DNA of 64,000 nt from positions 25,828 to 89,827 of IMG/VR virus record IMGVR_UViG_3300042894_002524; one strand, 5' to 3'. This DNA is from a virus. Below, piece after piece: positions 1-64,000 of the stretch (position 1 is its first letter; every line of letters starts with the position of its first letter). The position numbers and the translations under genes were made by a program. The notes beneath the pieces are model-generated. The model ran no database searches. It was not told the origin of the DNA and saw only the letters and a program-made list of their open reading frames with translations.

Positions 1-814
1 CTCTGCGCTGAATGATATCCATCTCAACCGCAATATCAACAAGCTCCCGGTCAGTATCAATCTTGCCCTCTTGAGGGAGAACATAGTAATAACCTTGAGC
101 GCCGATAGTAGGAATCTGCTTTGTCTTTTCAATTGTCCAGACAGCCCTTTGTGAAGTGATGGTGTGAGTATTATCACGCTCCATCTCCTTCTGTGACATT
201 GAAAGGAACAGTTTTACAACATTGTGCATGTTGTGGTGGACAGTATTGCCCATCTTTGCTTTTGTTACAGCAAACATTCCGCTAAGGTCAACGGTCTGGT
301 GAGCTACGAATAGCATAATGTTCCGTTCTTTGTGGAGGTAATTAACAAGCTTCTGGAGAAGGTAGCCCTGCGAACGGGATTGAAGCCCCATTGCTTTACC
401 ACCTTCTGGCTTGTCATAAAACTCTTCTTTGATGATGTTTGATAGAGAGTCAAACAGGAAGATGTGTTTCTCAACATCGTTATTCAAATAGCCGATGAGA
501 GCCTTCATAATCTCTTCTACAATTGTTGATTGAATTACAACAACATCATCAATATTGATACCGCACTTGGCAGCATATTGATCATTGTAAGAATACTCCG
601 AGTCAATAATGACTGGTCGGTATCCTCGTCTTTGAGCTTCCGCAAGAATCCGGAAACACATTGTTGTTTTACCAACTGATGGTGTTCCCCAGAACAAATG
701 GGTTGCCCCTGAGTTAAGCCCTCCCCCAAGCGCACGATTCAAACCGATACTTGGTGTTGGAATAACCTCATGAATAGGCATATGGTCGCCTTTTCTTTTA
801 TCTACTACTAGCAT
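1..814 (-). CDS. recA: RecA/UvsX-like recombinase (3' end runs off the window; absent from ORF track)
   Basis: Manual translation from ATG 814 (SD AAGGAG upstream): ...IPTPSIGLNRALGGGLNSG...WGTPSVGKTT (Walker A)...IIDSE...FLFDSL (Walker B); open to window edge. Confidence 0.9.
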   Translation of the reverse strand, partial: MLVVDKRKGDHMPIHEVIPTPSIGLNRALGGGLNSGATHLFWGTPSVGKTTMCFRILAEAQRRGYRPVIIDSEYSYNDQYAAKCGINIDDVVVIQSTIVEEIMKALIGYLNNDVEKHIFLFDSLSNIIKEEFYDKPEGGKAMGLQSRSQGYLLQKLVNYLHKERNIMLFVAHQTVDLSGMFAVTKAKMGNTVHHNMHNVVKLFLSMSQKEMERDNTHTITSQRAVWTIEKTKQIPTIGAQGYYYVLPQEGKIDTDRELVDIAVEMDIIQRR

Positions 815-840
815 TTTTCTCCTTATTTAATTAAAAGTTT

Positions 841-1893
841 TTAGTTGAAAGTTTTTGTGCCAAGTCTTTTAACCACAGACTTAAGAAATGCATCGCATCT
901 CGTTTGCCAATTATACCTGTCATAAACAGATGGCGCTTGATTGAAATAATAATTTACTTCATCATCAAAATTATCCACCACTCTTCTCATCAAATAAATT
1001 AAAGAATCAATTTCAGGAAGGACAACATCTCCACAGGTGTACCCAGTATTCTGAGTCTTGCCTAATTTAGCATCTATAATATTTCTACCCAAGAGATCTT
1101 TATACGAGCACCATAAGCCTGTTGAAATAACTGGCATTCCGGTAGCAAGGGCTTGTAGGGGGATGAACCCAAAGCCTTCACCCTCGCTAGGGTAAATCAA
1201 AACATCATGATCATGGTAAAGCTTAATTAAATCTTCTTGAGATAGAGTTTCGTGAATATAAGTAATATTGTCATGGCGAGGTACCAACATTGACGATATG
1301 CCAAACCCTTCTGTATTCTCATTACCGTGATACTTCAAGGTTAAAGAAACATCATGCCTGCCCTGAAACGCTTTAGAGAAGGCAGCCTGTGCCATATCAG
1401 CCCTCTTCCGAGGACTTGCTGAGTCAATGTGCAGGAACTTTATCTTTCTGTTTCCACCTCTTCTATGAGGCTTCCACATTTCATCAATTCCCATTTCAAA
1501 AACATATGTTGGAGTTGTAATTCCGGAATTAATAACAGCATCTTGTGCAAAATAATTGCCAACCCATATCTCATCCACACAATTCATTGCATCAATCCAA
1601 TGGTCCCATACTTTTGTAGCCTCCAAATGCGTTCCTTGTATCTTGTATTGATTGTCATGAAATTTTATAAAATCAGGGCTACGCAAGTTCTGCATATTGT
1701 GATGGTTGTACCGTTCAGGCTCCATATAAAACAACTGAGCATTTGCTTCACTTGAATTATCAAGGATTGTCATCTTTTCATTCCTATAAGTAAACTTAGA
1801 GAAATGTTCAATCATTTTGTAATAGCTATACGAATAACCGGACTTGCCGTTCGCATCCTTAACAAACTGGTCTGTGTGCAATGACAGCTTCAA
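841..1893 (-). CDS. GT-B (GT4-like) glycosyltransferase
   Basis: RKRAD and YPSEGEGFGFIPLQALATGMPVI motifs; likely start TTG 1893 after GGAAAGGA (ORF track extends to 1971). Confidence 0.9.
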   Translation of the reverse strand: MKLSLHTDQFVKDANGKSGYSYSYYKMIEHFSKFTYRNEKMTILDNSSEANAQLFYMEPERYNHHNMQNLRSPDFIKFHDNQYKIQGTHLEATKVWDHWIDAMNCVDEIWVGNYFAQDAVINSGITTPTYVFEMGIDEMWKPHRRGGNRKIKFLHIDSASPRKRADMAQAAFSKAFQGRHDVSLTLKYHGNENTEGFGISSMLVPRHDNITYIHETLSQEDLIKLYHDHDVLIYPSEGEGFGFIPLQALATGMPVISTGLWCSYKDLLGRNIIDAKLGKTQNTGYTCGDVVLPEIDSLIYLMRRVVDNFDDEVNYYFNQAPSVYDRYNWQTRCDAFLKSVVKRLGTKTFN

Positions 1894-1894
1894 A

Positions 1895-2386
1895 TTATTT
1901 CCTTTCCAGAATAGCCAGTTTCCTTTTACCATGAGGAATGAAACCTTCTGTTTGCATATCACAAAATTCAAAATTAATCATCGTTGTAACCCTCTTCTCT
2001 GTGGTATCCAGTATTTTATTGAATTGCAAAACGCTAGGCTCATGAGTAACTGAATGCTCAATAATTGCGACTTTTGATTGCTCAACAAGTGAAGAGAAAC
2101 AATTCCACTCACCGTCATCTCCTTCGATTTCAAGACCTAGAGCCATCACTCCACACTCTGAGATATCAAAGAATTCACCTTGCTTGTTACACCACTCTTT
2201 GACTGTGCCATGAAAAGATTCTGGCATTGAACCGAGAGGATCAATTTGTACAACTCTTTTTACATTAATCAAGCTTTGCTTGTACGCCCCTACATCGATA
2301 ACAGTATCAACATCACCAAAATAGTATTCGCAAATATGATGACGAATCATGTACTCCTTGGAGATGAGGTATTCCCATCTATCCAT
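1895..2386 (-). CDS. SAM-dependent methyltransferase-like protein
   Basis: VIDVGA motif I followed by QIDP; start overlaps the upstream stop (TAATG). Confidence 0.55.
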   Translation of the reverse strand: MDRWEYLISKEYMIRHHICEYYFGDVDTVIDVGAYKQSLINVKRVVQIDPLGSMPESFHGTVKEWCNKQGEFFDISECGVMALGLEIEGDDGEWNCFSSLVEQSKVAIIEHSVTHEPSVLQFNKILDTTEKRVTTMINFEFCDMQTEGFIPHGKRKLAILERK

Positions 2387-2985
2387 TAGCGACCAACCTT
2401 TGGCATAATGACAGCAGTTCCGCAACCGACAGGGAAGTTGAGCATGTCATGTCCATACTTCGTTGACCAATCCACAGCAGCACGATAAGATCCGATGTCT
2501 GGATGATCATCATCAGAAGAATTCTTTGTGTCATGAACAGTAATAGCCCATACCTCATGTTTGTTCATCTTTGAACCATAATTCTCTAGGTCTTTATAAA
2601 CCTGCTCATATGTGTGGTCTGCATCAACATGCAGGTAGTCAATTGAATCAAACAATTGATGGCAGTTATCTGTCTTATCAACAATAAGATTAATTTCTGG
2701 GTAACCAATAATCCCTTCAGCGGTGTATATTGGTAAACCCCAAGGTCCAATGTTTGCATCAATCAAGTTGACATTATATTGACCAAGTAGACCTTCTTTA
2801 ATTAAAGACTTTTGTGATTCAACAGCCAACTTTGGTACAAAACCAGCACCGGAACCCAAGCAAACAATGCTACTCGCCCTCAAAGAATAAGGAAGTGCAT
2901 AGTAAAAAATCCCCATTCCAGCATGATTCCCCACTGTGCCATGAGATTCAGACCACTTGGAATTCTTAATAATATCATCAAACAT
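2386..2985 (-). CDS. Class I SAM-dependent methyltransferase (Methyltransf_24-like)
   Basis: VCLGSGAG, IDYLHVDADHTYE and VHDT motifs. Confidence 0.85.
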   Translation of the reverse strand: MFDDIIKNSKWSESHGTVGNHAGMGIFYYALPYSLRASSIVCLGSGAGFVPKLAVESQKSLIKEGLLGQYNVNLIDANIGPWGLPIYTAEGIIGYPEINLIVDKTDNCHQLFDSIDYLHVDADHTYEQVYKDLENYGSKMNKHEVWAITVHDTKNSSDDDHPDIGSYRAAVDWSTKYGHDMLNFPVGCGTAVIMPKVGR

Positions 2986-5900
2986 AGCTTTCCCTCTTTA
3001 TTCCTTTTCTTTCGATATAATTCTCAATAGAGATAATACCACTGTCACTCTCAACCTTGTAAGAGTCAAGTCGTGTCAGTGTCTTTTGGTCTTCAATCTT
3101 TTCCAACCTCGCTGCAAACCATGTCTTGGTCTGAAGAATACCTTTAATCTTCTTTAGCGTGTTCGGGAACACCACGACCTTGAAAATCTTCTCCCCATCC
3201 CAGCAGTAGAGGTTCGCCATTTCCTTCTCGGTGGATGTAATGAATTTGCGCATATGGAAGATATACATCAGCGTCTTTTCCTGCTCAGCAGTTCCAAGAC
3301 CCGTCTTATGCAACCAGCCGTAATCGTGGTCATGTCCCTTTGCCCGTAGCATCATGAAGTTATACAAGCTTGAATCGTAATACTCATATGCATCACAGAA
3401 GTCGTGCAATGTTCTATCCCCGATAAGAGCATAAATATAGTCCCGTGTGGCAAGTTCGGTATTACGCTCAGCAAACACCGTAGACGAGCCAGAATGGTCT
3501 TCAAACTCAATACGGAGGTACTGAGGCGTTTTCTTTGTAGAACGCACCACAGCCTTCACCAGCGTCAATGGAGAGGTGATTTCGTGGAAGTCTGCAAGCT
3601 TCCCGACAAACTCATCCATTTCATTCTGTTCACCATTAGTGTTAAGTGAGAAACCCAATACAGGAAGATAATACTTCTCGTGATCGTAAGCCGAGACATG
3701 ACCCAAAGATTTAAATGCCCCTACCTTCTCTAGATTTTCTCTTACAGTTACCTTCACCGCAGACTTTCTGCATTTGTTAGTAAACTCCTCATACGAATCA
3801 AATGGTCGCTTTTCAAAAATCTCCTTGATAGCTGAGTTACCACATCCGGCAACATTAGACAATCCGAACTGAATTGACTCCTCCTCGCCCTTGATGCTTA
3901 CCGAAAAATATTCATCCGAGTGATTCACATCAGGTGCTAGTATCTTTACGCCCACCCTTTGCGCTTCCATCAAATAAGCCGTAATCTTGTCACCTGCTGA
4001 TTCATTAAATAGAAGTGACCAAATGAATTCAATTGGGTAATGAATCTTCAACCACATGGTCTGATAAGAAAGCATGGAGTAAGCAACAGCGTGAGACTTG
4101 TTAAACATATACAAGGCTGCTAGTTCAAATTCCGCCCAGATTTTCTCAGCTGCTGCTTTCTTAATATATTTATTGTTAACAAACTTTTCTTTGTACTCAT
4201 CAAATCCAGCAGCATCTCTCTTCTTACCAATGATCTTACGAAGCTTGTCAGCCTCTGACCATGTGAAGTCAGCAAGGAGTACAGCCATTTGCATTAACTG
4301 TTCCTGAAAGATAACCGTTCCGTATGTTTCCTCAAGGATATCTTTAACAATAGGGTGTGGATACTTTGGAGCATTTATCCCCTTCTTACAGTCAATATAA
4401 ACCTGACCCTGCGATAACAAGGCTCCCGGTCTTACAAGTGCGTTAGATACAACAAGGTCATTGAAGTTATCAATACCCATTCTTTCAATCAAGTTACGAT
4501 AAGCAGCAGCATCTGTTTGGAAGATACCTACTGTATTTCCATCATTGAAGTTCTTAAATACTTCTGGGTCATCTAATTCTAATGAAAGCTGACTAACATC
4601 AATGCCCCGATTTTCTTTAATCTTTGCGATGCAATCTTTAATAACAGAAACGGTCTTTAGACCGAGAACATCGATTTTAATCAGACCAACTGCCTCTGCA
4701 TCTTCCATGTCAAAAGCAGTAACAATAGAACGACCTTCTCCACTTGTATCTTTCTTTGTCTCAACAGGGCAAACATCGCTTAGAGGGATTGATGAAACAA
4801 CCATGCCAGCAGCATGGATTCCTGAGTTACGAATACGACCCTCAAGTTTCTTTGCAAGCTTAATGATATCTGGGTACTTACTACAGAAGATCTTGCCTTT
4901 AGGTGATGTTTCAAGTTCCTGCAATGTTTCAAAGTATGGAGTGATGTTGTTAATCTCAGCAAATGGAACTTGATAGACACGAGAGATATCTTTAATTACA
5001 GACTTAGGTTTGAATCCACCATATGTTGAAATAGCAGCAACATTGTCATGACCCCATCTATCACGGAGGTAGTTTCGTACTTCCCCTCTGCGCTTGTCCT
5101 CAAAGTCCAAGTCAATGTCCGGATAGTCATTTCGTTCTGGATTAATGAATCGTGAGAAGAGGAGTCCATATTTCAATGGGTCAACCTTTGAGATATCAAG
5201 AAGATAAGCAAGCACAGAACCACCAACAGAACCTCGCCCTGTACCACGACCAATATCGTTCTCATCAGCCCACTTAACCAAATCCCATACAATCAAGAAA
5301 TAATCAGAGAAGCCAAGTTGTTCAATGATTCCAAGTTCTTCATTAAGTCTTTCCTGATACTCAGCACCAAGCTTGTTTGTCTGAATTGCAAACTCAGCAA
5401 TCTCTCTCAGATAGAAGTTTGAATCAAGAACCTTGGAATACTTTGGGAGAAGGTTTCTCTTAGTCGCAATTGTCGCTGTGCATTTATCAGCGACTTCCAT
5501 TGTGTTCTCAAGGTATTCAATATTATCGTAACCAGCATCCTTGAACCATGACTGAACAACATCAGCTTTAGCAATGTATGGATTGATGTGGTCAAACCGC
5601 AAGAAGCGTTCTGGGTACATAGCGTTCATCTTGTCAATGACACTTGCGTTCTCATCATGGATGACATGAAGATTCTGCTGAGCAACACGAATATCACCCG
5701 CATTTAAACTTGGGTATTGAGAAACCATTAGGAGAACTTCTTCTGGTCCACGGTCATCGTGTGTAGGGAAGTGGCAATCAGCAGTTGCTACAACTTTTTT
5801 ACCATAGGTACTAGCAAGATTGATAAGTGAGTCGTTTAGGTTCTTTGGATTCCAAGCCTGTACTTCGTAATAGAAGTCATCCTTGAAGATCTTGATAAAC

Positions 5901-6379
5901 CGTTCAGATAATTCTTCTGCTCGTGAATAGTTGCCAGCCTCAATAGCTTTTGAAATTGGACCGCCCATGCAACCGGACAATGCAATGATGTCATCATCAA
6001 CCATGTCTTCAAGAAGATTGAAATCAATACGAGGCTTGTAGTAGAAGTTATCTGTCCAACCAGTTTGTGAGATTCTAAAAAGCTTTTGAAGACCAGTGTT
6101 GTTCTTCGCAAGAAGAATCAAATGAAATCTCTCATACTTTGTCTGAGCATCTGTGTTGATAGACGGAACAAAATAAGCTTCAACACCAAAGATTGGTTTT
6201 ACGCTCTGCTTATTGCAAGCATCTTGAAACTTCAAGACACCGCCCATCGTGCCGTGGTCAGTAATTGCAGCAGCATATTGACCATTCGTGCTAGAGATTT
6301 TTGCAATCTCTGTGGGGGTTGACATTCCATCAAGGAGTGAGTACTCGGAATGACAGTGTAAGTGTACGAAATCAGTCAC
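2978..6379 (-). CDS. dnaE: DNA polymerase III alpha subunit
   Basis: PHP motif HLHCHSEYSLLDG, GRGSVGGS, catalytic PDIDLD, KIDVLGL, FNKSHA. Confidence 0.98.
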   Translation of the reverse strand: MTDFVHLHCHSEYSLLDGMSTPTEIAKISSTNGQYAAAITDHGTMGGVLKFQDACNKQSVKPIFGVEAYFVPSINTDAQTKYERFHLILLAKNNTGLQKLFRISQTGWTDNFYYKPRIDFNLLEDMVDDDIIALSGCMGGPISKAIEAGNYSRAEELSERFIKIFKDDFYYEVQAWNPKNLNDSLINLASTYGKKVVATADCHFPTHDDRGPEEVLLMVSQYPSLNAGDIRVAQQNLHVIHDENASVIDKMNAMYPERFLRFDHINPYIAKADVVQSWFKDAGYDNIEYLENTMEVADKCTATIATKRNLLPKYSKVLDSNFYLREIAEFAIQTNKLGAEYQERLNEELGIIEQLGFSDYFLIVWDLVKWADENDIGRGTGRGSVGGSVLAYLLDISKVDPLKYGLLFSRFINPERNDYPDIDLDFEDKRRGEVRNYLRDRWGHDNVAAISTYGGFKPKSVIKDISRVYQVPFAEINNITPYFETLQELETSPKGKIFCSKYPDIIKLAKKLEGRIRNSGIHAAGMVVSSIPLSDVCPVETKKDTSGEGRSIVTAFDMEDAEAVGLIKIDVLGLKTVSVIKDCIAKIKENRGIDVSQLSLELDDPEVFKNFNDGNTVGIFQTDAAAYRNLIERMGIDNFNDLVVSNALVRPGALLSQGQVYIDCKKGINAPKYPHPIVKDILEETYGTVIFQEQLMQMAVLLADFTWSEADKLRKIIGKKRDAAGFDEYKEKFVNNKYIKKAAAEKIWAEFELAALYMFNKSHAVAYSMLSYQTMWLKIHYPIEFIWSLLFNESAGDKITAYLMEAQRVGVKILAPDVNHSDEYFSVSIKGEEESIQFGLSNVAGCGNSAIKEIFEKRPFDSYEEFTNKCRKSAVKVTVRENLEKVGAFKSLGHVSAYDHEKYYLPVLGFSLNTNGEQNEMDEFVGKLADFHEITSPLTLVKAVVRSTKKTPQYLRIEFEDHSGSSTVFAERNTELATRDYIYALIGDRTLHDFCDAYEYYDSSLYNFMMLRAKGHDHDYGWLHKTGLGTAEQEKTLMYIFHMRKFITSTEKEMANLYCWDGEKIFKVVVFPNTLKKIKGILQTKTWFAARLEKIEDQKTLTRLDSYKVESDSGIISIENYIERKGIKRESYV

Positions 6380-6910
6380 TTAGTTCCAATCTATATCGTA
6401 TAAGGTTTCTATGGTCGGTAAGGTTTCCCAGTATGGCTCATTGTACCACTGCTTTCTGAGAAAAGCGTTCACTCCGTTATCAATTAAAATTTGAACTTCG
6501 TTGGGATTATCCTCAACAACAAATTGTGGATTGATATCTTTGATTACTTTGTATTTTTCATGGATTCCTGTGAACACAGGTTCAAGCGTTGCAATCCTCC
6601 ATCCATCAAGCCAAGGAGATGTGTTCTTGATTGCAGCATCACATCTTCTTGCAGTAACAATATGGACATCGATTCCATCACTAAACCACTTATTAACTTG
6701 ATGCCAAGCATCTTCATACGGCTTTAAGTTCTTCCAGAACATAGGATCATTAAATAGCTTCATTGCTTCTTCATCATCATGATCAGATGTTAACCAATGT
6801 GTATAGTCGTAACGCTCTTTTACACCAGTAAATGTAATATACTCATCAATTGACGAAGCAATATCAGCAATAACACCATCAAGGTCAAGAACAATATTTT
6901 TGTTTTTCAT
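6380..6910 (-). CDS. HAD-family 5'(3')-deoxyribonucleotidase-like phosphatase
   Basis: DLDGVIAD motif I, VTAR, VEDN. Confidence 0.85.
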   Translation of the reverse strand: MKNKNIVLDLDGVIADIASSIDEYITFTGVKERYDYTHWLTSDHDDEEAMKLFNDPMFWKNLKPYEDAWHQVNKWFSDGIDVHIVTARRCDAAIKNTSPWLDGWRIATLEPVFTGIHEKYKVIKDINPQFVVEDNPNEVQILIDNGVNAFLRKQWYNEPYWETLPTIETLYDIDWN

Positions 6911-6927
6911 TTATGCCTTCATACGAA

Positions 6928-6956
6928 TAAAGCCCCGCTTTGTAGGCGGGGCTTTA
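6928..6956. terminator. Intrinsic terminator-like hairpin after the SSB gene
   Basis: TAAAGCCCCGC-7 nt-GCGGGGCTTTA perfect 11-bp inverted repeat. Confidence 0.75.
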
Positions 6957-6973
6957 CCGTAGCAGTTAATTAA

Positions 6974-7624
6974 TCACCAAGAATCTTTGGCAATTTCTCC
7001 AGTAGTAAAGAACTTCTCTTGCTTATCATAAGAGAGAGTGAGGTACATGCTATCAAGCTGATGCATCGGCAATTCAGTAATTTCAGATGGCATCTCTCCT
7101 TGCGAAAGAGGAATCAAACTGTAGTTTGTATCTGATGCAGATGATCCTGTGCGTGAATACTTGTAGTAACGGTCAGTAATCGTTCCGAATTCCTTTGCAT
7201 ATTCAATAAGAATCATACCGATATGGCGCTGGTTGAATGTCGTATCTAGGACACGAGGCTCCCAAACTCCGGGTTCAATCTCAACAGCGATGTTGATAAG
7301 CAAATGGGGCTTTGGCTTCCAAGCCTTGTCATGGACAGCCTGTTCGGTTGCCCAACAACGATAGTTAAACTTCTCTAGTGAGGAAGTAGAAGCTGCTCGC
7401 CATTTCCAGTTAATAGGTGATGTTACAACAGGAACAGTGATTCCTGTACCAACCTCTTCATCAAAGAATGATGCATCTTCAGTAAGTTCCTGACGGAAAC
7501 GAATCTTAAATGAATCTCCTGATGAAAGGCTGAAATACTTCTTGATTCCAGTTCCTTGTTTGTTTTGTGTAGGTGTGACGCTCTTTTCGAGGTCTTGAAG
7601 TGATTTAATACTTGCAAATGTCAT
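6974..7624 (-). CDS. Single-stranded DNA-binding protein (phage gp32-like family)
   Basis: KYFSL...KIRFRQEL and YSRTGSSASDTNYSLIP pattern; located beside primase. Confidence 0.7.
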   Translation of the reverse strand: MTFASIKSLQDLEKSVTPTQNKQGTGIKKYFSLSSGDSFKIRFRQELTEDASFFDEEVGTGITVPVVTSPINWKWRAASTSSLEKFNYRCWATEQAVHDKAWKPKPHLLINIAVEIEPGVWEPRVLDTTFNQRHIGMILIEYAKEFGTITDRYYKYSRTGSSASDTNYSLIPLSQGEMPSEITELPMHQLDSMYLTLSYDKQEKFFTTGEIAKDSW

Positions 7625-7639
7625 GTTGTTTTCCTTTTG

Positions 7640-8533
7640 TTATATGATTGAAATTTTGTTTTCAATACTGTGTGTGATTTGTTCTTTTTTCATTTCGCCG
7701 GGGTCTTTACAACCATCAGCTATCTTTGCCTCGGAAAGAACTTTGCCTCGGCAGAGGTTTATTATATCATTCTTCATGGCGATTCCTGCGTCATCGTTGT
7801 CGGAAAATATAATTAATTCGTCAAAATACCTTTTGAGCATTTTTATTTGATTTTTGCTAACTTGAGCACCGAGTGTTGACACAACATTAGGGTAGCCAGC
7901 TTGGTGAACCATCATTGCGTCAACACTGCCTTCTGTAATTATACAACTAGGGTGTTTCTTTGCATTCTGAATATTGAATAACACATCAGCTCGCTTGAAT
8001 CCTTTATTGTATAAGTATCTAGGCTCTTGTTCATCAGTCGTTGCTCTCCCAATAAAACCAACCAGCTTGTAGTTGGGGTCTCTTACTGGAATAACAATTC
8101 TCTCCTTAACTCTGGAGAAGCCAATCTCAAAATGGTCCATCGTGTCAAGGGATAAACCTCTATCAAGGAACTTAGACAGTAACATTGTTTCATCGTTGTT
8201 GTCATAATCAACAGCGACAGAATCAATATCAATCTCATTTGAGATAACCTTGCCCCGGAATCCTCTTTCAATTTCATTAGTCAGAGCAGCCGAGTCAAGA
8301 GTTATGCTCTTGCCGTATGGCTTGCCTGTTATCTGACGATAAAGCTGTCTAAAGTTTCCTCGCTTAGCGCAAGAGGGGTTGAAACACTGCCACAGCCCAG
8401 TTTTCCTGTTGATAAAGAAAGCTGGACTATGGAGGTTCTTGTGAAATGGACAGTAGATATTAAATTCATTACCACTATCTGAGGCTACATCAATGTTGTA
8501 ACTATCAAATAGCTTACGAATTTCATCTTCCAT
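7640..8533 (-). CDS. dnaG: DNA primase (Zn finger + TOPRIM)
   Basis: CPFH...WQCFNPSC zinc finger, GFIGRA, PRYLY, TEGSVD, DNDDAG, KDPGE; likely start MEDEIRK. Confidence 0.95.
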   Translation of the reverse strand: MEDEIRKLFDSYNIDVASDSGNEFNIYCPFHKNLHSPAFFINRKTGLWQCFNPSCAKRGNFRQLYRQITGKPYGKSITLDSAALTNEIERGFRGKVISNEIDIDSVAVDYDNNDETMLLSKFLDRGLSLDTMDHFEIGFSRVKERIVIPVRDPNYKLVGFIGRATTDEQEPRYLYNKGFKRADVLFNIQNAKKHPSCIITEGSVDAMMVHQAGYPNVVSTLGAQVSKNQIKMLKRYFDELIIFSDNDDAGIAMKNDIINLCRGKVLSEAKIADGCKDPGEMKKEQITHSIENKISII

Positions 8534-8534
8534 C

Positions 8535-8729
8535 TTACTTGTGAAAGAAGAGCTTGAACTTGAAAATGTCTGTCTTTGCATCATAATCTGTTACAAGATC
8601 ACTCTTTCTAAAGTCTCCGTATTTCTTACGACATTCATCCTCAATCCAAGGTCTTAGCCTAATGATTGTCTCAATGTCTTGAGCTTCCCCGTAGAGAACA
8701 TTCTTTTTCTTATTCTTTACAGATCCCAT
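8535..8729 (-). CDS. Hypothetical protein
   Basis: Small ORF packed between helicase and primase; likely start ATG 8729. Confidence 0.65.
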   Translation of the reverse strand: MGSVKNKKKNVLYGEAQDIETIIRLRPWIEDECRKKYGDFRKSDLVTDYDAKTDIFKFKLFFHK

Positions 8730-9934
8730 TCTTCTGCCCACTTTCCTGTGTCTAAATTCCAACGAAGGAGAAAACCAAAATGAGTTGACCGCCTTACCTT
8801 CCTTGATACCACTTGGAATAAGTCAGAGTTGTAATCACGATGGATTGCCAACACTAAGTCAGCATCATATGCCAACTGCTTACTCCAAGCGACTTCTTCT
8901 AATTCTGGTGGTCGCTCTGAGTGACCATCATTCATAGTTACTGCTGCCACATCAATGATTGGCACCCCGTTCTTAACAGCCATGCGTTTGAATGCCTTAG
9001 AAAGGTTCTTAGCCTTCTCTGTTTCATTCTTCGCACCGCTTGAGTCGTCAAATAGACCGTGATAGTCAAGGATTACAATGTCCGGTTGATACTGGTCAAT
9101 CTTTGCTTGCACCATGTTCTGGTCAGCTGTCTCCAGCCCCTCTGATGTAACAAGATGGATAGCATGCTTACCCGCAAAGGTTTCCTCTGCCCACTTCTCA
9201 TAACCATCAACAACATTAGGGTTAGCACGAACCAAGTCTGTGTTAGTAAAGTGACCTTCACCATTGTTCAATAGTGTGTCAAGACGCTGACCCTCTTGTT
9301 GTTTATTCATTTCAAGAGAGATGATCAGTGGTCTGTAGCCAGCTTTCCAAGCGTTAACCGCAAACAATCTAGCGATGAATGACTTACCAACACCTGTCCA
9401 ACCGAGAAGAACAATAAAGTCTCCGGGTTGCCAACCACCAAACGATTTATCAATTACACCAATACCACTAGGAATACCTTGTAGTTCTCCAGCACCCTTG
9501 ATTGACCGCTCCTTCAAGTCTTCGTATCTATCACGCCACTCGCCAGCAAGGTCTGTGTCTTTAAGATTACTTGCGTACTTGTAAAGCTTAGATGTGCTTT
9601 CCATTAAATACGAAAGTGATTCTTTCGGTCCAGAGTCATTAAGGATTGAATTAGCTTTGGAAACAATCACTCTTGTCTGATAAGACAGTGATTCCTTTTT
9701 AGCTTCCTCAAGATAATAGGATAATGGCTCTGGAGTAGCAAAGAATTCAAATTCTGGATGGTGCTGCTTTACAGTTTCTTTGGATGGTACTTTCTTGTGT
9801 TGGTCATAATGCGAAACAACAAAGTTCCATACATCACGATATTCAATAAACATATTCTCAACACCACCATTAACCGCAGATGCGAAATCTTTTGTGTCAA
9901 TAATGGAATTAAGAAGTCGAACTTCATAGTTCAT
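8717..9934 (-). CDS. dnaB: DnaB-like replicative helicase
   Basis: GIPSG, GWTGVGKS Walker A, ISLEM, ILDY, YDADLVL. Confidence 0.95.
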   Translation of the reverse strand: MNYEVRLLNSIIDTKDFASAVNGGVENMFIEYRDVWNFVVSHYDQHKKVPSKETVKQHHPEFEFFATPEPLSYYLEEAKKESLSYQTRVIVSKANSILNDSGPKESLSYLMESTSKLYKYASNLKDTDLAGEWRDRYEDLKERSIKGAGELQGIPSGIGVIDKSFGGWQPGDFIVLLGWTGVGKSFIARLFAVNAWKAGYRPLIISLEMNKQQEGQRLDTLLNNGEGHFTNTDLVRANPNVVDGYEKWAEETFAGKHAIHLVTSEGLETADQNMVQAKIDQYQPDIVILDYHGLFDDSSGAKNETEKAKNLSKAFKRMAVKNGVPIIDVAAVTMNDGHSERPPELEEVAWSKQLAYDADLVLAIHRDYNSDLFQVVSRKVRRSTHFGFLLRWNLDTGKWAEEWDL

Positions 9935-10232
9935 CAGATGCCAATCTGTCGTGGGTTTCTTTTACTAAGTTGCGGAAACGGTTTTTTGCTTCCTCTTCAA
10001 ACTTTACCTTATCAAACACTGTGCGTGATTCAATGGCAAAGTCAAAGATTAAAAATGGACCGTGATTTTTTTTAATATAATAGTTAACGGCTTTTTCAAG
10101 TATTTCACTATCATAATGTTTTGCCAAGGCATCCGCAACGGATTCTTGCCTTGGAGAGTCTGGTATAAAAAGCTTATGCGATTTCTCGCATGATTCTTTG
10201 AAGATCTCTATCAGTTCTTTTCCAGTTAACAT
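9924..10232 (-). CDS. Hypothetical protein (replication module)
   Basis: Overlaps both neighbours; no recognised motif. Confidence 0.7.
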   Translation of the reverse strand: MLTGKELIEIFKESCEKSHKLFIPDSPRQESVADALAKHYDSEILEKAVNYYIKKNHGPFLIFDFAIESRTVFDKVKFEEEAKNRFRNLVKETHDRLASDEL

Positions 10233-10473
10233 TGGATTCCTTTTTGGACTTCTTCCATGTCTTTAACAGAAACTCAAACTCTGAGATTCCACCATTGATA
10301 CCATAGAATTCATCCGATTCCCAAGCTGAAAGAAAGCACTCTCTACGAACCGAGCAACGAGAACAACCTTGTTTTGCATAAGCAATGTCGTCTTTATCAT
10401 AAGACCACCAAGTGTACTGTTTAGGATCGCTCGCACAGAGTGCATTTCTCTTCCAGTTACTTGCTAGTGCCAT
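10174..10473 (-). CDS. whiB: WhiB-family Fe-S transcription factor
   Basis: W..ALC...AKQGCSRCSVRREC...YGINGG four-Cys WhiB pattern; start MALASNW. Confidence 0.85.
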   Translation of the reverse strand: MALASNWKRNALCASDPKQYTWWSYDKDDIAYAKQGCSRCSVRRECFLSAWESDEFYGINGGISEFEFLLKTWKKSKKESNVNWKRTDRDLQRIMREIA

Positions 10474-10663
10474 TATCCAGTTCTTGGAGTTTCGCTTCAA
10501 TCTGAGCATCAATGGATGCCCATAGTTTCTCCCAAGCCTTCTCATCCTCTGTGGATGAAGCTTTGGTTCTTGCACCGGCATCTAGCCTAAGTGATTCGTA
10601 GTTGCCAAGATTTTTGGTAACACCGATAGATGCCCAAATTTCAATTTCATTTTCCTGAGACAT
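10457..10663 (-). CDS. Small phage protein
   Basis: GVTKNLGNYESLRLDAG motif; overlaps neighbours. Confidence 0.75.
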   Translation of the reverse strand: MSQENEIEIWASIGVTKNLGNYESLRLDAGARTKASSTEDEKAWEKLWASIDAQIEAKLQELDNGTSK

Positions 10664-11105
10664 AACGCTCCTTTGTTGTTAACTTAACTTTATTGTTTAG
10701 TGTTTTTATTTTATTATCAATGCTGATACCAGCATCGTTCGTTGGTCTACCCGGATTTCTGGAGCTAAAAAACTCCACCATCTGATAAACATCGTCTTCA
10801 TTATAGTACCGCCAAGAGGAATACGCACCGTATTCAGAACCAAATTTTTCTGCACTTGGTATCAACCCTCTCTTTTCGTACTTCCGTATTGTATCGGGTC
10901 TTCTTTCAACAATCTTAGCAACTTCACCAACAGTATAAATACGCTTTAAAAGAAGCTCATTTTGTTGGAATGGAATAACAACCCTAGAATCATCAATAAG
11001 CTTTTCAACATAAATCTTATTTACAGATTTATTTATTTTCTTGATTTTAACGATAGTCCCGGAATACAAATAGAATTTATTTTGAATCAGTTTTGCTGTT
11101 AGCAT
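10647..11105 (-). CDS. MerR-type HTH DNA-binding protein
   Basis: YTVGEVAKIVERRPDTIRKYEKRGLIP...WRYYNEDD. Confidence 0.88.
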   Translation of the reverse strand: MLTAKLIQNKFYLYSGTIVKIKKINKSVNKIYVEKLIDDSRVVIPFQQNELLLKRIYTVGEVAKIVERRPDTIRKYEKRGLIPSAEKFGSEYGAYSSWRYYNEDDVYQMVEFFSSRNPGRPTNDAGISIDNKIKTLNNKVKLTTKERYVSGK

Positions 11106-11142
11106 CTCTTACTCTCTATATTCATTTCTATAAACTTAATTA

Positions 11143-12336
11143 TCAATCCAACCAGCAAGTGTACTCTGCTGTGACAATACCCTTCTCGGGGTGAACAAAC
11201 ATCAAAGGCTGTGAAGCTTGACCAACAGCTCCTAGAACCTCAATAGCATAAGTGTTAGTTGATTCTGGACTACCAGAAATACGACACTGCACTGTATTAA
11301 ATGTCATCTTTGTTGGAGTATGGAAGTGTCCAAAGTAAACATCATTGAACTCATCAATAAGATTCCCATCATTATCTTTGCGTTCAATTCCTCCAATCTT
11401 CCATCCATAAACTTTCTTCTGAAAAGAATAGAATGACGAAAGACTACCGAACTGATCTCCATGTATAAGCAATGACTTATACTTGCCAATTGAATCAATC
11501 GCATACCAATGGCGTTCACCACGACCATCCGGAATATTAAAAGAGATACGCTTTTCTCCGTCAAACATCAGTTCAACAATACGATAAAGCATTCTGTCAG
11601 CATTGGTTTCTGGGTCATGATCACGCCTTGCACGACCACCAATGGAACCATGATTACCAATGACCCCGACAAATGTAACCTTCTCAAAGTTGGCAAGCAT
11701 CTTCGTAATAAAGTTCTTCATGATTCTTGGACCATCAACAGTAATTTGACGATACAAACCACCATCTACAAGGAAGCTTTGTCCGGGAAAGATTAGCTCA
11801 CCCTCAACAATGTCTCCCAGTGCCCAAATGCGAATTTCACGCACAGGATGGTCTTGTCTTTGAATCTCAGTGAGGTGAATAATCTTGTCTGCGTACTGGT
11901 CAATTCTGCGTTCACAGACTTCAGTGTTATAGTCAGGAGTAACCTTAGCCAATTGCCAGTCTGCGATGACAGCGACTGCAACCTCCTCAGTGCCCTTCCT
12001 ACGGTCAGCAGGGGGTTTTGGAATAGGGACATACTTGTAGTCAGACAATCCTTCTTTAACCGCTCTGAACACGGCATTGGCAAGATGATCTTCCTTTGTC
12101 TTAATCTTCTCATATTCCTGAAGAAGCTTCGTATAGCTAATCTTCAATTCTGTTTCTGTTTGGGGTTCCCCCCCTGTTAATGCATCTTTAGGCATTGGAA
12201 CTAATCCATTCTCTTTTCTATATTTACAAAGACCCATTGTGTCGATTGATTTTCTACACGATGCGTCTGCATACTTTTGATTTGCCGTATTGGGTTCAAA
12301 CTCCAATGGGCATCCTTCGGTTTCACAAATTTTCAT
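11143..12336 (-). CDS. Calcineurin-like metallophosphoesterase/nuclease
   Basis: ADWQ, GDIVEG, GNHG, HGD and GHFH motifs; likely start MKICET just after a TACAAT element. Confidence 0.85.
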   Translation of the reverse strand: MKICETEGCPLEFEPNTANQKYADASCRKSIDTMGLCKYRKENGLVPMPKDALTGGEPQTETELKISYTKLLQEYEKIKTKEDHLANAVFRAVKEGLSDYKYVPIPKPPADRRKGTEEVAVAVIADWQLAKVTPDYNTEVCERRIDQYADKIIHLTEIQRQDHPVREIRIWALGDIVEGELIFPGQSFLVDGGLYRQITVDGPRIMKNFITKMLANFEKVTFVGVIGNHGSIGGRARRDHDPETNADRMLYRIVELMFDGEKRISFNIPDGRGERHWYAIDSIGKYKSLLIHGDQFGSLSSFYSFQKKVYGWKIGGIERKDNDGNLIDEFNDVYFGHFHTPTKMTFNTVQCRISGSPESTNTYAIEVLGAVGQASQPLMFVHPEKGIVTAEYTCWLD

Positions 12337-12368
12337 AAGGATAATTGTACACGCAAAGAATGCGTTTT

Positions 12369-12809
12369 TCACTCAAAATTGTTTTTTTTTGGTCGGGCAT
12401 CAAAACGAGGTTTCAAGCTCTTCTTTACAACCTTTTTTCTTTGTTTCATATTGGCTCGTAGCTTATCACGATGATCCTGAGTTGGGCGCTTTCCTTCTCT
12501 ATGAATTGCACTATGTTCAGGGTGTGTACAAAGAAACAAATTCTCTACACGATTATCACTTTTAATTTCATTAATGTGATGAACTGTTTCCCACGGATTA
12601 AGGAATCTACGGAGGTAGTGTTCAATGACTGCACGATGCTCATAGATATAGCCTTTAATATTGGAAGGATGTTCCGGCATTAAAACTCGGACATAACCTT
12701 TATCGTCTATGTATTTTCCACCTGCATAGTTAGGGTTTAAATCACCGACAGATGATCTATCTGTCCAAGGAATGTCTTTCCGCTGAGAGGCAAGCGGGCT
12801 TGAAGACAT
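12369..12809 (-). CDS. HNH endonuclease (free-standing, homing-type)
   Basis: KGYV...YEHR...VHHINEIKSDNRVENL. Confidence 0.9.
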   Translation of the reverse strand: MSSSPLASQRKDIPWTDRSSVGDLNPNYAGGKYIDDKGYVRVLMPEHPSNIKGYIYEHRAVIEHYLRRFLNPWETVHHINEIKSDNRVENLFLCTHPEHSAIHREGKRPTQDHRDKLRANMKQRKKVVKKSLKPRFDARPKKNNFE

Positions 12810-12812
12810 TTG

Positions 12813-13475
12813 TTATACAGACCCTCCGATGTCTTCTGCATAAAACTGCATTCTGGCATCGCTAGTGAGAATCTGAAAGGTTGGGTTATTGTTCTGAGTG
12901 GAACCATCATCTCTTGTGATTCCAATATAGTATCTTTTATTTGTAATACCAGAACTTGTACTGTCAAAAATTGTTGAGTAAGTTCCTGCACCAATTCTTG
13001 TTGCAAACGAAGAGGATTTAAGTTTATGATTTGCAATATTTGCATTAGCAGTATTTGTATCAACAAAAGTAAATGGACCAGCTGTTGCTTTCCAAGTTGA
13101 AAGAACCACTGGAGCAGCTGTTGTGCCCTCGTTTAGTGTGATTAAGTAAGTTGAATCCTCTGCACCTGCATTCAGGATACTGATTCCGGGGAATGAAAGA
13201 GTAAGTCTATAATAACGGTTAACGCCAACATTAACAAGGTTATTAACACCAGCACCACCCTCATTCTCCAAGGAAATAATCTCATGCTCCGTATTGAAGG
13301 ATGAGTAAGGACCGAATGTTGTACCAGAAATAGTCTTGATCTTGATAATACCCTTGGGGTTGTCATCGGTAGCGTCTTTAACCTGACCAATATTGGTAGA
13401 CATCTGACCCAGACGGTCACTTGAGATAGGTGTCCCCGGTGTCCAAGATACAAAGGAATAGTTTTCGTAAGCCAT
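12813..13475 (-). CDS. Tail-associated structural protein
   Basis: N-terminal W..GTPISSDRLGQM motif typical of fibre/baseplate proteins; beta-rich; follows the tail fibre gene. Confidence 0.6.
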   Translation of the reverse strand: MAYENYSFVSWTPGTPISSDRLGQMSTNIGQVKDATDDNPKGIIKIKTISGTTFGPYSSFNTEHEIISLENEGGAGVNNLVNVGVNRYYRLTLSFPGISILNAGAEDSTYLITLNEGTTAAPVVLSTWKATAGPFTFVDTNTANANIANHKLKSSSFATRIGAGTYSTIFDSTSSGITNKRYYIGITRDDGSTQNNNPTFQILTSDARMQFYAEDIGGSV

Positions 13476-13484
13476 GTCTACCTA

Positions 13485-15317
13485 TTATACACCTTCTAAG
13501 GCTTGTATTCTAGCCTTTAAATCGTCTATTTGGACTTGTTGAATTTTACATGTTTGCAATAGATAAAAAGGAATTAATTCACTATTTAGCCCATTAGGAA
13601 CCCCATCGGAGTAATCAATAAGATCTGTAAGACCAAGGCTGTCAAGTTGTTCAACAATAACACCTAATTGCTTTTCTTTCTCTGGAGCACCTTCAAAATT
13701 CCAATATTCATCTTTATAGTAAAAATTTACAACATCAACATTAAGAAAATTATTTACATCAATATTTGCGTCAATAACGCCCTCTTTATATTTCAAAGAT
13801 GAATGGTTTGGACCAGTAAATAAAGTTCCAGCAGCATTTATATAGATTGGTCTATCAGTAGAAACTCTAGTAACTTGTTTATTATAAAGGGTTTCATCTT
13901 GATTAATTCTAAAAACATAAGCACCAACACTCCCCGGTGCGCCAACGGCTCCGAATTCGGCATAACCATTTGCAGCATCAGAATAAACCTGCCCCCCATA
14001 ACGAAGGTTGTTAGACATATCAATACTAGTTCCAAATAGAGTACCTGTCATTGTGTCTCCAGCTGTAGCAACATAGTTGCTATGATTATGAGGATCCGAA
14101 GCATAGGGGTGTGAATGAGTATTGGCTTTACCAGCCAATCTAGTTATAAGGGATGTTCCATTAAGAATCACATCCTTGGTTGAAACAAAACTTGATACTA
14201 TTCGTGTTTCATTATAAGATCCATCTGCAGTCCCCAGAACTTTAATTCCCGGTTCCGAACCCATTATGTCAACTCTTACATAGTATTCACCAATACCGTA
14301 ATTAAAATCTTTTCTATAAACCTGTATTTCACCAACAGAATCTAACTTTACATACTGACCATACGAATTATCCCCAACATAATCTCCAGCGAATAAGTCA
14401 GAACCGCTCAACTCTAGACCACCAATTCTTCCGAAATCAGCGTTAATTGTTCCAGTAACATTTGCACCAGTTGCTGTTAATGCTCCAGCTGCTGAAAGTG
14501 TGTAACCACCATTGGTTATTTGACCATTGGAAGCAATGGTTGTAGCTCCAATTGCCATACTGCCATTGGAATAAAGATATGTTGAACCGCCATATATTCT
14601 TGCTGTATCAATTGTCCAACCACCAATTGCTCCTGATCCCGATGTAATTGTTCCAGTAATGTTTGCGTTAGTTGCTGTGACATTTCCACCAGCAGTTACA
14701 TTAAAACTGGTGCTACTTATTGCACCAGTATTTGAGATTGTAAGGTTCGGAGTCAATAGAGAGTTTGCAGCAACCGAACCACGAATCTTTGATGAATCAA
14801 AAACAGCCTCTCCTGCGCTTGTTATAGCCCAACCAACTGTTCCTATGTTTGAAATTGATCCATTAGACTCAATAATGCCATTCCAGTTTTGACTTGTGAT
14901 TCTATTGTTGATCAGAACAATGTTTGATGAAAGCTCATTAGCAGTAATTGTTCCTGCAGAAATCTCAGCTGCAGTAATTGTGTTAGCAGCAAGCTGATTT
15001 GCTGTAATTGTATTAGCAATGATTAATGAGCCATTCAATGACCCCGGCTCTAGGCGGATACCGGCAGGTGCAAGAACGGAGTTATTAACAACCCTCTTAA
15101 TTAAATCTTCAAATGCGATTCGGTTATTCTCTTGACGAACAGATCTATCTGGATTTACCTCTGTTCCAACAAAGGTCGGAGAGAAATCATAAATTGAGTA
15201 AGCAGTTGAATCAATTAATGACGAGTTTCTACCGTTATGAGAGTGACCACCAGCAGGGGAGAATACAATTGTGTTTTCAGAAGCACCAGATGTTGAAGCA
15301 ATTCTAATTCTTGCCAT
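13485..15317 (-). CDS. Tail fibre with C-terminal intramolecular chaperone (peptidase S74-like)
   Basis: ITAxxL repeats, G-x-IGG repeats, HxH motifs, SSLKYK...LGVIVEQ, terminal coiled coil. Confidence 0.88.
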   Translation of the reverse strand: MARIRIASTSGASENTIVFSPAGGHSHNGRNSSLIDSTAYSIYDFSPTFVGTEVNPDRSVRQENNRIAFEDLIKRVVNNSVLAPAGIRLEPGSLNGSLIIANTITANQLAANTITAAEISAGTITANELSSNIVLINNRITSQNWNGIIESNGSISNIGTVGWAITSAGEAVFDSSKIRGSVAANSLLTPNLTISNTGAISSTSFNVTAGGNVTATNANITGTITSGSGAIGGWTIDTARIYGGSTYLYSNGSMAIGATTIASNGQITNGGYTLSAAGALTATGANVTGTINADFGRIGGLELSGSDLFAGDYVGDNSYGQYVKLDSVGEIQVYRKDFNYGIGEYYVRVDIMGSEPGIKVLGTADGSYNETRIVSSFVSTKDVILNGTSLITRLAGKANTHSHPYASDPHNHSNYVATAGDTMTGTLFGTSIDMSNNLRYGGQVYSDAANGYAEFGAVGAPGSVGAYVFRINQDETLYNKQVTRVSTDRPIYINAAGTLFTGPNHSSLKYKEGVIDANIDVNNFLNVDVVNFYYKDEYWNFEGAPEKEKQLGVIVEQLDSLGLTDLIDYSDGVPNGLNSELIPFYLLQTCKIQQVQIDDLKARIQALEGV

Positions 15318-18300
15318 TAGACAACCTTCCTTAATGTAATTGAATGATCTAAGGAATCTCCAACACTCATGCTGTGGGAGACAACCCAGTAATCACTATT
15401 AATTATATCAAGTGAATTCATAGAGGTAATGCGAATCTTATCACCCAATTGTAGTTTAGGCATAGCCATTGCGTTGATATTGATAATAGGGACAGGTTCC
15501 GCCAATTTGGAAATCATGAAATTAGCTATTTTTGTAGCGTGTTCTGCATCTGTAATATAAGGATTATCAATTACAATTTCCTTTAGACCGTATTTTCTAA
15601 TGTCTGAAGCAAGTGTTCCGCTCTGCGTCTTAACCTGACTTGCCTGTTCTGTGGTAAGAATCGGTGTACCAGCAATTGATGTCAATTGGACTTCCCCTGT
15701 AAGGGGGTTTGTTCCCTGAAGGTAAGCAAAACTATTTGCCTCAACGGAGTTTGAAGCGACCATAATTAACTCAGCACCATAAGCCGTTGGCAAGAACCTG
15801 TGAATTTCCACAAGGTCTGGGTCTTCATAGCGAATAGCACTGATGAAGGGGCTTTGGATGTCGAAGGCAGGAGCTTTGTCATATTTGATGTCGTAATATT
15901 TAACTTCCCGCACTTTTGCTGCTGTGGTATGTGCAGCAGCAACTGTGTCAAACTGCGCTCTCTCAAGACCATTGAAAGAATTTGATGTAATCGATGTGTA
16001 TTTTACAATCTCACTATCAATCTTTAAATAACCGTTCTTCGGGAATGGGGGATTGTCGGTTGTATCAACGATAATACTTGTTGAAGATGATGTTGCGTTT
16101 GCAGCCAGTGTGACAACACCGAGAGTTGTTGGGTCTTCTGCGTTCCAAAGACCTTGACGACCCTGAAGGATTGATGTCAGTCCGGCAATATTCACCGTTA
16201 CCTTGTTAACTTGAAGCTGAACACTGAAGTCAGCGGATGTGATGTGTGTATCGCCAGAAATTGACGCTTGGACATTTGCGTGTTGATCAATTGAAGACTC
16301 AAAGAATCTATTGAAGTGGTCATACCTTGAGTTATCTGTTTCTTCAATATACATACGACCAAAATCAGCCAAAGAGATAGTGTCAATAATTTCTCTAATA
16401 CTATTATCATTACCGTACAAGAAAGGGAACACAGTTAATGGTTGAATCTTAGTGGCAATGTATCTATTAGTTATTTGCTCTTGACTTAAAAATGTATTGT
16501 AAATTGCAAACTCATCAATTACAAAGTTTGCGTATGAAGATGGAGCAGTCTCTCCATAAGGCGTTACATTATCAACATACTCCGTATAAGAAGAACCTCT
16601 ACCACCAATTGTAATATCATCTGAAGCCCAAGTAATTGGTGCAGATGCTAGTGCAGTAGAATTTTTAAGAACACCATCTACATAGTAATAAACACGAGAA
16701 CCATCACATGTAACTAAAAGGTGAGAGAAATTTGCGGTTGAGAGAGCTGTTGATGAAGACACCGTGACTAACCCCGTTGCTGTATATATCTTAAACCCAT
16801 GAGATGATGATGTATTGAAGAAAGCAAAACCATTGGAGACAGCTCCCGTATTCCAGTTTGACAAGTATTCTCCGCCACTAGCAAATACGCTAGGAAACTT
16901 TGCAAAAATCTCTATTGACCAACGACCAGTATAATTCACACTAGCACTATTTACGATGTCAAGTGATGAGTGGTAGGGGATTCTTATATAGCTCGTTCCG
17001 GTCAAGGATACAGATTTATTGTCCGGTTCAGAGACCAACCCTGTTGGTTGAGCGAGAAGGGGAAGGTTGTTATAAATTGCATCATTCTTGTGGTGGTTGG
17101 CATTCTTGTTAGAAATCACAGGAGAAGCATCCCTAGAGCCTATTGCGTCAAAGGCTACGATGGTTGCGCAGTCTGTAGCTGGAACTATTTCGTCAGTACC
17201 GCCAATTGATCTCCAGAATTCCAAATCAAACTTTGAGGGTTGAACCAAATCAATCCAAGCTTCTTGGATTGTATGAAGGGCTGCAGCATAAATTGAAGCT
17301 GCTGTTGTTGCACCTGTTGCAAACTTTCCAAGATGAAAACCGGTTGCAATGTAGTGATTAATTGCAGTTGTGTTATCAACAATAATTCCATTAACAACTG
17401 TTGGTATAACAACTTCATTGGCTCCATCATTAAAACTTATTGAGCGAAGAGTGCTTACTGTTCCATCATCATTTTCAACAATAGGTCTATTAGTTAAAGT
17501 TATGTTACCAGCTGTCTGTAACGAAGCAGATGTTGCGTAAAGTGTTGAGGGAAGACCTGCTGCAACAATCTCACCGGATGTCGGATATACCGATGTGTTG
17601 AATGTGTGAAAGAATTCGATTCTAATCTTGTAAGGAATACCAGCATCTAAATCAAGATTTTGGGATATAGTGCTTGATACATCAGTTAATACTCCAACAT
17701 GATTAAACCATTCATTAATAATTAAATTTTCATCAAAGAATACGCGAACACCGCCATTCTTGACTTTCATAAATAACTCTTGAACACCAGATTCGCTTGG
17801 AATATAGTATCCATCAATAACACCGTTGTAATAAATATCATTGACCTCACCCCCAAAAGATGTGAACTCGTAATCTTCAAGAGATACGGCTGCACCCGCA
17901 TTTGAATCAACCAGATCCTTTGATAGCGCAACATAGCTGGGGGAGATGAATGCCTTGAGACCAAGAGCTTTGTCCATATCTGATAATTGTTTATCCATTG
18001 CATCAGCAACAATATCTGTTACAAGATATTCTTTACCGCTTGGAATACCCCAGAACCTTGCTCTCAAACCTGTTGATGGAACAACGACATTGGCTGATCT
18101 ATCAATTGTTGGTTCATTAAAAGAATACTGAGCAATTGCCCCAATCCTCTTTGGCTCATCAATGTAACGGACAAGTTGTTTGTAGTCAGCTTGTGGGAAA
18201 TTACCCATCATCAATAGATTCCCAATAGCATCGCCAGCAGTTGTGGTCTGCAAGAAGAAACCTTTTGTAATTTGCTTTTCTGTCAAGAACTTTGATGCGT

Positions 18301-19552
18301 CATTAGCTTTAATGGAGACCTGCATTGATGAAGAACCTGACCATTCATCAACATAAAATGTCCCGGCATGGACATACTCATATGGGTCAAATGTGACAGT
18401 AGCGTTTGCTGAATGGGCTTTTGCAACAGTATTTCCATAACCACGAGATTCAACTGTCAATTGTCTTGTTCCAGACTTACTGGAGACAAGAACATATTCT
18501 TCATCCTGAGTATTAGGGGAAAGAATGATTACAAAAGAATTACCTGCACCACCATCAGGAAAGATATCCCCATCTTTAACCATGATTGTTGAAGAGGAAT
18601 TTGATATTGAACTCAAAAGCTGTGTCGTTGAAATGACATCATCTGTTTTCTTAATCCTCCAACCATTAGCAATAGTTATCTTTAAATCTTTTTTCATATA
18701 AGGTCCAAATATTGATCCAGAGCTGAACATATTAAATTCTTTATTTGTGTTATCTAGCGTAATGGATGCAGAAGAAGAACCTGTGCCAGCAATTGGCAAG
18801 CTTGTATCATGCAAGTCCCTTGTTCTATCAACTGAATGAGAGATGACATAATCTGTCAAATCAGTTTCATAAATAGGAGACACCTCTTGAATCCTTGCAT
18901 TATCAACAGGGTTCTTTGTTGAGTGAACAAGGACTTTGATTCTATAAACATCTTGTGAAGCAAGGGCTGCTGAGACCCAATGATCAACAAAATAAGCATC
19001 ATCAGGCATTGTTCCATCTTCTTGCAGAATCAATGTTAATGTTGAGTTATAAACATATAAAGTATAATCTTTAATTCGACCATTGAATTCAGATGTTGCA
19101 ACCCTAATTCTGTTTACTTTTCTCTGTGTAAAAGTATATTCAACATATGGCTCAGTAACGAAACCATAACCATTGTATGTTCCCGATGCGGATGACTGAC
19201 TTTTATTTGTTGACCACCATCCGTACTTGTAATGATCGTCAAGATTTGTTGGCATTGTGTACCATGTGCCATCAGCGGTGATTACTTGACCATTAACATC
19301 CTTGGAATCACATACACCCCAAGTGAAGCCTTGTCTGTCATTTCCACTCATAGAATTTTGTGGACTGAAGTAGTAGCTAGAGCTTCTCTCTCCGGCAACA
19401 TTCGCTGAGTTAGTGGTTGTTGTTAAGTTATCAATATGACGGCTATCCAGCCATTGAATTTTAACTCTAGGTTTTACTTTTTGAGCGTATGCGCTAATAG
19501 CTGTATTGAAAGAATCAGACAGTGTTTTCCCATAAATGTCTTTAGTTAGCAT
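15317..19552 (-). CDS. Large tail-tip protein with PA14-like and LamG-like domains
   Basis: Position after distal tail genes; GLRARFW...GVRVFFDENLIINEW (PA14-like); WSIEIF...YVDG...IDEFAIYN (LamG-like); C-terminal PKLQLGDKI. Confidence 0.85.
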   Translation of the reverse strand: MLTKDIYGKTLSDSFNTAISAYAQKVKPRVKIQWLDSRHIDNLTTTTNSANVAGERSSSYYFSPQNSMSGNDRQGFTWGVCDSKDVNGQVITADGTWYTMPTNLDDHYKYGWWSTNKSQSSASGTYNGYGFVTEPYVEYTFTQRKVNRIRVATSEFNGRIKDYTLYVYNSTLTLILQEDGTMPDDAYFVDHWVSAALASQDVYRIKVLVHSTKNPVDNARIQEVSPIYETDLTDYVISHSVDRTRDLHDTSLPIAGTGSSSASITLDNTNKEFNMFSSGSIFGPYMKKDLKITIANGWRIKKTDDVISTTQLLSSISNSSSTIMVKDGDIFPDGGAGNSFVIILSPNTQDEEYVLVSSKSGTRQLTVESRGYGNTVAKAHSANATVTFDPYEYVHAGTFYVDEWSGSSSMQVSIKANDASKFLTEKQITKGFFLQTTTAGDAIGNLLMMGNFPQADYKQLVRYIDEPKRIGAIAQYSFNEPTIDRSANVVVPSTGLRARFWGIPSGKEYLVTDIVADAMDKQLSDMDKALGLKAFISPSYVALSKDLVDSNAGAAVSLEDYEFTSFGGEVNDIYYNGVIDGYYIPSESGVQELFMKVKNGGVRVFFDENLIINEWFNHVGVLTDVSSTISQNLDLDAGIPYKIRIEFFHTFNTSVYPTSGEIVAAGLPSTLYATSASLQTAGNITLTNRPIVENDDGTVSTLRSISFNDGANEVVIPTVVNGIIVDNTTAINHYIATGFHLGKFATGATTAASIYAAALHTIQEAWIDLVQPSKFDLEFWRSIGGTDEIVPATDCATIVAFDAIGSRDASPVISNKNANHHKNDAIYNNLPLLAQPTGLVSEPDNKSVSLTGTSYIRIPYHSSLDIVNSASVNYTGRWSIEIFAKFPSVFASGGEYLSNWNTGAVSNGFAFFNTSSSHGFKIYTATGLVTVSSSTALSTANFSHLLVTCDGSRVYYYVDGVLKNSTALASAPITWASDDITIGGRGSSYTEYVDNVTPYGETAPSSYANFVIDEFAIYNTFLSQEQITNRYIATKIQPLTVFPFLYGNDNSIREIIDTISLADFGRMYIEETDNSRYDHFNRFFESSIDQHANVQASISGDTHITSADFSVQLQVNKVTVNIAGLTSILQGRQGLWNAEDPTTLGVVTLAANATSSSTSIIVDTTDNPPFPKNGYLKIDSEIVKYTSITSNSFNGLERAQFDTVAAAHTTAAKVREVKYYDIKYDKAPAFDIQSPFISAIRYEDPDLVEIHRFLPTAYGAELIMVASNSVEANSFAYLQGTNPLTGEVQLTSIAGTPILTTEQASQVKTQSGTLASDIRKYGLKEIVIDNPYITDAEHATKIANFMISKLAEPVPIININAMAMPKLQLGDKIRITSMNSLDIINSDYWVVSHSMSVGDSLDHSITLRKVV

Positions 19553-20610
19553 TACACTTCTTCCAATGTCATATTACAGTCCCAATAGTATACACCATTA
19601 ATCAAATCTCTCCTTAACAGGGTTTCTGAATAGTCTTTTATAAAGACCTGATATTGAGTTTCAGTGTATGGAGTTGTGTTGTTTGAATCATCGTTAATCA
19701 TCTTGAGAGTGTGAACATCAGGGTCATTAGCAATACCTTTCAGGAAGTCTCTAGCATGTCTTCTGTCAATCGTGTCCTGTCTGGAGTTAGGAAGGTATGT
19801 CCAAGCCAAGGTGAATGTTTTTCTGCCCGCTGAACCCGACCTCTTGTAATACCTTGACTTCTCGTTATTCCAATTCTTGTTTTCAATAATAACCTGAGAT
19901 AAATCACTACTAAATGTACGACCTTGGTTTGTTAATGGACTGCCATCAATTACGAATAATGTTTGATAGTTGGATGTATCTATAGCCCCATTTGCTTTAA
20001 ACCTTATCATGTTAACAAATAGGCTTGGTGTTAAAGTACTGATGCTTGCCGTTGCAAAGTTAATTTTCTTACCGACTAATACCGTTGTAAGCATGGCGTT
20101 AATGGAAACACTTGCTTTTACAATCTCATGGGAATCAGCCAAAACTTCCAATGAGGCATTAATTGATGCAGCAGCTTTTTTGATTGCCAAACTAGAGACA
20201 GCTGTTGATAATTCACCAGATGTAGCGGATAATGCCTTCTGTATCTCAATAGCAGATGCTGATACAGATGAGGTTGCACTGATGGATATCTCTGCTTTTG
20301 CAATCTTCATGGATGAGGGGCTTGCGGAAAGATCAAATGAAGGAGAAGACGATGTAAACGCTATTTTTGTGCCAGAAGTATTAACATTTGAGTAGACATG
20401 AATATCAACTCTTTCGTACTGGAACTCTGTGCCCGAAATTAACAAGTCAGAAGTTATATCAATACTTACCGCAATGGTCCGAATTCTTGTTCCAGAAGCT
20501 GAGGCTGATAAATCTCCAGATAAAGTAATACCAGTTTGTGAAACAGCAATACCAAAGAAGTCAATACCGAGTTTTAAGTTCTCGGTAATATGAGTTATAT
20601 AACCGGGCAT
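19552..20610 (-). CDS. Minor tail protein (C-terminal Dit-like domain, paralogous to 20610..21005)
   Basis: C-terminus shares xYLP...DxRxxRxxL...YSETLxxRD...LEE with the adjacent gene. Confidence 0.7.
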   Translation of the reverse strand: MPGYITHITENLKLGIDFFGIAVSQTGITLSGDLSASASGTRIRTIAVSIDITSDLLISGTEFQYERVDIHVYSNVNTSGTKIAFTSSSPSFDLSASPSSMKIAKAEISISATSSVSASAIEIQKALSATSGELSTAVSSLAIKKAAASINASLEVLADSHEIVKASVSINAMLTTVLVGKKINFATASISTLTPSLFVNMIRFKANGAIDTSNYQTLFVIDGSPLTNQGRTFSSDLSQVIIENKNWNNEKSRYYKRSGSAGRKTFTLAWTYLPNSRQDTIDRRHARDFLKGIANDPDVHTLKMINDDSNNTTPYTETQYQVFIKDYSETLLRRDLINGVYYWDCNMTLEEV

Positions 20611-21005
20611 TACGCTTCCTCTAACGCTATTGAGACATCATAATAAGCACACTGACTTGCAACATCTCTTTTAATCAATGTCTCTGAGTAACTTGTAACA
20701 TAAGCGTCATATTGCTGTGGTGCTTCTTCTGGACCAAGCTGAATATAAACAGCAACCTTGCCCCGCTTATTTGCAAGCGTCTGAAGATAGTTGCGACCAA
20801 CACGAGCATCTACTGTATGGATAGAAAGACTCGGGAGGTAAGAGAAAGAGAGGGACATTGTTTTCTTGTTCTTCTTGATATATCTTTTATTGATACCAGA
20901 ATCAAGCTCAACATCGGATGCAGCAATAGATTCACTGCCTGAATACTTACGACTATGCTCTGTGATCTCAACCCCGTCTAGGGACAATAGTTTTACAATA
21001 CTCAT
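20610..21005 (-). CDS. Distal tail (Dit-like) protein
   Basis: Immediately follows the tape measure; ends LEEA. Confidence 0.7.
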   Translation of the reverse strand: MSIVKLLSLDGVEITEHSRKYSGSESIAASDVELDSGINKRYIKKNKKTMSLSFSYLPSLSIHTVDARVGRNYLQTLANKRGKVAVYIQLGPEEAPQQYDAYVTSYSETLIKRDVASQCAYYDVSIALEEA

Positions 21006-24000
21006 TTACATTCCCCTGTTTATACCATTATAAGTTCTAACGACTCTTGATTCAAGACCGGCAGCTTTTTGGTTATTTGGGACAACCTTAATGTTGTAGT
21101 CTTTCATCATTGATTCAAACCACTGGTCTTCACCGATAAAGTTGTCAACATAGAAGTTGTAGTTCTGAGTAGTTTCACTCTGGCTATGACTGGTTACGCT
21201 CATGTTGAGACCAGAAGCGCTTGGCATTTGTGGCTTAGGAACATTGAATGATGGGACACCATGCTTGAGACCATTCAATTGAGTAAGAAGACCAAGACCA
21301 AGATTCTGGACAGCCTTTGAGCTAATTACATATTCTCCACCGTGAAGGATTGCAGGAACACCCTCTGTTGAATATCCGGGAACAACTCCGCCAACAGCTC
21401 TCTTAATCATTCCGCCCATAAACTTCTTCTGGACACCAACACCACTGAATAGACCGAGAGCTTTTGCTGTGGATGGTCCAAGGTTTCCATCGTTATTCCC
21501 GCCAACAGGATATTTCTTTTGGAAGCTCTTCAGAGCAGCAACTGTTCCTGTACCCATTTTCGTTGAATTAACATCAAATCCTGTATAGCCATAGAAAGCG
21601 AGAGCCGCTTTTGCGGATTTAATATAATCATTAGAGTCATTAAGCTTAAATAATCTATCTTTGCCAGCTAATGCTTCAAATGCAGTTTGAGTGAGACCGA
21701 GCGGACCGAATCCTGTTGGTGCTGTCGGACCAGTTACCCCTGTTGCAGGTGATGTAGCCGAACCACCTGATGGAGCAGTTCCTCCACCTGTATTCTTAAG
21801 CTCTTCCGCTGCGTCAGCAATTGCCTTAGTAATTGCCAAACCTTTAAGTTCATCATTAATTGCAGCCACAACTTCAGCAAATGCAGAGCTTGCATCAGTC
21901 TTCATCTTCATGAATTCAGCACGAACGGCTGCTGTTGCGTTAGCAATTGCTGATGCATAGATTCCCGCAGCGCTCTTTGGATTTGATGCACTTGGGTCGG
22001 CAAACTCTCTTGCAATACCCGCAAGCAATTCTTGACCATCATTGTATGCAGGAGCCACAACGGTCGTGAAACCTGTTGTGTAAACGGTTCCAAGATTGCT
22101 CATCATTCCATTGGTGATACCAAGCATCGTTGCCGGGTCGGTTGTTCCAGTGTCGAGACCATATTTAGCAGCAGCACCTGCAATAAGAGCATCCATGCTT
22201 GATGTAAAGAACCCAACAGTTGGAGCAGTGTTGTTTGCGATTAATGTTGGGAGGGCATTGTAATACCCTTGGAAAGCAGCTTGCATTCCAGATGATGTGA
22301 GGTCAGCTCTAGCCTTCAGCTCATTAAATTGAGTTGTAAGTTCAGCTGCTGTGAGTGTTCCATTCTTGCCAATGTTTTCAATAAATGTTTGGAAATCTTC
22401 AAGGTCTTTATCAAACTGATCAGAAGCAACTTGCTTTTGGTTTTCAATAACCTTCTTGGCTGCTTCAACATTCTTAGCCTTCGCTGCAGCCTGTGCATCT
22501 TTTGCATTCTTTTCTGTTTCCTTATTGAACTCTTGTTGATTCTTTGCTTCTTCAAGCCCCAATGTACGAGCGTCATCAATGCGACCCTCATAGATTGCCA
22601 AAGCACGATTCTTAAGATAGGAGTCACGCTGAAGCGCTCTTTCGGCAATACGAAGTCTTTCATCCTCTTGCTTTTGCTTCTCGGCGGTGAGTTCAGCATC
22701 TGCTGCAGCAAGTGCATCAATGGCTGCAATTTGGTCATCAAAGAATTTGAGGGATTGGTCTTTCTGCTTTTCAAGAGCTTTTGTAATTTGATCTTTGAGT
22801 TTTCCAAGCGAATCAGAAAGGTTTGAAATAACTTTGTCGTAGAAGTTGTCTTTAAGAGACTTAATTCCTTCACCAATAGCGTCAGCAATTGCCCTTCCAG
22901 CTTCATTGGCTGCAGATGGATCTTTAGCGACATTTTTAACAGCATCCTTGAGTGAGTCACCAATCTTCTCCTTGATGTCATTGCCATCAACAAGACCTGC
23001 AAGCCAATCTACAATGCCGTTACCAGCACCTGCAATTGCATCACTAAACCCGCCAATGAAAGCATTTGCAGTATCTGCAGCTATATCAACAGAACCAAGG
23101 AGTTTATTTTGAATCCCCTGAACAACATTCATGACAGCATCGCCAACACCATTCAGGCTGCTTACGCCCTTAATAAGTGCCCCACTAATACCCCTTACTA
23201 AGCCAACAGCTTTGTTTTGAAGACCACTAATTCCGTTTTCAAGCGGGGTAAAGATGGCATCAATTCCACTTTCAAGTTTTGCTGTTGCTGCTCCGCCAAC
23301 ACCTTCTACAGCATTGCTCGCTTTTTCAAACCCATCAGCAACGCTATAAAGAGCATCTTTGAGTTTTCCACCAATACCCCATAGACCAGCAAGTTTGTCG
23401 CCAATTCCACGCATTAGACCAGCAATTAATGAGCCAATCATTCCAATTCCCTTGCCAACACCTGCTGGAAGTTTTGCCCAAATACTGATGATTCCCTTCA
23501 CAACAGCAACGGTACCTTTGACAATTCCAAAGAATATTTTAATAACAGCAATAACCATTTCTGTAGCAATCTTTATTGCTGTTGTTTCAAGAAGAACAAA
23601 AAGTTCAATGATTTTATCAATAATGAATACATAAGCTTTTACAATTGTGAAAACAAGATTGATGACACCTTTTACCATGTAACGAATAAGATTGATGACA
23701 CCAATTACTAGCCATTCAAAGAGTTGAACGATTAATTCAACCACCTTGGTTACAGCCTTAATTAATAAACTAAGCATAGGGAGGACCATCTTGAGAAGAC
23801 CCTTTAGCGCATTGACTATAGCTTTGAGCATCCCCTTCATAGCACTGACCATTGCCTCTTTAGCTTTGTCTCCACCGCCACGGAAGAAACTGACAATAGC
23901 CATGACAAATTTAACCAAGTTTGAAACAAAACTAAAGATAGCTCTGATGATCATTGAAAAACCAGAAAGCATTGTATAAATAGCTGGAAGAATATATTTC

Positions 24001-27000
24001 GTAAAGAAAGCTTGGAAAGCCACTGCGAACTTACGAGTAGCCTCGGCGACCTTTGTTACAACAGTTGCAATATTGCCTGTTGCTTCTCCGCTACTTTCTG
24101 CTCCACCAAATAATGATGCAAAGAAGTCAAAGAATGCTGTCTTGAGCATATTGACAACAACCATAACTGCAGCAAAAGCTTTCTTAAAGTTTTCTGCAAC
24201 ACCAGTCGTCTTATCACCGTATGCACTGAATGTCTTCTTCAAAAGGAAGATTGCTCCGACAACGAGTAGAATTGGGATAGTTACTCCGAAGAATGCACCC
24301 TTTGTCTTAGTCAAGAGTCCAATCACTTTATTCAACGGTCCCTGCAGAGCCATACCAGCAGGACCAAGTTGATAGAGCATCATTGAAGACATTGACCCGG
24401 CAGCGGTTCCAAGACCACGAATTCCGCCCATTACGCCTTTTCCGAGTCCGCCCTTCATTCTACCGAACATTCCCTTGCCTCTTTGCTCAGTCATCATTCC
24501 GGTTGTCGCATCAGTTGTTTGAGTAACGCTTCTTCTAAAGAGACCGCCCTTCTTTGTAGCAATAGCATTTCCAGCAGCATCTGTTCCTTGAGGAACAAAA
24601 GTACTTCCTCCGACAAACATTGTTTTTACTCCACGAACAGGAGCCATTGCTGCTTTTCCAATTGCTCCGCCAGCCATTTTCGCTCCAGCTACTGCAGCTG
24701 AGCCTGCAGACTGTGCAAGCTTGATTGCGCCTACTTTGATACTAGAGGCTGCTGCAACAAGACCAGCACCTGCCTTGAACAACAGATCCTTAGAGTTGGT
24801 AAGACCAGTTGAAGCCATCGCAAGAGCTTGTTTTGGATTAGTAAATGCAGTTTGAACAAACTTTGCAGCAATCTGACCAGAGGTTAATAGGGCTTGACCT
24901 CCCATTGTCATAGCACTTCCCAGTTTCGTTAAACCCTTCTCAAGGGTTATAGCAAGCGTGATAATTGCAGCACCTGTGTATGTTGTATTAAAGAAGGCAA
25001 TGCTATCAAGTTTTGCAATTCCAGCACGAACACCCTTCATTGCAAACTTGTGAGCTTCAATCAGACCAGTTGTAAATACAATTGGTACTCTAACAGGGAG
25101 GAGGGTAAGCTCTCTAGTTACCTGACCAGCAATCTTCAATCCTTCAATTGATTTTTTCTTTGCAAAATTCATTGCAGATTTAATCGGTGGACCGTATGTT
25201 TTAGCAATTGCCTTTAGAGTATCAATACTTGGATTAATGGCTTGTCTAAATTGCGATGGCAATTGACTTTGAGTCAGTCTTGCAATATTGCGATTTGGTC
25301 TGTCTGTAGCTCTTGTCTCTTTAGCGATGACTCTTGCATCTTTTTCCGCAATCCGAGACTGACGACTTGTTACTTGAAGATTTCTATCAGCGATACGACC
25401 AAAAGTTGTACGGCGAGCTTCGCCCATGTAATCTCTTGCCTTATAGACATTTTGATCACCAAACCTCTTTGGCGACACTCTCTTGGCAACAGACTCTAAT
25501 GCACCACCAATTGAACCTAATGCACTACCAATCACCTTCACTTGCTTAATTGGGTTAAACATAACATTCGCTGTCTTTGCAATAGTTTGACCAGTAAACT
25601 CTTCTCTCGTTAGAGGGATTCTATTACGACCAGCGCTTGGTCTTGGAGGAATAGGTGTTGCATCAATCAGTTTCTGAACTCTGTCTGACCTATTTGCTAC
25701 ATCCATCGCTCTACTACGCTCACGAATTGCTTGACTTAATGCAACATTGCTTCTAATTCTTTCCGCCATAGCTGCTGTCTCAGCTTCCATTGTTGCTTTT
25801 ATTGCAAGTCTTTCTGCAATCATTTCACGGAGATTAACTCTGGCTCTTGGCATTTCAATTGGTGTTGTACCAACTGTTCCAACCGCAGCAGCAGCAGCTT
25901 TTGCCTGCGCAGCTGCCCTTCTTGGGCTTTCTTTAGCAGCATTGAGCATAAGCATTGGTTTAGAAGGAGGTGCAGGGTACACAGGGGCAGTTGCGACAGG
26001 TGGTTTTGGAGCAACTGGTGGAGCAGGGGCAACCGGGGCTACCTTGACTGTATCTGCAACAGCCTTTACTTTTTCTGCTTCTTTTACTAATTTTTCTTGG
26101 ATGATACGATCAAGATACTTCAGAGCATCTGTAATATTTCCACCGGTTATGAAAGCAAAATCTTTTGCAATCTGGGCACCATGAACGGATCTTACCAATT
26201 CCTGAATACCAGAAAGCATGGATTGGACTTTCTTAGCAGTTCCTGATGACGCTAATCTAATATTTTCAGCAATAGAATCTGCCACTGCTTTAGTGTTAAT
26301 AGCTTGAGAGTTAATTTCATTAATATATGGCATTGAGTAAGGAGTGCGGACAGCAACAGCTGGAGTTGCGTCTGTTGCTTTTGGACCAGCAACTCCAGTT
26401 GTAGGTGATGCAAGAGGTGAAAGTTTTACTCCAGAAGCAATAGCTGCAAGACGAGGGTTCGCAGCAGCATTTGCTGAAATTGTTACCGCCTTAGCTGCAT
26501 CTGCGATTGTTTTTTCAACAGCAACAGTCAGATTCTTTTCTGCTTCTACAACTTTTGCAGTTTCGTCAGCAGTTGCACCGACAGCTTTCCCACGGAGACC
26601 GCTTGCTTTTGGCTCTTCTTTTGAACCCCTTGCTGATTCGTAAACTTTACTTGCTGCAACAGAAAAAGGTCTTGCTGTCCCTGTTGCAATTTCTCTCAGT
26701 AAAGCATCAGCCTGTCTTAATTGAGCTTCTGTGAGTCCATTATTCTTTAAATAAACTTCAAATGCGCTAAGTATTTTTTGAATAATAACAGATGTCTCTT
26801 GACCCTCAAGACCAGCCTTTTGAGCCAATCTGTTAACTTGTGTAGCAAAGGTTGCTGAATCTTCCGATACGGAATTTGCAATAGACATGAAATTTTGAAT
26901 CTGTGTTGCTCCAAGATTACCGATGACATTACCGGGTTGTGCCGTTACTGGTGCTTTAGGTTTACCAACACTTGCACCGGCAGCGGTTGCTGCTGTTGTT

Positions 27001-30000
27001 GTAACAGCATCTTTTGCAGCATTGATTGGAGCAATGGCTTCGGTTACAATTGCTTTTTCAACAGCAATGCCCATTTCTTTAAGTTTCTTTATTAGATTAG
27101 CAACGACAACTTCTTTCTTGCCCTTACCTCTTCCTTCAATCGCAAAGGCTCTACCAATATACTCAAGAGTCTTGGTTTCAAATTTCATAAAGTCTATTGC
27201 AGCTTTATTTTGAGCAATAATTTGAGACTTAATTTGTTCAGCAAGAATTTTTTGGTCAGCTGATTCAAGACCAAAACCATACGCTGCTTTATTTGCTGGT
27301 GCAGATGCTGGTTTTGCAGATGCTGGCTTTACAGCAGCTCCGGGCTTAAGGTTCTGGAATCTTGCAATAGTATCTTGGAAGGCTTTTTCAACACCTTTAT
27401 TTGCAACATCTCTGGCAAACATAACAAGTCTCTGGAATAGAGCTTGTACCTCTCCGCTATCTTGAAACTTAACAGCCTGAAGTTGCTTCAGCGTTTCTGC
27501 TGGTTTAGCAAGTGCTTGTTCAATAGTAAGACCAATCTTGAGAAGCTCCTGTTTAAGAAGAGCCAAGTCGTCAGTTGCTTGAAGACCAGCATTGGATGCA
27601 ACTTCAGCAAGACCCTTACCTTGAATCTTGAGTGTCTGGTAGAACTGATCAAGAACAGCAGTCGGAATTTGCAATGTTGCTGAGAGTTGACTGTTAATAT
27701 TTCCAAGAGTTGTTGCTCCAGTTGGTACACCAGCACTCAATGATTTAGGTCTTACTGCAGCAGAGATATCTGGAGCGACTGGCTTAGGAGGAAGCCCGCC
27801 CTTTGCTGGGTCATAAGCATTGATGCGAGCTATATCATCTTTTGCTGCTTTTGCTGCAGCCTTGGCTTGTTCCGCTTTCTTCTTGGCATCTTCTAGTCTT
27901 GTAGTGAGTTCATCAATTGCATTTTTCTTACCGCCCGGAATGCGTTTCTTTGACTCAGTAACTTCTTGAATCTGAGTTTCTAAATTTTTGACAGCTCTTT
28001 TTGCACTTCTTGCACTATCATTTGCTGCTTTAATCTGTTCGTTAAGAGATTGAAGATTCTCAGCTTGCCCCGCAAGGAACTGCTCTTTAGACATGAATCC
28101 CCTCTTTATAGGAGAGGATTGTACTGGTTCGACTTTTTCGGGCTTTACGCCTAGTTTCTTAAGAGCAGCTTCTTGTTGTTTCGCAAGACGATCTGCCTCT
28201 TGTTTTGCTGCAAATTCAGCATCCCTTGCTGCTTGCGCAACTCTTCTTTTTTCTCTTTCAATATAGTCCGGTTGTTGAGTGACTGCTTGTCTTAGAAGTT
28301 CAATTCCAGCTTTTCTCTTTGGTCTAAGAGCAACCCTTCTTGCTTGACGATCCTTTTCTTCTGGATCGTTTCTGCTATAACTGGGTCTTGTAACCTCTCT
28401 TCTCTCCCTGAGTTCCTCAGTCGGATCACCTTTAGAATCTCTTCCTCCATAAACAAGACCCGTGTATCTTTCGCCTGTGCGCTTAGCTCTCGCTCTAGCA
28501 GTAGTACTGCCGAACGGCATCCCCTTACCTTTCGCACCGGCAAAAGGTACACCACCGCTGGAGGCGATTTGTTGTTGTGCATTATTAAATGCTAAATTTG
28601 CAGACTGCCTGACGCTCTGAAGCTCAGTGTTTATCAAATCAGTTGTTCTTTTTAGCTCCGAAATAGCCCTCTGAACATCAGACATCTTTCTTTTTTCAGA
28701 AAGAATTTTAATCTGAAGAACACGAGCCAATGATAGGTTTCCAACCTTTGCTGCCCGAGATTCTTGAGCAACAAGATCATCAATCTTTCCTTTAATAACT
28801 CTTGCTTGATCGGCAAGAATCTTTATTTTATCTTTAAGGATTTGTCTTTCTTTTTCAAATTCTGTCACTTGAGCAACAGATTCTTTTGCAACTGCAATAT
28901 CTTCAGGTTTAATTGCGGTAACAGGTTTGTACTTTATATTTCCTACTGATGAACTAACAGCCTCATTGAAATTTTTAGCATAAAATGGACTTGTTTTAGC
29001 TGATGTTCCAGTAAATGCAGCCCCAACTTTTGCATCAGGAGCAAGAGCTTTCCCAGCAACACCAGTTTTAATAGCACCAGCAATTTTGCCCAAGGTGCTG
29101 AGATTCACCTTGATAGCTTCTCCTTCTTTGTTAACAAGAGAATCAAGTTGACGCAACTTCACTGGAACATCTTGTCCGAGAATTGTAAATAATTTAATTA
29201 GTGAATCTTTTGTTAGAATAGCACTCTTTGCTGTTCCCTCAAGATTGAGGAGTTTTTTAATTGACGCACCAGCAGCCTCAAGATCAACAGTTGCTTTATT
29301 TGGACCAGAAACTGCTCTGCCAAATCCGTCAACCGCTGCGTAATCTCGTTGCGCCGTACTCACTGCTGGAGTGACTGCTGGCTTCTTGGTAGTACCCTTT
29401 GGTCTTCCACGAGTCTTCTTTGTGTCAGCAACAATCGCTTCTGCAACGGTTTTTTCGCCTTCTGCAACGGCAATATCAATAGCAGCAGGGATTGGTCCAG
29501 CAGCTTTTGGTCTTCCACGACCTCTCTTTGCTTTCTGCTTGACATCTGTTGCAACCGTTTCTTCCGCAGTGGCTGTTGCTGCTTCAATTGCAGCAGGAAT
29601 TGGGCTTGCTGCTGGGGCAACTGGCTTCTTACCGATAGACACCATGACTGCTTCCGCAACAGCATGCATTCCCTTATCAATTGCTGGTTTGAGAATATCT
29701 CCACCTGCAGGTATCTCAGGCATCGTGGGCTTCATGGCATTCATCATTGCCATTGGGTTCATGAAGTTTGCAGGAAGTCCAGATCTTACATTAAGTTGTG
29801 GCTTAAGAGCGCCAACAACGCTTTCCGTAGAAAATAGTTTTTTCTTTAAGGCATTTTTATATTGCTTTTCTGCAAGCTTTCTTTTTTCTTTTTCAGCTTT
29901 AGCAAGAATTTTAGCTGTTTCTTTTGCCTCAGCCTCAAGTTGTTTTGCTTCTTTTTCAAGTCTAGCTTTTGAAGCAGCAAGCTCTTCGTCTGATAGATTT

Positions 30001-32909
30001 GACAAGTCCACAGCTGTAGCAGCAGCACCTGTTGGAGAAGGTGTTCCTGTTGCAGTTGTAGGCTTTTGTCCAAGTGTTACCGGAGTTACGACAGCGCCTG
30101 ACAATCCTGCGGGCGGTGCATTGGTTGGAGCACCGCTTGCAGCAGGAGATGGTCTTCCGGTTGCTGCTGCTTTTGCATTACAAACACAAGCTTGAATTGC
30201 TTGAAGAGTGGAAAGAATTTGGCTAAGGATATCTCTAAGTGTTGTAATACCCCCAATTGCTGATGTGATAGGGGCTGGAGTCGGAACTGCTGGTCCGTAT
30301 GGTGCAGCATCACGGACACCACCAGTCGCAGGATCAATACCCGCTCCTGTCGCATTATTTGATGCTCCTCTGATTCTAAGAAACTTTTGGGCTGCTTTTC
30401 TGAAAATGCTGGCTGTCTTTTTAGATTGCTCTTGAAGAAGTTCATTCACCATCTTGTTTGTTTGATAAATAGGATCTAATGACCTTACATAATCTTTTGT
30501 TGCTTGATCAAGACCGTAGAAATTCTTTTGCGATTGCAAAGCCGTACCATCTAGAACGGCTTTACGACCAGCCAGTTGCTTGATATACTTACCACCCTTT
30601 GATTTCTCCTTAGCAGTAAGCTCTTCTCCCCGATCTTGCTTTGCAATAATTGGAGCAAGTTTTTCAAGTCTCTTTGCATCTTTTCTAGAGGTAAAGATTT
30701 TTCCATCTTGTCCAAATTTCCTAAAGTTACCGCCAATTCTTAATGCAATGTCGCTTGTCTTCATGAGAGACTGATTTAGTTCAACAACATTTCCTTTAAA
30801 CCGTTTGATACCGCCAGCACGAACATTGTTGAATATCGCACCAAGCTGTCCTACTGCACCAATAGTTCTCATTAGTGGTCCAATAAGAGCCAATAGAATT
30901 AGCATTACTCCCAGTATTTTCTTAATTGGGTCCGAAAGTTCTCTAAAGAATTTAGCTATTCTTTCAATGATCGGGTTAATCTGTTCAAGAATTCCTCCAA
31001 ACACAGAGGTTAATTCACGAGCAATCGACTTAGCAGCCTCTCTTGCTTTACCATATTGAACTTCGACAGAGTTCCGTACACGCTCTAATTCGTCATTCTT
31101 ATTTTCTTCGGTTAAAGACTTACCATACAACTGAGCGGTAAGAAGTTTTCCTGATTCTGTTTGAATATTATTAAACTCTTTACCGAGTTTATTCTGTCTT
31201 TCTTGCTTCTTTGTATTATCAAGCATAACTTTTCCACTGTATTCATATTGAGTTATTCCATTTTTTTGGAGAGCTTGATTTGCATTTCTAAGGTTAAAAA
31301 GAGCTACCTCTTGTCCAGCCTGAATTGCTAAAGCTTTGGCTTTGTAATTTCCATCTTCATCCATCTCTTGAGCTGCAGATGTAAGATTGGCTATTTCTTG
31401 AAGATTCCCAATTTTTATTTCATCTTCTTTTTTGGTAAATCCACGAATTTTTAATTGAGTATTTATAGCATCCTCAGCCTGTTTTGCCATCTTTTGCTCT
31501 TGAGTTCCAACTGCTTTTAATCTCTTATCATATTTATTCATTTGAGCAATGGCAACTTCCATTCTTGGACCCTGACGAACACCAAACAATTTAGAGAAGA
31601 ATACTAATTGATCAGCTTTGCTAAGTTTTGCCTTAAGCAAATCATAGTTAGTAATAAGATCCATAAGTCCACCTGCACCCAAACCAAGAGATGGAGCAAA
31701 TTCCTTGCCAATAGTATCGCTTAAATCTTTAAGCATGTCTTTGTTCTGTTTGGTTGTTGCAACCATTCTCTGCAAAGAAACTTTAATGGAGTTCGCTGAG
31801 GCTCCAACCTGAAATGATGCACCAATCATTGGTACAAGCAATGCAGCTGTTGTTTGCATATTTAAACCAAAAGAGGTTGCAGCAGCGGTTACTTCAGGAA
31901 AGGCTTCTGCAATGTTATTAAGAGATAGCGTTGTTTTGTTTTCAGCAAAGTTGAAGAAAGCAATTGCTCCATTAATCTCTTCTGTCATCTGCTTAAGCGA
32001 CTTTTCACTCGTTACATCCAACCCCTTGTCTGTTCTAATTCTAGAAATAGTTTGGAACATAGCCTGAATTGTTGATTGAGCTTGTGTAATGTCAATATTA
32101 CCCAATTTTTCAAATTCAACAGTTAATTCAGTCAATCTCGCCAATGACTCTGGTGCAGAAATACCAAGCTCAGCAAAATCTCCAGCAAGACCCTGCACAA
32201 GTTCTCTTGATACACCCCATTTACTTGTGATTTTGTCAAGACCATCTCCAAGGGTTTTTACTGCATACTGAAGGTCGGTATATCCTTTTGCAGCCCCAGC
32301 TGTGTTCTTGACAGAATCATCGAAAGAGTCAGCCATTAGTTTGGTTGAACGAATGACTTGTTTATCTAACGCTCTGAATGATGAAAACCCCATCCGGAAG
32401 AAAGCAACAAGTGGCAGGGTGAGACCCATAGACATGCGTGTTCCAGCGTTGGTCATTCTTTGCGAGAATGCATTGAGTTGAGAACCCATTTGCTGGAAGT
32501 TCATTGCTCGCATTGAGTTTCCAATTTGTTTTTGCATGGAGTCCATAACTCTCAATTGAGTTATGTATGCACGGATAGGAACAGTATTTAACCCGGCGGA
32601 TTGCAGACGACCAAGTTGTGAGTTAAGAGCATCAGCCTGTATACGGCTATTTCGAAAAGAAGCTGACAATGCGTGTTGACTTAACGCATTACCTTTTAGA
32701 GATGTATTCAGCGAACTAGAGTTTCTTGAAAGTCTAGATATCGCTGCACCAACAGCATTGGTTGCACCAACAGCACTTTGACTTGTTGCTTTTAAACCAT
32801 TAAGAGAACGAACAGTGTTGCTTAATTGACCGTTTATGCGTTGAAGAGCAGCCGAAAGCCGGTCATTCATTTCGGCTCTAACTAGGATTTCGGCTTGTGC
32901 GTCACTCAT
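21006..32909 (-). CDS. Tape measure protein (3967 aa) with C-terminal peptidoglycan-binding-like domain
   Basis: MSMGLTLPL core, hydrophobic helical repeats, GGEYVI motif, follows tail chaperones; AALKSFQ...DGNLGPSTAKAL near C-terminus. Confidence 0.95.
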   Translation of the reverse strand: MSDAQAEILVRAEMNDRLSAALQRINGQLSNTVRSLNGLKATSQSAVGATNAVGAAISRLSRNSSSLNTSLKGNALSQHALSASFRNSRIQADALNSQLGRLQSAGLNTVPIRAYITQLRVMDSMQKQIGNSMRAMNFQQMGSQLNAFSQRMTNAGTRMSMGLTLPLVAFFRMGFSSFRALDKQVIRSTKLMADSFDDSVKNTAGAAKGYTDLQYAVKTLGDGLDKITSKWGVSRELVQGLAGDFAELGISAPESLARLTELTVEFEKLGNIDITQAQSTIQAMFQTISRIRTDKGLDVTSEKSLKQMTEEINGAIAFFNFAENKTTLSLNNIAEAFPEVTAAATSFGLNMQTTAALLVPMIGASFQVGASANSIKVSLQRMVATTKQNKDMLKDLSDTIGKEFAPSLGLGAGGLMDLITNYDLLKAKLSKADQLVFFSKLFGVRQGPRMEVAIAQMNKYDKRLKAVGTQEQKMAKQAEDAINTQLKIRGFTKKEDEIKIGNLQEIANLTSAAQEMDEDGNYKAKALAIQAGQEVALFNLRNANQALQKNGITQYEYSGKVMLDNTKKQERQNKLGKEFNNIQTESGKLLTAQLYGKSLTEENKNDELERVRNSVEVQYGKAREAAKSIARELTSVFGGILEQINPIIERIAKFFRELSDPIKKILGVMLILLALIGPLMRTIGAVGQLGAIFNNVRAGGIKRFKGNVVELNQSLMKTSDIALRIGGNFRKFGQDGKIFTSRKDAKRLEKLAPIIAKQDRGEELTAKEKSKGGKYIKQLAGRKAVLDGTALQSQKNFYGLDQATKDYVRSLDPIYQTNKMVNELLQEQSKKTASIFRKAAQKFLRIRGASNNATGAGIDPATGGVRDAAPYGPAVPTPAPITSAIGGITTLRDILSQILSTLQAIQACVCNAKAAATGRPSPAASGAPTNAPPAGLSGAVVTPVTLGQKPTTATGTPSPTGAAATAVDLSNLSDEELAASKARLEKEAKQLEAEAKETAKILAKAEKEKRKLAEKQYKNALKKKLFSTESVVGALKPQLNVRSGLPANFMNPMAMMNAMKPTMPEIPAGGDILKPAIDKGMHAVAEAVMVSIGKKPVAPAASPIPAAIEAATATAEETVATDVKQKAKRGRGRPKAAGPIPAAIDIAVAEGEKTVAEAIVADTKKTRGRPKGTTKKPAVTPAVSTAQRDYAAVDGFGRAVSGPNKATVDLEAAGASIKKLLNLEGTAKSAILTKDSLIKLFTILGQDVPVKLRQLDSLVNKEGEAIKVNLSTLGKIAGAIKTGVAGKALAPDAKVGAAFTGTSAKTSPFYAKNFNEAVSSSVGNIKYKPVTAIKPEDIAVAKESVAQVTEFEKERQILKDKIKILADQARVIKGKIDDLVAQESRAAKVGNLSLARVLQIKILSEKRKMSDVQRAISELKRTTDLINTELQSVRQSANLAFNNAQQQIASSGGVPFAGAKGKGMPFGSTTARARAKRTGERYTGLVYGGRDSKGDPTEELRERREVTRPSYSRNDPEEKDRQARRVALRPKRKAGIELLRQAVTQQPDYIEREKRRVAQAARDAEFAAKQEADRLAKQQEAALKKLGVKPEKVEPVQSSPIKRGFMSKEQFLAGQAENLQSLNEQIKAANDSARSAKRAVKNLETQIQEVTESKKRIPGGKKNAIDELTTRLEDAKKKAEQAKAAAKAAKDDIARINAYDPAKGGLPPKPVAPDISAAVRPKSLSAGVPTGATTLGNINSQLSATLQIPTAVLDQFYQTLKIQGKGLAEVASNAGLQATDDLALLKQELLKIGLTIEQALAKPAETLKQLQAVKFQDSGEVQALFQRLVMFARDVANKGVEKAFQDTIARFQNLKPGAAVKPASAKPASAPANKAAYGFGLESADQKILAEQIKSQIIAQNKAAIDFMKFETKTLEYIGRAFAIEGRGKGKKEVVVANLIKKLKEMGIAVEKAIVTEAIAPINAAKDAVTTTAATAAGASVGKPKAPVTAQPGNVIGNLGATQIQNFMSIANSVSEDSATFATQVNRLAQKAGLEGQETSVIIQKILSAFEVYLKNNGLTEAQLRQADALLREIATGTARPFSVAASKVYESARGSKEEPKASGLRGKAVGATADETAKVVEAEKNLTVAVEKTIADAAKAVTISANAAANPRLAAIASGVKLSPLASPTTGVAGPKATDATPAVAVRTPYSMPYINEINSQAINTKAVADSIAENIRLASSGTAKKVQSMLSGIQELVRSVHGAQIAKDFAFITGGNITDALKYLDRIIQEKLVKEAEKVKAVADTVKVAPVAPAPPVAPKPPVATAPVYPAPPSKPMLMLNAAKESPRRAAAQAKAAAAAVGTVGTTPIEMPRARVNLREMIAERLAIKATMEAETAAMAERIRSNVALSQAIRERSRAMDVANRSDRVQKLIDATPIPPRPSAGRNRIPLTREEFTGQTIAKTANVMFNPIKQVKVIGSALGSIGGALESVAKRVSPKRFGDQNVYKARDYMGEARRTTFGRIADRNLQVTSRQSRIAEKDARVIAKETRATDRPNRNIARLTQSQLPSQFRQAINPSIDTLKAIAKTYGPPIKSAMNFAKKKSIEGLKIAGQVTRELTLLPVRVPIVFTTGLIEAHKFAMKGVRAGIAKLDSIAFFNTTYTGAAIITLAITLEKGLTKLGSAMTMGGQALLTSGQIAAKFVQTAFTNPKQALAMASTGLTNSKDLLFKAGAGLVAAASSIKVGAIKLAQSAGSAAVAGAKMAGGAIGKAAMAPVRGVKTMFVGGSTFVPQGTDAAGNAIATKKGGLFRRSVTQTTDATTGMMTEQRGKGMFGRMKGGLGKGVMGGIRGLGTAAGSMSSMMLYQLGPAGMALQGPLNKVIGLLTKTKGAFFGVTIPILLVVGAIFLLKKTFSAYGDKTTGVAENFKKAFAAVMVVVNMLKTAFFDFFASLFGGAESSGEATGNIATVVTKVAEATRKFAVAFQAFFTKYILPAIYTMLSGFSMIIRAIFSFVSNLVKFVMAIVSFFRGGGDKAKEAMVSAMKGMLKAIVNALKGLLKMVLPMLSLLIKAVTKVVELIVQLFEWLVIGVINLIRYMVKGVINLVFTIVKAYVFIIDKIIELFVLLETTAIKIATEMVIAVIKIFFGIVKGTVAVVKGIISIWAKLPAGVGKGIGMIGSLIAGLMRGIGDKLAGLWGIGGKLKDALYSVADGFEKASNAVEGVGGAATAKLESGIDAIFTPLENGISGLQNKAVGLVRGISGALIKGVSSLNGVGDAVMNVVQGIQNKLLGSVDIAADTANAFIGGFSDAIAGAGNGIVDWLAGLVDGNDIKEKIGDSLKDAVKNVAKDPSAANEAGRAIADAIGEGIKSLKDNFYDKVISNLSDSLGKLKDQITKALEKQKDQSLKFFDDQIAAIDALAAADAELTAEKQKQEDERLRIAERALQRDSYLKNRALAIYEGRIDDARTLGLEEAKNQQEFNKETEKNAKDAQAAAKAKNVEAAKKVIENQKQVASDQFDKDLEDFQTFIENIGKNGTLTAAELTTQFNELKARADLTSSGMQAAFQGYYNALPTLIANNTAPTVGFFTSSMDALIAGAAAKYGLDTGTTDPATMLGITNGMMSNLGTVYTTGFTTVVAPAYNDGQELLAGIAREFADPSASNPKSAAGIYASAIANATAAVRAEFMKMKTDASSAFAEVVAAINDELKGLAITKAIADAAEELKNTGGGTAPSGGSATSPATGVTGPTAPTGFGPLGLTQTAFEALAGKDRLFKLNDSNDYIKSAKAALAFYGYTGFDVNSTKMGTGTVAALKSFQKKYPVGGNNDGNLGPSTAKALGLFSGVGVQKKFMGGMIKRAVGGVVPGYSTEGVPAILHGGEYVISSKAVQNLGLGLLTQLNGLKHGVPSFNVPKPQMPSASGLNMSVTSHSQSETTQNYNFYVDNFIGEDQWFESMMKDYNIKVVPNNQKAAGLESRVVRTYNGINRGM

Positions 32910-32956
32910 GATTGTCTTAGTTAATAATAAGGCATTGAGCCAATAAAAGCAATTTA

Positions 32957-33280
32957 TTATTGTTGTTCATAACCCAATCCAAATGGTATTGAACCAATAT
33001 TTGAAGAGCCAATTACTTCTGGTGGTTCTGGATCGAACCAATCTTCATTCATATCAACATCTGCTCCTTGTGAAGCAGCCAGCATCTTCATTTGATTTGA
33101 ATTTTCATTCATACATGCACGATAAAGAAGAAACATCTCATCAAGCGTGAGACTCTCTTCTAGCTCTACAATGTTCTTCCAAGCACCGCTTCGTATAAAA
33201 ATTTCTGATTCATATTTGAGGAGAGGGATGTCTTCCCAACTTGTGGGATCACCTGTTCCACTCTCCCCTGTTAGGAAGGG
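32957..33280 (-). CDS. Tail assembly chaperone, -1 frameshift extension (absent from ORF track)
   Basis: Open -1 frame of 108 codons: PFLTGESGTGDPTSWEDIPLLKYESEIFIRSGAWKNIVELEESLTLDEMF...GYEQQ; fills the gap before the tape measure. Confidence 0.8.
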   Translation of the reverse strand, partial: PFLTGESGTGDPTSWEDIPLLKYESEIFIRSGAWKNIVELEESLTLDEMFLLYRACMNENSNQMKMLAASQGADVDMNEDWFDPEPPEVIGSSNIGSIPFGLGYEQQ

Positions 33281-33573
33281 TCTGAACCCATTGCTGCGCC
33301 CATCAGTTCGCCAAAGCAGCGAAGGTCAAGCGCATCTTCAAGTGCTTCTTGATTAGCAGCAAGTGCAGGATCCACAGCGATAAGCGCAATCCCAGCAGCT
33401 TCCACCATGATATCAATATCAGCGTCTTCAAGTGTGTCATCAGTCTTGAGGTCTTTAATTACCTTCATGAACTTACGAAGGTTTCTGATTGTGAGTGGCT
33501 TAATTGTTCTTGTCTTACCATCAGCAAAAAGGATATCCGTTCCTCCGATAATGTCAGCATTCTTTTCAGTCAT
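33271..33573 (-). CDS. Tail assembly chaperone
   Basis: Lies between major tail and tape measure genes; IKPLTIRNLRKFM; ends CCT-TCC-TAA. Confidence 0.85.
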   Translation of the reverse strand: MTEKNADIIGGTDILFADGKTRTIKPLTIRNLRKFMKVIKDLKTDDTLEDADIDIMVEAAGIALIAVDPALAANQEALEDALDLRCFGELMGAAMGSDPS

Positions 33574-33583
33574 ATTATATTTT

Positions 33584-33651
33584 CTCCTTGAGTTTTGGGA
33601 TTCGAAAATCCCTCAAGTTCCAAGTATAGCACAAGGGCTTGAGGGATTCTC
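33584..33651 (-). promoter_or_regulatory. Competing RNA hairpins with an embedded -10 element upstream of the tail chaperone
   Basis: Arm A 33638-33651 pairs with arm B 33604-33617 (14 bp); B can instead pair with 33587-33600 over a TTCG loop; TATACT at 33623-33628. Confidence 0.6.
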
Positions 33652-33694
33652 AGACAATCATTTAGATTTTAATTAGTTTTTAATTGTTACTTAT

Positions 33695-34270
33695 TCAGCT
33701 TTGATCGATGATCTTTCCGTACTCGTAACCAGTGTCTTCAACTTTTGGTAGAATTCTGAAGCCGACTGCAAAGACGGATGCCTCTGCACGCTTCATCGTC
33801 AATGTGGTTGATTCCATTGAAATTGCACGCTTCGTATAGAACTTGCGAGTCTTGGTTGCGCCAGCGGTTGTGCCGGGAGCATAGCCTTGGATAACAAGTG
33901 CCTTTTCGTATGGGAACACGGTTTGCGCTCCGAACAAGAAAGTCTTGGTATTTGCACCATCGTTGTTAGCCACAACATCGGTTGTTCCAACCGAGTCGTA
34001 GTTCCAAGCGAGAGCGAGGTTGTTTAAGGTTGCCTCTGCCATAGTCGTCTTGACCATAACTTTTACCTTTGATTGTACGATTCTTGCTGCGTCACCGAAC
34101 TGATCAATTTCAATGTCGACCATATCTGGTTCCCATGAGATTTCTACACCGTTCTGAGTCGCACCGAGGTCATCGAAACCATCCATTGCGTTGATGGTTG
34201 TTGCGTTAGCCGAGTCGCCAACTTTAATAGTTGCCTCTCCGACTACAATGTTTGAAACATTAACTGCCAT
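33695..34270 (-). CDS. Major tail tube protein
   Basis: NIVVG...DLGATQNGV...EIDQ...TTMAEATLNNL; synteny. Confidence 0.88.
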   Translation of the reverse strand: MAVNVSNIVVGEATIKVGDSANATTINAMDGFDDLGATQNGVEISWEPDMVDIEIDQFGDAARIVQSKVKVMVKTTMAEATLNNLALAWNYDSVGTTDVVANNDGANTKTFLFGAQTVFPYEKALVIQGYAPGTTAGATKTRKFYTKRAISMESTTLTMKRAEASVFAVGFRILPKVEDTGYEYGKIIDQS

Positions 34271-34287
34271 TTTAATTTTCTCCTAAA

Positions 34288-34482
34288 TTATTCAAGGACA
34301 AATATTCTTTTGCCCTTTTTATCACGCCACTTAGCGATCTTCTTGACATGATCAGGGCGGATTTCTCCACCTCTTGTGCCGATTCCGAGTCCTTTATTCC
34401 ACTCAAAATCGTAGGTATTTCGACCTACCCTGACTATGTAGCCGGGAGTCTTCCCGACATATGTAATAGTAGTATACTGCAT
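34288..34482 (-). CDS. Hypothetical small basic protein
   Basis: Clean ORF preceded by TGGTACACT -10-like element. Confidence 0.7.
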   Translation of the reverse strand: MQYTTITYVGKTPGYIVRVGRNTYDFEWNKGLGIGTRGGEIRPDHVKKIAKWRDKKGKRIFVLE

Positions 34483-34520
34483 ATATTATTAGTGTACCAC
34501 TTTATCTAGACTGACATTGT

Positions 34521-34952
34521 TTATTCTGATACATAACACAATTTAAAATCTAAATTCATTCTATACCAACCATTAATTTCTAATGGAGCTATTAAATTAG
34601 ACCCTGTTTGGTAGCAGGAAAAGATGCGAGTATCTGTGCCGTTGACTCCACCCGATGTCTGTATTTGGTCGCCATGACCCAGAATTTCAACAAACCTTTC
34701 CGATAGGCGGAATAGGCGATCTGCATTTGTATCAAAAATAGAATATTTGACTGCATCGTATCTCATCCAATAAGCCTCAACATCCGGAATCATTGGGTTG
34801 TAGAAATACACCACGAATGGGGCTGGCTCAGAATCCGTTGCCACGACTGGGAAGAAGTTGAGAGTCTTTCCTGCAATTGATGTTATTGTAGCGTCAGCCT
34901 TTAGAAAAGCATTAAGGTCGTAAACGGCAATGGTTGATATCGTCATTATCAA
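34521..34952 (-). CDS. Tail terminator/completion protein
   Basis: FFPVVA...PFVVY pattern, size and synteny. Confidence 0.7.
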   Translation of the reverse strand: MIMTISTIAVYDLNAFLKADATITSIAGKTLNFFPVVATDSEPAPFVVYFYNPMIPDVEAYWMRYDAVKYSIFDTNADRLFRLSERFVEILGHGDQIQTSGGVNGTDTRIFSCYQTGSNLIAPLEINGWYRMNLDFKLCYVSE

Positions 34953-35281
34953 ATTCCTCCCATCATATCTTGCCTAAGACAATCAACTAATTTTTGATGA
35001 ATATACGATTCCGCAAATGATGCGATATCCGAAGCGCTGGCACCAGTCTGCGCTTGAGTTACAAATTCATTCAAATTGGTTATATTGATTGAAAAAGTTT
35101 CCCCAGAAAAGGAAATATTGAAATCTGCATATCTTATGGCATCACCAAATCTAGACTCAAGTTCTGACTTTAAAGGTTCATATGATTCTGTAAATGTTCT
35201 TGAAACAGCTTCTTTTATATTATTAGGGATATTGCCAATCACATCCAATATTTGACCCAAGTTATGCGTTGCGGTCATCAT
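34949..35281 (-). CDS. Neck/tail completion protein (putative)
   Basis: Synteny between head closure and tail terminator genes. Confidence 0.55.
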   Translation of the reverse strand: MMTATHNLGQILDVIGNIPNNIKEAVSRTFTESYEPLKSELESRFGDAIRYADFNISFSGETFSINITNLNEFVTQAQTGASASDIASFAESYIHQKLVDCLRQDMMGGI

Positions 35282-35667
35282 GATGGTTCAACCACATTTC
35301 TGATAACGGCTAGAATATGAGACTTACGACCATTGAACCCAAATTTTGGCTGGATTGATATAATCTCAAAAGGACCAGCCTCTAGAACATCACCATATTT
35401 GTCTTTTATGTTTTGGACTCTGTTTGTATAATCAATATAGTCAGAATACTCACCCGGAATAAAGAGCTGATGAATAGAAATATAATCTTGGTAGGGGGCG
35501 ATTCTTTTACCACCATTACTGGTGTCCGAACTGCTGGATTGAATATAGATCGGTGCCGTTTTAATCAGGTTATATTGGAATGTCTTCTGTCCAGCAGGAC
35601 TGACAGTTGTTACCTTCTGATAAATGTCAGCGGTTTGGTTAAACCGTAAATAAGTTCCGAATGCCAT
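35278..35667 (-). CDS. Head closure (stopper) protein
   Basis: Size, beta-rich pattern ADIY...G...FEIISI; synteny. Confidence 0.65.
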   Translation of the reverse strand: MAFGTYLRFNQTADIYQKVTTVSPAGQKTFQYNLIKTAPIYIQSSSSDTSNGGKRIAPYQDYISIHQLFIPGEYSDYIDYTNRVQNIKDKYGDVLEAGPFEIISIQPKFGFNGRKSHILAVIRNVVEPS

Positions 35668-36593
35668 TAGACCACATAATCCATCACAAACAGTGTGTAA
35701 TCCATCAAGTAGACATCAGCTTCAATATTCCCGGTTGATTCATAGAACGACTGTTTCATCTGCATCTTAACAACATCCATATCAACGCTATGAATTCCAT
35801 GCCTTCTGTATTCAGAATCGTCATTCATCAAGTCAGCAATCAGGAGATCAGCTGCAAACTTCACATTGTTAGGTACATAGCCCCAACCGAAGTCTCCTTC
35901 AATCTTGTACTCTCTTTTTGCTTTCCATGAGTTGGGAACAATCAGGGTATCGTTCTTATCAATCGTATCTGATTTGAAACGAATGTAATAAGAAGCTTCA
36001 AAGTTTAAAGGCTGCTTAACTCTCTCAACATTATTAACTGTTGGCAAGGTTGCATCAAACAGAACCTCTTCGTATGTACGACCCGGATCTTGGGTAACTT
36101 TGGTTAAATTATAAACAGGGTATGGGAGATGAAGGTTTGCGTGATTGTTTCCATCAATTGTAATGGACTTGTCTGGGTAGTAATCAAATGACTGACCGCA
36201 GTAGGTGTCAATGATTGCCCTGACCCGCTTTTCGTATCGGTCAAAGAGTGACCCTTTAGACTCTTGCAATTCCGGATAGGAAATGAAGAAATCAGCAGCA
36301 GTAGTGTAGGGGGTATAGACATTAATGTACTGAGCCTGTGTATATGAAACCCCAGAAACCGTATAGGTGAATTCTGTACGGTGCCTGCCTGCTGCATTTA
36401 AAATATAGATACCAGACGCTTGCTGTCCCAATGTTATTGTATAAACGCCTGCAGAGGCTCTAGAGGCACTCACAGGACCGTGTACAAGGTCTCCCAGCTC
36501 ATGATAAACAGAGACACTGACCAGATTTGAAGTGGGGTCAGCGGGGAGAGTGAGGGTTAGGGTCTTGGATGTGTTTACTTTTACATCTTCCAT
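35667..36593 (-). CDS. Head-to-tail adaptor with N-terminal Ig-like domain
   Basis: IIDTYCGQSF and FGWGYVPNNVKFAADLL adaptor motifs; AGVYTITL Ig-like N-terminus. Confidence 0.8.
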   Translation of the reverse strand: MEDVKVNTSKTLTLTLPADPTSNLVSVSVYHELGDLVHGPVSASRASAGVYTITLGQQASGIYILNAAGRHRTEFTYTVSGVSYTQAQYINVYTPYTTAADFFISYPELQESKGSLFDRYEKRVRAIIDTYCGQSFDYYPDKSITIDGNNHANLHLPYPVYNLTKVTQDPGRTYEEVLFDATLPTVNNVERVKQPLNFEASYYIRFKSDTIDKNDTLIVPNSWKAKREYKIEGDFGWGYVPNNVKFAADLLIADLMNDDSEYRRHGIHSVDMDVVKMQMKQSFYESTGNIEADVYLMDYTLFVMDYVV

Positions 36594-36634
36594 TATGCTT
36601 TAAGTATACAGCATATGGTTTTAATCAGTAAATC

Positions 36635-36925
36635 CTAAAACCACCAAAAATGCTTTAGAATAGACAAGCTGGCTAGGATTACCCATAGCACATTGAAAAG
36701 GATAATTGTTGGCAAGGTCTTGCGGGTTGATGTCCAGATAAGACTTATGCTTGAGATGATGGCAAAGATATATAACCACCACCATTGTTTATCAAGAAGA
36801 AGACCCGGAAAGATGATTGCAATCTTTGTTGCAAAACCCCAAGCTTCCACTGAGTTAACCCTTGTCCAATAAGAACGACTACTCATCGTCTTGATTGCGT
36901 CAATTATCTTCTTAAAGAATACCAT
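36635..36925 (-). CDS. Small membrane protein (about 3 TM)
   Basis: Three hydrophobic segments; last gene of the oxygenase/halogenase run. Confidence 0.7.
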   Translation of the reverse strand: MVFFKKIIDAIKTMSSRSYWTRVNSVEAWGFATKIAIIFPGLLLDKQWWWLYIFAIISSISLIWTSTRKTLPTIILFNVLWVILASLSILKHFWWF

Positions 36926-37674
36926 TTTTTTCTTTCAATATCTTGATCATACTTCATTCTAATTCTTCTATAGAGCTGGCTATTATCCTGTTGCGAAAGA
37001 CTACCCTTACCAATCTCTTTCCCCATTCCATTTCCAATGTGAAATCTAGACATGCTTTCATTCCCAAAAACAAGTTTTTTAATATTCTCATTTCTTTTGA
37101 TGGGAACCATATGCTGCATGGGTGTACCGGCAGGAATTGTGAACTCTTTGTCAGTTAGAACGGATATTACAATATGTAATTGATTGTAATAATCTGTATG
37201 AACAATACCGGGCATAACCGTGTAATTCGGGTTTGGCTCATGGAGAATAGGCAAAGCCATCAAGGAAATACCTTTTGGTGTAAAATACCTCCAAGGAGTC
37301 ACGAGTTTTGGATAATTAAAATTTTTTAATTTTCGATTTTCGCCAAAAGGACAACCTTTTGCCATTTCAGTGCTAAAGCCATCTACATGAAAAGCGTAGT
37401 CATCACCATAGTTTCCTAGTTTATATTCAAATCTTACACCAGAAGCGTCTGGTCTAACCGTTACATCTGTCCACATAGGTATAATAAAACCATACTGGAG
37501 ATAGTCATAAGTTCCGTTGCACCTTCTTAGAGACATATCTTTAACAGGGAGATCCTTCCACCAAGATGGCAGATTCCCTTGAGCAGCATAGGGGGCGATA
37601 TCCAGCAAGCGATTGTCATTGGGGACAATTACAACCTCATTCTTTTTTGGTCTGGGGGTATCCCCCCTGAACAT
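36904..37674 (-). CDS. Phage protein of DUF6065-like/dUTPase-fold type
   Basis: PSWWK...RRC...GFIIPMW...PW...TPKG...PGIVHTD...IPAGTP...VPIKR pattern; likely start MFRG. Confidence 0.6.
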   Translation of the reverse strand: MFRGDTPRPKKNEVVIVPNDNRLLDIAPYAAQGNLPSWWKDLPVKDMSLRRCNGTYDYLQYGFIIPMWTDVTVRPDASGVRFEYKLGNYGDDYAFHVDGFSTEMAKGCPFGENRKLKNFNYPKLVTPWRYFTPKGISLMALPILHEPNPNYTVMPGIVHTDYYNQLHIVISVLTDKEFTIPAGTPMQHMVPIKRNENIKKLVFGNESMSRFHIGNGMGKEIGKGSLSQQDNSQLYRRIRMKYDQDIERKKWYSLRR

Positions 37675-37681
37675 TGCAATT

Positions 37682-39151
37682 TTATAATTGTATTTCTTTG
37701 AGCGATTGCGCATGGTCCACCTTTGCATGGTCTGATTGTTTCATTTTAGCAGAATACATTGCTGTCTTTACAGAATCTCGAATATTAAAACGATAAATAG
37801 ACAATGAAGAAGCTTCTTGCGAAAGAACCTTTTGCCCTTGAGCTACATGATAAAAATGAGGGACATGGAACATCTCATAATTACTTGTTGGTATGTCATT
37901 ATAGAATGGAGGTCTTTCACTCCATAAATCTAATAAGTTCTGTAAATACTCCGGCACTGGGGTGTTCGCTTGGTTTACCCACATTTCACTATCTCTTCTA
38001 TCAGATATGTAATGAAGATAGATCATTGATAAAATATTCTGCATCATGATGTTCATCTTCTTGTTGTATTCATTCTGAACAGCTGTATGACCAATCTTGT
38101 ATGAAGACAGATTCTCCACCAAACACCTCATTTGCTGAATTGTCCCGCCAATAGAAGACGCTTCGATTGGTTCAACAAAAGCAGAAGACAGACCAATTGC
38201 AACGCAATTCTTTACCCACATTTTCTCAAGATGACCGGGATCAAATTTAATAGTCTTTACTGGCTGAACTTGGAATCCCAGCAGAGCTGACACTTCAGAA
38301 ATAGCTTGATCGTCAGAGCAGAAGTTTGAGGAATAGACATACCCATTACCCCGTCTTTCCTGAGTTGGAATCTCCCAAACCCATCCATTCTGAATAGCCC
38401 TAGCCCGAGTGTAGGGTCTGATTTCCCCAGAAGGGTCAGATTGAGTCGGGAAAGGAATCGCCGAGTTCATCTGCAGGTGATTGGAGAAAGACTTCCATTT
38501 AGCATCACTCACCTCTGATATAAGAATGCGACTCATTCCTGATGCATCAATCCAAAACCCCGCCTCAAGCACATCCCCGTTTTCCAATAGAACTGATTCA
38601 ATATGCCCATTCTCATTATCCAAATTTGTTTGAACAATCTTGCTATCAATAAAACGAATATTTCTTTCTTTACATAATCTTGTCAAATACTTATTAAGAA
38701 GCACAGTATCAAAATGGAACTGATTCACTGACTCATGTGGTCCATTAGCGCGAACTTTGTTTTCTATCATCGCTCTTGATGAGATATTCTCAGTTAATGT
38801 TTTATTGTTCTCAATAAGACCATTATATAAACCGTAAAAGTTGTAATAACCGATAGTGCTTGCATCGCTAACGCTATGGAAGTAATCGGGGGTATGGCTT
38901 GTCCAATTCTCAAACCGAATCCCATTCTTATGCGTTGCTTTTGTTTCATTCAAAAGCTCTCCAAGAGAGATGTTGCATGCATCCATAAACATACGCCAAT
39001 GCTCTGTTGATCCCTCACCAACACCGATAATCCCTACTTGAGATGATGATATCACTGTGATATTCATCAAGGGAAAAGCTGACCGTAACATGATTGCCCC
39101 GACCAAGCCAGCTGTTCCACTTCCAATAATAGCTGTTTCAATATCAATCAT
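37682..39151 (-). CDS. Flavin-dependent (tryptophan halogenase-family) halogenase
   Basis: GSGTAG, IGVGEGS, catalytic-Lys region ATHKNG, WVWEIP (WxWxIP), FVEPIEAS. Confidence 0.93.
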   Translation of the reverse strand: MIDIETAIIGSGTAGLVGAIMLRSAFPLMNITVISSSQVGIIGVGEGSTEHWRMFMDACNISLGELLNETKATHKNGIRFENWTSHTPDYFHSVSDASTIGYYNFYGLYNGLIENNKTLTENISSRAMIENKVRANGPHESVNQFHFDTVLLNKYLTRLCKERNIRFIDSKIVQTNLDNENGHIESVLLENGDVLEAGFWIDASGMSRILISEVSDAKWKSFSNHLQMNSAIPFPTQSDPSGEIRPYTRARAIQNGWVWEIPTQERRGNGYVYSSNFCSDDQAISEVSALLGFQVQPVKTIKFDPGHLEKMWVKNCVAIGLSSAFVEPIEASSIGGTIQQMRCLVENLSSYKIGHTAVQNEYNKKMNIMMQNILSMIYLHYISDRRDSEMWVNQANTPVPEYLQNLLDLWSERPPFYNDIPTSNYEMFHVPHFYHVAQGQKVLSQEASSLSIYRFNIRDSVKTAMYSAKMKQSDHAKVDHAQSLKEIQL

Positions 39152-40215
39152 GAATTGATGTTCTTGACTCTTTTATATTGTGCTATATATTTCTTAATAT
39201 AGCCCGGTGTATTATCGGATTGGTAAATTGTTTCCAAGTCTGCAGAAGACGAAACTTTTATGTCATGCTCGAAGAAGTATTCAAACAATAATCCTTCAAA
39301 GTGTTTTAAATAATTATCAATTAGTGCATCATCGAATATATCTAAATCAAGGGATTCTTGTAGCTCATACAAGCTTGGATAAGAGTAGTGTCTTTTAATG
39401 TAGTTAGAAAAACTTTCTGGCATTTCATACTTACCTCTATTCTCAATCTCATTAGACCTCTCAAGGTCTCCCCTTATATATCTAGCTAAAGCCATATCGC
39501 CAGTTGATGATATAATTTCTGACATTATCTCATCATCCAAGTTTAAAGATTGTAAGAAAAGTACTGCACTGCTTGCGATTTCTTCTTGATTATTAAAAGG
39601 CTCTTCAGAAACAATAGACCACTCATGAAGCACTTTCATCATACCTGTCAAGGTTTTGGCTGCACAATATTCACCACGGGTATTCGCATTCAAGTTCCCT
39701 GTATTACTGGTCCCTATCCTGACAACATGACCGACACCAGTAACACTCAGGACATAGCAAATGCTTACAATATCGTAACCAGTTTGAGGCTCGTAAAAAG
39801 ATACCCCTCCTAGCTTCCTATAATCACATCGAACAAAATCATCCCTAATGCCTAAACCTTCTGTATTATAAGACTCATCAATAATAGAATTATTCTCTTG
39901 GACCTTAGACCCTAGGAAAAGGTAAAAGTTGTATCCGCTTTGAGTCGTTTCATTTAAAACAAAGTTCAAGGCTTTTGTATCAGAAGTCATCTGGACAAGA
40001 TCAACTTTTTGACCCGTTATCTTTAAGTCATGAAATCCAGCATAAGTTTCTTTCCTAAAACAAATAATAGTGCCAGAATCTATTTCGAAGAAATCGCACC
40101 CTAGGAAGTCCACATAGCCCGATTCAACCCGGACCTCTGCTTTGAATGGCTGTTTTTGGTCAGTAAATGCAAACCAAGAATAAGCATTGATATCGATATT
40201 ACTTAAACTACTCAT
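39148..40215 (-). CDS. Hypothetical protein
   Basis: Overlaps the oxygenase and halogenase genes; no recognised motif. Confidence 0.75.
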   Translation of the reverse strand: MSSLSNIDINAYSWFAFTDQKQPFKAEVRVESGYVDFLGCDFFEIDSGTIICFRKETYAGFHDLKITGQKVDLVQMTSDTKALNFVLNETTQSGYNFYLFLGSKVQENNSIIDESYNTEGLGIRDDFVRCDYRKLGGVSFYEPQTGYDIVSICYVLSVTGVGHVVRIGTSNTGNLNANTRGEYCAAKTLTGMMKVLHEWSIVSEEPFNNQEEIASSAVLFLQSLNLDDEIMSEIISSTGDMALARYIRGDLERSNEIENRGKYEMPESFSNYIKRHYSYPSLYELQESLDLDIFDDALIDNYLKHFEGLLFEYFFEHDIKVSSSADLETIYQSDNTPGYIKKYIAQYKRVKNINS

Positions 40216-40811
40216 CGGAACCATGTTACCAGACTATATTTTACACCGCTTTTGACGGGATGAGCAATATGAGTATATGGAAAATTAGACGGGAAAAGGA
40301 TCAAAGAATTTTTTTCTAGCTTCACTGTCAAGTCAAAATTGTTAAACTCCAACTCTCCGCCTTCAAAATTATCACCAAGACATGCAACCAAACTTAGAAC
40401 TCTTGAGTTATCAGGGCTATGGTCGTGATGGATATGATATTCCCCTCCATCCATATATTTCAGAAGAGAGAACCCTGAATCCGCTTTTAGATTCAAATCA
40501 AAACATGTTCTATAATCCCATATACATTCGTCAATCTTAGTAAAAATGTCATTCATAAAAATATCTTGAAGTGGTTTTAACTTTTCATTGATTGTTTCAG
40601 AAAAAAAAGGATTCATTGGCATTTCAAGAGATGTACGGTATTCGCTAGTTTGCTTTTGGTCACCATCCCCAGTTGCTGAGTACGACCAGTCAATTAATGC
40701 CCAGTCTTCTTCTGTCTCTTTCTCAACTAATTCACAAAAATTTTTACTATCAAAAGCATCTTTGTAAATCCAAATACAAGGCGCTTTTTCCTCTTTTTTA
40801 ATTGACAACAA
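40212..40811 (-). CDS. 2OG-Fe(II) oxygenase (prolyl 4-hydroxylase-like)
   Basis: LLKY..G..Y..HHD, FEGGEL, LFPSNFPYTH, PVKSGVKYSLVTWF. Confidence 0.93.
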   Translation of the reverse strand: MLSIKKEEKAPCIWIYKDAFDSKNFCELVEKETEEDWALIDWSYSATGDGDQKQTSEYRTSLEMPMNPFFSETINEKLKPLQDIFMNDIFTKIDECIWDYRTCFDLNLKADSGFSLLKYMDGGEYHIHHDHSPDNSRVLSLVACLGDNFEGGELEFNNFDLTVKLEKNSLILFPSNFPYTHIAHPVKSGVKYSLVTWFR

Positions 40812-41217
40812 AAGAAAACTCCTCTTCTATTTTTTGATCAACGACTATTCTACAGGAATAATCACCAACATCTTTACAGAGATGTATGAATTTTGCAACA
40901 TGAGATTCTTCGTATACAGGCTTTATTAGGTCATTATTAATAAACAAATCAACTTTATTCTTTATAACACAAAATTCATTTTTATATTTAATATTTTGGT
41001 GAAAACCTTCTTTAACGGATTTTAAAAAGAAATAACCTTTGTTTTGAGGCACAGAAACAACCAATACTTTTCCTCTATCAAAGTCTAAATCCGCTGTGTG
41101 GTCATTATCCCCAACTATAATCTGCAGATAGGTTTTTCTAGCGAGAGATGAAGCTTCTTCTAAAAATTCACTAGATGGACAATATATGACCCTATCCATA
41201 TTACTGAATCGAGTCAA
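40798..41217 (-). CDS. Hypothetical protein
   Basis: Overlapping ORF in a coupled run. Confidence 0.7.
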   Translation of the reverse strand: MTRFSNMDRVIYCPSSEFLEEASSLARKTYLQIIVGDNDHTADLDFDRGKVLVVSVPQNKGYFFLKSVKEGFHQNIKYKNEFCVIKNKVDLFINNDLIKPVYEESHVAKFIHLCKDVGDYSCRIVVDQKIEEEFSFVVN

Positions 41218-41434
41218 TAATGTTTTGAATATTTACAATTTTCTCGCTAAGAATATTCACTTGAGCATATGATGCAGCCTGAACTGGGTCTGTTATTTCT
41301 GAAGGGCTGGGGACAACGAAGGTTTCGGGGTTCTCCCCTAGCAATACGATTTCCCTGTAGTAATGCATCTCCAGTGTGTCCAACGCATGTTGAGCCATTT
41401 CTTTTTTCTTTTCATTTGAAAGTCTAAATTCCAT
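41201..41434 (-). CDS. Hypothetical small helical protein
   Basis: SD GAGGA; follows the His-rich gene. Confidence 0.7.
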   Translation of the reverse strand: MEFRLSNEKKKEMAQHALDTLEMHYYREIVLLGENPETFVVPSPSEITDPVQAASYAQVNILSEKIVNIQNIIDSIQ

Positions 41435-41442
41435 AAGTCCTC

Positions 41443-42921
41443 TTATTGATTCAATATAGTAAGAACAGTGCCTGATTGACCTGTTCCACCACCAGATACA
41501 GTACCACCAACCACTGATGTTGCTACTGTGTTAGCGATTGAATCTGTAACGATAATTATACCACCACCACCACCAGTTACGCCAGAAGCACCTGCTGTTG
41601 AAGAACCTGCCACACCAGCTGCTCCTCCGGGATATACGGTACTACCTTGCGATGAAACCGTTCCAGCATTTCTAGCTCTGAAGTGGGAGTGGTTATTGTC
41701 ATGATGGTGTCTGGGATAATTACGATGACCATGCGCTGCGGGGTAATGACCTTTACCGAATATCTGAAGCTCTGCGGGGTCATGGAAACTAAAATGGGGA
41801 ACATCATGAATTGGGTTATAGCTTCCACTATAATGAGAATATTCAAATGTGTAAGCGACTCCGGGCTGGTTTCTATGGGAATGGTTGTGAGGAATGCCGT
41901 TAATTGCAGTATAGGTTCCTGTTAAGCCATTAACATGAGGCGTATCATTAAAGTCACTAAAGTGGTGAGCAAAAGGTCCACCGGCTGCGTTTCCGCCATG
42001 ATCTGCATCCCAGTTTCCATACACCTGATTATGAGTATGATGAACATTTCCTACATGTACATAACGATATGTATAACCATGCAATCTGTTCTGCGTAGCA
42101 GGAACATGCCCTCCATGTGGAAGGGCTGGAGCTGCAACTGAAGCATGAGGACCAGTTGTTCCATCACCAGTTATATAGTGAGCTGAGTTGTCAGCGAGGT
42201 GAGTTAGTGTTTGGTTAGGAGCAGCACTACCCGCACTTCCTGTTGAGCTATTTGCTCCAACATTTGCATTTTGCCCTTGAGCCAAAATTGTTCCTGATCC
42301 AGTGATTTGCTTGGCAACAATGAGGACAATACCCCCGCCGATTCCGCCAGTTCCTCCAGCAGACGCAGGTGGTGTTGTTCCGGCTGTACCGGCTCCACCT
42401 GCAACAAGAGGGTTCCTTGTAAGAGAAGCAGCACCGCCTGCTGTTGCAGGGGTTACGGTTCCATTAGCCCCAGTTACACCACCGGCTCCGCCTCTTATTG
42501 CAGACACTGTTCCTGCGGTATCTACTACAATTCCAGATATTAATAATTCAAGATTTTTCTTATCCGAATCGGTTATTTGAGAAGCTGTGAAAGTATTACC
42601 ACCCGAGTTTCCTCCGAGAGATTTTGCGATATTACCAGAACTAAGGAGCATACGCTCTGCAAGGGTCGAATTAAAATAAAGTTGTTGTGGGATGACTCCA
42701 ATATTTCCATCAAGAGTCAAAGATCCCTTAACAAATACACGATAACCATTAGTGTTTAGATGAACACCATTATTAACCGTTAAATTGTTATAATACATAT
42801 CTCTAGACAGTGATGTGTTGGAAGCAATTACTGTGTTGCCGTCTGACCCCGTTCCGTAAACAGAGTCATTACCGATTCTCTGTACTTTTGCGGGTGAACC
42901 GAATTTCTCTAAGCCAGCCAT
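41443..42921 (-). CDS. Gly-rich adhesin-like virion protein with His-rich insertion
   Basis: DSVYGTGSDG...YYNNLTV...NTNGYRVFVK, GG repeats, 29 His in about 173 aa. Confidence 0.75.
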   Translation of the reverse strand: MAGLEKFGSPAKVQRIGNDSVYGTGSDGNTVIASNTSLSRDMYYNNLTVNNGVHLNTNGYRVFVKGSLTLDGNIGVIPQQLYFNSTLAERMLLSSGNIAKSLGGNSGGNTFTASQITDSDKKNLELLISGIVVDTAGTVSAIRGGAGGVTGANGTVTPATAGGAASLTRNPLVAGGAGTAGTTPPASAGGTGGIGGGIVLIVAKQITGSGTILAQGQNANVGANSSTGSAGSAAPNQTLTHLADNSAHYITGDGTTGPHASVAAPALPHGGHVPATQNRLHGYTYRYVHVGNVHHTHNQVYGNWDADHGGNAAGGPFAHHFSDFNDTPHVNGLTGTYTAINGIPHNHSHRNQPGVAYTFEYSHYSGSYNPIHDVPHFSFHDPAELQIFGKGHYPAAHGHRNYPRHHHDNNHSHFRARNAGTVSSQGSTVYPGGAAGVAGSSTAGASGVTGGGGGIIIVTDSIANTVATSVVGGTVSGGGTGQSGTVLTILNQ

Positions 42922-42922
42922 A

Positions 42923-43651
42923 TTAAACCAATTGGGAGTAGATTACCGAACCTGAAACACAGCTTGTTCCGCCAGTCACATCTGTTGTGATTCCTGATGG
43001 CATTGTTGCGTATGTTGATACCAGAATGATTACTCCACCTCCCCCTCCGCCTGCTCCAGTTGCTCCAGCAGCGTCTAAGAATGAACTTGTGGCTGAAATA
43101 TACCTTGCTCCAATTATAAGAACTCCACCGCCTACACCGTTTGCTCCTCCAGCTCCGCCTCTAAGGAAGAGTGGGGTTGTATTGCTTGCATTAAGCACAT
43201 AGCCCTTAATAGACTGAGTTGGCTGATACCAATAACCACTTGTTGTTGTCTTATCCCCAGTTCCGCCTTGAGCTACTGATGGAACAGTTGCAGTCTGTGT
43301 TGCACTGTTTCCACCGAGACTGTTTGTCACAGCACCGGAAATACCTCCACCGCCTTGGATTGTTCCAACACCGGAAAATCCTGTATTCATCGTGTATGTG
43401 TTTGCTGTACCAACACCGATTGTTGAGTTAGAACTAAGAGTAAGGAGGTTCTTCACAAAGACACGATAGCCAGCCGTGTTTAAAACAACATCTGAGTCAA
43501 CAGAAAGATTGTAGTAAAACTGATCAGATGTCAATGTTGTATTTGCAGAGATAGTAACCGATCCATCAGAACCAGTCCCGTAAACTGAGTCGGCAGCATC
43601 AGCGAATGAAGCAAAAGCATTAAGTGCGGGGTAGCGTTCAAGACCAGCCAT
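42923..43651 (-). CDS. Gly-rich adhesin-like virion protein (paralog lacking the His insertion)
   Basis: Same MAGLE start, DSVYGTGSDG, GYRVFVK, SLGGNS and GGGGG-hydrophobic motifs. Confidence 0.75.
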   Translation of the reverse strand: MAGLERYPALNAFASFADAADSVYGTGSDGSVTISANTTLTSDQFYYNLSVDSDVVLNTAGYRVFVKNLLTLSSNSTIGVGTANTYTMNTGFSGVGTIQGGGGISGAVTNSLGGNSATQTATVPSVAQGGTGDKTTTSGYWYQPTQSIKGYVLNASNTTPLFLRGGAGGANGVGGGVLIIGARYISATSSFLDAAGATGAGGGGGGVIILVSTYATMPSGITTDVTGGTSCVSGSVIYSQLV

Positions 43652-44010
43652 TATGCCTCCTCAAAACCCATAAACATGATATTCACAGCAGAGTTTGCGG
43701 AAGTGAAAGCAACAAGCTGATCGCTATTTGTAGCATTTGCTGTGTTTCCATTATTAGTAAGGACAATTGAACATCCAAAAGAAATTGTTTCATTCGCATT
43801 GATGTTGAATGCGCTCATAAAATCTTGAGTATTGGCTTCTGCGACTCCGGCTGGCTTGAGTCTGATTGTTACAGTTTTGGCAGAAGCTGTTGTGTTGCAC
43901 ATAACAATTTGTTTTACAATTGAAGTTGTGCTTAATGGAGTTGTGTATTGGACAGTGTTAGCCGTAGTAATCTGGGTAGGTCCAGCCAGTCTTTTCTGAT
44001 TAATAGCCAC
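43651..44010 (-). CDS. Small beta-rich virion protein (paralog of 49021..49356)
   Basis: SIVKxIxxCNxT...NET...IVL...GxE shared with its paralog. Confidence 0.7.
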   Translation of the reverse strand: MAINQKRLAGPTQITTANTVQYTTPLSTTSIVKQIVMCNTTASAKTVTIRLKPAGVAEANTQDFMSAFNINANETISFGCSIVLTNNGNTANATNSDQLVAFTSANSAVNIMFMGFEEA

Positions 44011-44300
44011 TACAAAACCTCCATATAGAATTTGATCATATTGTCACGAACAGTATTCTTATTCACCCATGAACTACCATTATATTCTAAAATCTGCCCT
44101 AATGCTGGGGTTGTAATAATGACATCGGTTAAAGCATCAAGATCTACAGAGCCTCCGCTGCTAAACTGGACAATTGTATTGGAACCGTTTTTGTAAAAAA
44201 TCTTTCCATCGGCATAGTTAAGCCCCAGCTCACCATGCTCAAGTGAGGCTGGGACTGCCGAGGCTGTTCCTGAGTTTTTAATTTTAATGGTATTAGCCAT
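44010..44300 (-). CDS. Short fibre segment/adapter
   Basis: MANTIKIK...PASLEHGEL N-domain; LTDV...GQILEYNGSSWVN fibre repeat. Confidence 0.75.
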   Translation of the reverse strand: MANTIKIKNSGTASAVPASLEHGELGLNYADGKIFYKNGSNTIVQFSSGGSVDLDALTDVIITTPALGQILEYNGSSWVNKNTVRDNMIKFYMEVL

Positions 44301-44312
44301 TGCTTCCTCCTA

Positions 44313-45401
44313 TCAGAAGGTTCCGCCATCTACTGTATCAGACCAGTTTGGAACACCTGATACAATCTTGAGGAATTGACCTTCTGTTCCAACACCACGC
44401 TTGGATAGGGTGTTTGTCGCTGATGCGTAAATCAAATCACCAGTCGTGTAAGAGGTAAGACCAGTACCGCCATAAACTGTACCGATAGATGTACCATTCC
44501 ATACACCAGTCGCAATGGTTCCAACTGATGTCAAACTTGAGTTTATGATTCCTGAACCCAAAGTGGTATTTGAAAGAACTGAGGTTCCATTTACATAATA
44601 TGATTTAGCAGAGGCTAGGTTGAAGTGCTCAGAAGATGTCCATGCATCTGTTGCATCGACCCAGTTAAGAGTCTTATCTGTTGCACCTTTAATTGTGAAA
44701 CCGGCACCGTCTGCAGTCGTGTCTGTTGGTGTATCAACATTTGCAAGAACAATATTCTTGTCCTCAACCGTTAAAGTTGCGGTATTAAGAGTTGTTGTAT
44801 TACCATTAACAACAAGATCTCCAGTGATTGTAAGAGTATTAGATATTGTAACATCAGCTGGAAGACTAATTGTTACCGCTCCAACGCCTGAGTTAGAAAC
44901 AGCGATTTGATTTGCAGTACCCGTAAGACCAGTGACAAGATTTGTAGCTCTATCACTAACTTGTGAAGCCGTAATGGAGATTGTTGTATTGCCAGCAGCA
45001 GTTAAACGACCATCCGCTTGAACAGTAAAGGTACCTACTGTTCCTGCACCACCATAAGAACCAGCCGTTACTGCTGTATTGCCAAGAGAAACTCCAGCAA
45101 TAGCACCATCAACATAAGCCTTGGTTGTGGCATGCGTGTTTGCCGTTGGTGTGGGGACAATAACAACACCACTAAATGTCTTATTACCAGTTACCGTCTG
45201 GACCCCGGAAAGTGTGAGGTAGGCACCTGAACCAGCAACTGCCTCAACAGTTGTGGCAGTTCCACCTGCTCCACCTGTTCCCTTACCGTAGTAGAGGACA
45301 TCATCTACTTCATTATATGCAAGTTCTGCATTTTCCAAAGAGGCTGGCGCACCAGCTGCTCCTCCAGAAGCCCTTCTTTTAATTCTAATTGTATTAGCCA
45401 T
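44313..45401 (-). CDS. Fibre protein
   Basis: MANTIRIK...PASLENAEL N-domain, QTVTGNKTF, ATTKAYVD, VTAGSY and GGTG repeats; ends DGGTF. Confidence 0.85.
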   Translation of the reverse strand: MANTIRIKRRASGGAAGAPASLENAELAYNEVDDVLYYGKGTGGAGGTATTVEAVAGSGAYLTLSGVQTVTGNKTFSGVVIVPTPTANTHATTKAYVDGAIAGVSLGNTAVTAGSYGGAGTVGTFTVQADGRLTAAGNTTISITASQVSDRATNLVTGLTGTANQIAVSNSGVGAVTISLPADVTISNTLTITGDLVVNGNTTTLNTATLTVEDKNIVLANVDTPTDTTADGAGFTIKGATDKTLNWVDATDAWTSSEHFNLASAKSYYVNGTSVLSNTTLGSGIINSSLTSVGTIATGVWNGTSIGTVYGGTGLTSYTTGDLIYASATNTLSKRGVGTEGQFLKIVSGVPNWSDTVDGGTF

Positions 45402-45402
45402 T

Positions 45403-45678
45403 TTAGTAATTACCTCCGTCTAGTAATGTATTTGCTATTGAGTGGATATGATCCGCTCTGCTTACTGCAGAACTGGTGCCAGCTGACCCGGTTCTTGCTA
45501 TATCTTGTGGAATATCGCTAGAAAGACTCAATGACGCTGCATTAATTGTAGCAGAAACATTTTGTAATACAGTGATATCACTATTTTGCACATTAACAGT
45601 TGTTATATCTGTATTACTAATACTTAATTGAGTAATATCAGATTGATTAATCTGTACTGTAGTTATTTCAGCTGGCAC
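45403..45678 (-). CDS. Short fibre adapter protein
   Basis: SRADHIH motif; ends LDGGNY; likely start GTG 45678. Confidence 0.65.
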   Translation of the reverse strand: MPAEITTVQINQSDITQLSISNTDITTVNVQNSDITVLQNVSATINAASLSLSSDIPQDIARTGSAGTSSAVSRADHIHSIANTLLDGGNY

Positions 45679-46006
45679 GAGTAACATCCCCTTGCACAAT
45701 CGCCTTACCAGCGAGCAAGGTGGTTACAACTGTACCGTTTGTTTGTTGGATGTCATAGTAATAAGTTCCAGAGGTTATTGTAGATGTTACATTAGCAGCC
45801 AGTGAGAACTGAACAACCCCATTTGCTCCATCAGTTATTTGAGAAGTAAACGAAACAATATTGTCCGTTGCAGTACGACCCAGCTTGATTTGACCAGAGT
45901 AGCTATGTGAGCTGATATTAATAACAGCGTTTGCACTATTTCTTAAACGAAGCTCATGAACATATGTATCACCAGCATATAAAACGATATCTCTTGCGCC
46001 AGCCAT
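45668..46006 (-). CDS. Ig-like fibre-attachment protein (BppU-N-like)
   Basis: AGDTY...DGANGVV...GTYYYDIQ...LLAG pattern. Confidence 0.7.
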   Translation of the reverse strand: MAGARDIVLYAGDTYVHELRLRNSANAVINISSHSYSGQIKLGRTATDNIVSFTSQITDGANGVVQFSLAANVTSTITSGTYYYDIQQTNGTVVTTLLAGKAIVQGDVTRAS

Positions 46007-46015
46007 GATACTTAA

Positions 46016-46044
46016 ATTTTAGACGATATTACGCTTGTTATCAA
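46016..46044 (-). promoter_or_regulatory. Sigma70/SigA-type promoter for the fibre-oxygenase-halogenase run
   Basis: TTGATA-17 nt-TAAAAT, 9 nt before ATG 46006. Confidence 0.65.
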
Positions 46045-46139
46045 CAAACGCAGTCTTCACAGCCACATGTACATTGGTCAGTGCATTCACAACCGCAGGT
46101 ACAACTTTTTGATCTTGACTTTTCTAATTCACTCATCAT
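46041..46139 (-). CDS. Metallothionein-like Cys-rich peptide (32 aa; absent from ORF track)
   Basis: MMSELEKSRSKSCTCGCECTDQCTCGCEDCVC; ATGA overlap with endolysin stop; double stop TGATAA. Confidence 0.75.
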   Translation of the reverse strand: MMSELEKSRSKSCTCGCECTDQCTCGCEDCVC

Positions 46140-46672
46140 GCACCGGGCTTTGGCAAAGCCTTCCATGCTGCTTCCATCTTTGCTGCATCTTTTGCAAATT
46201 CAGCTTCAAATTCTAGGTGCAACCACTTGCCCCCAAAACTTCCTGCATTATCTTTTGAATCATAAATCTTGACTGACTTTGGGTCCGAGCCTTCACCACG
46301 GGAGCAGCGATAACCTCTTCCGTAACCGGGCTTTCCATCTTTAGCATTTGCATCAAATGCATAATCATGGATTTCAACAATACCTAATTCTTTCGTATGT
46401 GCAAGGAACCAGTCCCACATAGCAAGACCGACTTTACGATCTGAATAACCAATATCGCATGCAGCTCCAGTTGAGTGAACACTAAGCCACTTTTCCATTC
46501 CGGGATCACCAATCTTCTTACCTTCTGTATGAGAGTTTCTCATCAATCTTGCGGAATATATTCCTAGATTTGTAGCCTTCCAACGGCGACCACAAGCGCC
46601 AACGAACCACTCAACGCCAGCTCCTGCTTTTTTTCCGTCAAAAGCGGGATAATAGGGGTACTTGCGAGCCAT
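46136..46672 (-). CDS. Endolysin, M15-like Zn peptidase
   Basis: SVHSTGAACD and WLHLE motifs; coupled to a holin-like gene; start MARKY. Confidence 0.75.
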   Translation of the reverse strand: MARKYPYYPAFDGKKAGAGVEWFVGACGRRWKATNLGIYSARLMRNSHTEGKKIGDPGMEKWLSVHSTGAACDIGYSDRKVGLAMWDWFLAHTKELGIVEIHDYAFDANAKDGKPGYGRGYRCSRGEGSDPKSVKIYDSKDNAGSFGGKWLHLEFEAEFAKDAAKMEAAWKALPKPGA

Positions 46673-46863
46673 TATTTGGTCTTTCCGAATGCTTGGTCTT
46701 TTGGATTTAGGTAACGCAAAACCACTGGAAGGGCTGCAGCCCAAAGAGCGTTGGCTGTCAATTTGATGTCACTGGTTGCAACATATGTTGCAACACCTGC
46801 ACCGAGTACGCTTCTTGCGTAAGAGGCAAGCATTGCCTTATTTTGTTCTGTAATTTTGATCAT
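46672..46863 (-). CDS. Holin-like protein
   Basis: LASYARS...AALPVVLRYLNPKD..FG; two hydrophobic segments. Confidence 0.75.
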   Translation of the reverse strand: MIKITEQNKAMLASYARSVLGAGVATYVATSDIKLTANALWAAALPVVLRYLNPKDQAFGKTK

Positions 46864-46907
46864 ATAATCTCCTTCGTGACATTAAATCACTATGTTAACA
46901 TTATACC

Positions 46908-47156
46908 TTACTCGTTATTTTTAGGCTGAGTCTTTACTCCGCCAAAGACAGCAGAGATTTCATCATCATCAAGCTTGCCATCATCAAGGAAAGCACTAGC
47001 TAGACCCTCAACAACTTTAGCGACTCCGCCAATCCCAGCCATAAAGATGGCTTGAGGGAGATTAACTCCAGCGATAGCGCCAGCTCCAATTACTCCAAGA
47101 CCAGATGCTCCGAATACAGCAAGTATTCTTAATAAAATATTATTAACTTTAGACAT
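46908..47156 (-). CDS. Small membrane protein (holin-like)
   Basis: Two hydrophobic segments then DDGKLDDDEI. Confidence 0.65.
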   Translation of the reverse strand: MSKVNNILLRILAVFGASGLGVIGAGAIAGVNLPQAIFMAGIGGVAKVVEGLASAFLDDGKLDDDEISAVFGGVKTQPKNNE

Positions 47157-47323
47157 TAATCTTCCTTTTTAATTAAAACTCCAAACATGTGAACAGTAAA
47201 GGCAGCAATGGTTAGCCATAGTCCATAAGTTTGTGTTTTGCCGGATAATGTAATTAGAACAATTACACCTCCAGATAGTGTCCATGCCAAAGCATGGAGT
47301 TCTTTTAATATTTTTTTAAACAT
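47156..47323 (-). CDS. Small 2-TM membrane protein (55 aa; absent from ORF track)
   Basis: MFKKILKELHALAWTLSGGVIVLITLSGKTQTYGLWLTIAAFTVHMFGVLIKKED; TAATG overlaps at both ends. Confidence 0.75.
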   Translation of the reverse strand: MFKKILKELHALAWTLSGGVIVLITLSGKTQTYGLWLTIAAFTVHMFGVLIKKED

Positions 47324-48996
47324 TATCTTCTCCTTGATCGGCTATTACCCCGATCTGTGTTACCGGAACCACCACTTCCTGATGGTCCTCCAGCTCCTCC
47401 ACCCGATGGTGCAGAACTGCCTCCAGAGGGCATAGGAGCCGTTGTAATCGTTGTTAAAGCTGTTGTTACAGCAATGAGCGCTCTTCTCGCTTTTACATCT
47501 ATTCCAGAGCCTGTAGGCACATAGTCGTCAAGACCTTCTCCGAAGATGTCAATTTCTCCCTCAAAAGCTTCTTTGATTTCAGTTGGGGCATCGGTAAGTG
47601 TTTCAACAAGAGCAGCTTCTTCCGCTAAAGTAAGATTATCAACAGCAATTTCTTGGAAGATTTCTGTAGCCTGATCTGCGTCAATACTTTCCAAAACCTT
47701 TGCACTTGTAGCAAGGTCGGTTGCTTGGTCTTCTGTAACACCAAGTTCCAAAACACTGTCAACAGCATTAGACACTTGTTCTTCAGAAACAGAATCTGAC
47801 TCTAAAATTCCAACAACCGCTTCAAATTGTTCATCTGACAACGGCGTATCTAATACAGAGTCAATAACTGATGCAAATTTTTCATCCGAGATTGGCTCAT
47901 CAAAAATAGAATCAAGGGCAGCAGAAAATTGTTCTTCAGATAACGGCTCAGAAAAGACTGCATCGACAGCAGCTTCAAATTGGTCTGCACTTAGTTGAGA
48001 TGTATTGTCAAAGACAGCCTCCACTGCAGCAGAGAAGTTTTCGTCAGACATAGGACCATCAAACACTGAATCAATAACTGTAGAAAACTGCGAATCAGTT
48101 AAATCTTGACCAAGAAGAGAATTAACCACTGCCGTAAGTTCTTCAGGAGTTCCGGCATCCGCTACTAAGTCATCAACAGCATTTGCAAGGTTTGCATTAG
48201 TTATAGGTGCATCGAAAATATCATCAACCGTTGCGTCTATAGTTTCTTGAACCTCTTGGGGAACTTCAATTGTTGGCGTTGGGTCTTCAGGAATTTCAAC
48301 AGGTGTTGTATCTATTTCTGGAGTAGAAACTGGAGTTTGGTCCAACTCGGGAATTGAAACAGTGGTGTTTTCTGTTGGAAGTGTTTCAACAGGAGGGGGA
48401 ACAACTTCCTCAACAGTCGTTGTAGTCGGTTCAGGCTCAGGTGCTATAGTTGTTGTAGATGAAGATGTTGTTGTGGTCGGCACCACTGTCGTTGTGGTTG
48501 TGGTTGTTGTGGTGGTCGTTGTAGAAGTTGTCGTGGTTGGCTCTACAGTGGTAGAGGTGGTTGTGGTTGATTCTACTGTCGTGGATGTTGTGGAAGTGGT
48601 CTGAGTAGACCCAACACCATTGAAGCTCAGTTCATACTGTAAGTTCCACCCTTGGTTTGTATGCCAACCATCAGGGTTGTTACAGCAAATACCAGCCCTT
48701 AGTCTATAACGACCAGCAGGCACCTCCATTGAGATATACGACTGCAGACCAATGGAATCATCAATGCTGTAGAGAAGCGTTCCGGCTTCGTTATATAGCC
48801 ACAACATTGGATCTGAGTTGTACCCAGTGACCATGTAGGTTTGGGCTATAAACTGTGTTGTCTCACTATAATCAAACCAAACATCTGTTGGCTCTGTGAT
48901 TATTAAGTTTTCAGCTTTAGCCGGAGATGCAAAAAGAGAGAGAATAATTGCAGGAATTAATATCCATGCACTTTTATTAAATCTTAATTTTCTCAC
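47323..48996 (-). CDS. Exported surface protein: signal peptide, beta domain, Thr-rich linker, acidic 15-aa repeats
   Basis: N-terminal signal ending AKA, poly-Thr stretch, xSDExFxxxxDxVF repeats, weakly hydrophobic C-terminal segment and basic tail. Confidence 0.8.
   Translation of the reverse strand: MRKLRFNKSAWILIPAIILSLFASPAKAENLIITEPTDVWFDYSETTQFIAQTYMVTGYNSDPMLWLYNEAGTLLYSIDDSIGLQSYISMEVPAGRYRLRAGICCNNPDGWHTNQGWNLQYELSFNGVGSTQTTSTTSTTVESTTTTSTTVEPTTTTSTTTTTTTTTTTTVVPTTTTSSSTTTIAPEPEPTTTTVEEVVPPPVETLPTENTTVSIPELDQTPVSTPEIDTTPVEIPEDPTPTIEVPQEVQETIDATVDDIFDAPITNANLANAVDDLVADAGTPEELTAVVNSLLGQDLTDSQFSTVIDSVFDGPMSDENFSAAVEAVFDNTSQLSADQFEAAVDAVFSEPLSEEQFSAALDSIFDEPISDEKFASVIDSVLDTPLSDEQFEAVVGILESDSVSEEQVSNAVDSVLELGVTEDQATDLATSAKVLESIDADQATEIFQEIAVDNLTLAEEAALVETLTDAPTEIKEAFEGEIDIFGEGLDDYVPTGSGIDVKARRALIAVTTALTTITTAPMPSGGSSAPSGGGAGGPSGSGGSGNTDRGNSRSRRR
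47700..48240 (-). repeat. Degenerate 45-nt (15-aa) tandem coding repeats
   Basis: LTDSQFSTVIDSVF / MSDENFSAAVEAVF / LSADQFEAAVDAVF / LSEEQFSAALDSIF / ISDEKFASVIDSVL / LSDEQFEAVVGIL; boundaries approximate. Confidence 0.8.
48415..48605 (-). repeat. Low-complexity Thr-codon tract
   Basis: GTT/GTG/GTC/GTA runs on the plus strand encoding poly-Thr. Confidence 0.85.
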
Positions 48997-49020
48997 ATAA
49001 CAATTGTATATGAGTTAAAA

Positions 49021-49356
49021 TTAAGTTGCGTATTCAACTCCACTAATCGACAGAGTAATACTTGCATTTGCTTGAGAAAGATAAAGATTGGAGTTAGCAG
49101 GAAGAACAACAATTCCGTTATAAGCAACTGTTTCGTTTGGTGCAACAGTAAATGATTTTAGAATTGCATTATTATTAGCAGCTGCTGAGACACCTGACAC
49201 AAGTAAATGTAAACTGCATGTTGCTGCACTTGATGTGAAGTTGCACAAGTTAATGTTTTTAACAATAGAATAGCTTCCAGCATTGTTTGATATAGTAACA
49301 ACATTAGCTGCAGTGTCAGCTCCGATATACAGAAGCTTTGGTGTTAAGTTTGCCAT
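49021..49356 (-). CDS. Small beta-rich virion protein (paralog of 43651..44010)
   Basis: SIVKNINLCNFT...PNETV...GVE. Confidence 0.7.
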   Translation of the reverse strand: MANLTPKLLYIGADTAANVVTISNNAGSYSIVKNINLCNFTSSAATCSLHLLVSGVSAAANNNAILKSFTVAPNETVAYNGIVVLPANSNLYLSQANASITLSISGVEYAT

Positions 49357-49701
49357 TTAAACCCCCATCCACTGCAAGATAGCAGTGTCATATGTATATG
49401 TATTCATGCTTTGAATCGTATTTGAATCAAGAACATGGTCAACAACAGCCCCGGCTAAATGGTTCTGTGCTGTAGTACCATCATACCCTCTAACGCTTAT
49501 AGTTAGAACATCTCCTGAACGAGAAGACACGAGCATTTTTTCTTCCGCTGCTTCACCACGACTTACAATGATTGCAAATGGATTGTTGGCACCTGTGGGG
49601 AAAGACGAACCGGAACCAAGGGTAATAGATGACGCTGAGTTTGCGACATTGCTTGGCAATGTCGTGCTTAAAACAGCTCCAGCAAATTCTCTTCTTTCCA
49701 T
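49357..49701 (-). CDS. Virion structural protein
   Basis: TTL...SITL...FP...RGYDGTTAQNHLAGAVV module, also present twice in the tail-tip protein. Confidence 0.7.
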   Translation of the reverse strand: MERREFAGAVLSTTLPSNVANSASSITLGSGSSFPTGANNPFAIIVSRGEAAEEKMLVSSRSGDVLTISVRGYDGTTAQNHLAGAVVDHVLDSNTIQSMNTYTYDTAILQWMGV

Positions 49702-49711
49702 TTAAACCTCT

Positions 49712-50095
49712 TTAGTCAAGGCTGATGTCAAGATCGCCTGTTGCGATTCTCAATGTATCGCCTGCATCAAGGCTTTTACTTGTTGCGAGAGTTCCCCACA
49801 CAAGCAAGTTGCCTGTTGTTAAAGCATCAAAAATACCAATTGCGACAACCGTACAGGCTGGCATATTAGTGAAGTCAATGTTCCCAGTGTTTTGGGTTGC
49901 ACCACTTGATGCAGCATCAAAAGCAGCAGTCTGACGAGCGTATGAACCACCACTGACCTGTGTTCCACCACCCGTATCATTTGGTGCAGCCGTATAAAGT
50001 GCTACATAAACAGTCGATGGCATTGTGTATGCCGTTGTTCCCAAAATGTGGTCAAGAACTTTGTCCTCTAAGTAATTACTAAGATTACCTGCCAT
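49712..50095 (-). CDS. Virion structural protein
   Basis: LSNYLE...YVALYTAAP...SGGSYARQ...GIFDALTTGNLL, a common phage structural family. Confidence 0.75.
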   Translation of the reverse strand: MAGNLSNYLEDKVLDHILGTTAYTMPSTVYVALYTAAPNDTGGGTQVSGGSYARQTAAFDAASSGATQNTGNIDFTNMPACTVVAIGIFDALTTGNLLVWGTLATSKSLDAGDTLRIATGDLDISLD

Positions 50096-50097
50096 AA

Positions 50098-50442
50098 TTA
50101 ATCCTCCTTAGATGCGAGATACTCTTCGATTTCGTGAGGATCCGCTCTTCTAAAATTTTCAAGACTCAAAAGGAATGCATATTCCTCGTCTGAGACTTCT
50201 TTCATGGAATCTTCTCTTGAAAAGAAAAGATTACCAGAGCTATACGAAGCTCCGCTTTCAAAAATAATCAAATTAATTGCATTTGATTTTTTAGACACTT
50301 TTGCTGGTTTTTGTTCAACACTATCTTCTGTGATTTCTGCTTTAACCTTTGGCTTTGCAGCAGCCTTTTTTGCCGGAGCCTTCTTTGCTGGCTTTGCTTC
50401 TTCACCTGATGTTGCTTTCGATGTAACGATATTATCAGTCAT
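50098..50442 (-). CDS. Hypothetical protein with Lys/Ala-rich N-terminus
   Basis: AKPAKKAPAKKAAAKP; directly after major capsid. Confidence 0.7.
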   Translation of the reverse strand: MTDNIVTSKATSGEEAKPAKKAPAKKAAAKPKVKAEITEDSVEQKPAKVSKKSNAINLIIFESGASYSSGNLFFSREDSMKEVSDEEYAFLLSLENFRRADPHEIEEYLASKED

Positions 50443-50476
50443 GGTTAATACAATACCACACTTGCTTAAATAATGC

Positions 50477-50505
50477 GAAAGGGAGGGGATATTTCACCCC
50501 CCCCC
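50477..50505 (-). terminator. Intrinsic terminator after major capsid gene
   Basis: G9T-GAAAT-ATCCCCTCCC stem followed by TTT on the minus strand. Confidence 0.7.
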
Positions 50506-50529
50506 GATCACAAATTTTTTAATTATTAC

Positions 50530-51561
50530 TTACAGTGTACGAAGCTTAACATTCTTACCGATTACATACGAATCAGCATTTTCAATGTTACTTGCTACTC
50601 TCATGAACTGAGTGTACTCAATGGTGTCTGTCTTTGGCTTGAACTGACGGTACACAGTGATGTCACGGTGAATACCGATAACACGGTTGTTAGGGAATGT
50701 TAGTTCAATATGACCATGTGATCCTGTTGCACCTGAGTAGTCACCCGTAGCCGTTTCTGGCATCAAAGGAACTTCAAGCAAAGGAATACCGAATGGTGAA
50801 ATTCCAGTTGAACCCGGACCACCATTTCCACGCATTGTGCCCTGAAGGAATGCCACATCGCCGACCAATGAGCCGGGAGATGGTGCACCTGCAGTTGCAG
50901 CGGTTGCATCGTTTGGATTACCTAAGCTGTAGATGGTGTCTTGAACATTGCCTGAACCAGAGAAGAATCTTAGTTCATTTCTGCGCTGAAGATACTTGGT
51001 TGGCATATTGCGAAGAATGCGATCATAAGTAGCTCTTGAAACCTGATTACCAGCTTCATCGACTACACGACCGTTTGTCTTAGCAAGTTTAATAAAACCA
51101 TCAAGAGCCTTGAGAAGACCGTTGTTGGAGCTTGTGTTACCGTTGATAAAGAGATCATCAAGGTCGTTTGCAGTCTGGCGAGCCATCATCTGTGCGATGT
51201 GGTCCTCCAAAGAAGCTCCCTCAATGTTGTCTTCCAACGACTCAGTTGACAGTGCCCAGTCAAGACGAAGCTTGACAGTAGACAAAGAAACTTTGCTGAA
51301 TGTGACGGCTGCATTTGCACCGTCATCTGTTGCCTCGGTTGCCTTTGAAAGCAAGCGGGTGCCTACAGAAACCTTATCGATTTCCATTTGTGGTGTACGC
51401 ATACGAACGACTCTTGCGTTCTGCATAAGTACAGACTGATCAATAACAAAATCAAGGAAGCGGTTTGACTGAGCTGGTTTCATCAAACCACCCGAATCAT
51501 TGCCTACAACCCCAGTTGTTACTTCATTAGCCTTTGATAGAATTTCTTCTTGTGATGCCAT
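50530..51561 (-). CDS. Major capsid protein (HK97 fold)
   Basis: GGLMKPAQSNRF, ESLEDNIEG, DLFING; follows protease/scaffold; strong SD GGAGG. Confidence 0.93.
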   Translation of the reverse strand: MASQEEILSKANEVTTGVVGNDSGGLMKPAQSNRFLDFVIDQSVLMQNARVVRMRTPQMEIDKVSVGTRLLSKATEATDDGANAAVTFSKVSLSTVKLRLDWALSTESLEDNIEGASLEDHIAQMMARQTANDLDDLFINGNTSSNNGLLKALDGFIKLAKTNGRVVDEAGNQVSRATYDRILRNMPTKYLQRRNELRFFSGSGNVQDTIYSLGNPNDATAATAGAPSPGSLVGDVAFLQGTMRGNGGPGSTGISPFGIPLLEVPLMPETATGDYSGATGSHGHIELTFPNNRVIGIHRDITVYRQFKPKTDTIEYTQFMRVASNIENADSYVIGKNVKLRTL

Positions 51562-51578
51562 ATCTTTATTTCCTCCTA

Positions 51579-53186
51579 TTATGACTTATAGCCCAAGGAG
51601 TTAATTAAACCTTGTGGCAAATATGTATTGTCCCAAATTGATGATGGAGCAGACTTAGTAAGTTCTTCGCCCTCTTCGTCATCTTCTGGGTCAACGCTTT
51701 TCTTGATAGCTCCGGACTTAGCAAAGGCTTGAACCTTCTCTTCTTGTTCCGACAGAGATTGCTCTGTTGCTTCTAATTTTTCTTGTAGTTCAGTTGCTTG
51801 AACTTCAAATCCCTTGGTGATGGTGTCGATTTTTTCTTGGACCGAAGCTTCAACCTCTTCTTTAATTGAAGTAGCGAAGGCAGCCAGTTTTTCGTCAACC
51901 ACAGCACTAAGAGCATCTTTAAGGATTTCTAGATCCATAATTTCCTCCTGTGTGTTTTCAGTTACTTCAATTTGGATTGAAGCATTTTCTTGAACATCTG
52001 GAACAAGCCAATTGACCATACGCTTAAGTAGCGATAATCTTGATTCCTGTTCATTCATGTCTAAGACCTTATCATAATTTACATCATTTTGCAATTCACT
52101 CTCTTGCATTTTAATTGAATCTGCGTCTATGTCTAATTTATCAGACATTTCAAGCGCATAAGTTAGCAATGCATCGATTGAGTCAGTTGCATATTCTTCA
52201 GATGTATCATCTTCGAATTTGTTTGTCATAGTAGACTCCTTTTTCTTTTTCTTAGGCTTTCCGGGAAATGGACCTTGATAACTACCTTGAGTAGGATTCT
52301 TGATACCGGCTCCCATTGAGCCTGCTGTGACTTCTCCCTCTTTCTTCATACCTTTTTCTTTAGTATTCTGATAGCGTTCAAGAAGCCTCCGACCTTTTGC
52401 AGCAAGCTGTGCTGCATCTTGTGCGTTCTGTGGAACTGGTTCCCCCCAAGCTGCTGCTGAAAGCGCAAGCCTTGTTGGTCTACCTTTTGAGTCCTTCATT
52501 GGACCAGATGGATTTGTAAAGAAGCGTGTTAAGAAAGAACCTTTTCTGCGCATCTTTTCTGGTGTGTCTGCTGCACCCCTCACACCCGGCTTAAGGTTTG
52601 CACCCTCTGTTTCTTTGAAGTGTCTACGACCTGCTGCTGTAAGACCGCCCTTGGGGTCTTTGAGAGGAGAGGCTTTGTCAAGAACATAGTCAAGACCGCC
52701 ATCATCACTTCTCTTGATGATATCGACAGTTGCCAGAGCGTTGGCTGGATTATCAACGACACTTAATTCACCAAGAACATATTTCTCAATAACATTGACT
52801 GGGCGACCACGGAACATCTTTTCTGCAGACTCACTCTTCTGAAGAACCTTGCCTCCAATAGAAAAAGCCTGAAGGGTTCCGTCAAGGATCTTTTCCCAAG
52901 TATCTTGGGCACCCTTTGAAATATAAGCGTCTACACGAATAGCGTTGTATTCTTCGCCATCCTCCCCTTTGATCTTGATAGGTTCAAAGTTGACAGCCTT
53001 GCCAACAGCAACAGGAGAATGCATCTCACGGATGTTTCCTCCCCAGTTTTTAAATGCCTCAAGAGATGCAGAAAAGTCAACAATATCACCAGATTTGTCA
53101 ACATTGTCAGCTGTAGCGATACCGCTAATAATCCTCTGCTCTTTCTTGATCATTTCAATCGGGAAAGATAAATTAAAATTTTCCAT
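51579..53186 (-). CDS. Prohead protease fused to an inserted basic domain and coiled-coil scaffold
   Basis: IREMH, AFSIGG, ELSVVDNPAN; acidic coiled-coil C-terminus. Confidence 0.92.
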   Translation of the reverse strand: MENFNLSFPIEMIKKEQRIISGIATADNVDKSGDIVDFSASLEAFKNWGGNIREMHSPVAVGKAVNFEPIKIKGEDGEEYNAIRVDAYISKGAQDTWEKILDGTLQAFSIGGKVLQKSESAEKMFRGRPVNVIEKYVLGELSVVDNPANALATVDIIKRSDDGGLDYVLDKASPLKDPKGGLTAAGRRHFKETEGANLKPGVRGAADTPEKMRRKGSFLTRFFTNPSGPMKDSKGRPTRLALSAAAWGEPVPQNAQDAAQLAAKGRRLLERYQNTKEKGMKKEGEVTAGSMGAGIKNPTQGSYQGPFPGKPKKKKKESTMTNKFEDDTSEEYATDSIDALLTYALEMSDKLDIDADSIKMQESELQNDVNYDKVLDMNEQESRLSLLKRMVNWLVPDVQENASIQIEVTENTQEEIMDLEILKDALSAVVDEKLAAFATSIKEEVEASVQEKIDTITKGFEVQATELQEKLEATEQSLSEQEEKVQAFAKSGAIKKSVDPEDDEEGEELTKSAPSSIWDNTYLPQGLINSLGYKS

Positions 53187-53205
53187 GATTACCTCGTAAT
53201 TTTAA

Positions 53206-53229
53206 ATTATACACTATTATGTGTATAAT
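53206..53229. promoter_or_regulatory. Palindrome carrying divergent TGTATAAT elements upstream of the protease
   Basis: ATTATACAC-TATTAT-GTGTATAAT. Confidence 0.55.
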
Positions 53230-53489
53230 CACCCAACTGCATAAGCTGAAAAGCTAACGCCTGCTGTAACGATTTTGATTGTTGTATAGTCACCCGGAAT
53301 TTTGTGATAGGTGTGACTGCCATCGTCTGGTGAATGCGGGATAAGAACTTGGTGTCTTCCATTAAGTTCAATAATCGCACTTGTTGTGTTGCTCTTATTC
53401 CATACAAACAGATAATCAGTATGGTGTCCAATTGACACTTCACCGTCTGTGCTTGCGATAGCTGTTGTTGTATATACAATACTACTCAT
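53229..53489 (-). CDS. Small beta-rich head-region protein
   Basis: SD AAGGAG; lies between portal and protease; start MSSIVY. Confidence 0.7.
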   Translation of the reverse strand: MSSIVYTTTAIASTDGEVSIGHHTDYLFVWNKSNTTSAIIELNGRHQVLIPHSPDDGSHTYHKIPGDYTTIKIVTAGVSFSAYAVG

Positions 53490-55122
53490 TATTTTCTCCT
53501 TCAAATACCTTAACGGTATCTATGTTGTCGCCAGAGTCTTGACTCTGACCTCTTTCTTTTTGATCTCCAGAACTTTGAACACCACTTGGTGTTGCGCCAC
53601 TGTCTGATCTAGATTTTGGTGGATTAGAAGAAGCATTATTGGAATTTCCAACTGGTGCTCCTGCGTTTTCTTGTTTGATTTTTGTTGGGAAAGGAAGAAC
53701 ATCATCGCCATCCTTCCGTTCTGGGAATCCAATTTTACCTCTAACCTCATTAGGACTGATAACTTCAGTTCGAAGGTAGCGGTCATAAATTCTTGATTCC
53801 ATGTCTTCGTCAAGCAAGTCAATCTTCTTAAGCTTGAATTGAAGGAGGTCTGTGAACTCCGCAAGAAGTCTATTAATCTTCTTTTCGATGATTGCTTGGT
53901 CTGGACCAATAACTTGCATCTTGAATGTCTTATCCGCATCTCGTGATACAGCAAGGTTTGCATTATCGTAAACGCCGACTTTTGGTGCGGGGACTCTGTT
54001 CGCTACTAGGATTTCATCACGGTTTGATTTGCGGTACTTGTCAAAAGAAGCATCTTGAACTCCGGCTTCAAGTTTTTCAAATTTAATATCAGAATCAGAA
54101 CCGATACTTGCTGGAAGAGGAATAACAAGAGTTCCGTGGTTTCGACCTTTAACCTCATTGCGGAAATAATTAACAAGTTCAGCTTTTGATTTATTACTTA
54201 ATTTCGCACCTTTAAGAATAATTGCATAACGAGGAATTGCTTTATTTTCAAAGTAATCAATGTTGTACTCTTTTGCAAACTTATCCCCAACAATAGCTGC
54301 TGCTGCAGAAACTGCTGCGGGAATACCGTAGTATGTGTTATTTGGAGAATACATTTTGAAATGAATAACTTCATTGGGGCTTGGGTCTCCATTAATAGGA
54401 TCCTCCATTTCCAAATCTTGAAAGTTTCTGAAGAAGATTGCTTGAACTTTATTAGCTCTTGAAAGCTGAACAAAACCATCTCTGTGTCGTCTTACACGAA
54501 CCATCGTTGCAGGAATGTGACCAATGTAGCCAACTTTTCCTTCGTTATTCCGACCAATTTCAAGATAGCCATTTCCAACTGTAAGGCAATCTTGCCAAAC
54601 ACGAACCATTGTTTCAATCAATGTCTCTTCAACATTGAAGTCTTCAAAAAGAACTTCTAGTTCTTCTCGGAGATCTTGCAAACCCTTCCGAGTTTTTTCA
54701 AGCTTTGCGGGATCTGATTGAGACTTCTCAATACGCCTTCTTGATTTCAATGTCTCAGTAAATTCAAAACCAAGACCAACCGTATTCATCACTCTTGCGT
54801 TAATAGCTGCGTAATGAATGGCACTTTGATCGTAAAGGATAGCGAGGTTGTCCAAGTCATATGGTGGATTTACAATGTCCCAAAGGGAATATCCATTAAC
54901 AACTTCTGGATCAAGATACTTAGACTTAGTACCATCTTCGCCTTCATGTCTCTTCTGAAGACGCTGAGCTTTTCTTTTCATTTTTGGAGAAAGGCTTGAA
55001 ATTTTTACTTCCGAGAAAGGGTCAACGGACTCAACTTTGGACAAGGCTGAAATATAAGAAAGATCATCAATCTCTTCATTGAAGTCATCACTGTCCTCAG
55101 ACAGTATCATTTTATTGTTCAT
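53482..55122 (-). CDS. Portal protein
   Basis: GNGYLE, HIPATMVR, EVIHF...YYGIP, YFENKAIP, ISPNEVR. Confidence 0.95.
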   Translation of the reverse strand: MNNKMILSEDSDDFNEEIDDLSYISALSKVESVDPFSEVKISSLSPKMKRKAQRLQKRHEGEDGTKSKYLDPEVVNGYSLWDIVNPPYDLDNLAILYDQSAIHYAAINARVMNTVGLGFEFTETLKSRRRIEKSQSDPAKLEKTRKGLQDLREELEVLFEDFNVEETLIETMVRVWQDCLTVGNGYLEIGRNNEGKVGYIGHIPATMVRVRRHRDGFVQLSRANKVQAIFFRNFQDLEMEDPINGDPSPNEVIHFKMYSPNNTYYGIPAAVSAAAAIVGDKFAKEYNIDYFENKAIPRYAIILKGAKLSNKSKAELVNYFRNEVKGRNHGTLVIPLPASIGSDSDIKFEKLEAGVQDASFDKYRKSNRDEILVANRVPAPKVGVYDNANLAVSRDADKTFKMQVIGPDQAIIEKKINRLLAEFTDLLQFKLKKIDLLDEDMESRIYDRYLRTEVISPNEVRGKIGFPERKDGDDVLPFPTKIKQENAGAPVGNSNNASSNPPKSRSDSGATPSGVQSSGDQKERGQSQDSGDNIDTVKVFEGENNE

Positions 55123-55460
55123 TATTTTGCTCCAAAGTGCTGGTCGTACATATCTTCAAATGGGTCAGCAACTAAACCAGCAGCAAGTCTTTCTGCTTGG
55201 TCATCTCTTTCATCGGAAGAAACTTTTCTAGCACCGGGAACCCAACGGATAACTCCAGCATCAGAACCTGTCCAATACTTTGCGACTTCCGCAACACGAA
55301 GCTCAAGAGCTTCATCACCGACCATTCCTTCTGCGCAAAGAACACCATCCCCATCGGATAATGGGAAACCGTCTGGCATAATCCAGAGACAGATGCCATA
55401 AGCACGCTCTGGAACCCACATATTTTTACTTTTAATCATGTCAGAAGTCATTTGATTCAA
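55122..55460 (-). CDS. Hypothetical protein upstream of portal
   Basis: YGICLWIMPDG...GARKVS...QAERLAAGL; TAATG-coupled to portal. Confidence 0.75.
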   Translation of the reverse strand: MNQMTSDMIKSKNMWVPERAYGICLWIMPDGFPLSDGDGVLCAEGMVGDEALELRVAEVAKYWTGSDAGVIRWVPGARKVSSDERDDQAERLAAGLVADPFEDMYDQHFGAK

Positions 55461-55512
55461 TTCTACATTACTTTCTTTAAATTATCTACACATTGATGAC
55501 AGTTTTATTCAA

Positions 55513-57582
55513 TTAATGAGCAATGTTGTCTTTGATAAGTTTGATTTCGCAAGAATCTGTACTGCAGTAGCTTTCTCCGATTGCATCTGCAGCCATTCCT
55601 GCATACACACCAGCAAAGTCAATTGGGAATAGTTTATCTAAACCATCCTGTTTATATTCTTTTTCTGTAATCTGGGTGTACGGCATTTGTGGGTAAGTAA
55701 AGTTGCCTTGAGGTAGGAACGAAACAGTTTTAAGCTGACCATCGTACATATGAAGAACAGTTCCAACTTGATCCTTTTCCTTTTCAGCATCAAATGAGAT
55801 TGTTACCGATACAGAGTTATCAGACCAGTAACGCTGGGCTACTGATGCAATCGCCATCTTCTCAAATATTGTCACATCCTTTTCAGAACGCTTAGCATTT
55901 GATTTAATCGGGAAGAAAACAACACTTGTTGTATCTGGAGATTCAGAAGCTGGCTCAACACGGTAGTTAGCCATTTTGAACAGAGGAAGCATTGGGTCAT
56001 CATTTGCAAAACGAATTGCACGATTGAAGTATTCTCCACCCGGAGTCCAATGAACTCCCGGAGATTCTCCTGCCAGAATAGAAACAGTTCCCGAAGGCTT
56101 AACTGTTGTCATCTTGATTGATTCACGGATACCGAACCACTCTGAGTAAACATTGTCGTAACGCTTAATTGTCTCGTAACCCTGATCCATCCATTCACGA
56201 AGTGTCGGAACCCCATGATTGTCAGCAAAGTTTGCGATGCCAGACATTGATGTTCCAATACGGCGGTTTCTCTGCATAATTGCATTTGTCTTTTCCCAAT
56301 GAGTCGGAAGAAGAGTAACGGTCTTTGCGTAAAGGTAAGCGAATTTCAATGTGCGCTTATAGTCGTCAAGAGACTCATGGCGGTTGAGATATGTCTCAAC
56401 AAGGGTGCAGCACTCGTATGATTCAAGAGATTGTTCTGCGCATGGGTTGTATCCAGCTACACGCCAGTCCTTGTTATTTGGTGGATCAATTAGACGACCA
56501 TACTTACGAGACATATCCAACCAGATGACTCCGGGTTCTCCGTTGAGAGCAATGCTTTCAACAATGTGAGATAGATCTTCGCCAACATTTGTTTCTACAG
56601 AATTGTTGCTCATCCAAGCCCATCCCTGATTCTCTGGATCATAAGAGTTACGCTCTGGGAAGGCTTCTGCGTTCTTTAAATTCAAGAAGGTCTCATCGTT
56701 GTGTCTACCGATTAGAAGTTCAGCAGAACGGCGTACATTGCCCGATACAACACAAACTCCAATCATGTTGCCAATGTCTGCAATATCAACTCGTGTAAGT
56801 TTTTGACCTGCACGACCTAGGAACATCTTACGAATATATTTGTGCAACTTTTCGAGCGGTTCATGACCAGCAGCTGTACCACCAAATGTTTTAATAGGTG
56901 CTCCTGCTGGGCGAATCATTGAGTAGTCAAAAACAATCGGACTCTGTTCTGGTTTCAAATAAGAGTTGATCAGGTCAGCGGTTGATTGCATCCACCCTTC
57001 ACGAGTGTCATCAATAACCTGAGTGATTACTGGGCGAATTGATTCATGGATGGTAAAATCTTTATCAGCACCCTTGTCGTCAAAGCCAACACCCACTCCG
57101 AGCATTGATGCTTCCATCAGAAACGCAAATGGTTCCGCCGGATTGTCCTTTGACATTTCCGCAGTAGATACGAAGGCACAATTTTGCAAAGCAGCAGAGT
57201 TTCTCTGAACATTTACAAGTTCTGTTCCCATAATCCAAAGACCACGACCGGGAGGTGTCCATTTAAGGTTGAACAGGCGGTCAAAAGCTTCTTTAGCACT
57301 TGACTGAGCTTTTACACCATTCCAAGGAAGACGATTCTTCCGGCAATGATCTTTTTGCAAGGAATACATGCCGTTAATCACACGCTCGCAAACATCAACC
57401 CAAGTTTCTTTGGTTCCATCTGGTTTCTTTCGGGAATATGTACGAAGAAATGTAATTTCTCCAACAGAGTTTCCTGCTGCATCCTGATATCCGAATGGCG
57501 CTTTCTTTGTGCGATATGTTGAAACAAAATCTTCGCTTAGTTTAAAGGAAAAAAAATCTTCCCTAGGATTATTATTGGTCAT
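55513..57582 (-). CDS. nrdJ: Class II (B12-dependent) ribonucleoside-triphosphate reductase
   Basis: PPGRGLW, LQNC, GNVRRSA, NPCAE, TVKPSGT, C-terminal CSTDSC; SD AGGAG. Confidence 0.95.
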   Translation of the reverse strand: MTNNNPREDFFSFKLSEDFVSTYRTKKAPFGYQDAAGNSVGEITFLRTYSRKKPDGTKETWVDVCERVINGMYSLQKDHCRKNRLPWNGVKAQSSAKEAFDRLFNLKWTPPGRGLWIMGTELVNVQRNSAALQNCAFVSTAEMSKDNPAEPFAFLMEASMLGVGVGFDDKGADKDFTIHESIRPVITQVIDDTREGWMQSTADLINSYLKPEQSPIVFDYSMIRPAGAPIKTFGGTAAGHEPLEKLHKYIRKMFLGRAGQKLTRVDIADIGNMIGVCVVSGNVRRSAELLIGRHNDETFLNLKNAEAFPERNSYDPENQGWAWMSNNSVETNVGEDLSHIVESIALNGEPGVIWLDMSRKYGRLIDPPNNKDWRVAGYNPCAEQSLESYECCTLVETYLNRHESLDDYKRTLKFAYLYAKTVTLLPTHWEKTNAIMQRNRRIGTSMSGIANFADNHGVPTLREWMDQGYETIKRYDNVYSEWFGIRESIKMTTVKPSGTVSILAGESPGVHWTPGGEYFNRAIRFANDDPMLPLFKMANYRVEPASESPDTTSVVFFPIKSNAKRSEKDVTIFEKMAIASVAQRYWSDNSVSVTISFDAEKEKDQVGTVLHMYDGQLKTVSFLPQGNFTYPQMPYTQITEKEYKQDGLDKLFPIDFAGVYAGMAADAIGESYCSTDSCEIKLIKDNIAH

Positions 57583-57653
57583 TGAGACTCCTGTAGTAGT
57601 AGGCTTTAATATTATCAATTGGGGAGCTACACCGCACCGATTAGTGCTTAGGA

Positions 57654-58667
57654 CTAAATGTAATTTTTTTCGAATTCGGCGTAACGATTTAGAATCATAT
57701 CAGCGACAGAAGCCCATGAGTGCTTTTCGTGAATTGTTTTTGCCGAACGGAATGCAAATTTTTTGAATTCTTCATATTCGTCTGTTACATTTGTCATTAG
57801 ATTAACTAACTCTTCAAAATCAGGAGTTGCCCACATACCTGTATCAGTTCCATACTGATGAGAATGGTATTCTGCGTCTGAAAACTCAGCTGGCAATGGG
57901 ATTCCGTAATGTGAGAAGTCTTTGCAACCTGTTAAGTCTGTAACGATTGTAGGCAATCCTGTTGCCATTGCTTCAAAAGGAATCATTCCAAAACCTTCAC
58001 CGCTAGTAGGATAAATGAGGCAGTGACACTTATGATAAAGATTAACTAATTGATCTGTATCATAAGATTCTGGGATGCCAATAATCTGAGGATGAGAAGT
58101 AGCTGGTACTAATCTACTTTCAATATACACTTCTGCGTGACAGAAGTTATTATATTTAAGAATTAACTTATAGTCCATATTACCGTCAAATAACTCTAGG
58201 AAAGCATCAACAGCAAGTTGTGCATTCTTACGCTTAGAGTCTCCACCTATATGTAAGAAATTAAATGTTTGAGATAGTTCTCTTTCTACAGGATGGAATT
58301 CTTCAGATATTCCGTGAGGAATGACATATACATTTTCATTGACATTGGCTTTATCATATACATCTTTAACAAAACTAGAGGTAGCCCAGATCTCATTACA
58401 GAGACTCATATTGTATTTCCATCCAGAAGGAATCTTTGTAGATTCCCAAGGGGTATATCCTACTTTATAGTCATTATTTAACTGATAATAATGAGGTTGG
58501 CAAAAGTTGATATGAAAGGGTATCTCAGCTCTATTGTAAAATACACCTACTTTTTTAGCCTGTAGTGCTCTAATAGTACTGATAGCAGCATTGGCATATC
58601 CTTGACTAGCCCAAAGCTCGCCACTAATATCAACATTGCTCAAGCTGAACCAGCTGATCTTCTTCAT
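57654..58667 (-). CDS. GT-B (GT4-like) glycosyltransferase
   Basis: KRKNA and YPTSGEGFGMIPFEAMATGLP; paralog of 841..1893. Confidence 0.9.
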   Translation of the reverse strand: MKKISWFSLSNVDISGELWASQGYANAAISTIRALQAKKVGVFYNRAEIPFHINFCQPHYYQLNNDYKVGYTPWESTKIPSGWKYNMSLCNEIWATSSFVKDVYDKANVNENVYVIPHGISEEFHPVERELSQTFNFLHIGGDSKRKNAQLAVDAFLELFDGNMDYKLILKYNNFCHAEVYIESRLVPATSHPQIIGIPESYDTDQLVNLYHKCHCLIYPTSGEGFGMIPFEAMATGLPTIVTDLTGCKDFSHYGIPLPAEFSDAEYHSHQYGTDTGMWATPDFEELVNLMTNVTDEYEEFKKFAFRSAKTIHEKHSWASVADMILNRYAEFEKNYI

Positions 58668-58692
58668 ATTCTCCTTGGGATAACTCTTCTGC

Positions 58693-58914
58693 TTACTTGA
58701 AGCTTTCAGAGCTGATTGATAAACAGTTTACACCCTTTTCAATCAACATTAGTGCGTGTTCTTCAGAAATTTCACAAGTTATTGGCAAATCAGTATAAAC
58801 ACATCTTGCAGCAGCAATATAGAAATCGTCAAATTTAGTTATCCCAATACAATCGGAATCAAGAATGACTGCGGGTCCGCATTCATCCGACTCAACAATT
58901 GCAATAATTTTCAT
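58693..58914 (-). CDS. Hypothetical protein
   Basis: First gene of the minus arm; TGGTAAAAT 6 nt upstream. Confidence 0.7.
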   Translation of the reverse strand: MKIIAIVESDECGPAVILDSDCIGITKFDDFYIAAARCVYTDLPITCEISEEHALMLIEKGVNCLSISSESFK

Positions 58915-58942
58915 ATCCAAATTTTACCATCCACAGTGTTAT

Positions 58943-59078
58943 CAGTATACTTAAGTAAACTTATATAACAATAAGTATACCTGTATAACTAGCATACTAA
59001 GTATACTGGCGCATCCCAGATGCGAAGCATATCAACTTTTTTGGGGTAATGTGCGGATTATCAAAAATTTTTTGATAA
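58943..59078. repeat. AT-rich AGTATACT-like repeats and palindromes at the strand switch (candidate origin or control region)
   Basis: AGTATACT 58944, AGTAAACT 58954, AGTATACC 58974, AGCATACT 58991, AGTATACT 59000; palindrome TTATCAAAAA-T-TTTTTGATAA. Confidence 0.7.
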
Positions 59079-59087
59079 CATGAATCA

Positions 59088-59783
59088 ATGACTTATACTA
59101 CCGTTTACGACATTCTCGACAATGGCGAAATTGAATTACTCAACTGTATGGCATCAGATGTTGATGTCGTTAATGCTGCAAAAGTTAGTTTTGCCACTTA
59201 TGTTAAAGAGTTAGATGAGTCTTCAATTGGCTTAATTAAGTATCTTATGCGTAATAAGCACGCAACTCCTTTTGAACACTGTGTATTTAAGTTCAGAATT
59301 AAGGCTCCAATTTTTGTTACAAGAGAATGGATGCGTCATCGATGGTCATCATTCAATGAGATGAGTATGCGATACCATCAGCCTGCAAACATTGATTACT
59401 ATACCCCAGCTTACGATAAGATTCGTAAGCAGATTGGAAAACCCGGAGCTTATACTTTTGAAGAAATTTCTGATCCAGAAGTTAAAGATGCTTTCTATTC
59501 TATTTTTCAACAAACAATTCTGCAGGCGGATGAGGCTTATTACAAGCTGATTGAGCTTGGCGTTGCTAAAGAAATTGCTCGTTGCGTACTACCAGTAACT
59601 CAATATACTGAGTTTATTTGGACAGTAAATGCAAGAAGTTTGATTAATTTTATTTCGCTTCGCAACGAAGGCAATGCCCAATATGAAATCAATGAGTATG
59701 CAAAAGTAATTGAAGACATATTCCAGCAAAAGATGCCTATTTCACACGAAGCGTTTATTGAATCAGGTAGAATTGCTTTATGA
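59088..59783 (+). CDS. thyX: Flavin-dependent thymidylate synthase
   Basis: HATPFEH, RHRWSSFNEMSMRY, EIARCVLP, NARSL, AQYEI. Confidence 0.97.
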   Translation: MTYTTVYDILDNGEIELLNCMASDVDVVNAAKVSFATYVKELDESSIGLIKYLMRNKHATPFEHCVFKFRIKAPIFVTREWMRHRWSSFNEMSMRYHQPANIDYYTPAYDKIRKQIGKPGAYTFEEISDPEVKDAFYSIFQQTILQADEAYYKLIELGVAKEIARCVLPVTQYTEFIWTVNARSLINFISLRNEGNAQYEINEYAKVIEDIFQQKMPISHEAFIESGRIAL

Positions 59784-59941
59784 GTAAATTTCTTTATGTT
59801 CTAGCTTATGTGATGTTTTCATCATTCATAATCAGAGTGGCTATTATTGCTGGCTGGTCACACGATCCGGGATACATCGGTCCAGCTTTACTGGTCTTTG
59901 TAGCCGGTTTTATATTAGCAACTCAACTTAATGAATCCTGA
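59780..59941 (+). CDS. Small 2-TM membrane protein (53 aa; absent from ORF track)
   Basis: MSKFLYVLAYVMFSSFIIRVAIIAGWSHDPGYIGPALLVFVAGFILATQLNES; ATGA overlap with thyX. Confidence 0.7.
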   Translation: MSKFLYVLAYVMFSSFIIRVAIIAGWSHDPGYIGPALLVFVAGFILATQLNES

Positions 59942-60335
59942 AGACATCAATCAAGAGTACTTAAATACAAAAAAATTGCTTTTGATTAGTGATACATGGT
60001 ATCCATATCCATATATTACTGATTTCTTAAAGATTTTAACCTCAGGTAAAGTTTTTGTTTATTCATCGCCAGCATCAACTGCTAAATTTATTAAAGTTTA
60101 TCTTAAAGTTTTTGCAAAAAGAAAAGTTAATTTGATTAAAGATAAACATTTTAATCTTTTTTTTGATGACAAGATTAATGAATACATTGTTGTTGTATTT
60201 TTTGGTAAAAAAAGGGTACCGGAAACCGCTATACTAGAAATTGTTGCTAAAAAGCTTCTCACATCGTATCAGGATGTGATGCTCGTGTACCCAGATGGAG
60301 TTGATTACGATGAGGATAGTCCCTTATTCAAATGA
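59931..60335 (+). CDS. Hypothetical protein
   Basis: ORF in a coupled run. Confidence 0.65.
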   Translation: MNPEDINQEYLNTKKLLLISDTWYPYPYITDFLKILTSGKVFVYSSPASTAKFIKVYLKVFAKRKVNLIKDKHFNLFFDDKINEYIVVVFFGKKRVPETAILEIVAKKLLTSYQDVMLVYPDGVDYDEDSPLFK

Positions 60336-60552
60336 TGATGACCTAGAAGACCTCGAAACGCTTACGATTATTATTAAAGCTGTACCTTTTGAGGACAGTT
60401 TTATTCCAGCTTTCTACATTTCCTCACCTTCAGAGGACTATATGATGTCAATTGATGAACTTTCTGCCCTAATGGATGGGATTGAGATAGCAAACAAGTC
60501 AGTAGATGATATTATTGATTACATATTGAATTCGAAAAGGGGTGAAGAATGA
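60310..60552 (+). CDS. Hypothetical acidic protein
   Basis: Likely start MRIVPY after GGAG. Confidence 0.7.
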   Translation: MRIVPYSNDDDLEDLETLTIIIKAVPFEDSFIPAFYISSPSEDYMMSIDELSALMDGIEIANKSVDDIIDYILNSKRGEE

Positions 60553-60836
60553 TTTTTGGTCAGCTAATTAAAGATTTTCCATACCCTGTAAAAATATGTC
60601 CCTATTGCATGAAAGAAATGAAAGCCGTAAACGCCGTTCATTATGAACCCGATAAGTATCAATACAAAGCGCTCTACCTAGACCCAAATCCAGAATGCCC
60701 TGTCTATGACGAAGGCGCTCGAAAAGCCTATGCAAGGATCTACTATTCATCAGAAGATGCGTACATTGCCTTTCACAACATCAGCATTCCTGTCCAGAGA
60801 TGGGAAAGGGAAGAGCTGTATAGCTATTACAAGTGA
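60549..60836 (+). CDS. Hypothetical protein with Cys motifs
   Basis: CPYC...PECP; ATGA overlap. Confidence 0.7.
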   Translation: MIFGQLIKDFPYPVKICPYCMKEMKAVNAVHYEPDKYQYKALYLDPNPECPVYDEGARKAYARIYYSSEDAYIAFHNISIPVQRWEREELYSYYK

Positions 60837-60859
60837 AACCGTGATAAAATAGACACACT

Positions 60860-61687
60860 ATGTCTAATCAAAACCTTGACGAAAAAGATCTTGATAATCT
60901 ATTGAAATCACTAACGGAATGGTTTGGTGAAAAATGGGTGGACATTTCCAGACCCAAAAAGGGCGGTGGTTTTGAGCCTTGTGGCAGAGATGACGCAAAG
61001 ACTGGTAAATACCCTAAATGTGTCCCAGCTTCTAAGGCAGCAAGAATGACACCGGAACAGATTGCTTCAGCTGTTCGCCGGAAAAGAACTGCGGAGTCAA
61101 CTCAGACAAGAGATGGCAAAACTCCCATATATGTCTCAACGGACAAAGAGAAGGTTGAAAAAGCCAATGTCCCTACTGACCCAGCTCTCTATGCTAGAGT
61201 TAAAGCAGAAGCAAAAGCTAAGTTTGATGTATATCCCTCTGCATACGCAAACGCATGGTTAGTCCGTGAATACAAGAAAAGAGGAGGAGGTTATAGAGTG
61301 ACAAAAGAAAATGTAGAAAAGGTTGCAGAAGACCTTGCCGAACCAGAAGCAGCTCTTGCAGATGCTTTAGTGGTTGTCGCAGAGCGGTTTGGACCATTCG
61401 ATGCAGAGGATACTGGTATCTGGGTTGAGTATGAAACAGCAGAAGAAAATGAAGAGAAGTCAATTGGCGTTCATTGCCATAATTGTGTTCTATACGCAGG
61501 GGATGGCGTTTGTAAGATCCTAAGTCAAAAGGTTGAGCATTATGGTAAGTGTCGTTTTGCTCTTATCCCGGATGGTCTAGTTTCTCCAGAAATGGAAGAC
61601 GAAGAAGAAGAGGATGACGATGAAGAAAATTCAATGTCATCCCTTATCTCTATAATTAGAGATTTATTAATTAATAAGGAGAAATAA
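60860..61687 (+). CDS. Three-domain putative internal head protein (two basic DUF5872-like domains and a HiPIP-like Cys domain)
   Basis: WFGEKWVDI...CGR...YPKCVP; PALYARVKAEAK...PSAYA...EYKKRGG; C-x2-C-x8-C-x10-GKC. Confidence 0.7.
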   Translation: MSNQNLDEKDLDNLLKSLTEWFGEKWVDISRPKKGGGFEPCGRDDAKTGKYPKCVPASKAARMTPEQIASAVRRKRTAESTQTRDGKTPIYVSTDKEKVEKANVPTDPALYARVKAEAKAKFDVYPSAYANAWLVREYKKRGGGYRVTKENVEKVAEDLAEPEAALADALVVVAERFGPFDAEDTGIWVEYETAEENEEKSIGVHCHNCVLYAGDGVCKILSQKVEHYGKCRFALIPDGLVSPEMEDEEEEDDDEENSMSSLISIIRDLLINKEK

Positions 61688-61688
61688 T

Positions 61689-62072
61689 ATGAAATTTAAT
61701 ATTGAAAAAATGGCTGAAGACCATAGCTCAATGAAATCATGGCATGAAGAGATGGCTAAATCAGCTGCAACTCAAATGCAAGATCACATCAAAGCTGCGT
61801 CTTGGCACGAATCACAAGCAGATATGATCAAAGGTATGATGAACGAGGTGCCTCTCGACCCAGAGAAGAAGGTTTCTTCAATCCCAACAGCCGGATCAGC
61901 TTCAACGCCAACCTCTGGTGCTGGCAAGACTTCCCCCGCAAAGGAAGTTGCATTGGACCCAGAGTCCGTTAAGAAGAGCGACCTCGTTTCTATTCTTAAG
62001 AGCCATGAAGCAGAGTTTGGTTCGTTTGATATGTCTGCCGAAGACATTGCAAACTTCTTGCTTGCAGAGTAA
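61689..62072 (+). CDS. Hypothetical protein with internal repeats
   Basis: SWHE twice, EVxLDPE twice; SD AAGGAG. Confidence 0.75.
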   Translation: MKFNIEKMAEDHSSMKSWHEEMAKSAATQMQDHIKAASWHESQADMIKGMMNEVPLDPEKKVSSIPTAGSASTPTSGAGKTSPAKEVALDPESVKKSDLVSILKSHEAEFGSFDMSAEDIANFLLAE

Positions 62073-62077
62073 GCCGA

Positions 62078-62272
62078 ATGGAAGTAGTTTACGCTGCTCT
62101 TGTCACAACACTTGGGGCTATTCTTGTAGCGTTAATTCAGAAATTCCGTAAGGAAAACAAAGAAGATCACGGAGCAGTCACAACAATGATCAAATTGCTC
62201 CATTCTGATGTAAAAGACATTGATCAAAAACTTGATCATCATATTGATGACCATTTAAAAGAAAATATTTAA
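62078..62272 (+). CDS. Small membrane protein (N-terminal TM and His-rich tail)
   Basis: Hydrophobic N-terminus; ENKEDHG...KLDHHIDDH. Confidence 0.7.
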   Translation: MEVVYAALVTTLGAILVALIQKFRKENKEDHGAVTTMIKLLHSDVKDIDQKLDHHIDDHLKENI

Positions 62273-62293
62273 CAAACTACGCTATACTAAGTT

Positions 62294-62355
62294 TGGGGCA
62301 CTCTTTGGCGGGTACTATTTCGAAAGATTAGACCTGATATCTTTGGGGTGCCCCA
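62294..62355 (+). ncRNA. Putative structured small RNA or 5' leader
   Basis: TGGGGCACTC/GGGTGCCCCA outer stem, inner GGGT...ACCT stem with GAAA loop, directly after TATACT (62283-62288). Confidence 0.5.
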
Positions 62356-62374
62356 TTAGCATCTAAAGGCAGAA

Positions 62375-62980
62375 ATGACAACAATTGTAGGAATCCAAGG
62401 CGATGATTATGCAGTTATCTGTACTGACTCCAGAGTTTCATCTTTTGATGAATCGGGTATGGCTTATCAGATAACAACACTGGGGACAGGTAGTAGCAAA
62501 GTTGCTCAGAATGGCAGATACCTTCTTGGAGCTGCCGGGGATGTTAGAGCTATCAATATTCTGCACCACGCCTTCATCCCCCCAGTCCCCACTTTTACAA
62601 TTTCTGGTCCAAAGCTTGACCAGTTCATTACTCAAAAGTTTGTACCAGCTTTGCGTGAGTGTTTTGAGAGTACAGGCTACGCAATGCCAGATAATGATGC
62701 GAAAGACCACATTGCCGAGCATTCATCACAAATAGTCGTGGTTATTAACGGAACGATCTATATTATTGATGGAGACTATTCTTGGACTTCAGATAAAGCC
62801 GGTATCTACGCCATTGGCAGTGGCTCATCCTACGCCCTAGGCGCTCTGCACGCCCTTAGCAATGGCAAGGAACTCCCTCTAGCCAAAGCCAAGACTGCTA
62901 TCAACAAAGCTCTCTCTGTAGCATCTAAATTTGATCCATACACAGGTGCTCCATTCCAGACTTTTGTTCAACAAAGATAA
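62375..62980 (+). CDS. HslV/proteasome beta-type threonine protease
   Basis: N-terminal MTTIVG nucleophile, DSR, SKV, AIGSGS..ALGAL, DPYT. Confidence 0.88.
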   Translation: MTTIVGIQGDDYAVICTDSRVSSFDESGMAYQITTLGTGSSKVAQNGRYLLGAAGDVRAINILHHAFIPPVPTFTISGPKLDQFITQKFVPALRECFESTGYAMPDNDAKDHIAEHSSQIVVVINGTIYIIDGDYSWTSDKAGIYAIGSGSSYALGALHALSNGKELPLAKAKTAINKALSVASKFDPYTGAPFQTFVQQR

Positions 62981-62994
62981 TTTATAAAACCGAG

Positions 62995-63022
62995 TTGACT
63001 TTCTATTCACGAGGTGTAAACT
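62995..63022 (+). promoter_or_regulatory. Sigma70-type promoter
   Basis: TTGACT-16 nt-TAAACT; SD GAAAGGA before ATG 63046. Confidence 0.5.
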
Positions 63023-63045
63023 ATCTACTCTACGAAAGGAATCAA

Positions 63046-63459
63046 ATGATTACTGAAAGAGAAATGAAATTGATCTTGGACAAAACACCGAGCGAAAGCT
63101 ACCGTGAGGTTGCTGCAGCTCTTACTGGTGCGAAAAACCAAATGTCCATTTCAGAAACAGCAAAATTCTATAGCGTACCATCCGCTTTTGTTAAAGAGGT
63201 TTGGGAGAAGCATGGTTTGCTTTCAAAAAACTCTGCATCTACAGAAGGAAAGCGTTCGCGCAAAAGTGCAATTATTGAGTCATACATCAAAGAGAATATT
63301 GGTAAAACAATTACCCCTCAAGACCTAGTATCTGCAACAGGTATCTCTATGCCAACCTTCTATAACTACTACAATGCAAACAGAGGCTTCTTCAAGAAGA
63401 TTAAGCGTGGTCAGTTTGAAATTGTTGATCCAAACAAAGAGCGTCAATCAAGCAAGTAA
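63046..63459 (+). CDS. Putative HTH DNA-binding protein
   Basis: SISETAKFYSV and TPQDLVSATGISMPTFYNY helix-turn-helix-like segments. Confidence 0.65.
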   Translation: MITEREMKLILDKTPSESYREVAAALTGAKNQMSISETAKFYSVPSAFVKEVWEKHGLLSKNSASTEGKRSRKSAIIESYIKENIGKTITPQDLVSATGISMPTFYNYYNANRGFFKKIKRGQFEIVDPNKERQSSK

Positions 63460-64000
63460 TGGTGCTCTCTAATCTACTCTCAGCAAAACTTTCAGAATCT
63501 TGGGAAGAAGCAGCTTCATTTACTGTTAAAGAGCTATTCGGATTCATTTCTGAAAATGAAGAACTATTTGCAGATATTACAAGAGATGTTACTTTGTGTA
63601 ACAAGGTTCTTGGGAATGATTTTGTTGAGAATATGAGGACTATTGTTGATTATATGATCACAGTAAAAGTTTGGGATCATGACAAAACAAATGACTTTGA
63701 AGTAGCATCGGCTATTGTAAACTATTGGTGTATTCTTTCTGTTCTTTCATTTTTGTCATTAAAACAAATAGATAAAGATTTAGATTTGAACGAATACAGA
63801 GATTGGACTCTCCTTACTGTTACTAGAAAACAAAGAGACTATGGTTCGGACAATATTGCCAAATTTGGTCTTAATGGTTTAGTAATTAGGATTCATGATA
63901 AAGTAGCTCGCCTTGAGAATTTAATTAAAAAAGGTTCCGGTCCATCTAATGAATCTCTCCAAGATACATTACTAGACATCATTGGGTATTCCATCATTGC
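63459..64000 (+). CDS. DUF1599/Nmad1-like nucleotide-modification-associated protein (partial; absent from ORF track)
   Basis: Manual translation: ...RKQRDYGSDNIAKFGLNGLVIRIHDKVARLENL...NESLQDTLLDIIGYSII. Confidence 0.8.
   Translation, partial: MVLSNLLSAKLSESWEEAASFTVKELFGFISENEELFADITRDVTLCNKVLGNDFVENMRTIVDYMITVKVWDHDKTNDFEVASAIVNYWCILSVLSFLSLKQIDKDLDLNEYRDWTLLTVTRKQRDYGSDNIAKFGLNGLVIRIHDKVARLENLIKKGSGPSNESLQDTLLDIIGYSII

Follow-up and report, generated by a model that had tools for sequence, protein, structure and literature searches.

The window analysed here, a 64,000-nt stretch of an IMG/VR virus record, comes from a siphophage of a freshwater lake. Within its structural region, between fibre-like genes (PHROG tail-fibre matches and an LtfC-like protein) on one side and a head-tail adaptor gene (phrog_442) on the other, the minus strand carries a tightly coupled run of genes at positions 36635-43651, in which adjacent ORFs overlap by 4-47 nt or are separated by gaps of 1-41 nt. 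Both the setting and the ORF coordinates agree with the initial annotation. The run begins with a pair of Gly-rich genes, glyA242 (42923..43651) and His492 (41443..42921), followed by the small ORFs s77 (41201..41434) and s139 (40798..41217), the 2OG-Fe(II) oxygenase gene oxy199 (40212..40811), u358 (39148..40224), the halogenase gene hal489 (37682..39151), d274 (36904..37728), which encodes a dUTPase-fold protein, and m96 (36635..36925), all on the minus strand. The preceding gene on the same strand, g119 (43651..44010; 119 aa; phrog_20100, E 2e-12), is part of the fibre module, and in most related loci a homolog of it immediately precedes the Gly-rich pair. The run had been described as lying downstream of one promoter at about 46016. 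A sigma-70-like site with 10/12 consensus matches is present at 46044-46016, but promoter-like sites are not commoner than in shuffled sequences (27 observed vs 35.9 expected), which leaves the claim of one promoter without support.

Four genes of the module gave no family match. Homologs of s77 (32-82% identity by tblastn) were found only in the closest relatives, L002, L005 and L012, and searches of Pfam and PHROG assigned it to no family. The s139 protein, encoded between the His-rich protein and the oxygenase, has homologs with 27-70% identity in about 30 loci, and Pfam and PHROG profiles likewise gave no match. For u358, which is present in a subset of related loci at 22-38% identity, there was no lead from Pfam, PHROG or Atlas. 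Finally, m96 has no Pfam or PHROG match; it encodes a small, hydrophobic and Trp-rich membrane protein and is the best-conserved gene of the module, with a median identity of 84% across 44 loci, compared with 53% for the halogenase.

As was initially noticed, the two Gly-rich proteins are paralogous, aligning in BLASTP at 39% identity across 177 aa (E 2e-21). The shorter one, glyA242 (242 aa), is a beta-helix protein without an insert, and almost every related locus has its homolog beside that of the longer one. The longer one, His492 (492 aa), has a Gly-rich beta-helix scaffold (approximately residues 23-235 and 430-492) interrupted by an insert (approximately residues 236-430; DNA positions ~41632-42216). 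It contains 30 histidines in total, 29 of which fall within residues 241-415, so that this part of about 175 residues is 14.9% His compared with 1.5% for 11 other window genes. In an AF2 model of the whole protein as a monomer (mean pLDDT 86.9), the insert is confidently modelled as a beta domain, and comparison with known structures yielded beta-helix matches at Z 6-8.8, with all of the top 50 being beta-helices. The His-rich part thus appears, in the model, to be a beta domain set into a beta-helix scaffold. Calling it an insertion is correct when the short paralog is the reference; it is not private to this phage, however, since the protein is common to at least 273 protein clusters, of which the best 120 are all His-rich (20-38 His per 175 aa). 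Across this large family, the insert is 10-35% His and varies widely in sequence and length; His-richness is kept while the sequence diverges, with 9-60 His and different short repeats per locus.

The halogenase assignment was upheld, with all expected motifs intact. The hal489 protein matches PF04820 with 345 bits (curated cut-off 21; E 7e-103) and has the flavin motif GSGTAG (GxGxxG) at residue 10, all three glycines of which are 100% conserved, as well as GWVWEIP (WxWxIP) at residues 256-262 (W257 100%, W259 82%, I261 97%, P262 99%). Residues K75, E327 and E330 are 100% conserved among 73 sequences; K75, the equivalent of PrnA K79, falls on the Lys in the alignment with BrvH (6frl), and the catalytic Glu, equivalent to E346, is also present. 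The nearest PDB entries are 6frl (E 3e-56), 6y1w, 2pyx and VirX1 6qgm (E 8e-40), and hal489 is accordingly a predicted flavin-dependent halogenase (FDH) of the BrvH/VirX1-like kind. A phage-encoded flavin reductase (PF01613) was not found, so a host reductase would be needed. Genes for "tryptophan halogenases" and 2OG oxygenases have been catalogued in phages since the first cyanophage genomes, and halogenases of the BrvH, VirX1 and Xcc types have open active sites. To our knowledge, no natural substrate has been established for these types, and we know of no flavin-dependent halogenase that acts on His or on a folded protein. One phage halogenase, VirX1 of cyanophage Syn10, has been enzymatically characterised and forms a trimer whose site is large and open (PMC8407142); the natural substrates of viral FDHs are described as still unknown (PMC2984593, PMC8407142). 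Although hal489 shares its family and motifs with these enzymes, it is only 28-40% identical to those of cyanophages, and its own clade (at least 45% identity), unlike the cyanophage enzymes, nearly always adjoins the His-rich protein.

The oxygenase was also correctly recognised. The oxy199 protein matches PF13640 (53.6 bits, cut-off 27, E 4e-14) and retains the HxD...H iron triad and the basic 2OG residue, which are conserved in 89 sequences (H128 99%, D130 99%, H181 98%, K191 89%). Judged from its sequence, it is a predicted P4H-type 2OG-Fe(II) oxygenase, whose nearest solved relative is the Bacillus anthracis prolyl 4-hydroxylase, a weak match (E 0.006). The 89.8-kb record contains only one other match to PF13640, below the threshold, and no ORF matched the cupin or JmjC profiles. 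The d274 protein is predicted to have a dUTPase fold (AF2 pLDDT 86.7; Foldseek match to dUTPases, E 1.6e-4), has a cysteine, C70, that is invariant in 42 sequences, is matched in tblastn by its homolog Syn9 gp43 and by Syn10, and is encoded immediately after the halogenase in 88 of 95 loci. It had been labelled DUF6065-like. There is no direct match to PF19541 at E <= 10, but 11-23% of the members of its nearest ESM-Atlas clusters belong to PF19541, which makes the label acceptable.

Co-occurrence of the halogenase and the insert across related phages, the comparison proposed in the initial annotation, was counted from both sides. On the Gly-protein side, 80 informative IMG/VR loci, represented by distinct long Gly-rich proteins, were considered, with at least 15 His per 175 aa defined as His-rich. 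A halogenase is present in 56/56 loci that reach this density, and 21/21 loci without a halogenase fall below it. Counting against tailoring, three loci combine a halogenase with a protein of only 8-13 His (L103, L123, L149, L143). On the enzyme side, among the 67 d274-anchored loci with enough upstream DNA, the halogenase and a His-rich Gly protein occur together in 66; L279 possesses the halogenase and d274 with no Gly protein upstream, a case that counts against tailoring.

Phylogenetic contrasts were drawn on a tree of 103 scaffolds, on which the halogenase state changes only three times. All loci with both a halogenase and a His-rich insert form one large clade, and most of the 56/56 association reflects shared descent. 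The three independent contrasts are all concordant but not significant (sign test p = 0.25), and none of the three halogenase-free lineages has a His-rich insert. One of them, a clade of 19-21 tree rows, has Tyr-rich, collagen-like or repeat inserts. In L150, the insert has 24 Cys and 4 His, and the halogenase and d274 are cleanly missing with the oxygenase kept. In L199, there is an unbiased insert and none of the enzymes. The 2OG oxygenase thus accompanies the His-rich group, the Tyr-rich/collagen-like group and the Cys-rich L150, and is absent from L199. More distant halogenases (at most 43% identity), from P-SSM2, HTVC008M and L127-L146, have no homolog of the His-rich protein with them, which also counts against tailoring. 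The test supports genetic coupling of the halogenase and the His-rich insert, with only three contrasts behind it. Because it is inherited almost constantly beside the enzymes, the His-rich fibre protein is a testable candidate for the target of a viral halogenase.

A neighbourhood of dioxygenase, Trp-halogenase and dUTPase-fold genes was described in 2010 for Syn9-type cyanophages by Iyer, Abhiman, de Souza and Aravind (PMC2938197). In the sections of that paper available to us, the cluster is read as directing secondary-metabolite synthesis, the sole published proposal that we found, and is not linked to a protein substrate. The 2010 description of the enzyme trio was absent from the initial annotation, as was the freshwater, not marine, origin of the phage. 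The Syn9 cluster shares with the present module a classical 2OG-Fe(II) dioxygenase, a halogenase with the conserved Lys, a dUTPase-fold protein with an invariant Cys and a location just downstream of fibre and Gly-rich genes, the Gly-rich gp36, gp38 and gp39 preceding the enzyme array gp41-54. It differs in having, as far as those sections describe it, ten dioxygenases and two halogenases, compared with one each in the window, and a JmjC/MINA-like member, none of which was detectable in our module. Unlike the Syn9 cluster, the module belongs to a freshwater siphophage and is linked to a beta-helix protein whose inserted domain is His-rich. Gly-rich fibre-region proteins were thus found directly upstream of halogenase/dioxygenase arrays in two lineages besides that of the window: in Syn9, and in L136 and L139, where a PF21722 protein is followed by five 2OG oxygenases and a halogenase. 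In both L136 and Syn9, the enzyme-flanking Gly-rich proteins match PF21722 and have no His-rich insert.

We propose, with a probability of roughly 45%, that the locus is a conserved phage module in which tailoring enzymes are paired with a fibre-tip protein that they modify. The Gly-rich beta-helix pair ends the run of fibre-like genes, and the enzymes follow immediately downstream and are translationally coupled. In favour of tailoring we count the co-occurrence seen from both sides, the non-His inserts of the three halogenase-free lineages, the maintenance of His-richness under sequence divergence, active sites that are 89-100% conserved in the oxygenase and the halogenase, and the recurrence of Gly-rich proteins beside such arrays in Syn9 and in L136 and L139. 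Late in infection, in the host cytoplasm, the oxygenase would hydroxylate residues of the Gly/Pro-rich scaffold, most likely prolines, as in the substrates of collagen-type P4H enzymes. The halogenase, using O2, a halide (chloride in the case of a lake host) and flavin reduced by the host, and with the dUTPase-fold protein as its presumed obligate partner, would halogenate electron-rich side chains of the insert (His imidazole, Tyr or Trp) or, alternatively, oxidise them through cryptic halogenation. The result would be a distal domain, chemically altered and probably binding metal, that may serve adsorption or stabilise the fibre tip. The narrower proposal that the phage FDH and its dUTPase-fold partner halogenate His, Tyr or both in the fibre-tip domain and that the modified domain is a metal-binding adhesin is held much more tentatively, and we consider it unlikely. 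The initial suggestion that the insertion is the enzyme substrate gains from the genetic coupling and is weakened by there being only three contrasts and by FDHs not being known to act on His.

MibH and SrpI are FDHs of RiPP pathways that act on ribosomal peptides encoded nearby, halogenating Trp in short leader/core peptides. A RiPP pathway was considered for the present module and rejected because, in contrast to those peptides, the candidate substrate is 492 aa long, contains one Trp, models as a folded protein and has no leader/core layout, and no protease or RRE was found among the module ORFs. The label "RiPP-like" was therefore dropped.

Halogenated His does occur in nature, as 5-bromohistidine in sponge skeletons (PMC8659048), and the Nereis jaw protein Nvjp-1 is His/Gly-rich and associated with Zn and halogens (PMC13120676). 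Common to these cases and our proposal is a His- and Gly-rich structural protein with Zn and halogenation, which in the animals hardens a protein material. However, both are extracellular materials of animals, unrelated by homology to the phage protein, and the analogy is one of mechanism only. Their halogenating enzymes are not flavin halogenases as far as we know. Among phage adhesins, S16 gp38 and cyanophage Pam3 gp24 have Gly-rich motifs that frame hypervariable segments at the fibre tip (PMC9608196). Conserved Gly-rich motifs framing a variable part are shared with His492, and gp38 also has a beta-helix domain; on the other hand, the variable part is one inserted domain of 100-250 residues in the His492 family and a set of short loops in gp38 and gp24. 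As to the PF21722/polyglycine-sandwich class of such tips, the profile did not match either Gly-rich protein of the window, and 6F45 was not among the top structural matches, which were beta-helices. We know of no association of gp38 or gp24 with tailoring enzymes.

A somewhat unlikely alternative is that the His-rich domain is an unmodified receptor-binding or stabilising domain that binds metal (Fe, Zn, Ni or Cu), while the enzymes act elsewhere, making a halogenated or hydroxylated small molecule or altering a host component, as for Syn9, and adjoin the fibre genes only because the region tolerates accessory genes. A folded insert with position-specific histidines (H345 conserved at 99%, H241 at 90%, H259 at 88%) would fit such a structural domain as well, which weighs against tailoring, and the secondary-metabolite reading of the trio (PMC2938197, in the sections available) and the halogenases of T4-like cyanophages and pelagiphages without a His-rich protein point the same way. 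There is also a precedent in the receptor-binding needle of T4 gp37, where, according to the available portion of PMC11705849 (citing Bartual et al. 2010), His pairs hold seven Fe, an arrangement that the Ferrojan Horse hypothesis extends to aquatic phages. Common to both is a distal, His-rich part of a fibre protein that could plausibly coordinate metal. However, the His492 model has a beta domain inserted into a beta-helix, whereas gp37 is an intertwined trimeric needle, and no similarity to gp37 was detected by profile search against PDB sequences or by Foldseek with the whole-protein monomer model. The His density is far above that of gp37 (29 in 195 residues in His492, up to 60 per 175 in relatives), and HxH motifs are not enriched over composition-preserving shuffles (6 observed vs 4.1, p 0.22). 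A tolerant region would also not readily account for the gene order and coupling being kept while identity falls as low as 45% for the halogenase and 30% for the Gly protein, for the loss of enzymes exactly where the insert type changes (L150), or for their recurrence beside unrelated Gly-rich proteins (Syn9, L136).

Quite unlikely, in our assessment, is tailoring by the enzymes aimed at the scaffold or some other fibre component rather than at the His-rich insert, for example by prolyl hydroxylation of Gly/Pro-rich rungs or of upstream collagen-like fibres, the link between halogenase and His being one of common descent. The oxygenase does occur with inserts of several types and also with insert-free Gly-rich proteins, the solved structure closest to it is that of a collagen-type prolyl 4-hydroxylase, the scaffold prolines P185, P235, P265 and P268 are near-invariant, collagen-like fibres lie upstream in some loci (L227), and the Gly-rich proteins of Syn9 and L136 adjoin halogenases with no His insert. 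It counts against this explanation that all three halogenase-free lineages lack the His-rich insert, two of them (the halogenase-free clade and L150) while keeping the oxygenase, and that His-richness under strong sequence turnover is held only where the halogenase is present. Finally, the absence of any functional link, with the pattern a by-product of sampling one successful aquatic siphophage lineage in which an accessory enzyme cassette came by chance to lie beside the fibre genes, would agree with the three state changes and the single clade, but is very improbable given the depth of that clade (30-50% protein identity) with the cassette intact and catalytic residues conserved, the same enzymes beside Gly-rich proteins in unrelated myoviruses, and the precise deletion of the halogenase and d274 in L150.

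Under the tailoring reading, the module offers a specific and cheaply testable substrate candidate, a co-inherited neighbouring fibre protein with an insert whose composition follows the set of enzymes. If this reading is true, hydroxylation and halogenation would join the ways in which phages diversify their receptor-binding proteins, and halogenase enzymology would gain a protein substrate. Should halogenation in particular be confirmed, it would give viral halogenases their first natural substrate, provide the first case of a flavin halogenase that modifies a full-length protein, and make this the first virus particle to be halogenated. The finding would also bear on the debate over trace metal bound by the tails of aquatic phages, because the His-rich domains hold 25-60 His each. 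Even if the tailoring reading is false, the family would still be a large group of His-rich proteins, from phages of lakes and oceans, that had not been described before.

The source record of the window is an IMG/VR virus record of 89.8 kb, and every gene of the module at 36635–43651 lies on its minus strand. In the direction of transcription, the genes for the terminase, the portal and the major capsid protein (PF05065 and phrog_1623) come first. A lysis-like region follows, and then a fibre-like run that comprises an LtfC-like protein and, at 44010–45401, proteins matching tail-fibre PHROGs. Downstream of this run the minus-strand ORF g119 (43651–44010) directly precedes the module, which consists of the short Gly-rich paralog glyA242 (42923–43651), the long Gly-rich protein His492 with its His-rich insert (41443–42921), the small ORFs s77 (41201–41434) and s139 (40798–41217), the 2OG-Fe(II) oxygenase oxy199 (40212–40811; PF13640), the unknown protein u358 (39148–40224), the flavin-dependent halogenase hal489 (37682–39151; PF04820, E 7e-103), the dUTPase-fold protein d274 (36904–37728) and the small membrane protein m96 (36635–36925). 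The next gene encodes a head-tail adaptor (35667–36593; phrog_442). Adjacent module genes overlap by 4–47 nt or are separated by gaps of 1–41 nt. The initial annotation had described a Gly-rich pair, a part with 29 His, a 2OG oxygenase, a halogenase, a DUF6065-like protein and a membrane protein, and the gene-level identifications confirm and sharpen this description. The one promoter that it had placed at about 46016 was rejected as a single significant site: it matches the consensus at 10 of 12 positions, but shuffled sequence contains more matches of this kind than the region does, and it is therefore given no weight.

Pfam and PHROGs gave nothing useful for His492, glyA242, s77, s139, u358 and m96, and an ESM Atlas search with u358 gave nothing. 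The m96 protein (96 aa, hydrophobic, Trp-rich) is conserved far better than the neighbouring enzymes, with a median identity over 44 loci of 84%, where the halogenase reaches 53%, the oxygenase 42% and d274 36%, and has neither a family match nor a match among the cultured phages of INPHARED. The m96 stretch is also common, with variants, to lake contigs of other phages. Two further minus-strand ORFs were recorded in the window. A 41-aa ORF with a Cys-rich tail carrying CxC motifs (46041–46166) overlaps the end of the 202-aa gene that immediately precedes the fibre module and could matter if the fibre binds metal; a single ORF of 3967 aa (21006–32909) follows the tail tube and chaperone genes and is presumably a very long tape measure.

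Linkage between the halogenase and the His-rich insert was assessed in IMG/VR loci, 80 fetched with His492 and 65 with hal489, each of which was scored. Eighty loci were informative, i.e., had a distinct complete long Gly-rich protein and either at least 7 kb of downstream sequence or a halogenase in view. Among them, at least 15 His per 175 aa were found in 56 loci with a halogenase and in none without, 9–14 His in three with and 14 without, and fewer than nine His in none with and seven without. Where the halogenase is at least 45% identical to hal489, the gene order is the same in nearly all cases. An analysis anchored on d274 used the best 80 of 186 matches, which gave 67 loci with enough upstream DNA: a halogenase is present in all 67 and a His-rich Gly protein in 66, five of which were not caught by the BLAST filter and were found by inspection (e.g., L227, with 59 His). 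The one remaining locus, L279, has no Gly protein within 10 kb. Among other exceptions, L103, L123, L143 and L149 possess a halogenase and only 8–13 His, the insert of L149 being Tyr-rich instead. We prefer, at a probability of roughly 0.45, the reading in which the enzymes tailor the fibre proteins next to them.

On a tree of 103 scaffolds, built with the insert left out, the halogenase state changes only three times, and only once among the first 81 rows. With so few changes, the large co-occurrence counts reflect a linkage that has been kept very stably across deep divergence, and not many replicated events. All three independent contrasts are concordant (p 0.25), three being too few for significance; additional searches with L150 and alignment A3 contributed one new informative locus. 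The co-occurrence for which the initial annotation had proposed a test is strong and stable, and its independent replication consists of three contrasts.

The lineages without a halogenase carry other inserts. A halogenase-free clade of 19–21 tree rows has inserts that are Tyr-rich (up to 71), contain collagen-like Gly-x-Pro runs or consist of a charged repeat, together with an oxygenase, two or three d274-like paralogs and other unknown ORFs. Among the sister-clade loci L022, L031, L033, L046, L047, L053, L069 and relatives, we observed inserts with up to 71 Tyr, with Gly-Ser/Asn/Thr-Pro runs or with a charged 'NEVRLVE'-type repeat, accompanied by two or three DUF6065-like paralogs and by several uncharacterised ORFs of 160–430 aa. 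The enzyme set therefore appears to change with insert type. L150 (870–2630 and 2646–3245), a contig from a Verrucomicrobiales bin and a close sister of the halogenase-positive loci L147, L149 and L123, has the same scaffold with an insert of 24 Cys and 4 His; it retains the 2OG oxygenase alone, the halogenase and d274 being cleanly absent by comparison with L147 in otherwise collinear flanks. In L199 the insert is unbiased and the enzymes are all missing; BLAST showed neither insert bias nor enzymes in 22 relatives that are more distant and come from bacterial metagenome bins. Taken together, the enzyme set seems to track insert type, with thin independent replication. In addition, metagenome bins from many phyla, including Patescibacteria, Planctomycetota, Actinomycetota and Bacillus, contain the 50-residue N-terminal motif region of the Gly-rich scaffold (loci L148–L195, genome_contigs), mostly with the enzymes absent; the family of scaffolds extends far beyond its enzyme-linked subgroup.

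The first 177 residues of His492 and of its paralog glyA242 are 39% identical (E 2e-21). Of the 30 His in His492, 29 fall within residues 241–415, and His makes up 14.9% of the His-rich part versus 1.5% in the other genes of the window. An AlphaFold2 model built with 82 homologs is confident (mean pLDDT 86.9), also for the greater part of the His-rich region, which is modelled as beta strands and has one weak loop at 296–308. An all-against-all structural search with this model returned only beta-helix proteins (bactofilin, filamentous haemagglutinin, autotransporter passengers and a tailspike), with alignments spanning residues 23 to 492 and Z of 6–8.8, which give the general architecture only, since unrelated models also reach Z up to 8.8. 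Foldseek with the model and profile A2 against PDB sequences gave no match. From the model and the beta-helix-only matches, we read His492 as a predicted beta-helix scaffold: its Gly-rich N- and C-terminal parts make up the helix, and the His-rich domain is set in between rungs, whereas glyA242 consists of this scaffold and nothing else.

Homologs of His492 form at least 273 clusters at E <= 0.001 in a large protein collection, and each of the best 120 of them (36–87% identity) has 20–38 His in its best 175-residue window. The His-rich part, called an insertion in the initial annotation, is real and is a feature of the family rather than a private insertion. Several His columns are conserved (H345 99%, H241 90%, H259 88%, H319 and H349 87%); the H305 column has His in 80%, and the window's own protein has Asp there. 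Conserved segments of the insert lie around residues 241–272 and 341–354. In more distant relatives the insert varies from about 100 to 250 residues and its sequence is almost fully changed, while His-richness is kept, reaching 60 His per 175 residues and in places taking the form of short His/Pro/Gly/Asn repeats. Because length and sequence turn over and His-richness stays, the property under selection is composition together with a few fixed positions. An 'HxH iron motif' was rejected: six HxH are seen where 4.1 are expected from composition (p 0.22). No cultured phage in INPHARED has a His492 homolog, although the low-complexity filter may mask part of this protein.

The conserved His columns would also suit a metal-binding domain that is left unmodified, the enzymes working on something else. 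T4 gp37, with its His-coordinated iron, is the basis of the Ferrojan Horse hypothesis (PMC11705849). We regard this alternative reading as somewhat doubtful. The hal489 protein has the GxGxxG and WxWxIP motifs, the chloramine-forming Lys and the active-site Glu, 82–100% conserved among 73 relatives. Of the solved enzymes, BrvH (6frl, E 3e-56), a Xanthomonas enzyme (6y1w), 2pyx and VirX1 (6qgm) are the closest to it; we know of no natural substrate for any of these four. No flavin reductase is encoded in the 89.8-kb record. The oxygenase has an HxD...H triad and a conserved Lys, and its only solved relatives, Bacillus anthracis collagen-type prolyl 4-hydroxylases, are a weak link (E 0.006). The d274 model is confident (pLDDT 86.7) and best matches dUTPases and dCTP deaminase (E 1.6e-4), with an invariant Cys, C70; the gene directly follows the halogenase in 88 of 95 loci and has sequence homologs in Syn9 (gp43), Syn10, S-RIM4, P-TIM40 and haloarchaeal tailed viruses. 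L128 (9474–14632) has three tandem halogenase paralogs within about fifteen ORFs of about 200 aa, plus a d274 homolog, an expanded version of the enzyme array. One group of loci has a collagen-like protein, as in L227 (183–3140; 985 aa, with long Gly-Ala/Pro-Thr/Gln-Gly triplet runs), whose gene comes right before g119, the Gly-rich pair and the enzyme module; it is another possible substrate for the P4H-type oxygenase.

In more distant phages the halogenase is still found together with 2OG oxygenases in or beside structural genes, adjoining two LtfC-like genes in P-SSM2 and lying between terminase genes in HTVC008M. In L136 and L139 the array comprises five 2OG oxygenases, then the halogenase, a further oxygenase and a DUF6445 protein, and it is directly preceded by a PF21722 'glycine-rich domain' protein with 96 Gly among its 309 residues. 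In Syn9 (L196, 27931–43144), the fibre gene gp34 and three Gly-rich proteins, gp36 (35% Gly), gp38 and gp39 (both PF21722), stand immediately before two halogenases, gp43 and a dioxygenase array. A Gly-rich fibre-region protein followed by the enzyme set is thus seen in three lineages and in two unrelated Gly-rich families. These arrangements would accommodate enzymes that tailor the scaffold or other fibre proteins, the insert excepted; the covariation of enzyme set with insert type weighs against this, and we consider it unlikely. The complete lack of a functional link is very improbable. Halogenases of at most 43% identity (L127–L146) have no His-rich neighbour, and a profile A2 search detected no homolog of the His-rich protein anywhere in the P-SSM2 and HTVC008M genomes.

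The trio of 2OG oxygenase, halogenase and dUTPase-fold protein was already described in 2010; that paper also lists bacterial clusters that combine JmjC, halogenase, TonB receptor and SapC, proposes synthesis of halogenated, hydroxylated amino-acid-derived metabolites, and, for different operons, suggests collagen-like and tail-collar proteins as dioxygenase substrates (PMC2938197). Reviews give the role of the phage halogenase as unknown (PMC2984593), and VirX1 is described as trimeric, its accessible site being large, with no natural product listed (PMC8407142). In no paper that we found are these enzymes tied to a virion protein rich in His or Gly. S16 gp38 and Pam3 gp24 exemplify Gly-rich adhesin tips whose ends are hypervariable (PMC9608196). 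The 5-bromohistidine of sponge skeletons (PMC8659048) and the jaw protein of Nereis, rich in His and Gly and associated with Zn and halogens (PMC13120676), are analogies only.

The 7-kb stretch 36635–43651 was detected, with 94–100% of sampled 31-mers, in 24 freshwater and lake metagenome runs from 2016, 2020 and 2024, and a marine origin was rejected on the same grounds. Contigs from four of these runs show no differences across His492, and the aligned lake contigs revealed neither population-level hypervariation nor a diversity-generating mechanism. The phage is therefore a persistent lake phage, without hypervariation of the insert inside its population. A metagenome bin labelled 'SP', which we take to be South Pacific, contains one related locus; if this is right, the module is also marine. 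The capsid protein is closest to those of Streptomyces siphophages (about 50% identity), which, with a G+C content of 40%, suggests a freshwater actinobacterial host. The initial annotation had proposed the insert as the substrate of the enzymes; its 'RiPP-like' label does not fit, and the proposal itself is partly supported, with a strong and stable linkage, thin replication and a trio known since 2010. As judged from gene content and order, the enzymes of this lake phage and its relatives may tailor the fibre proteins encoded beside them.
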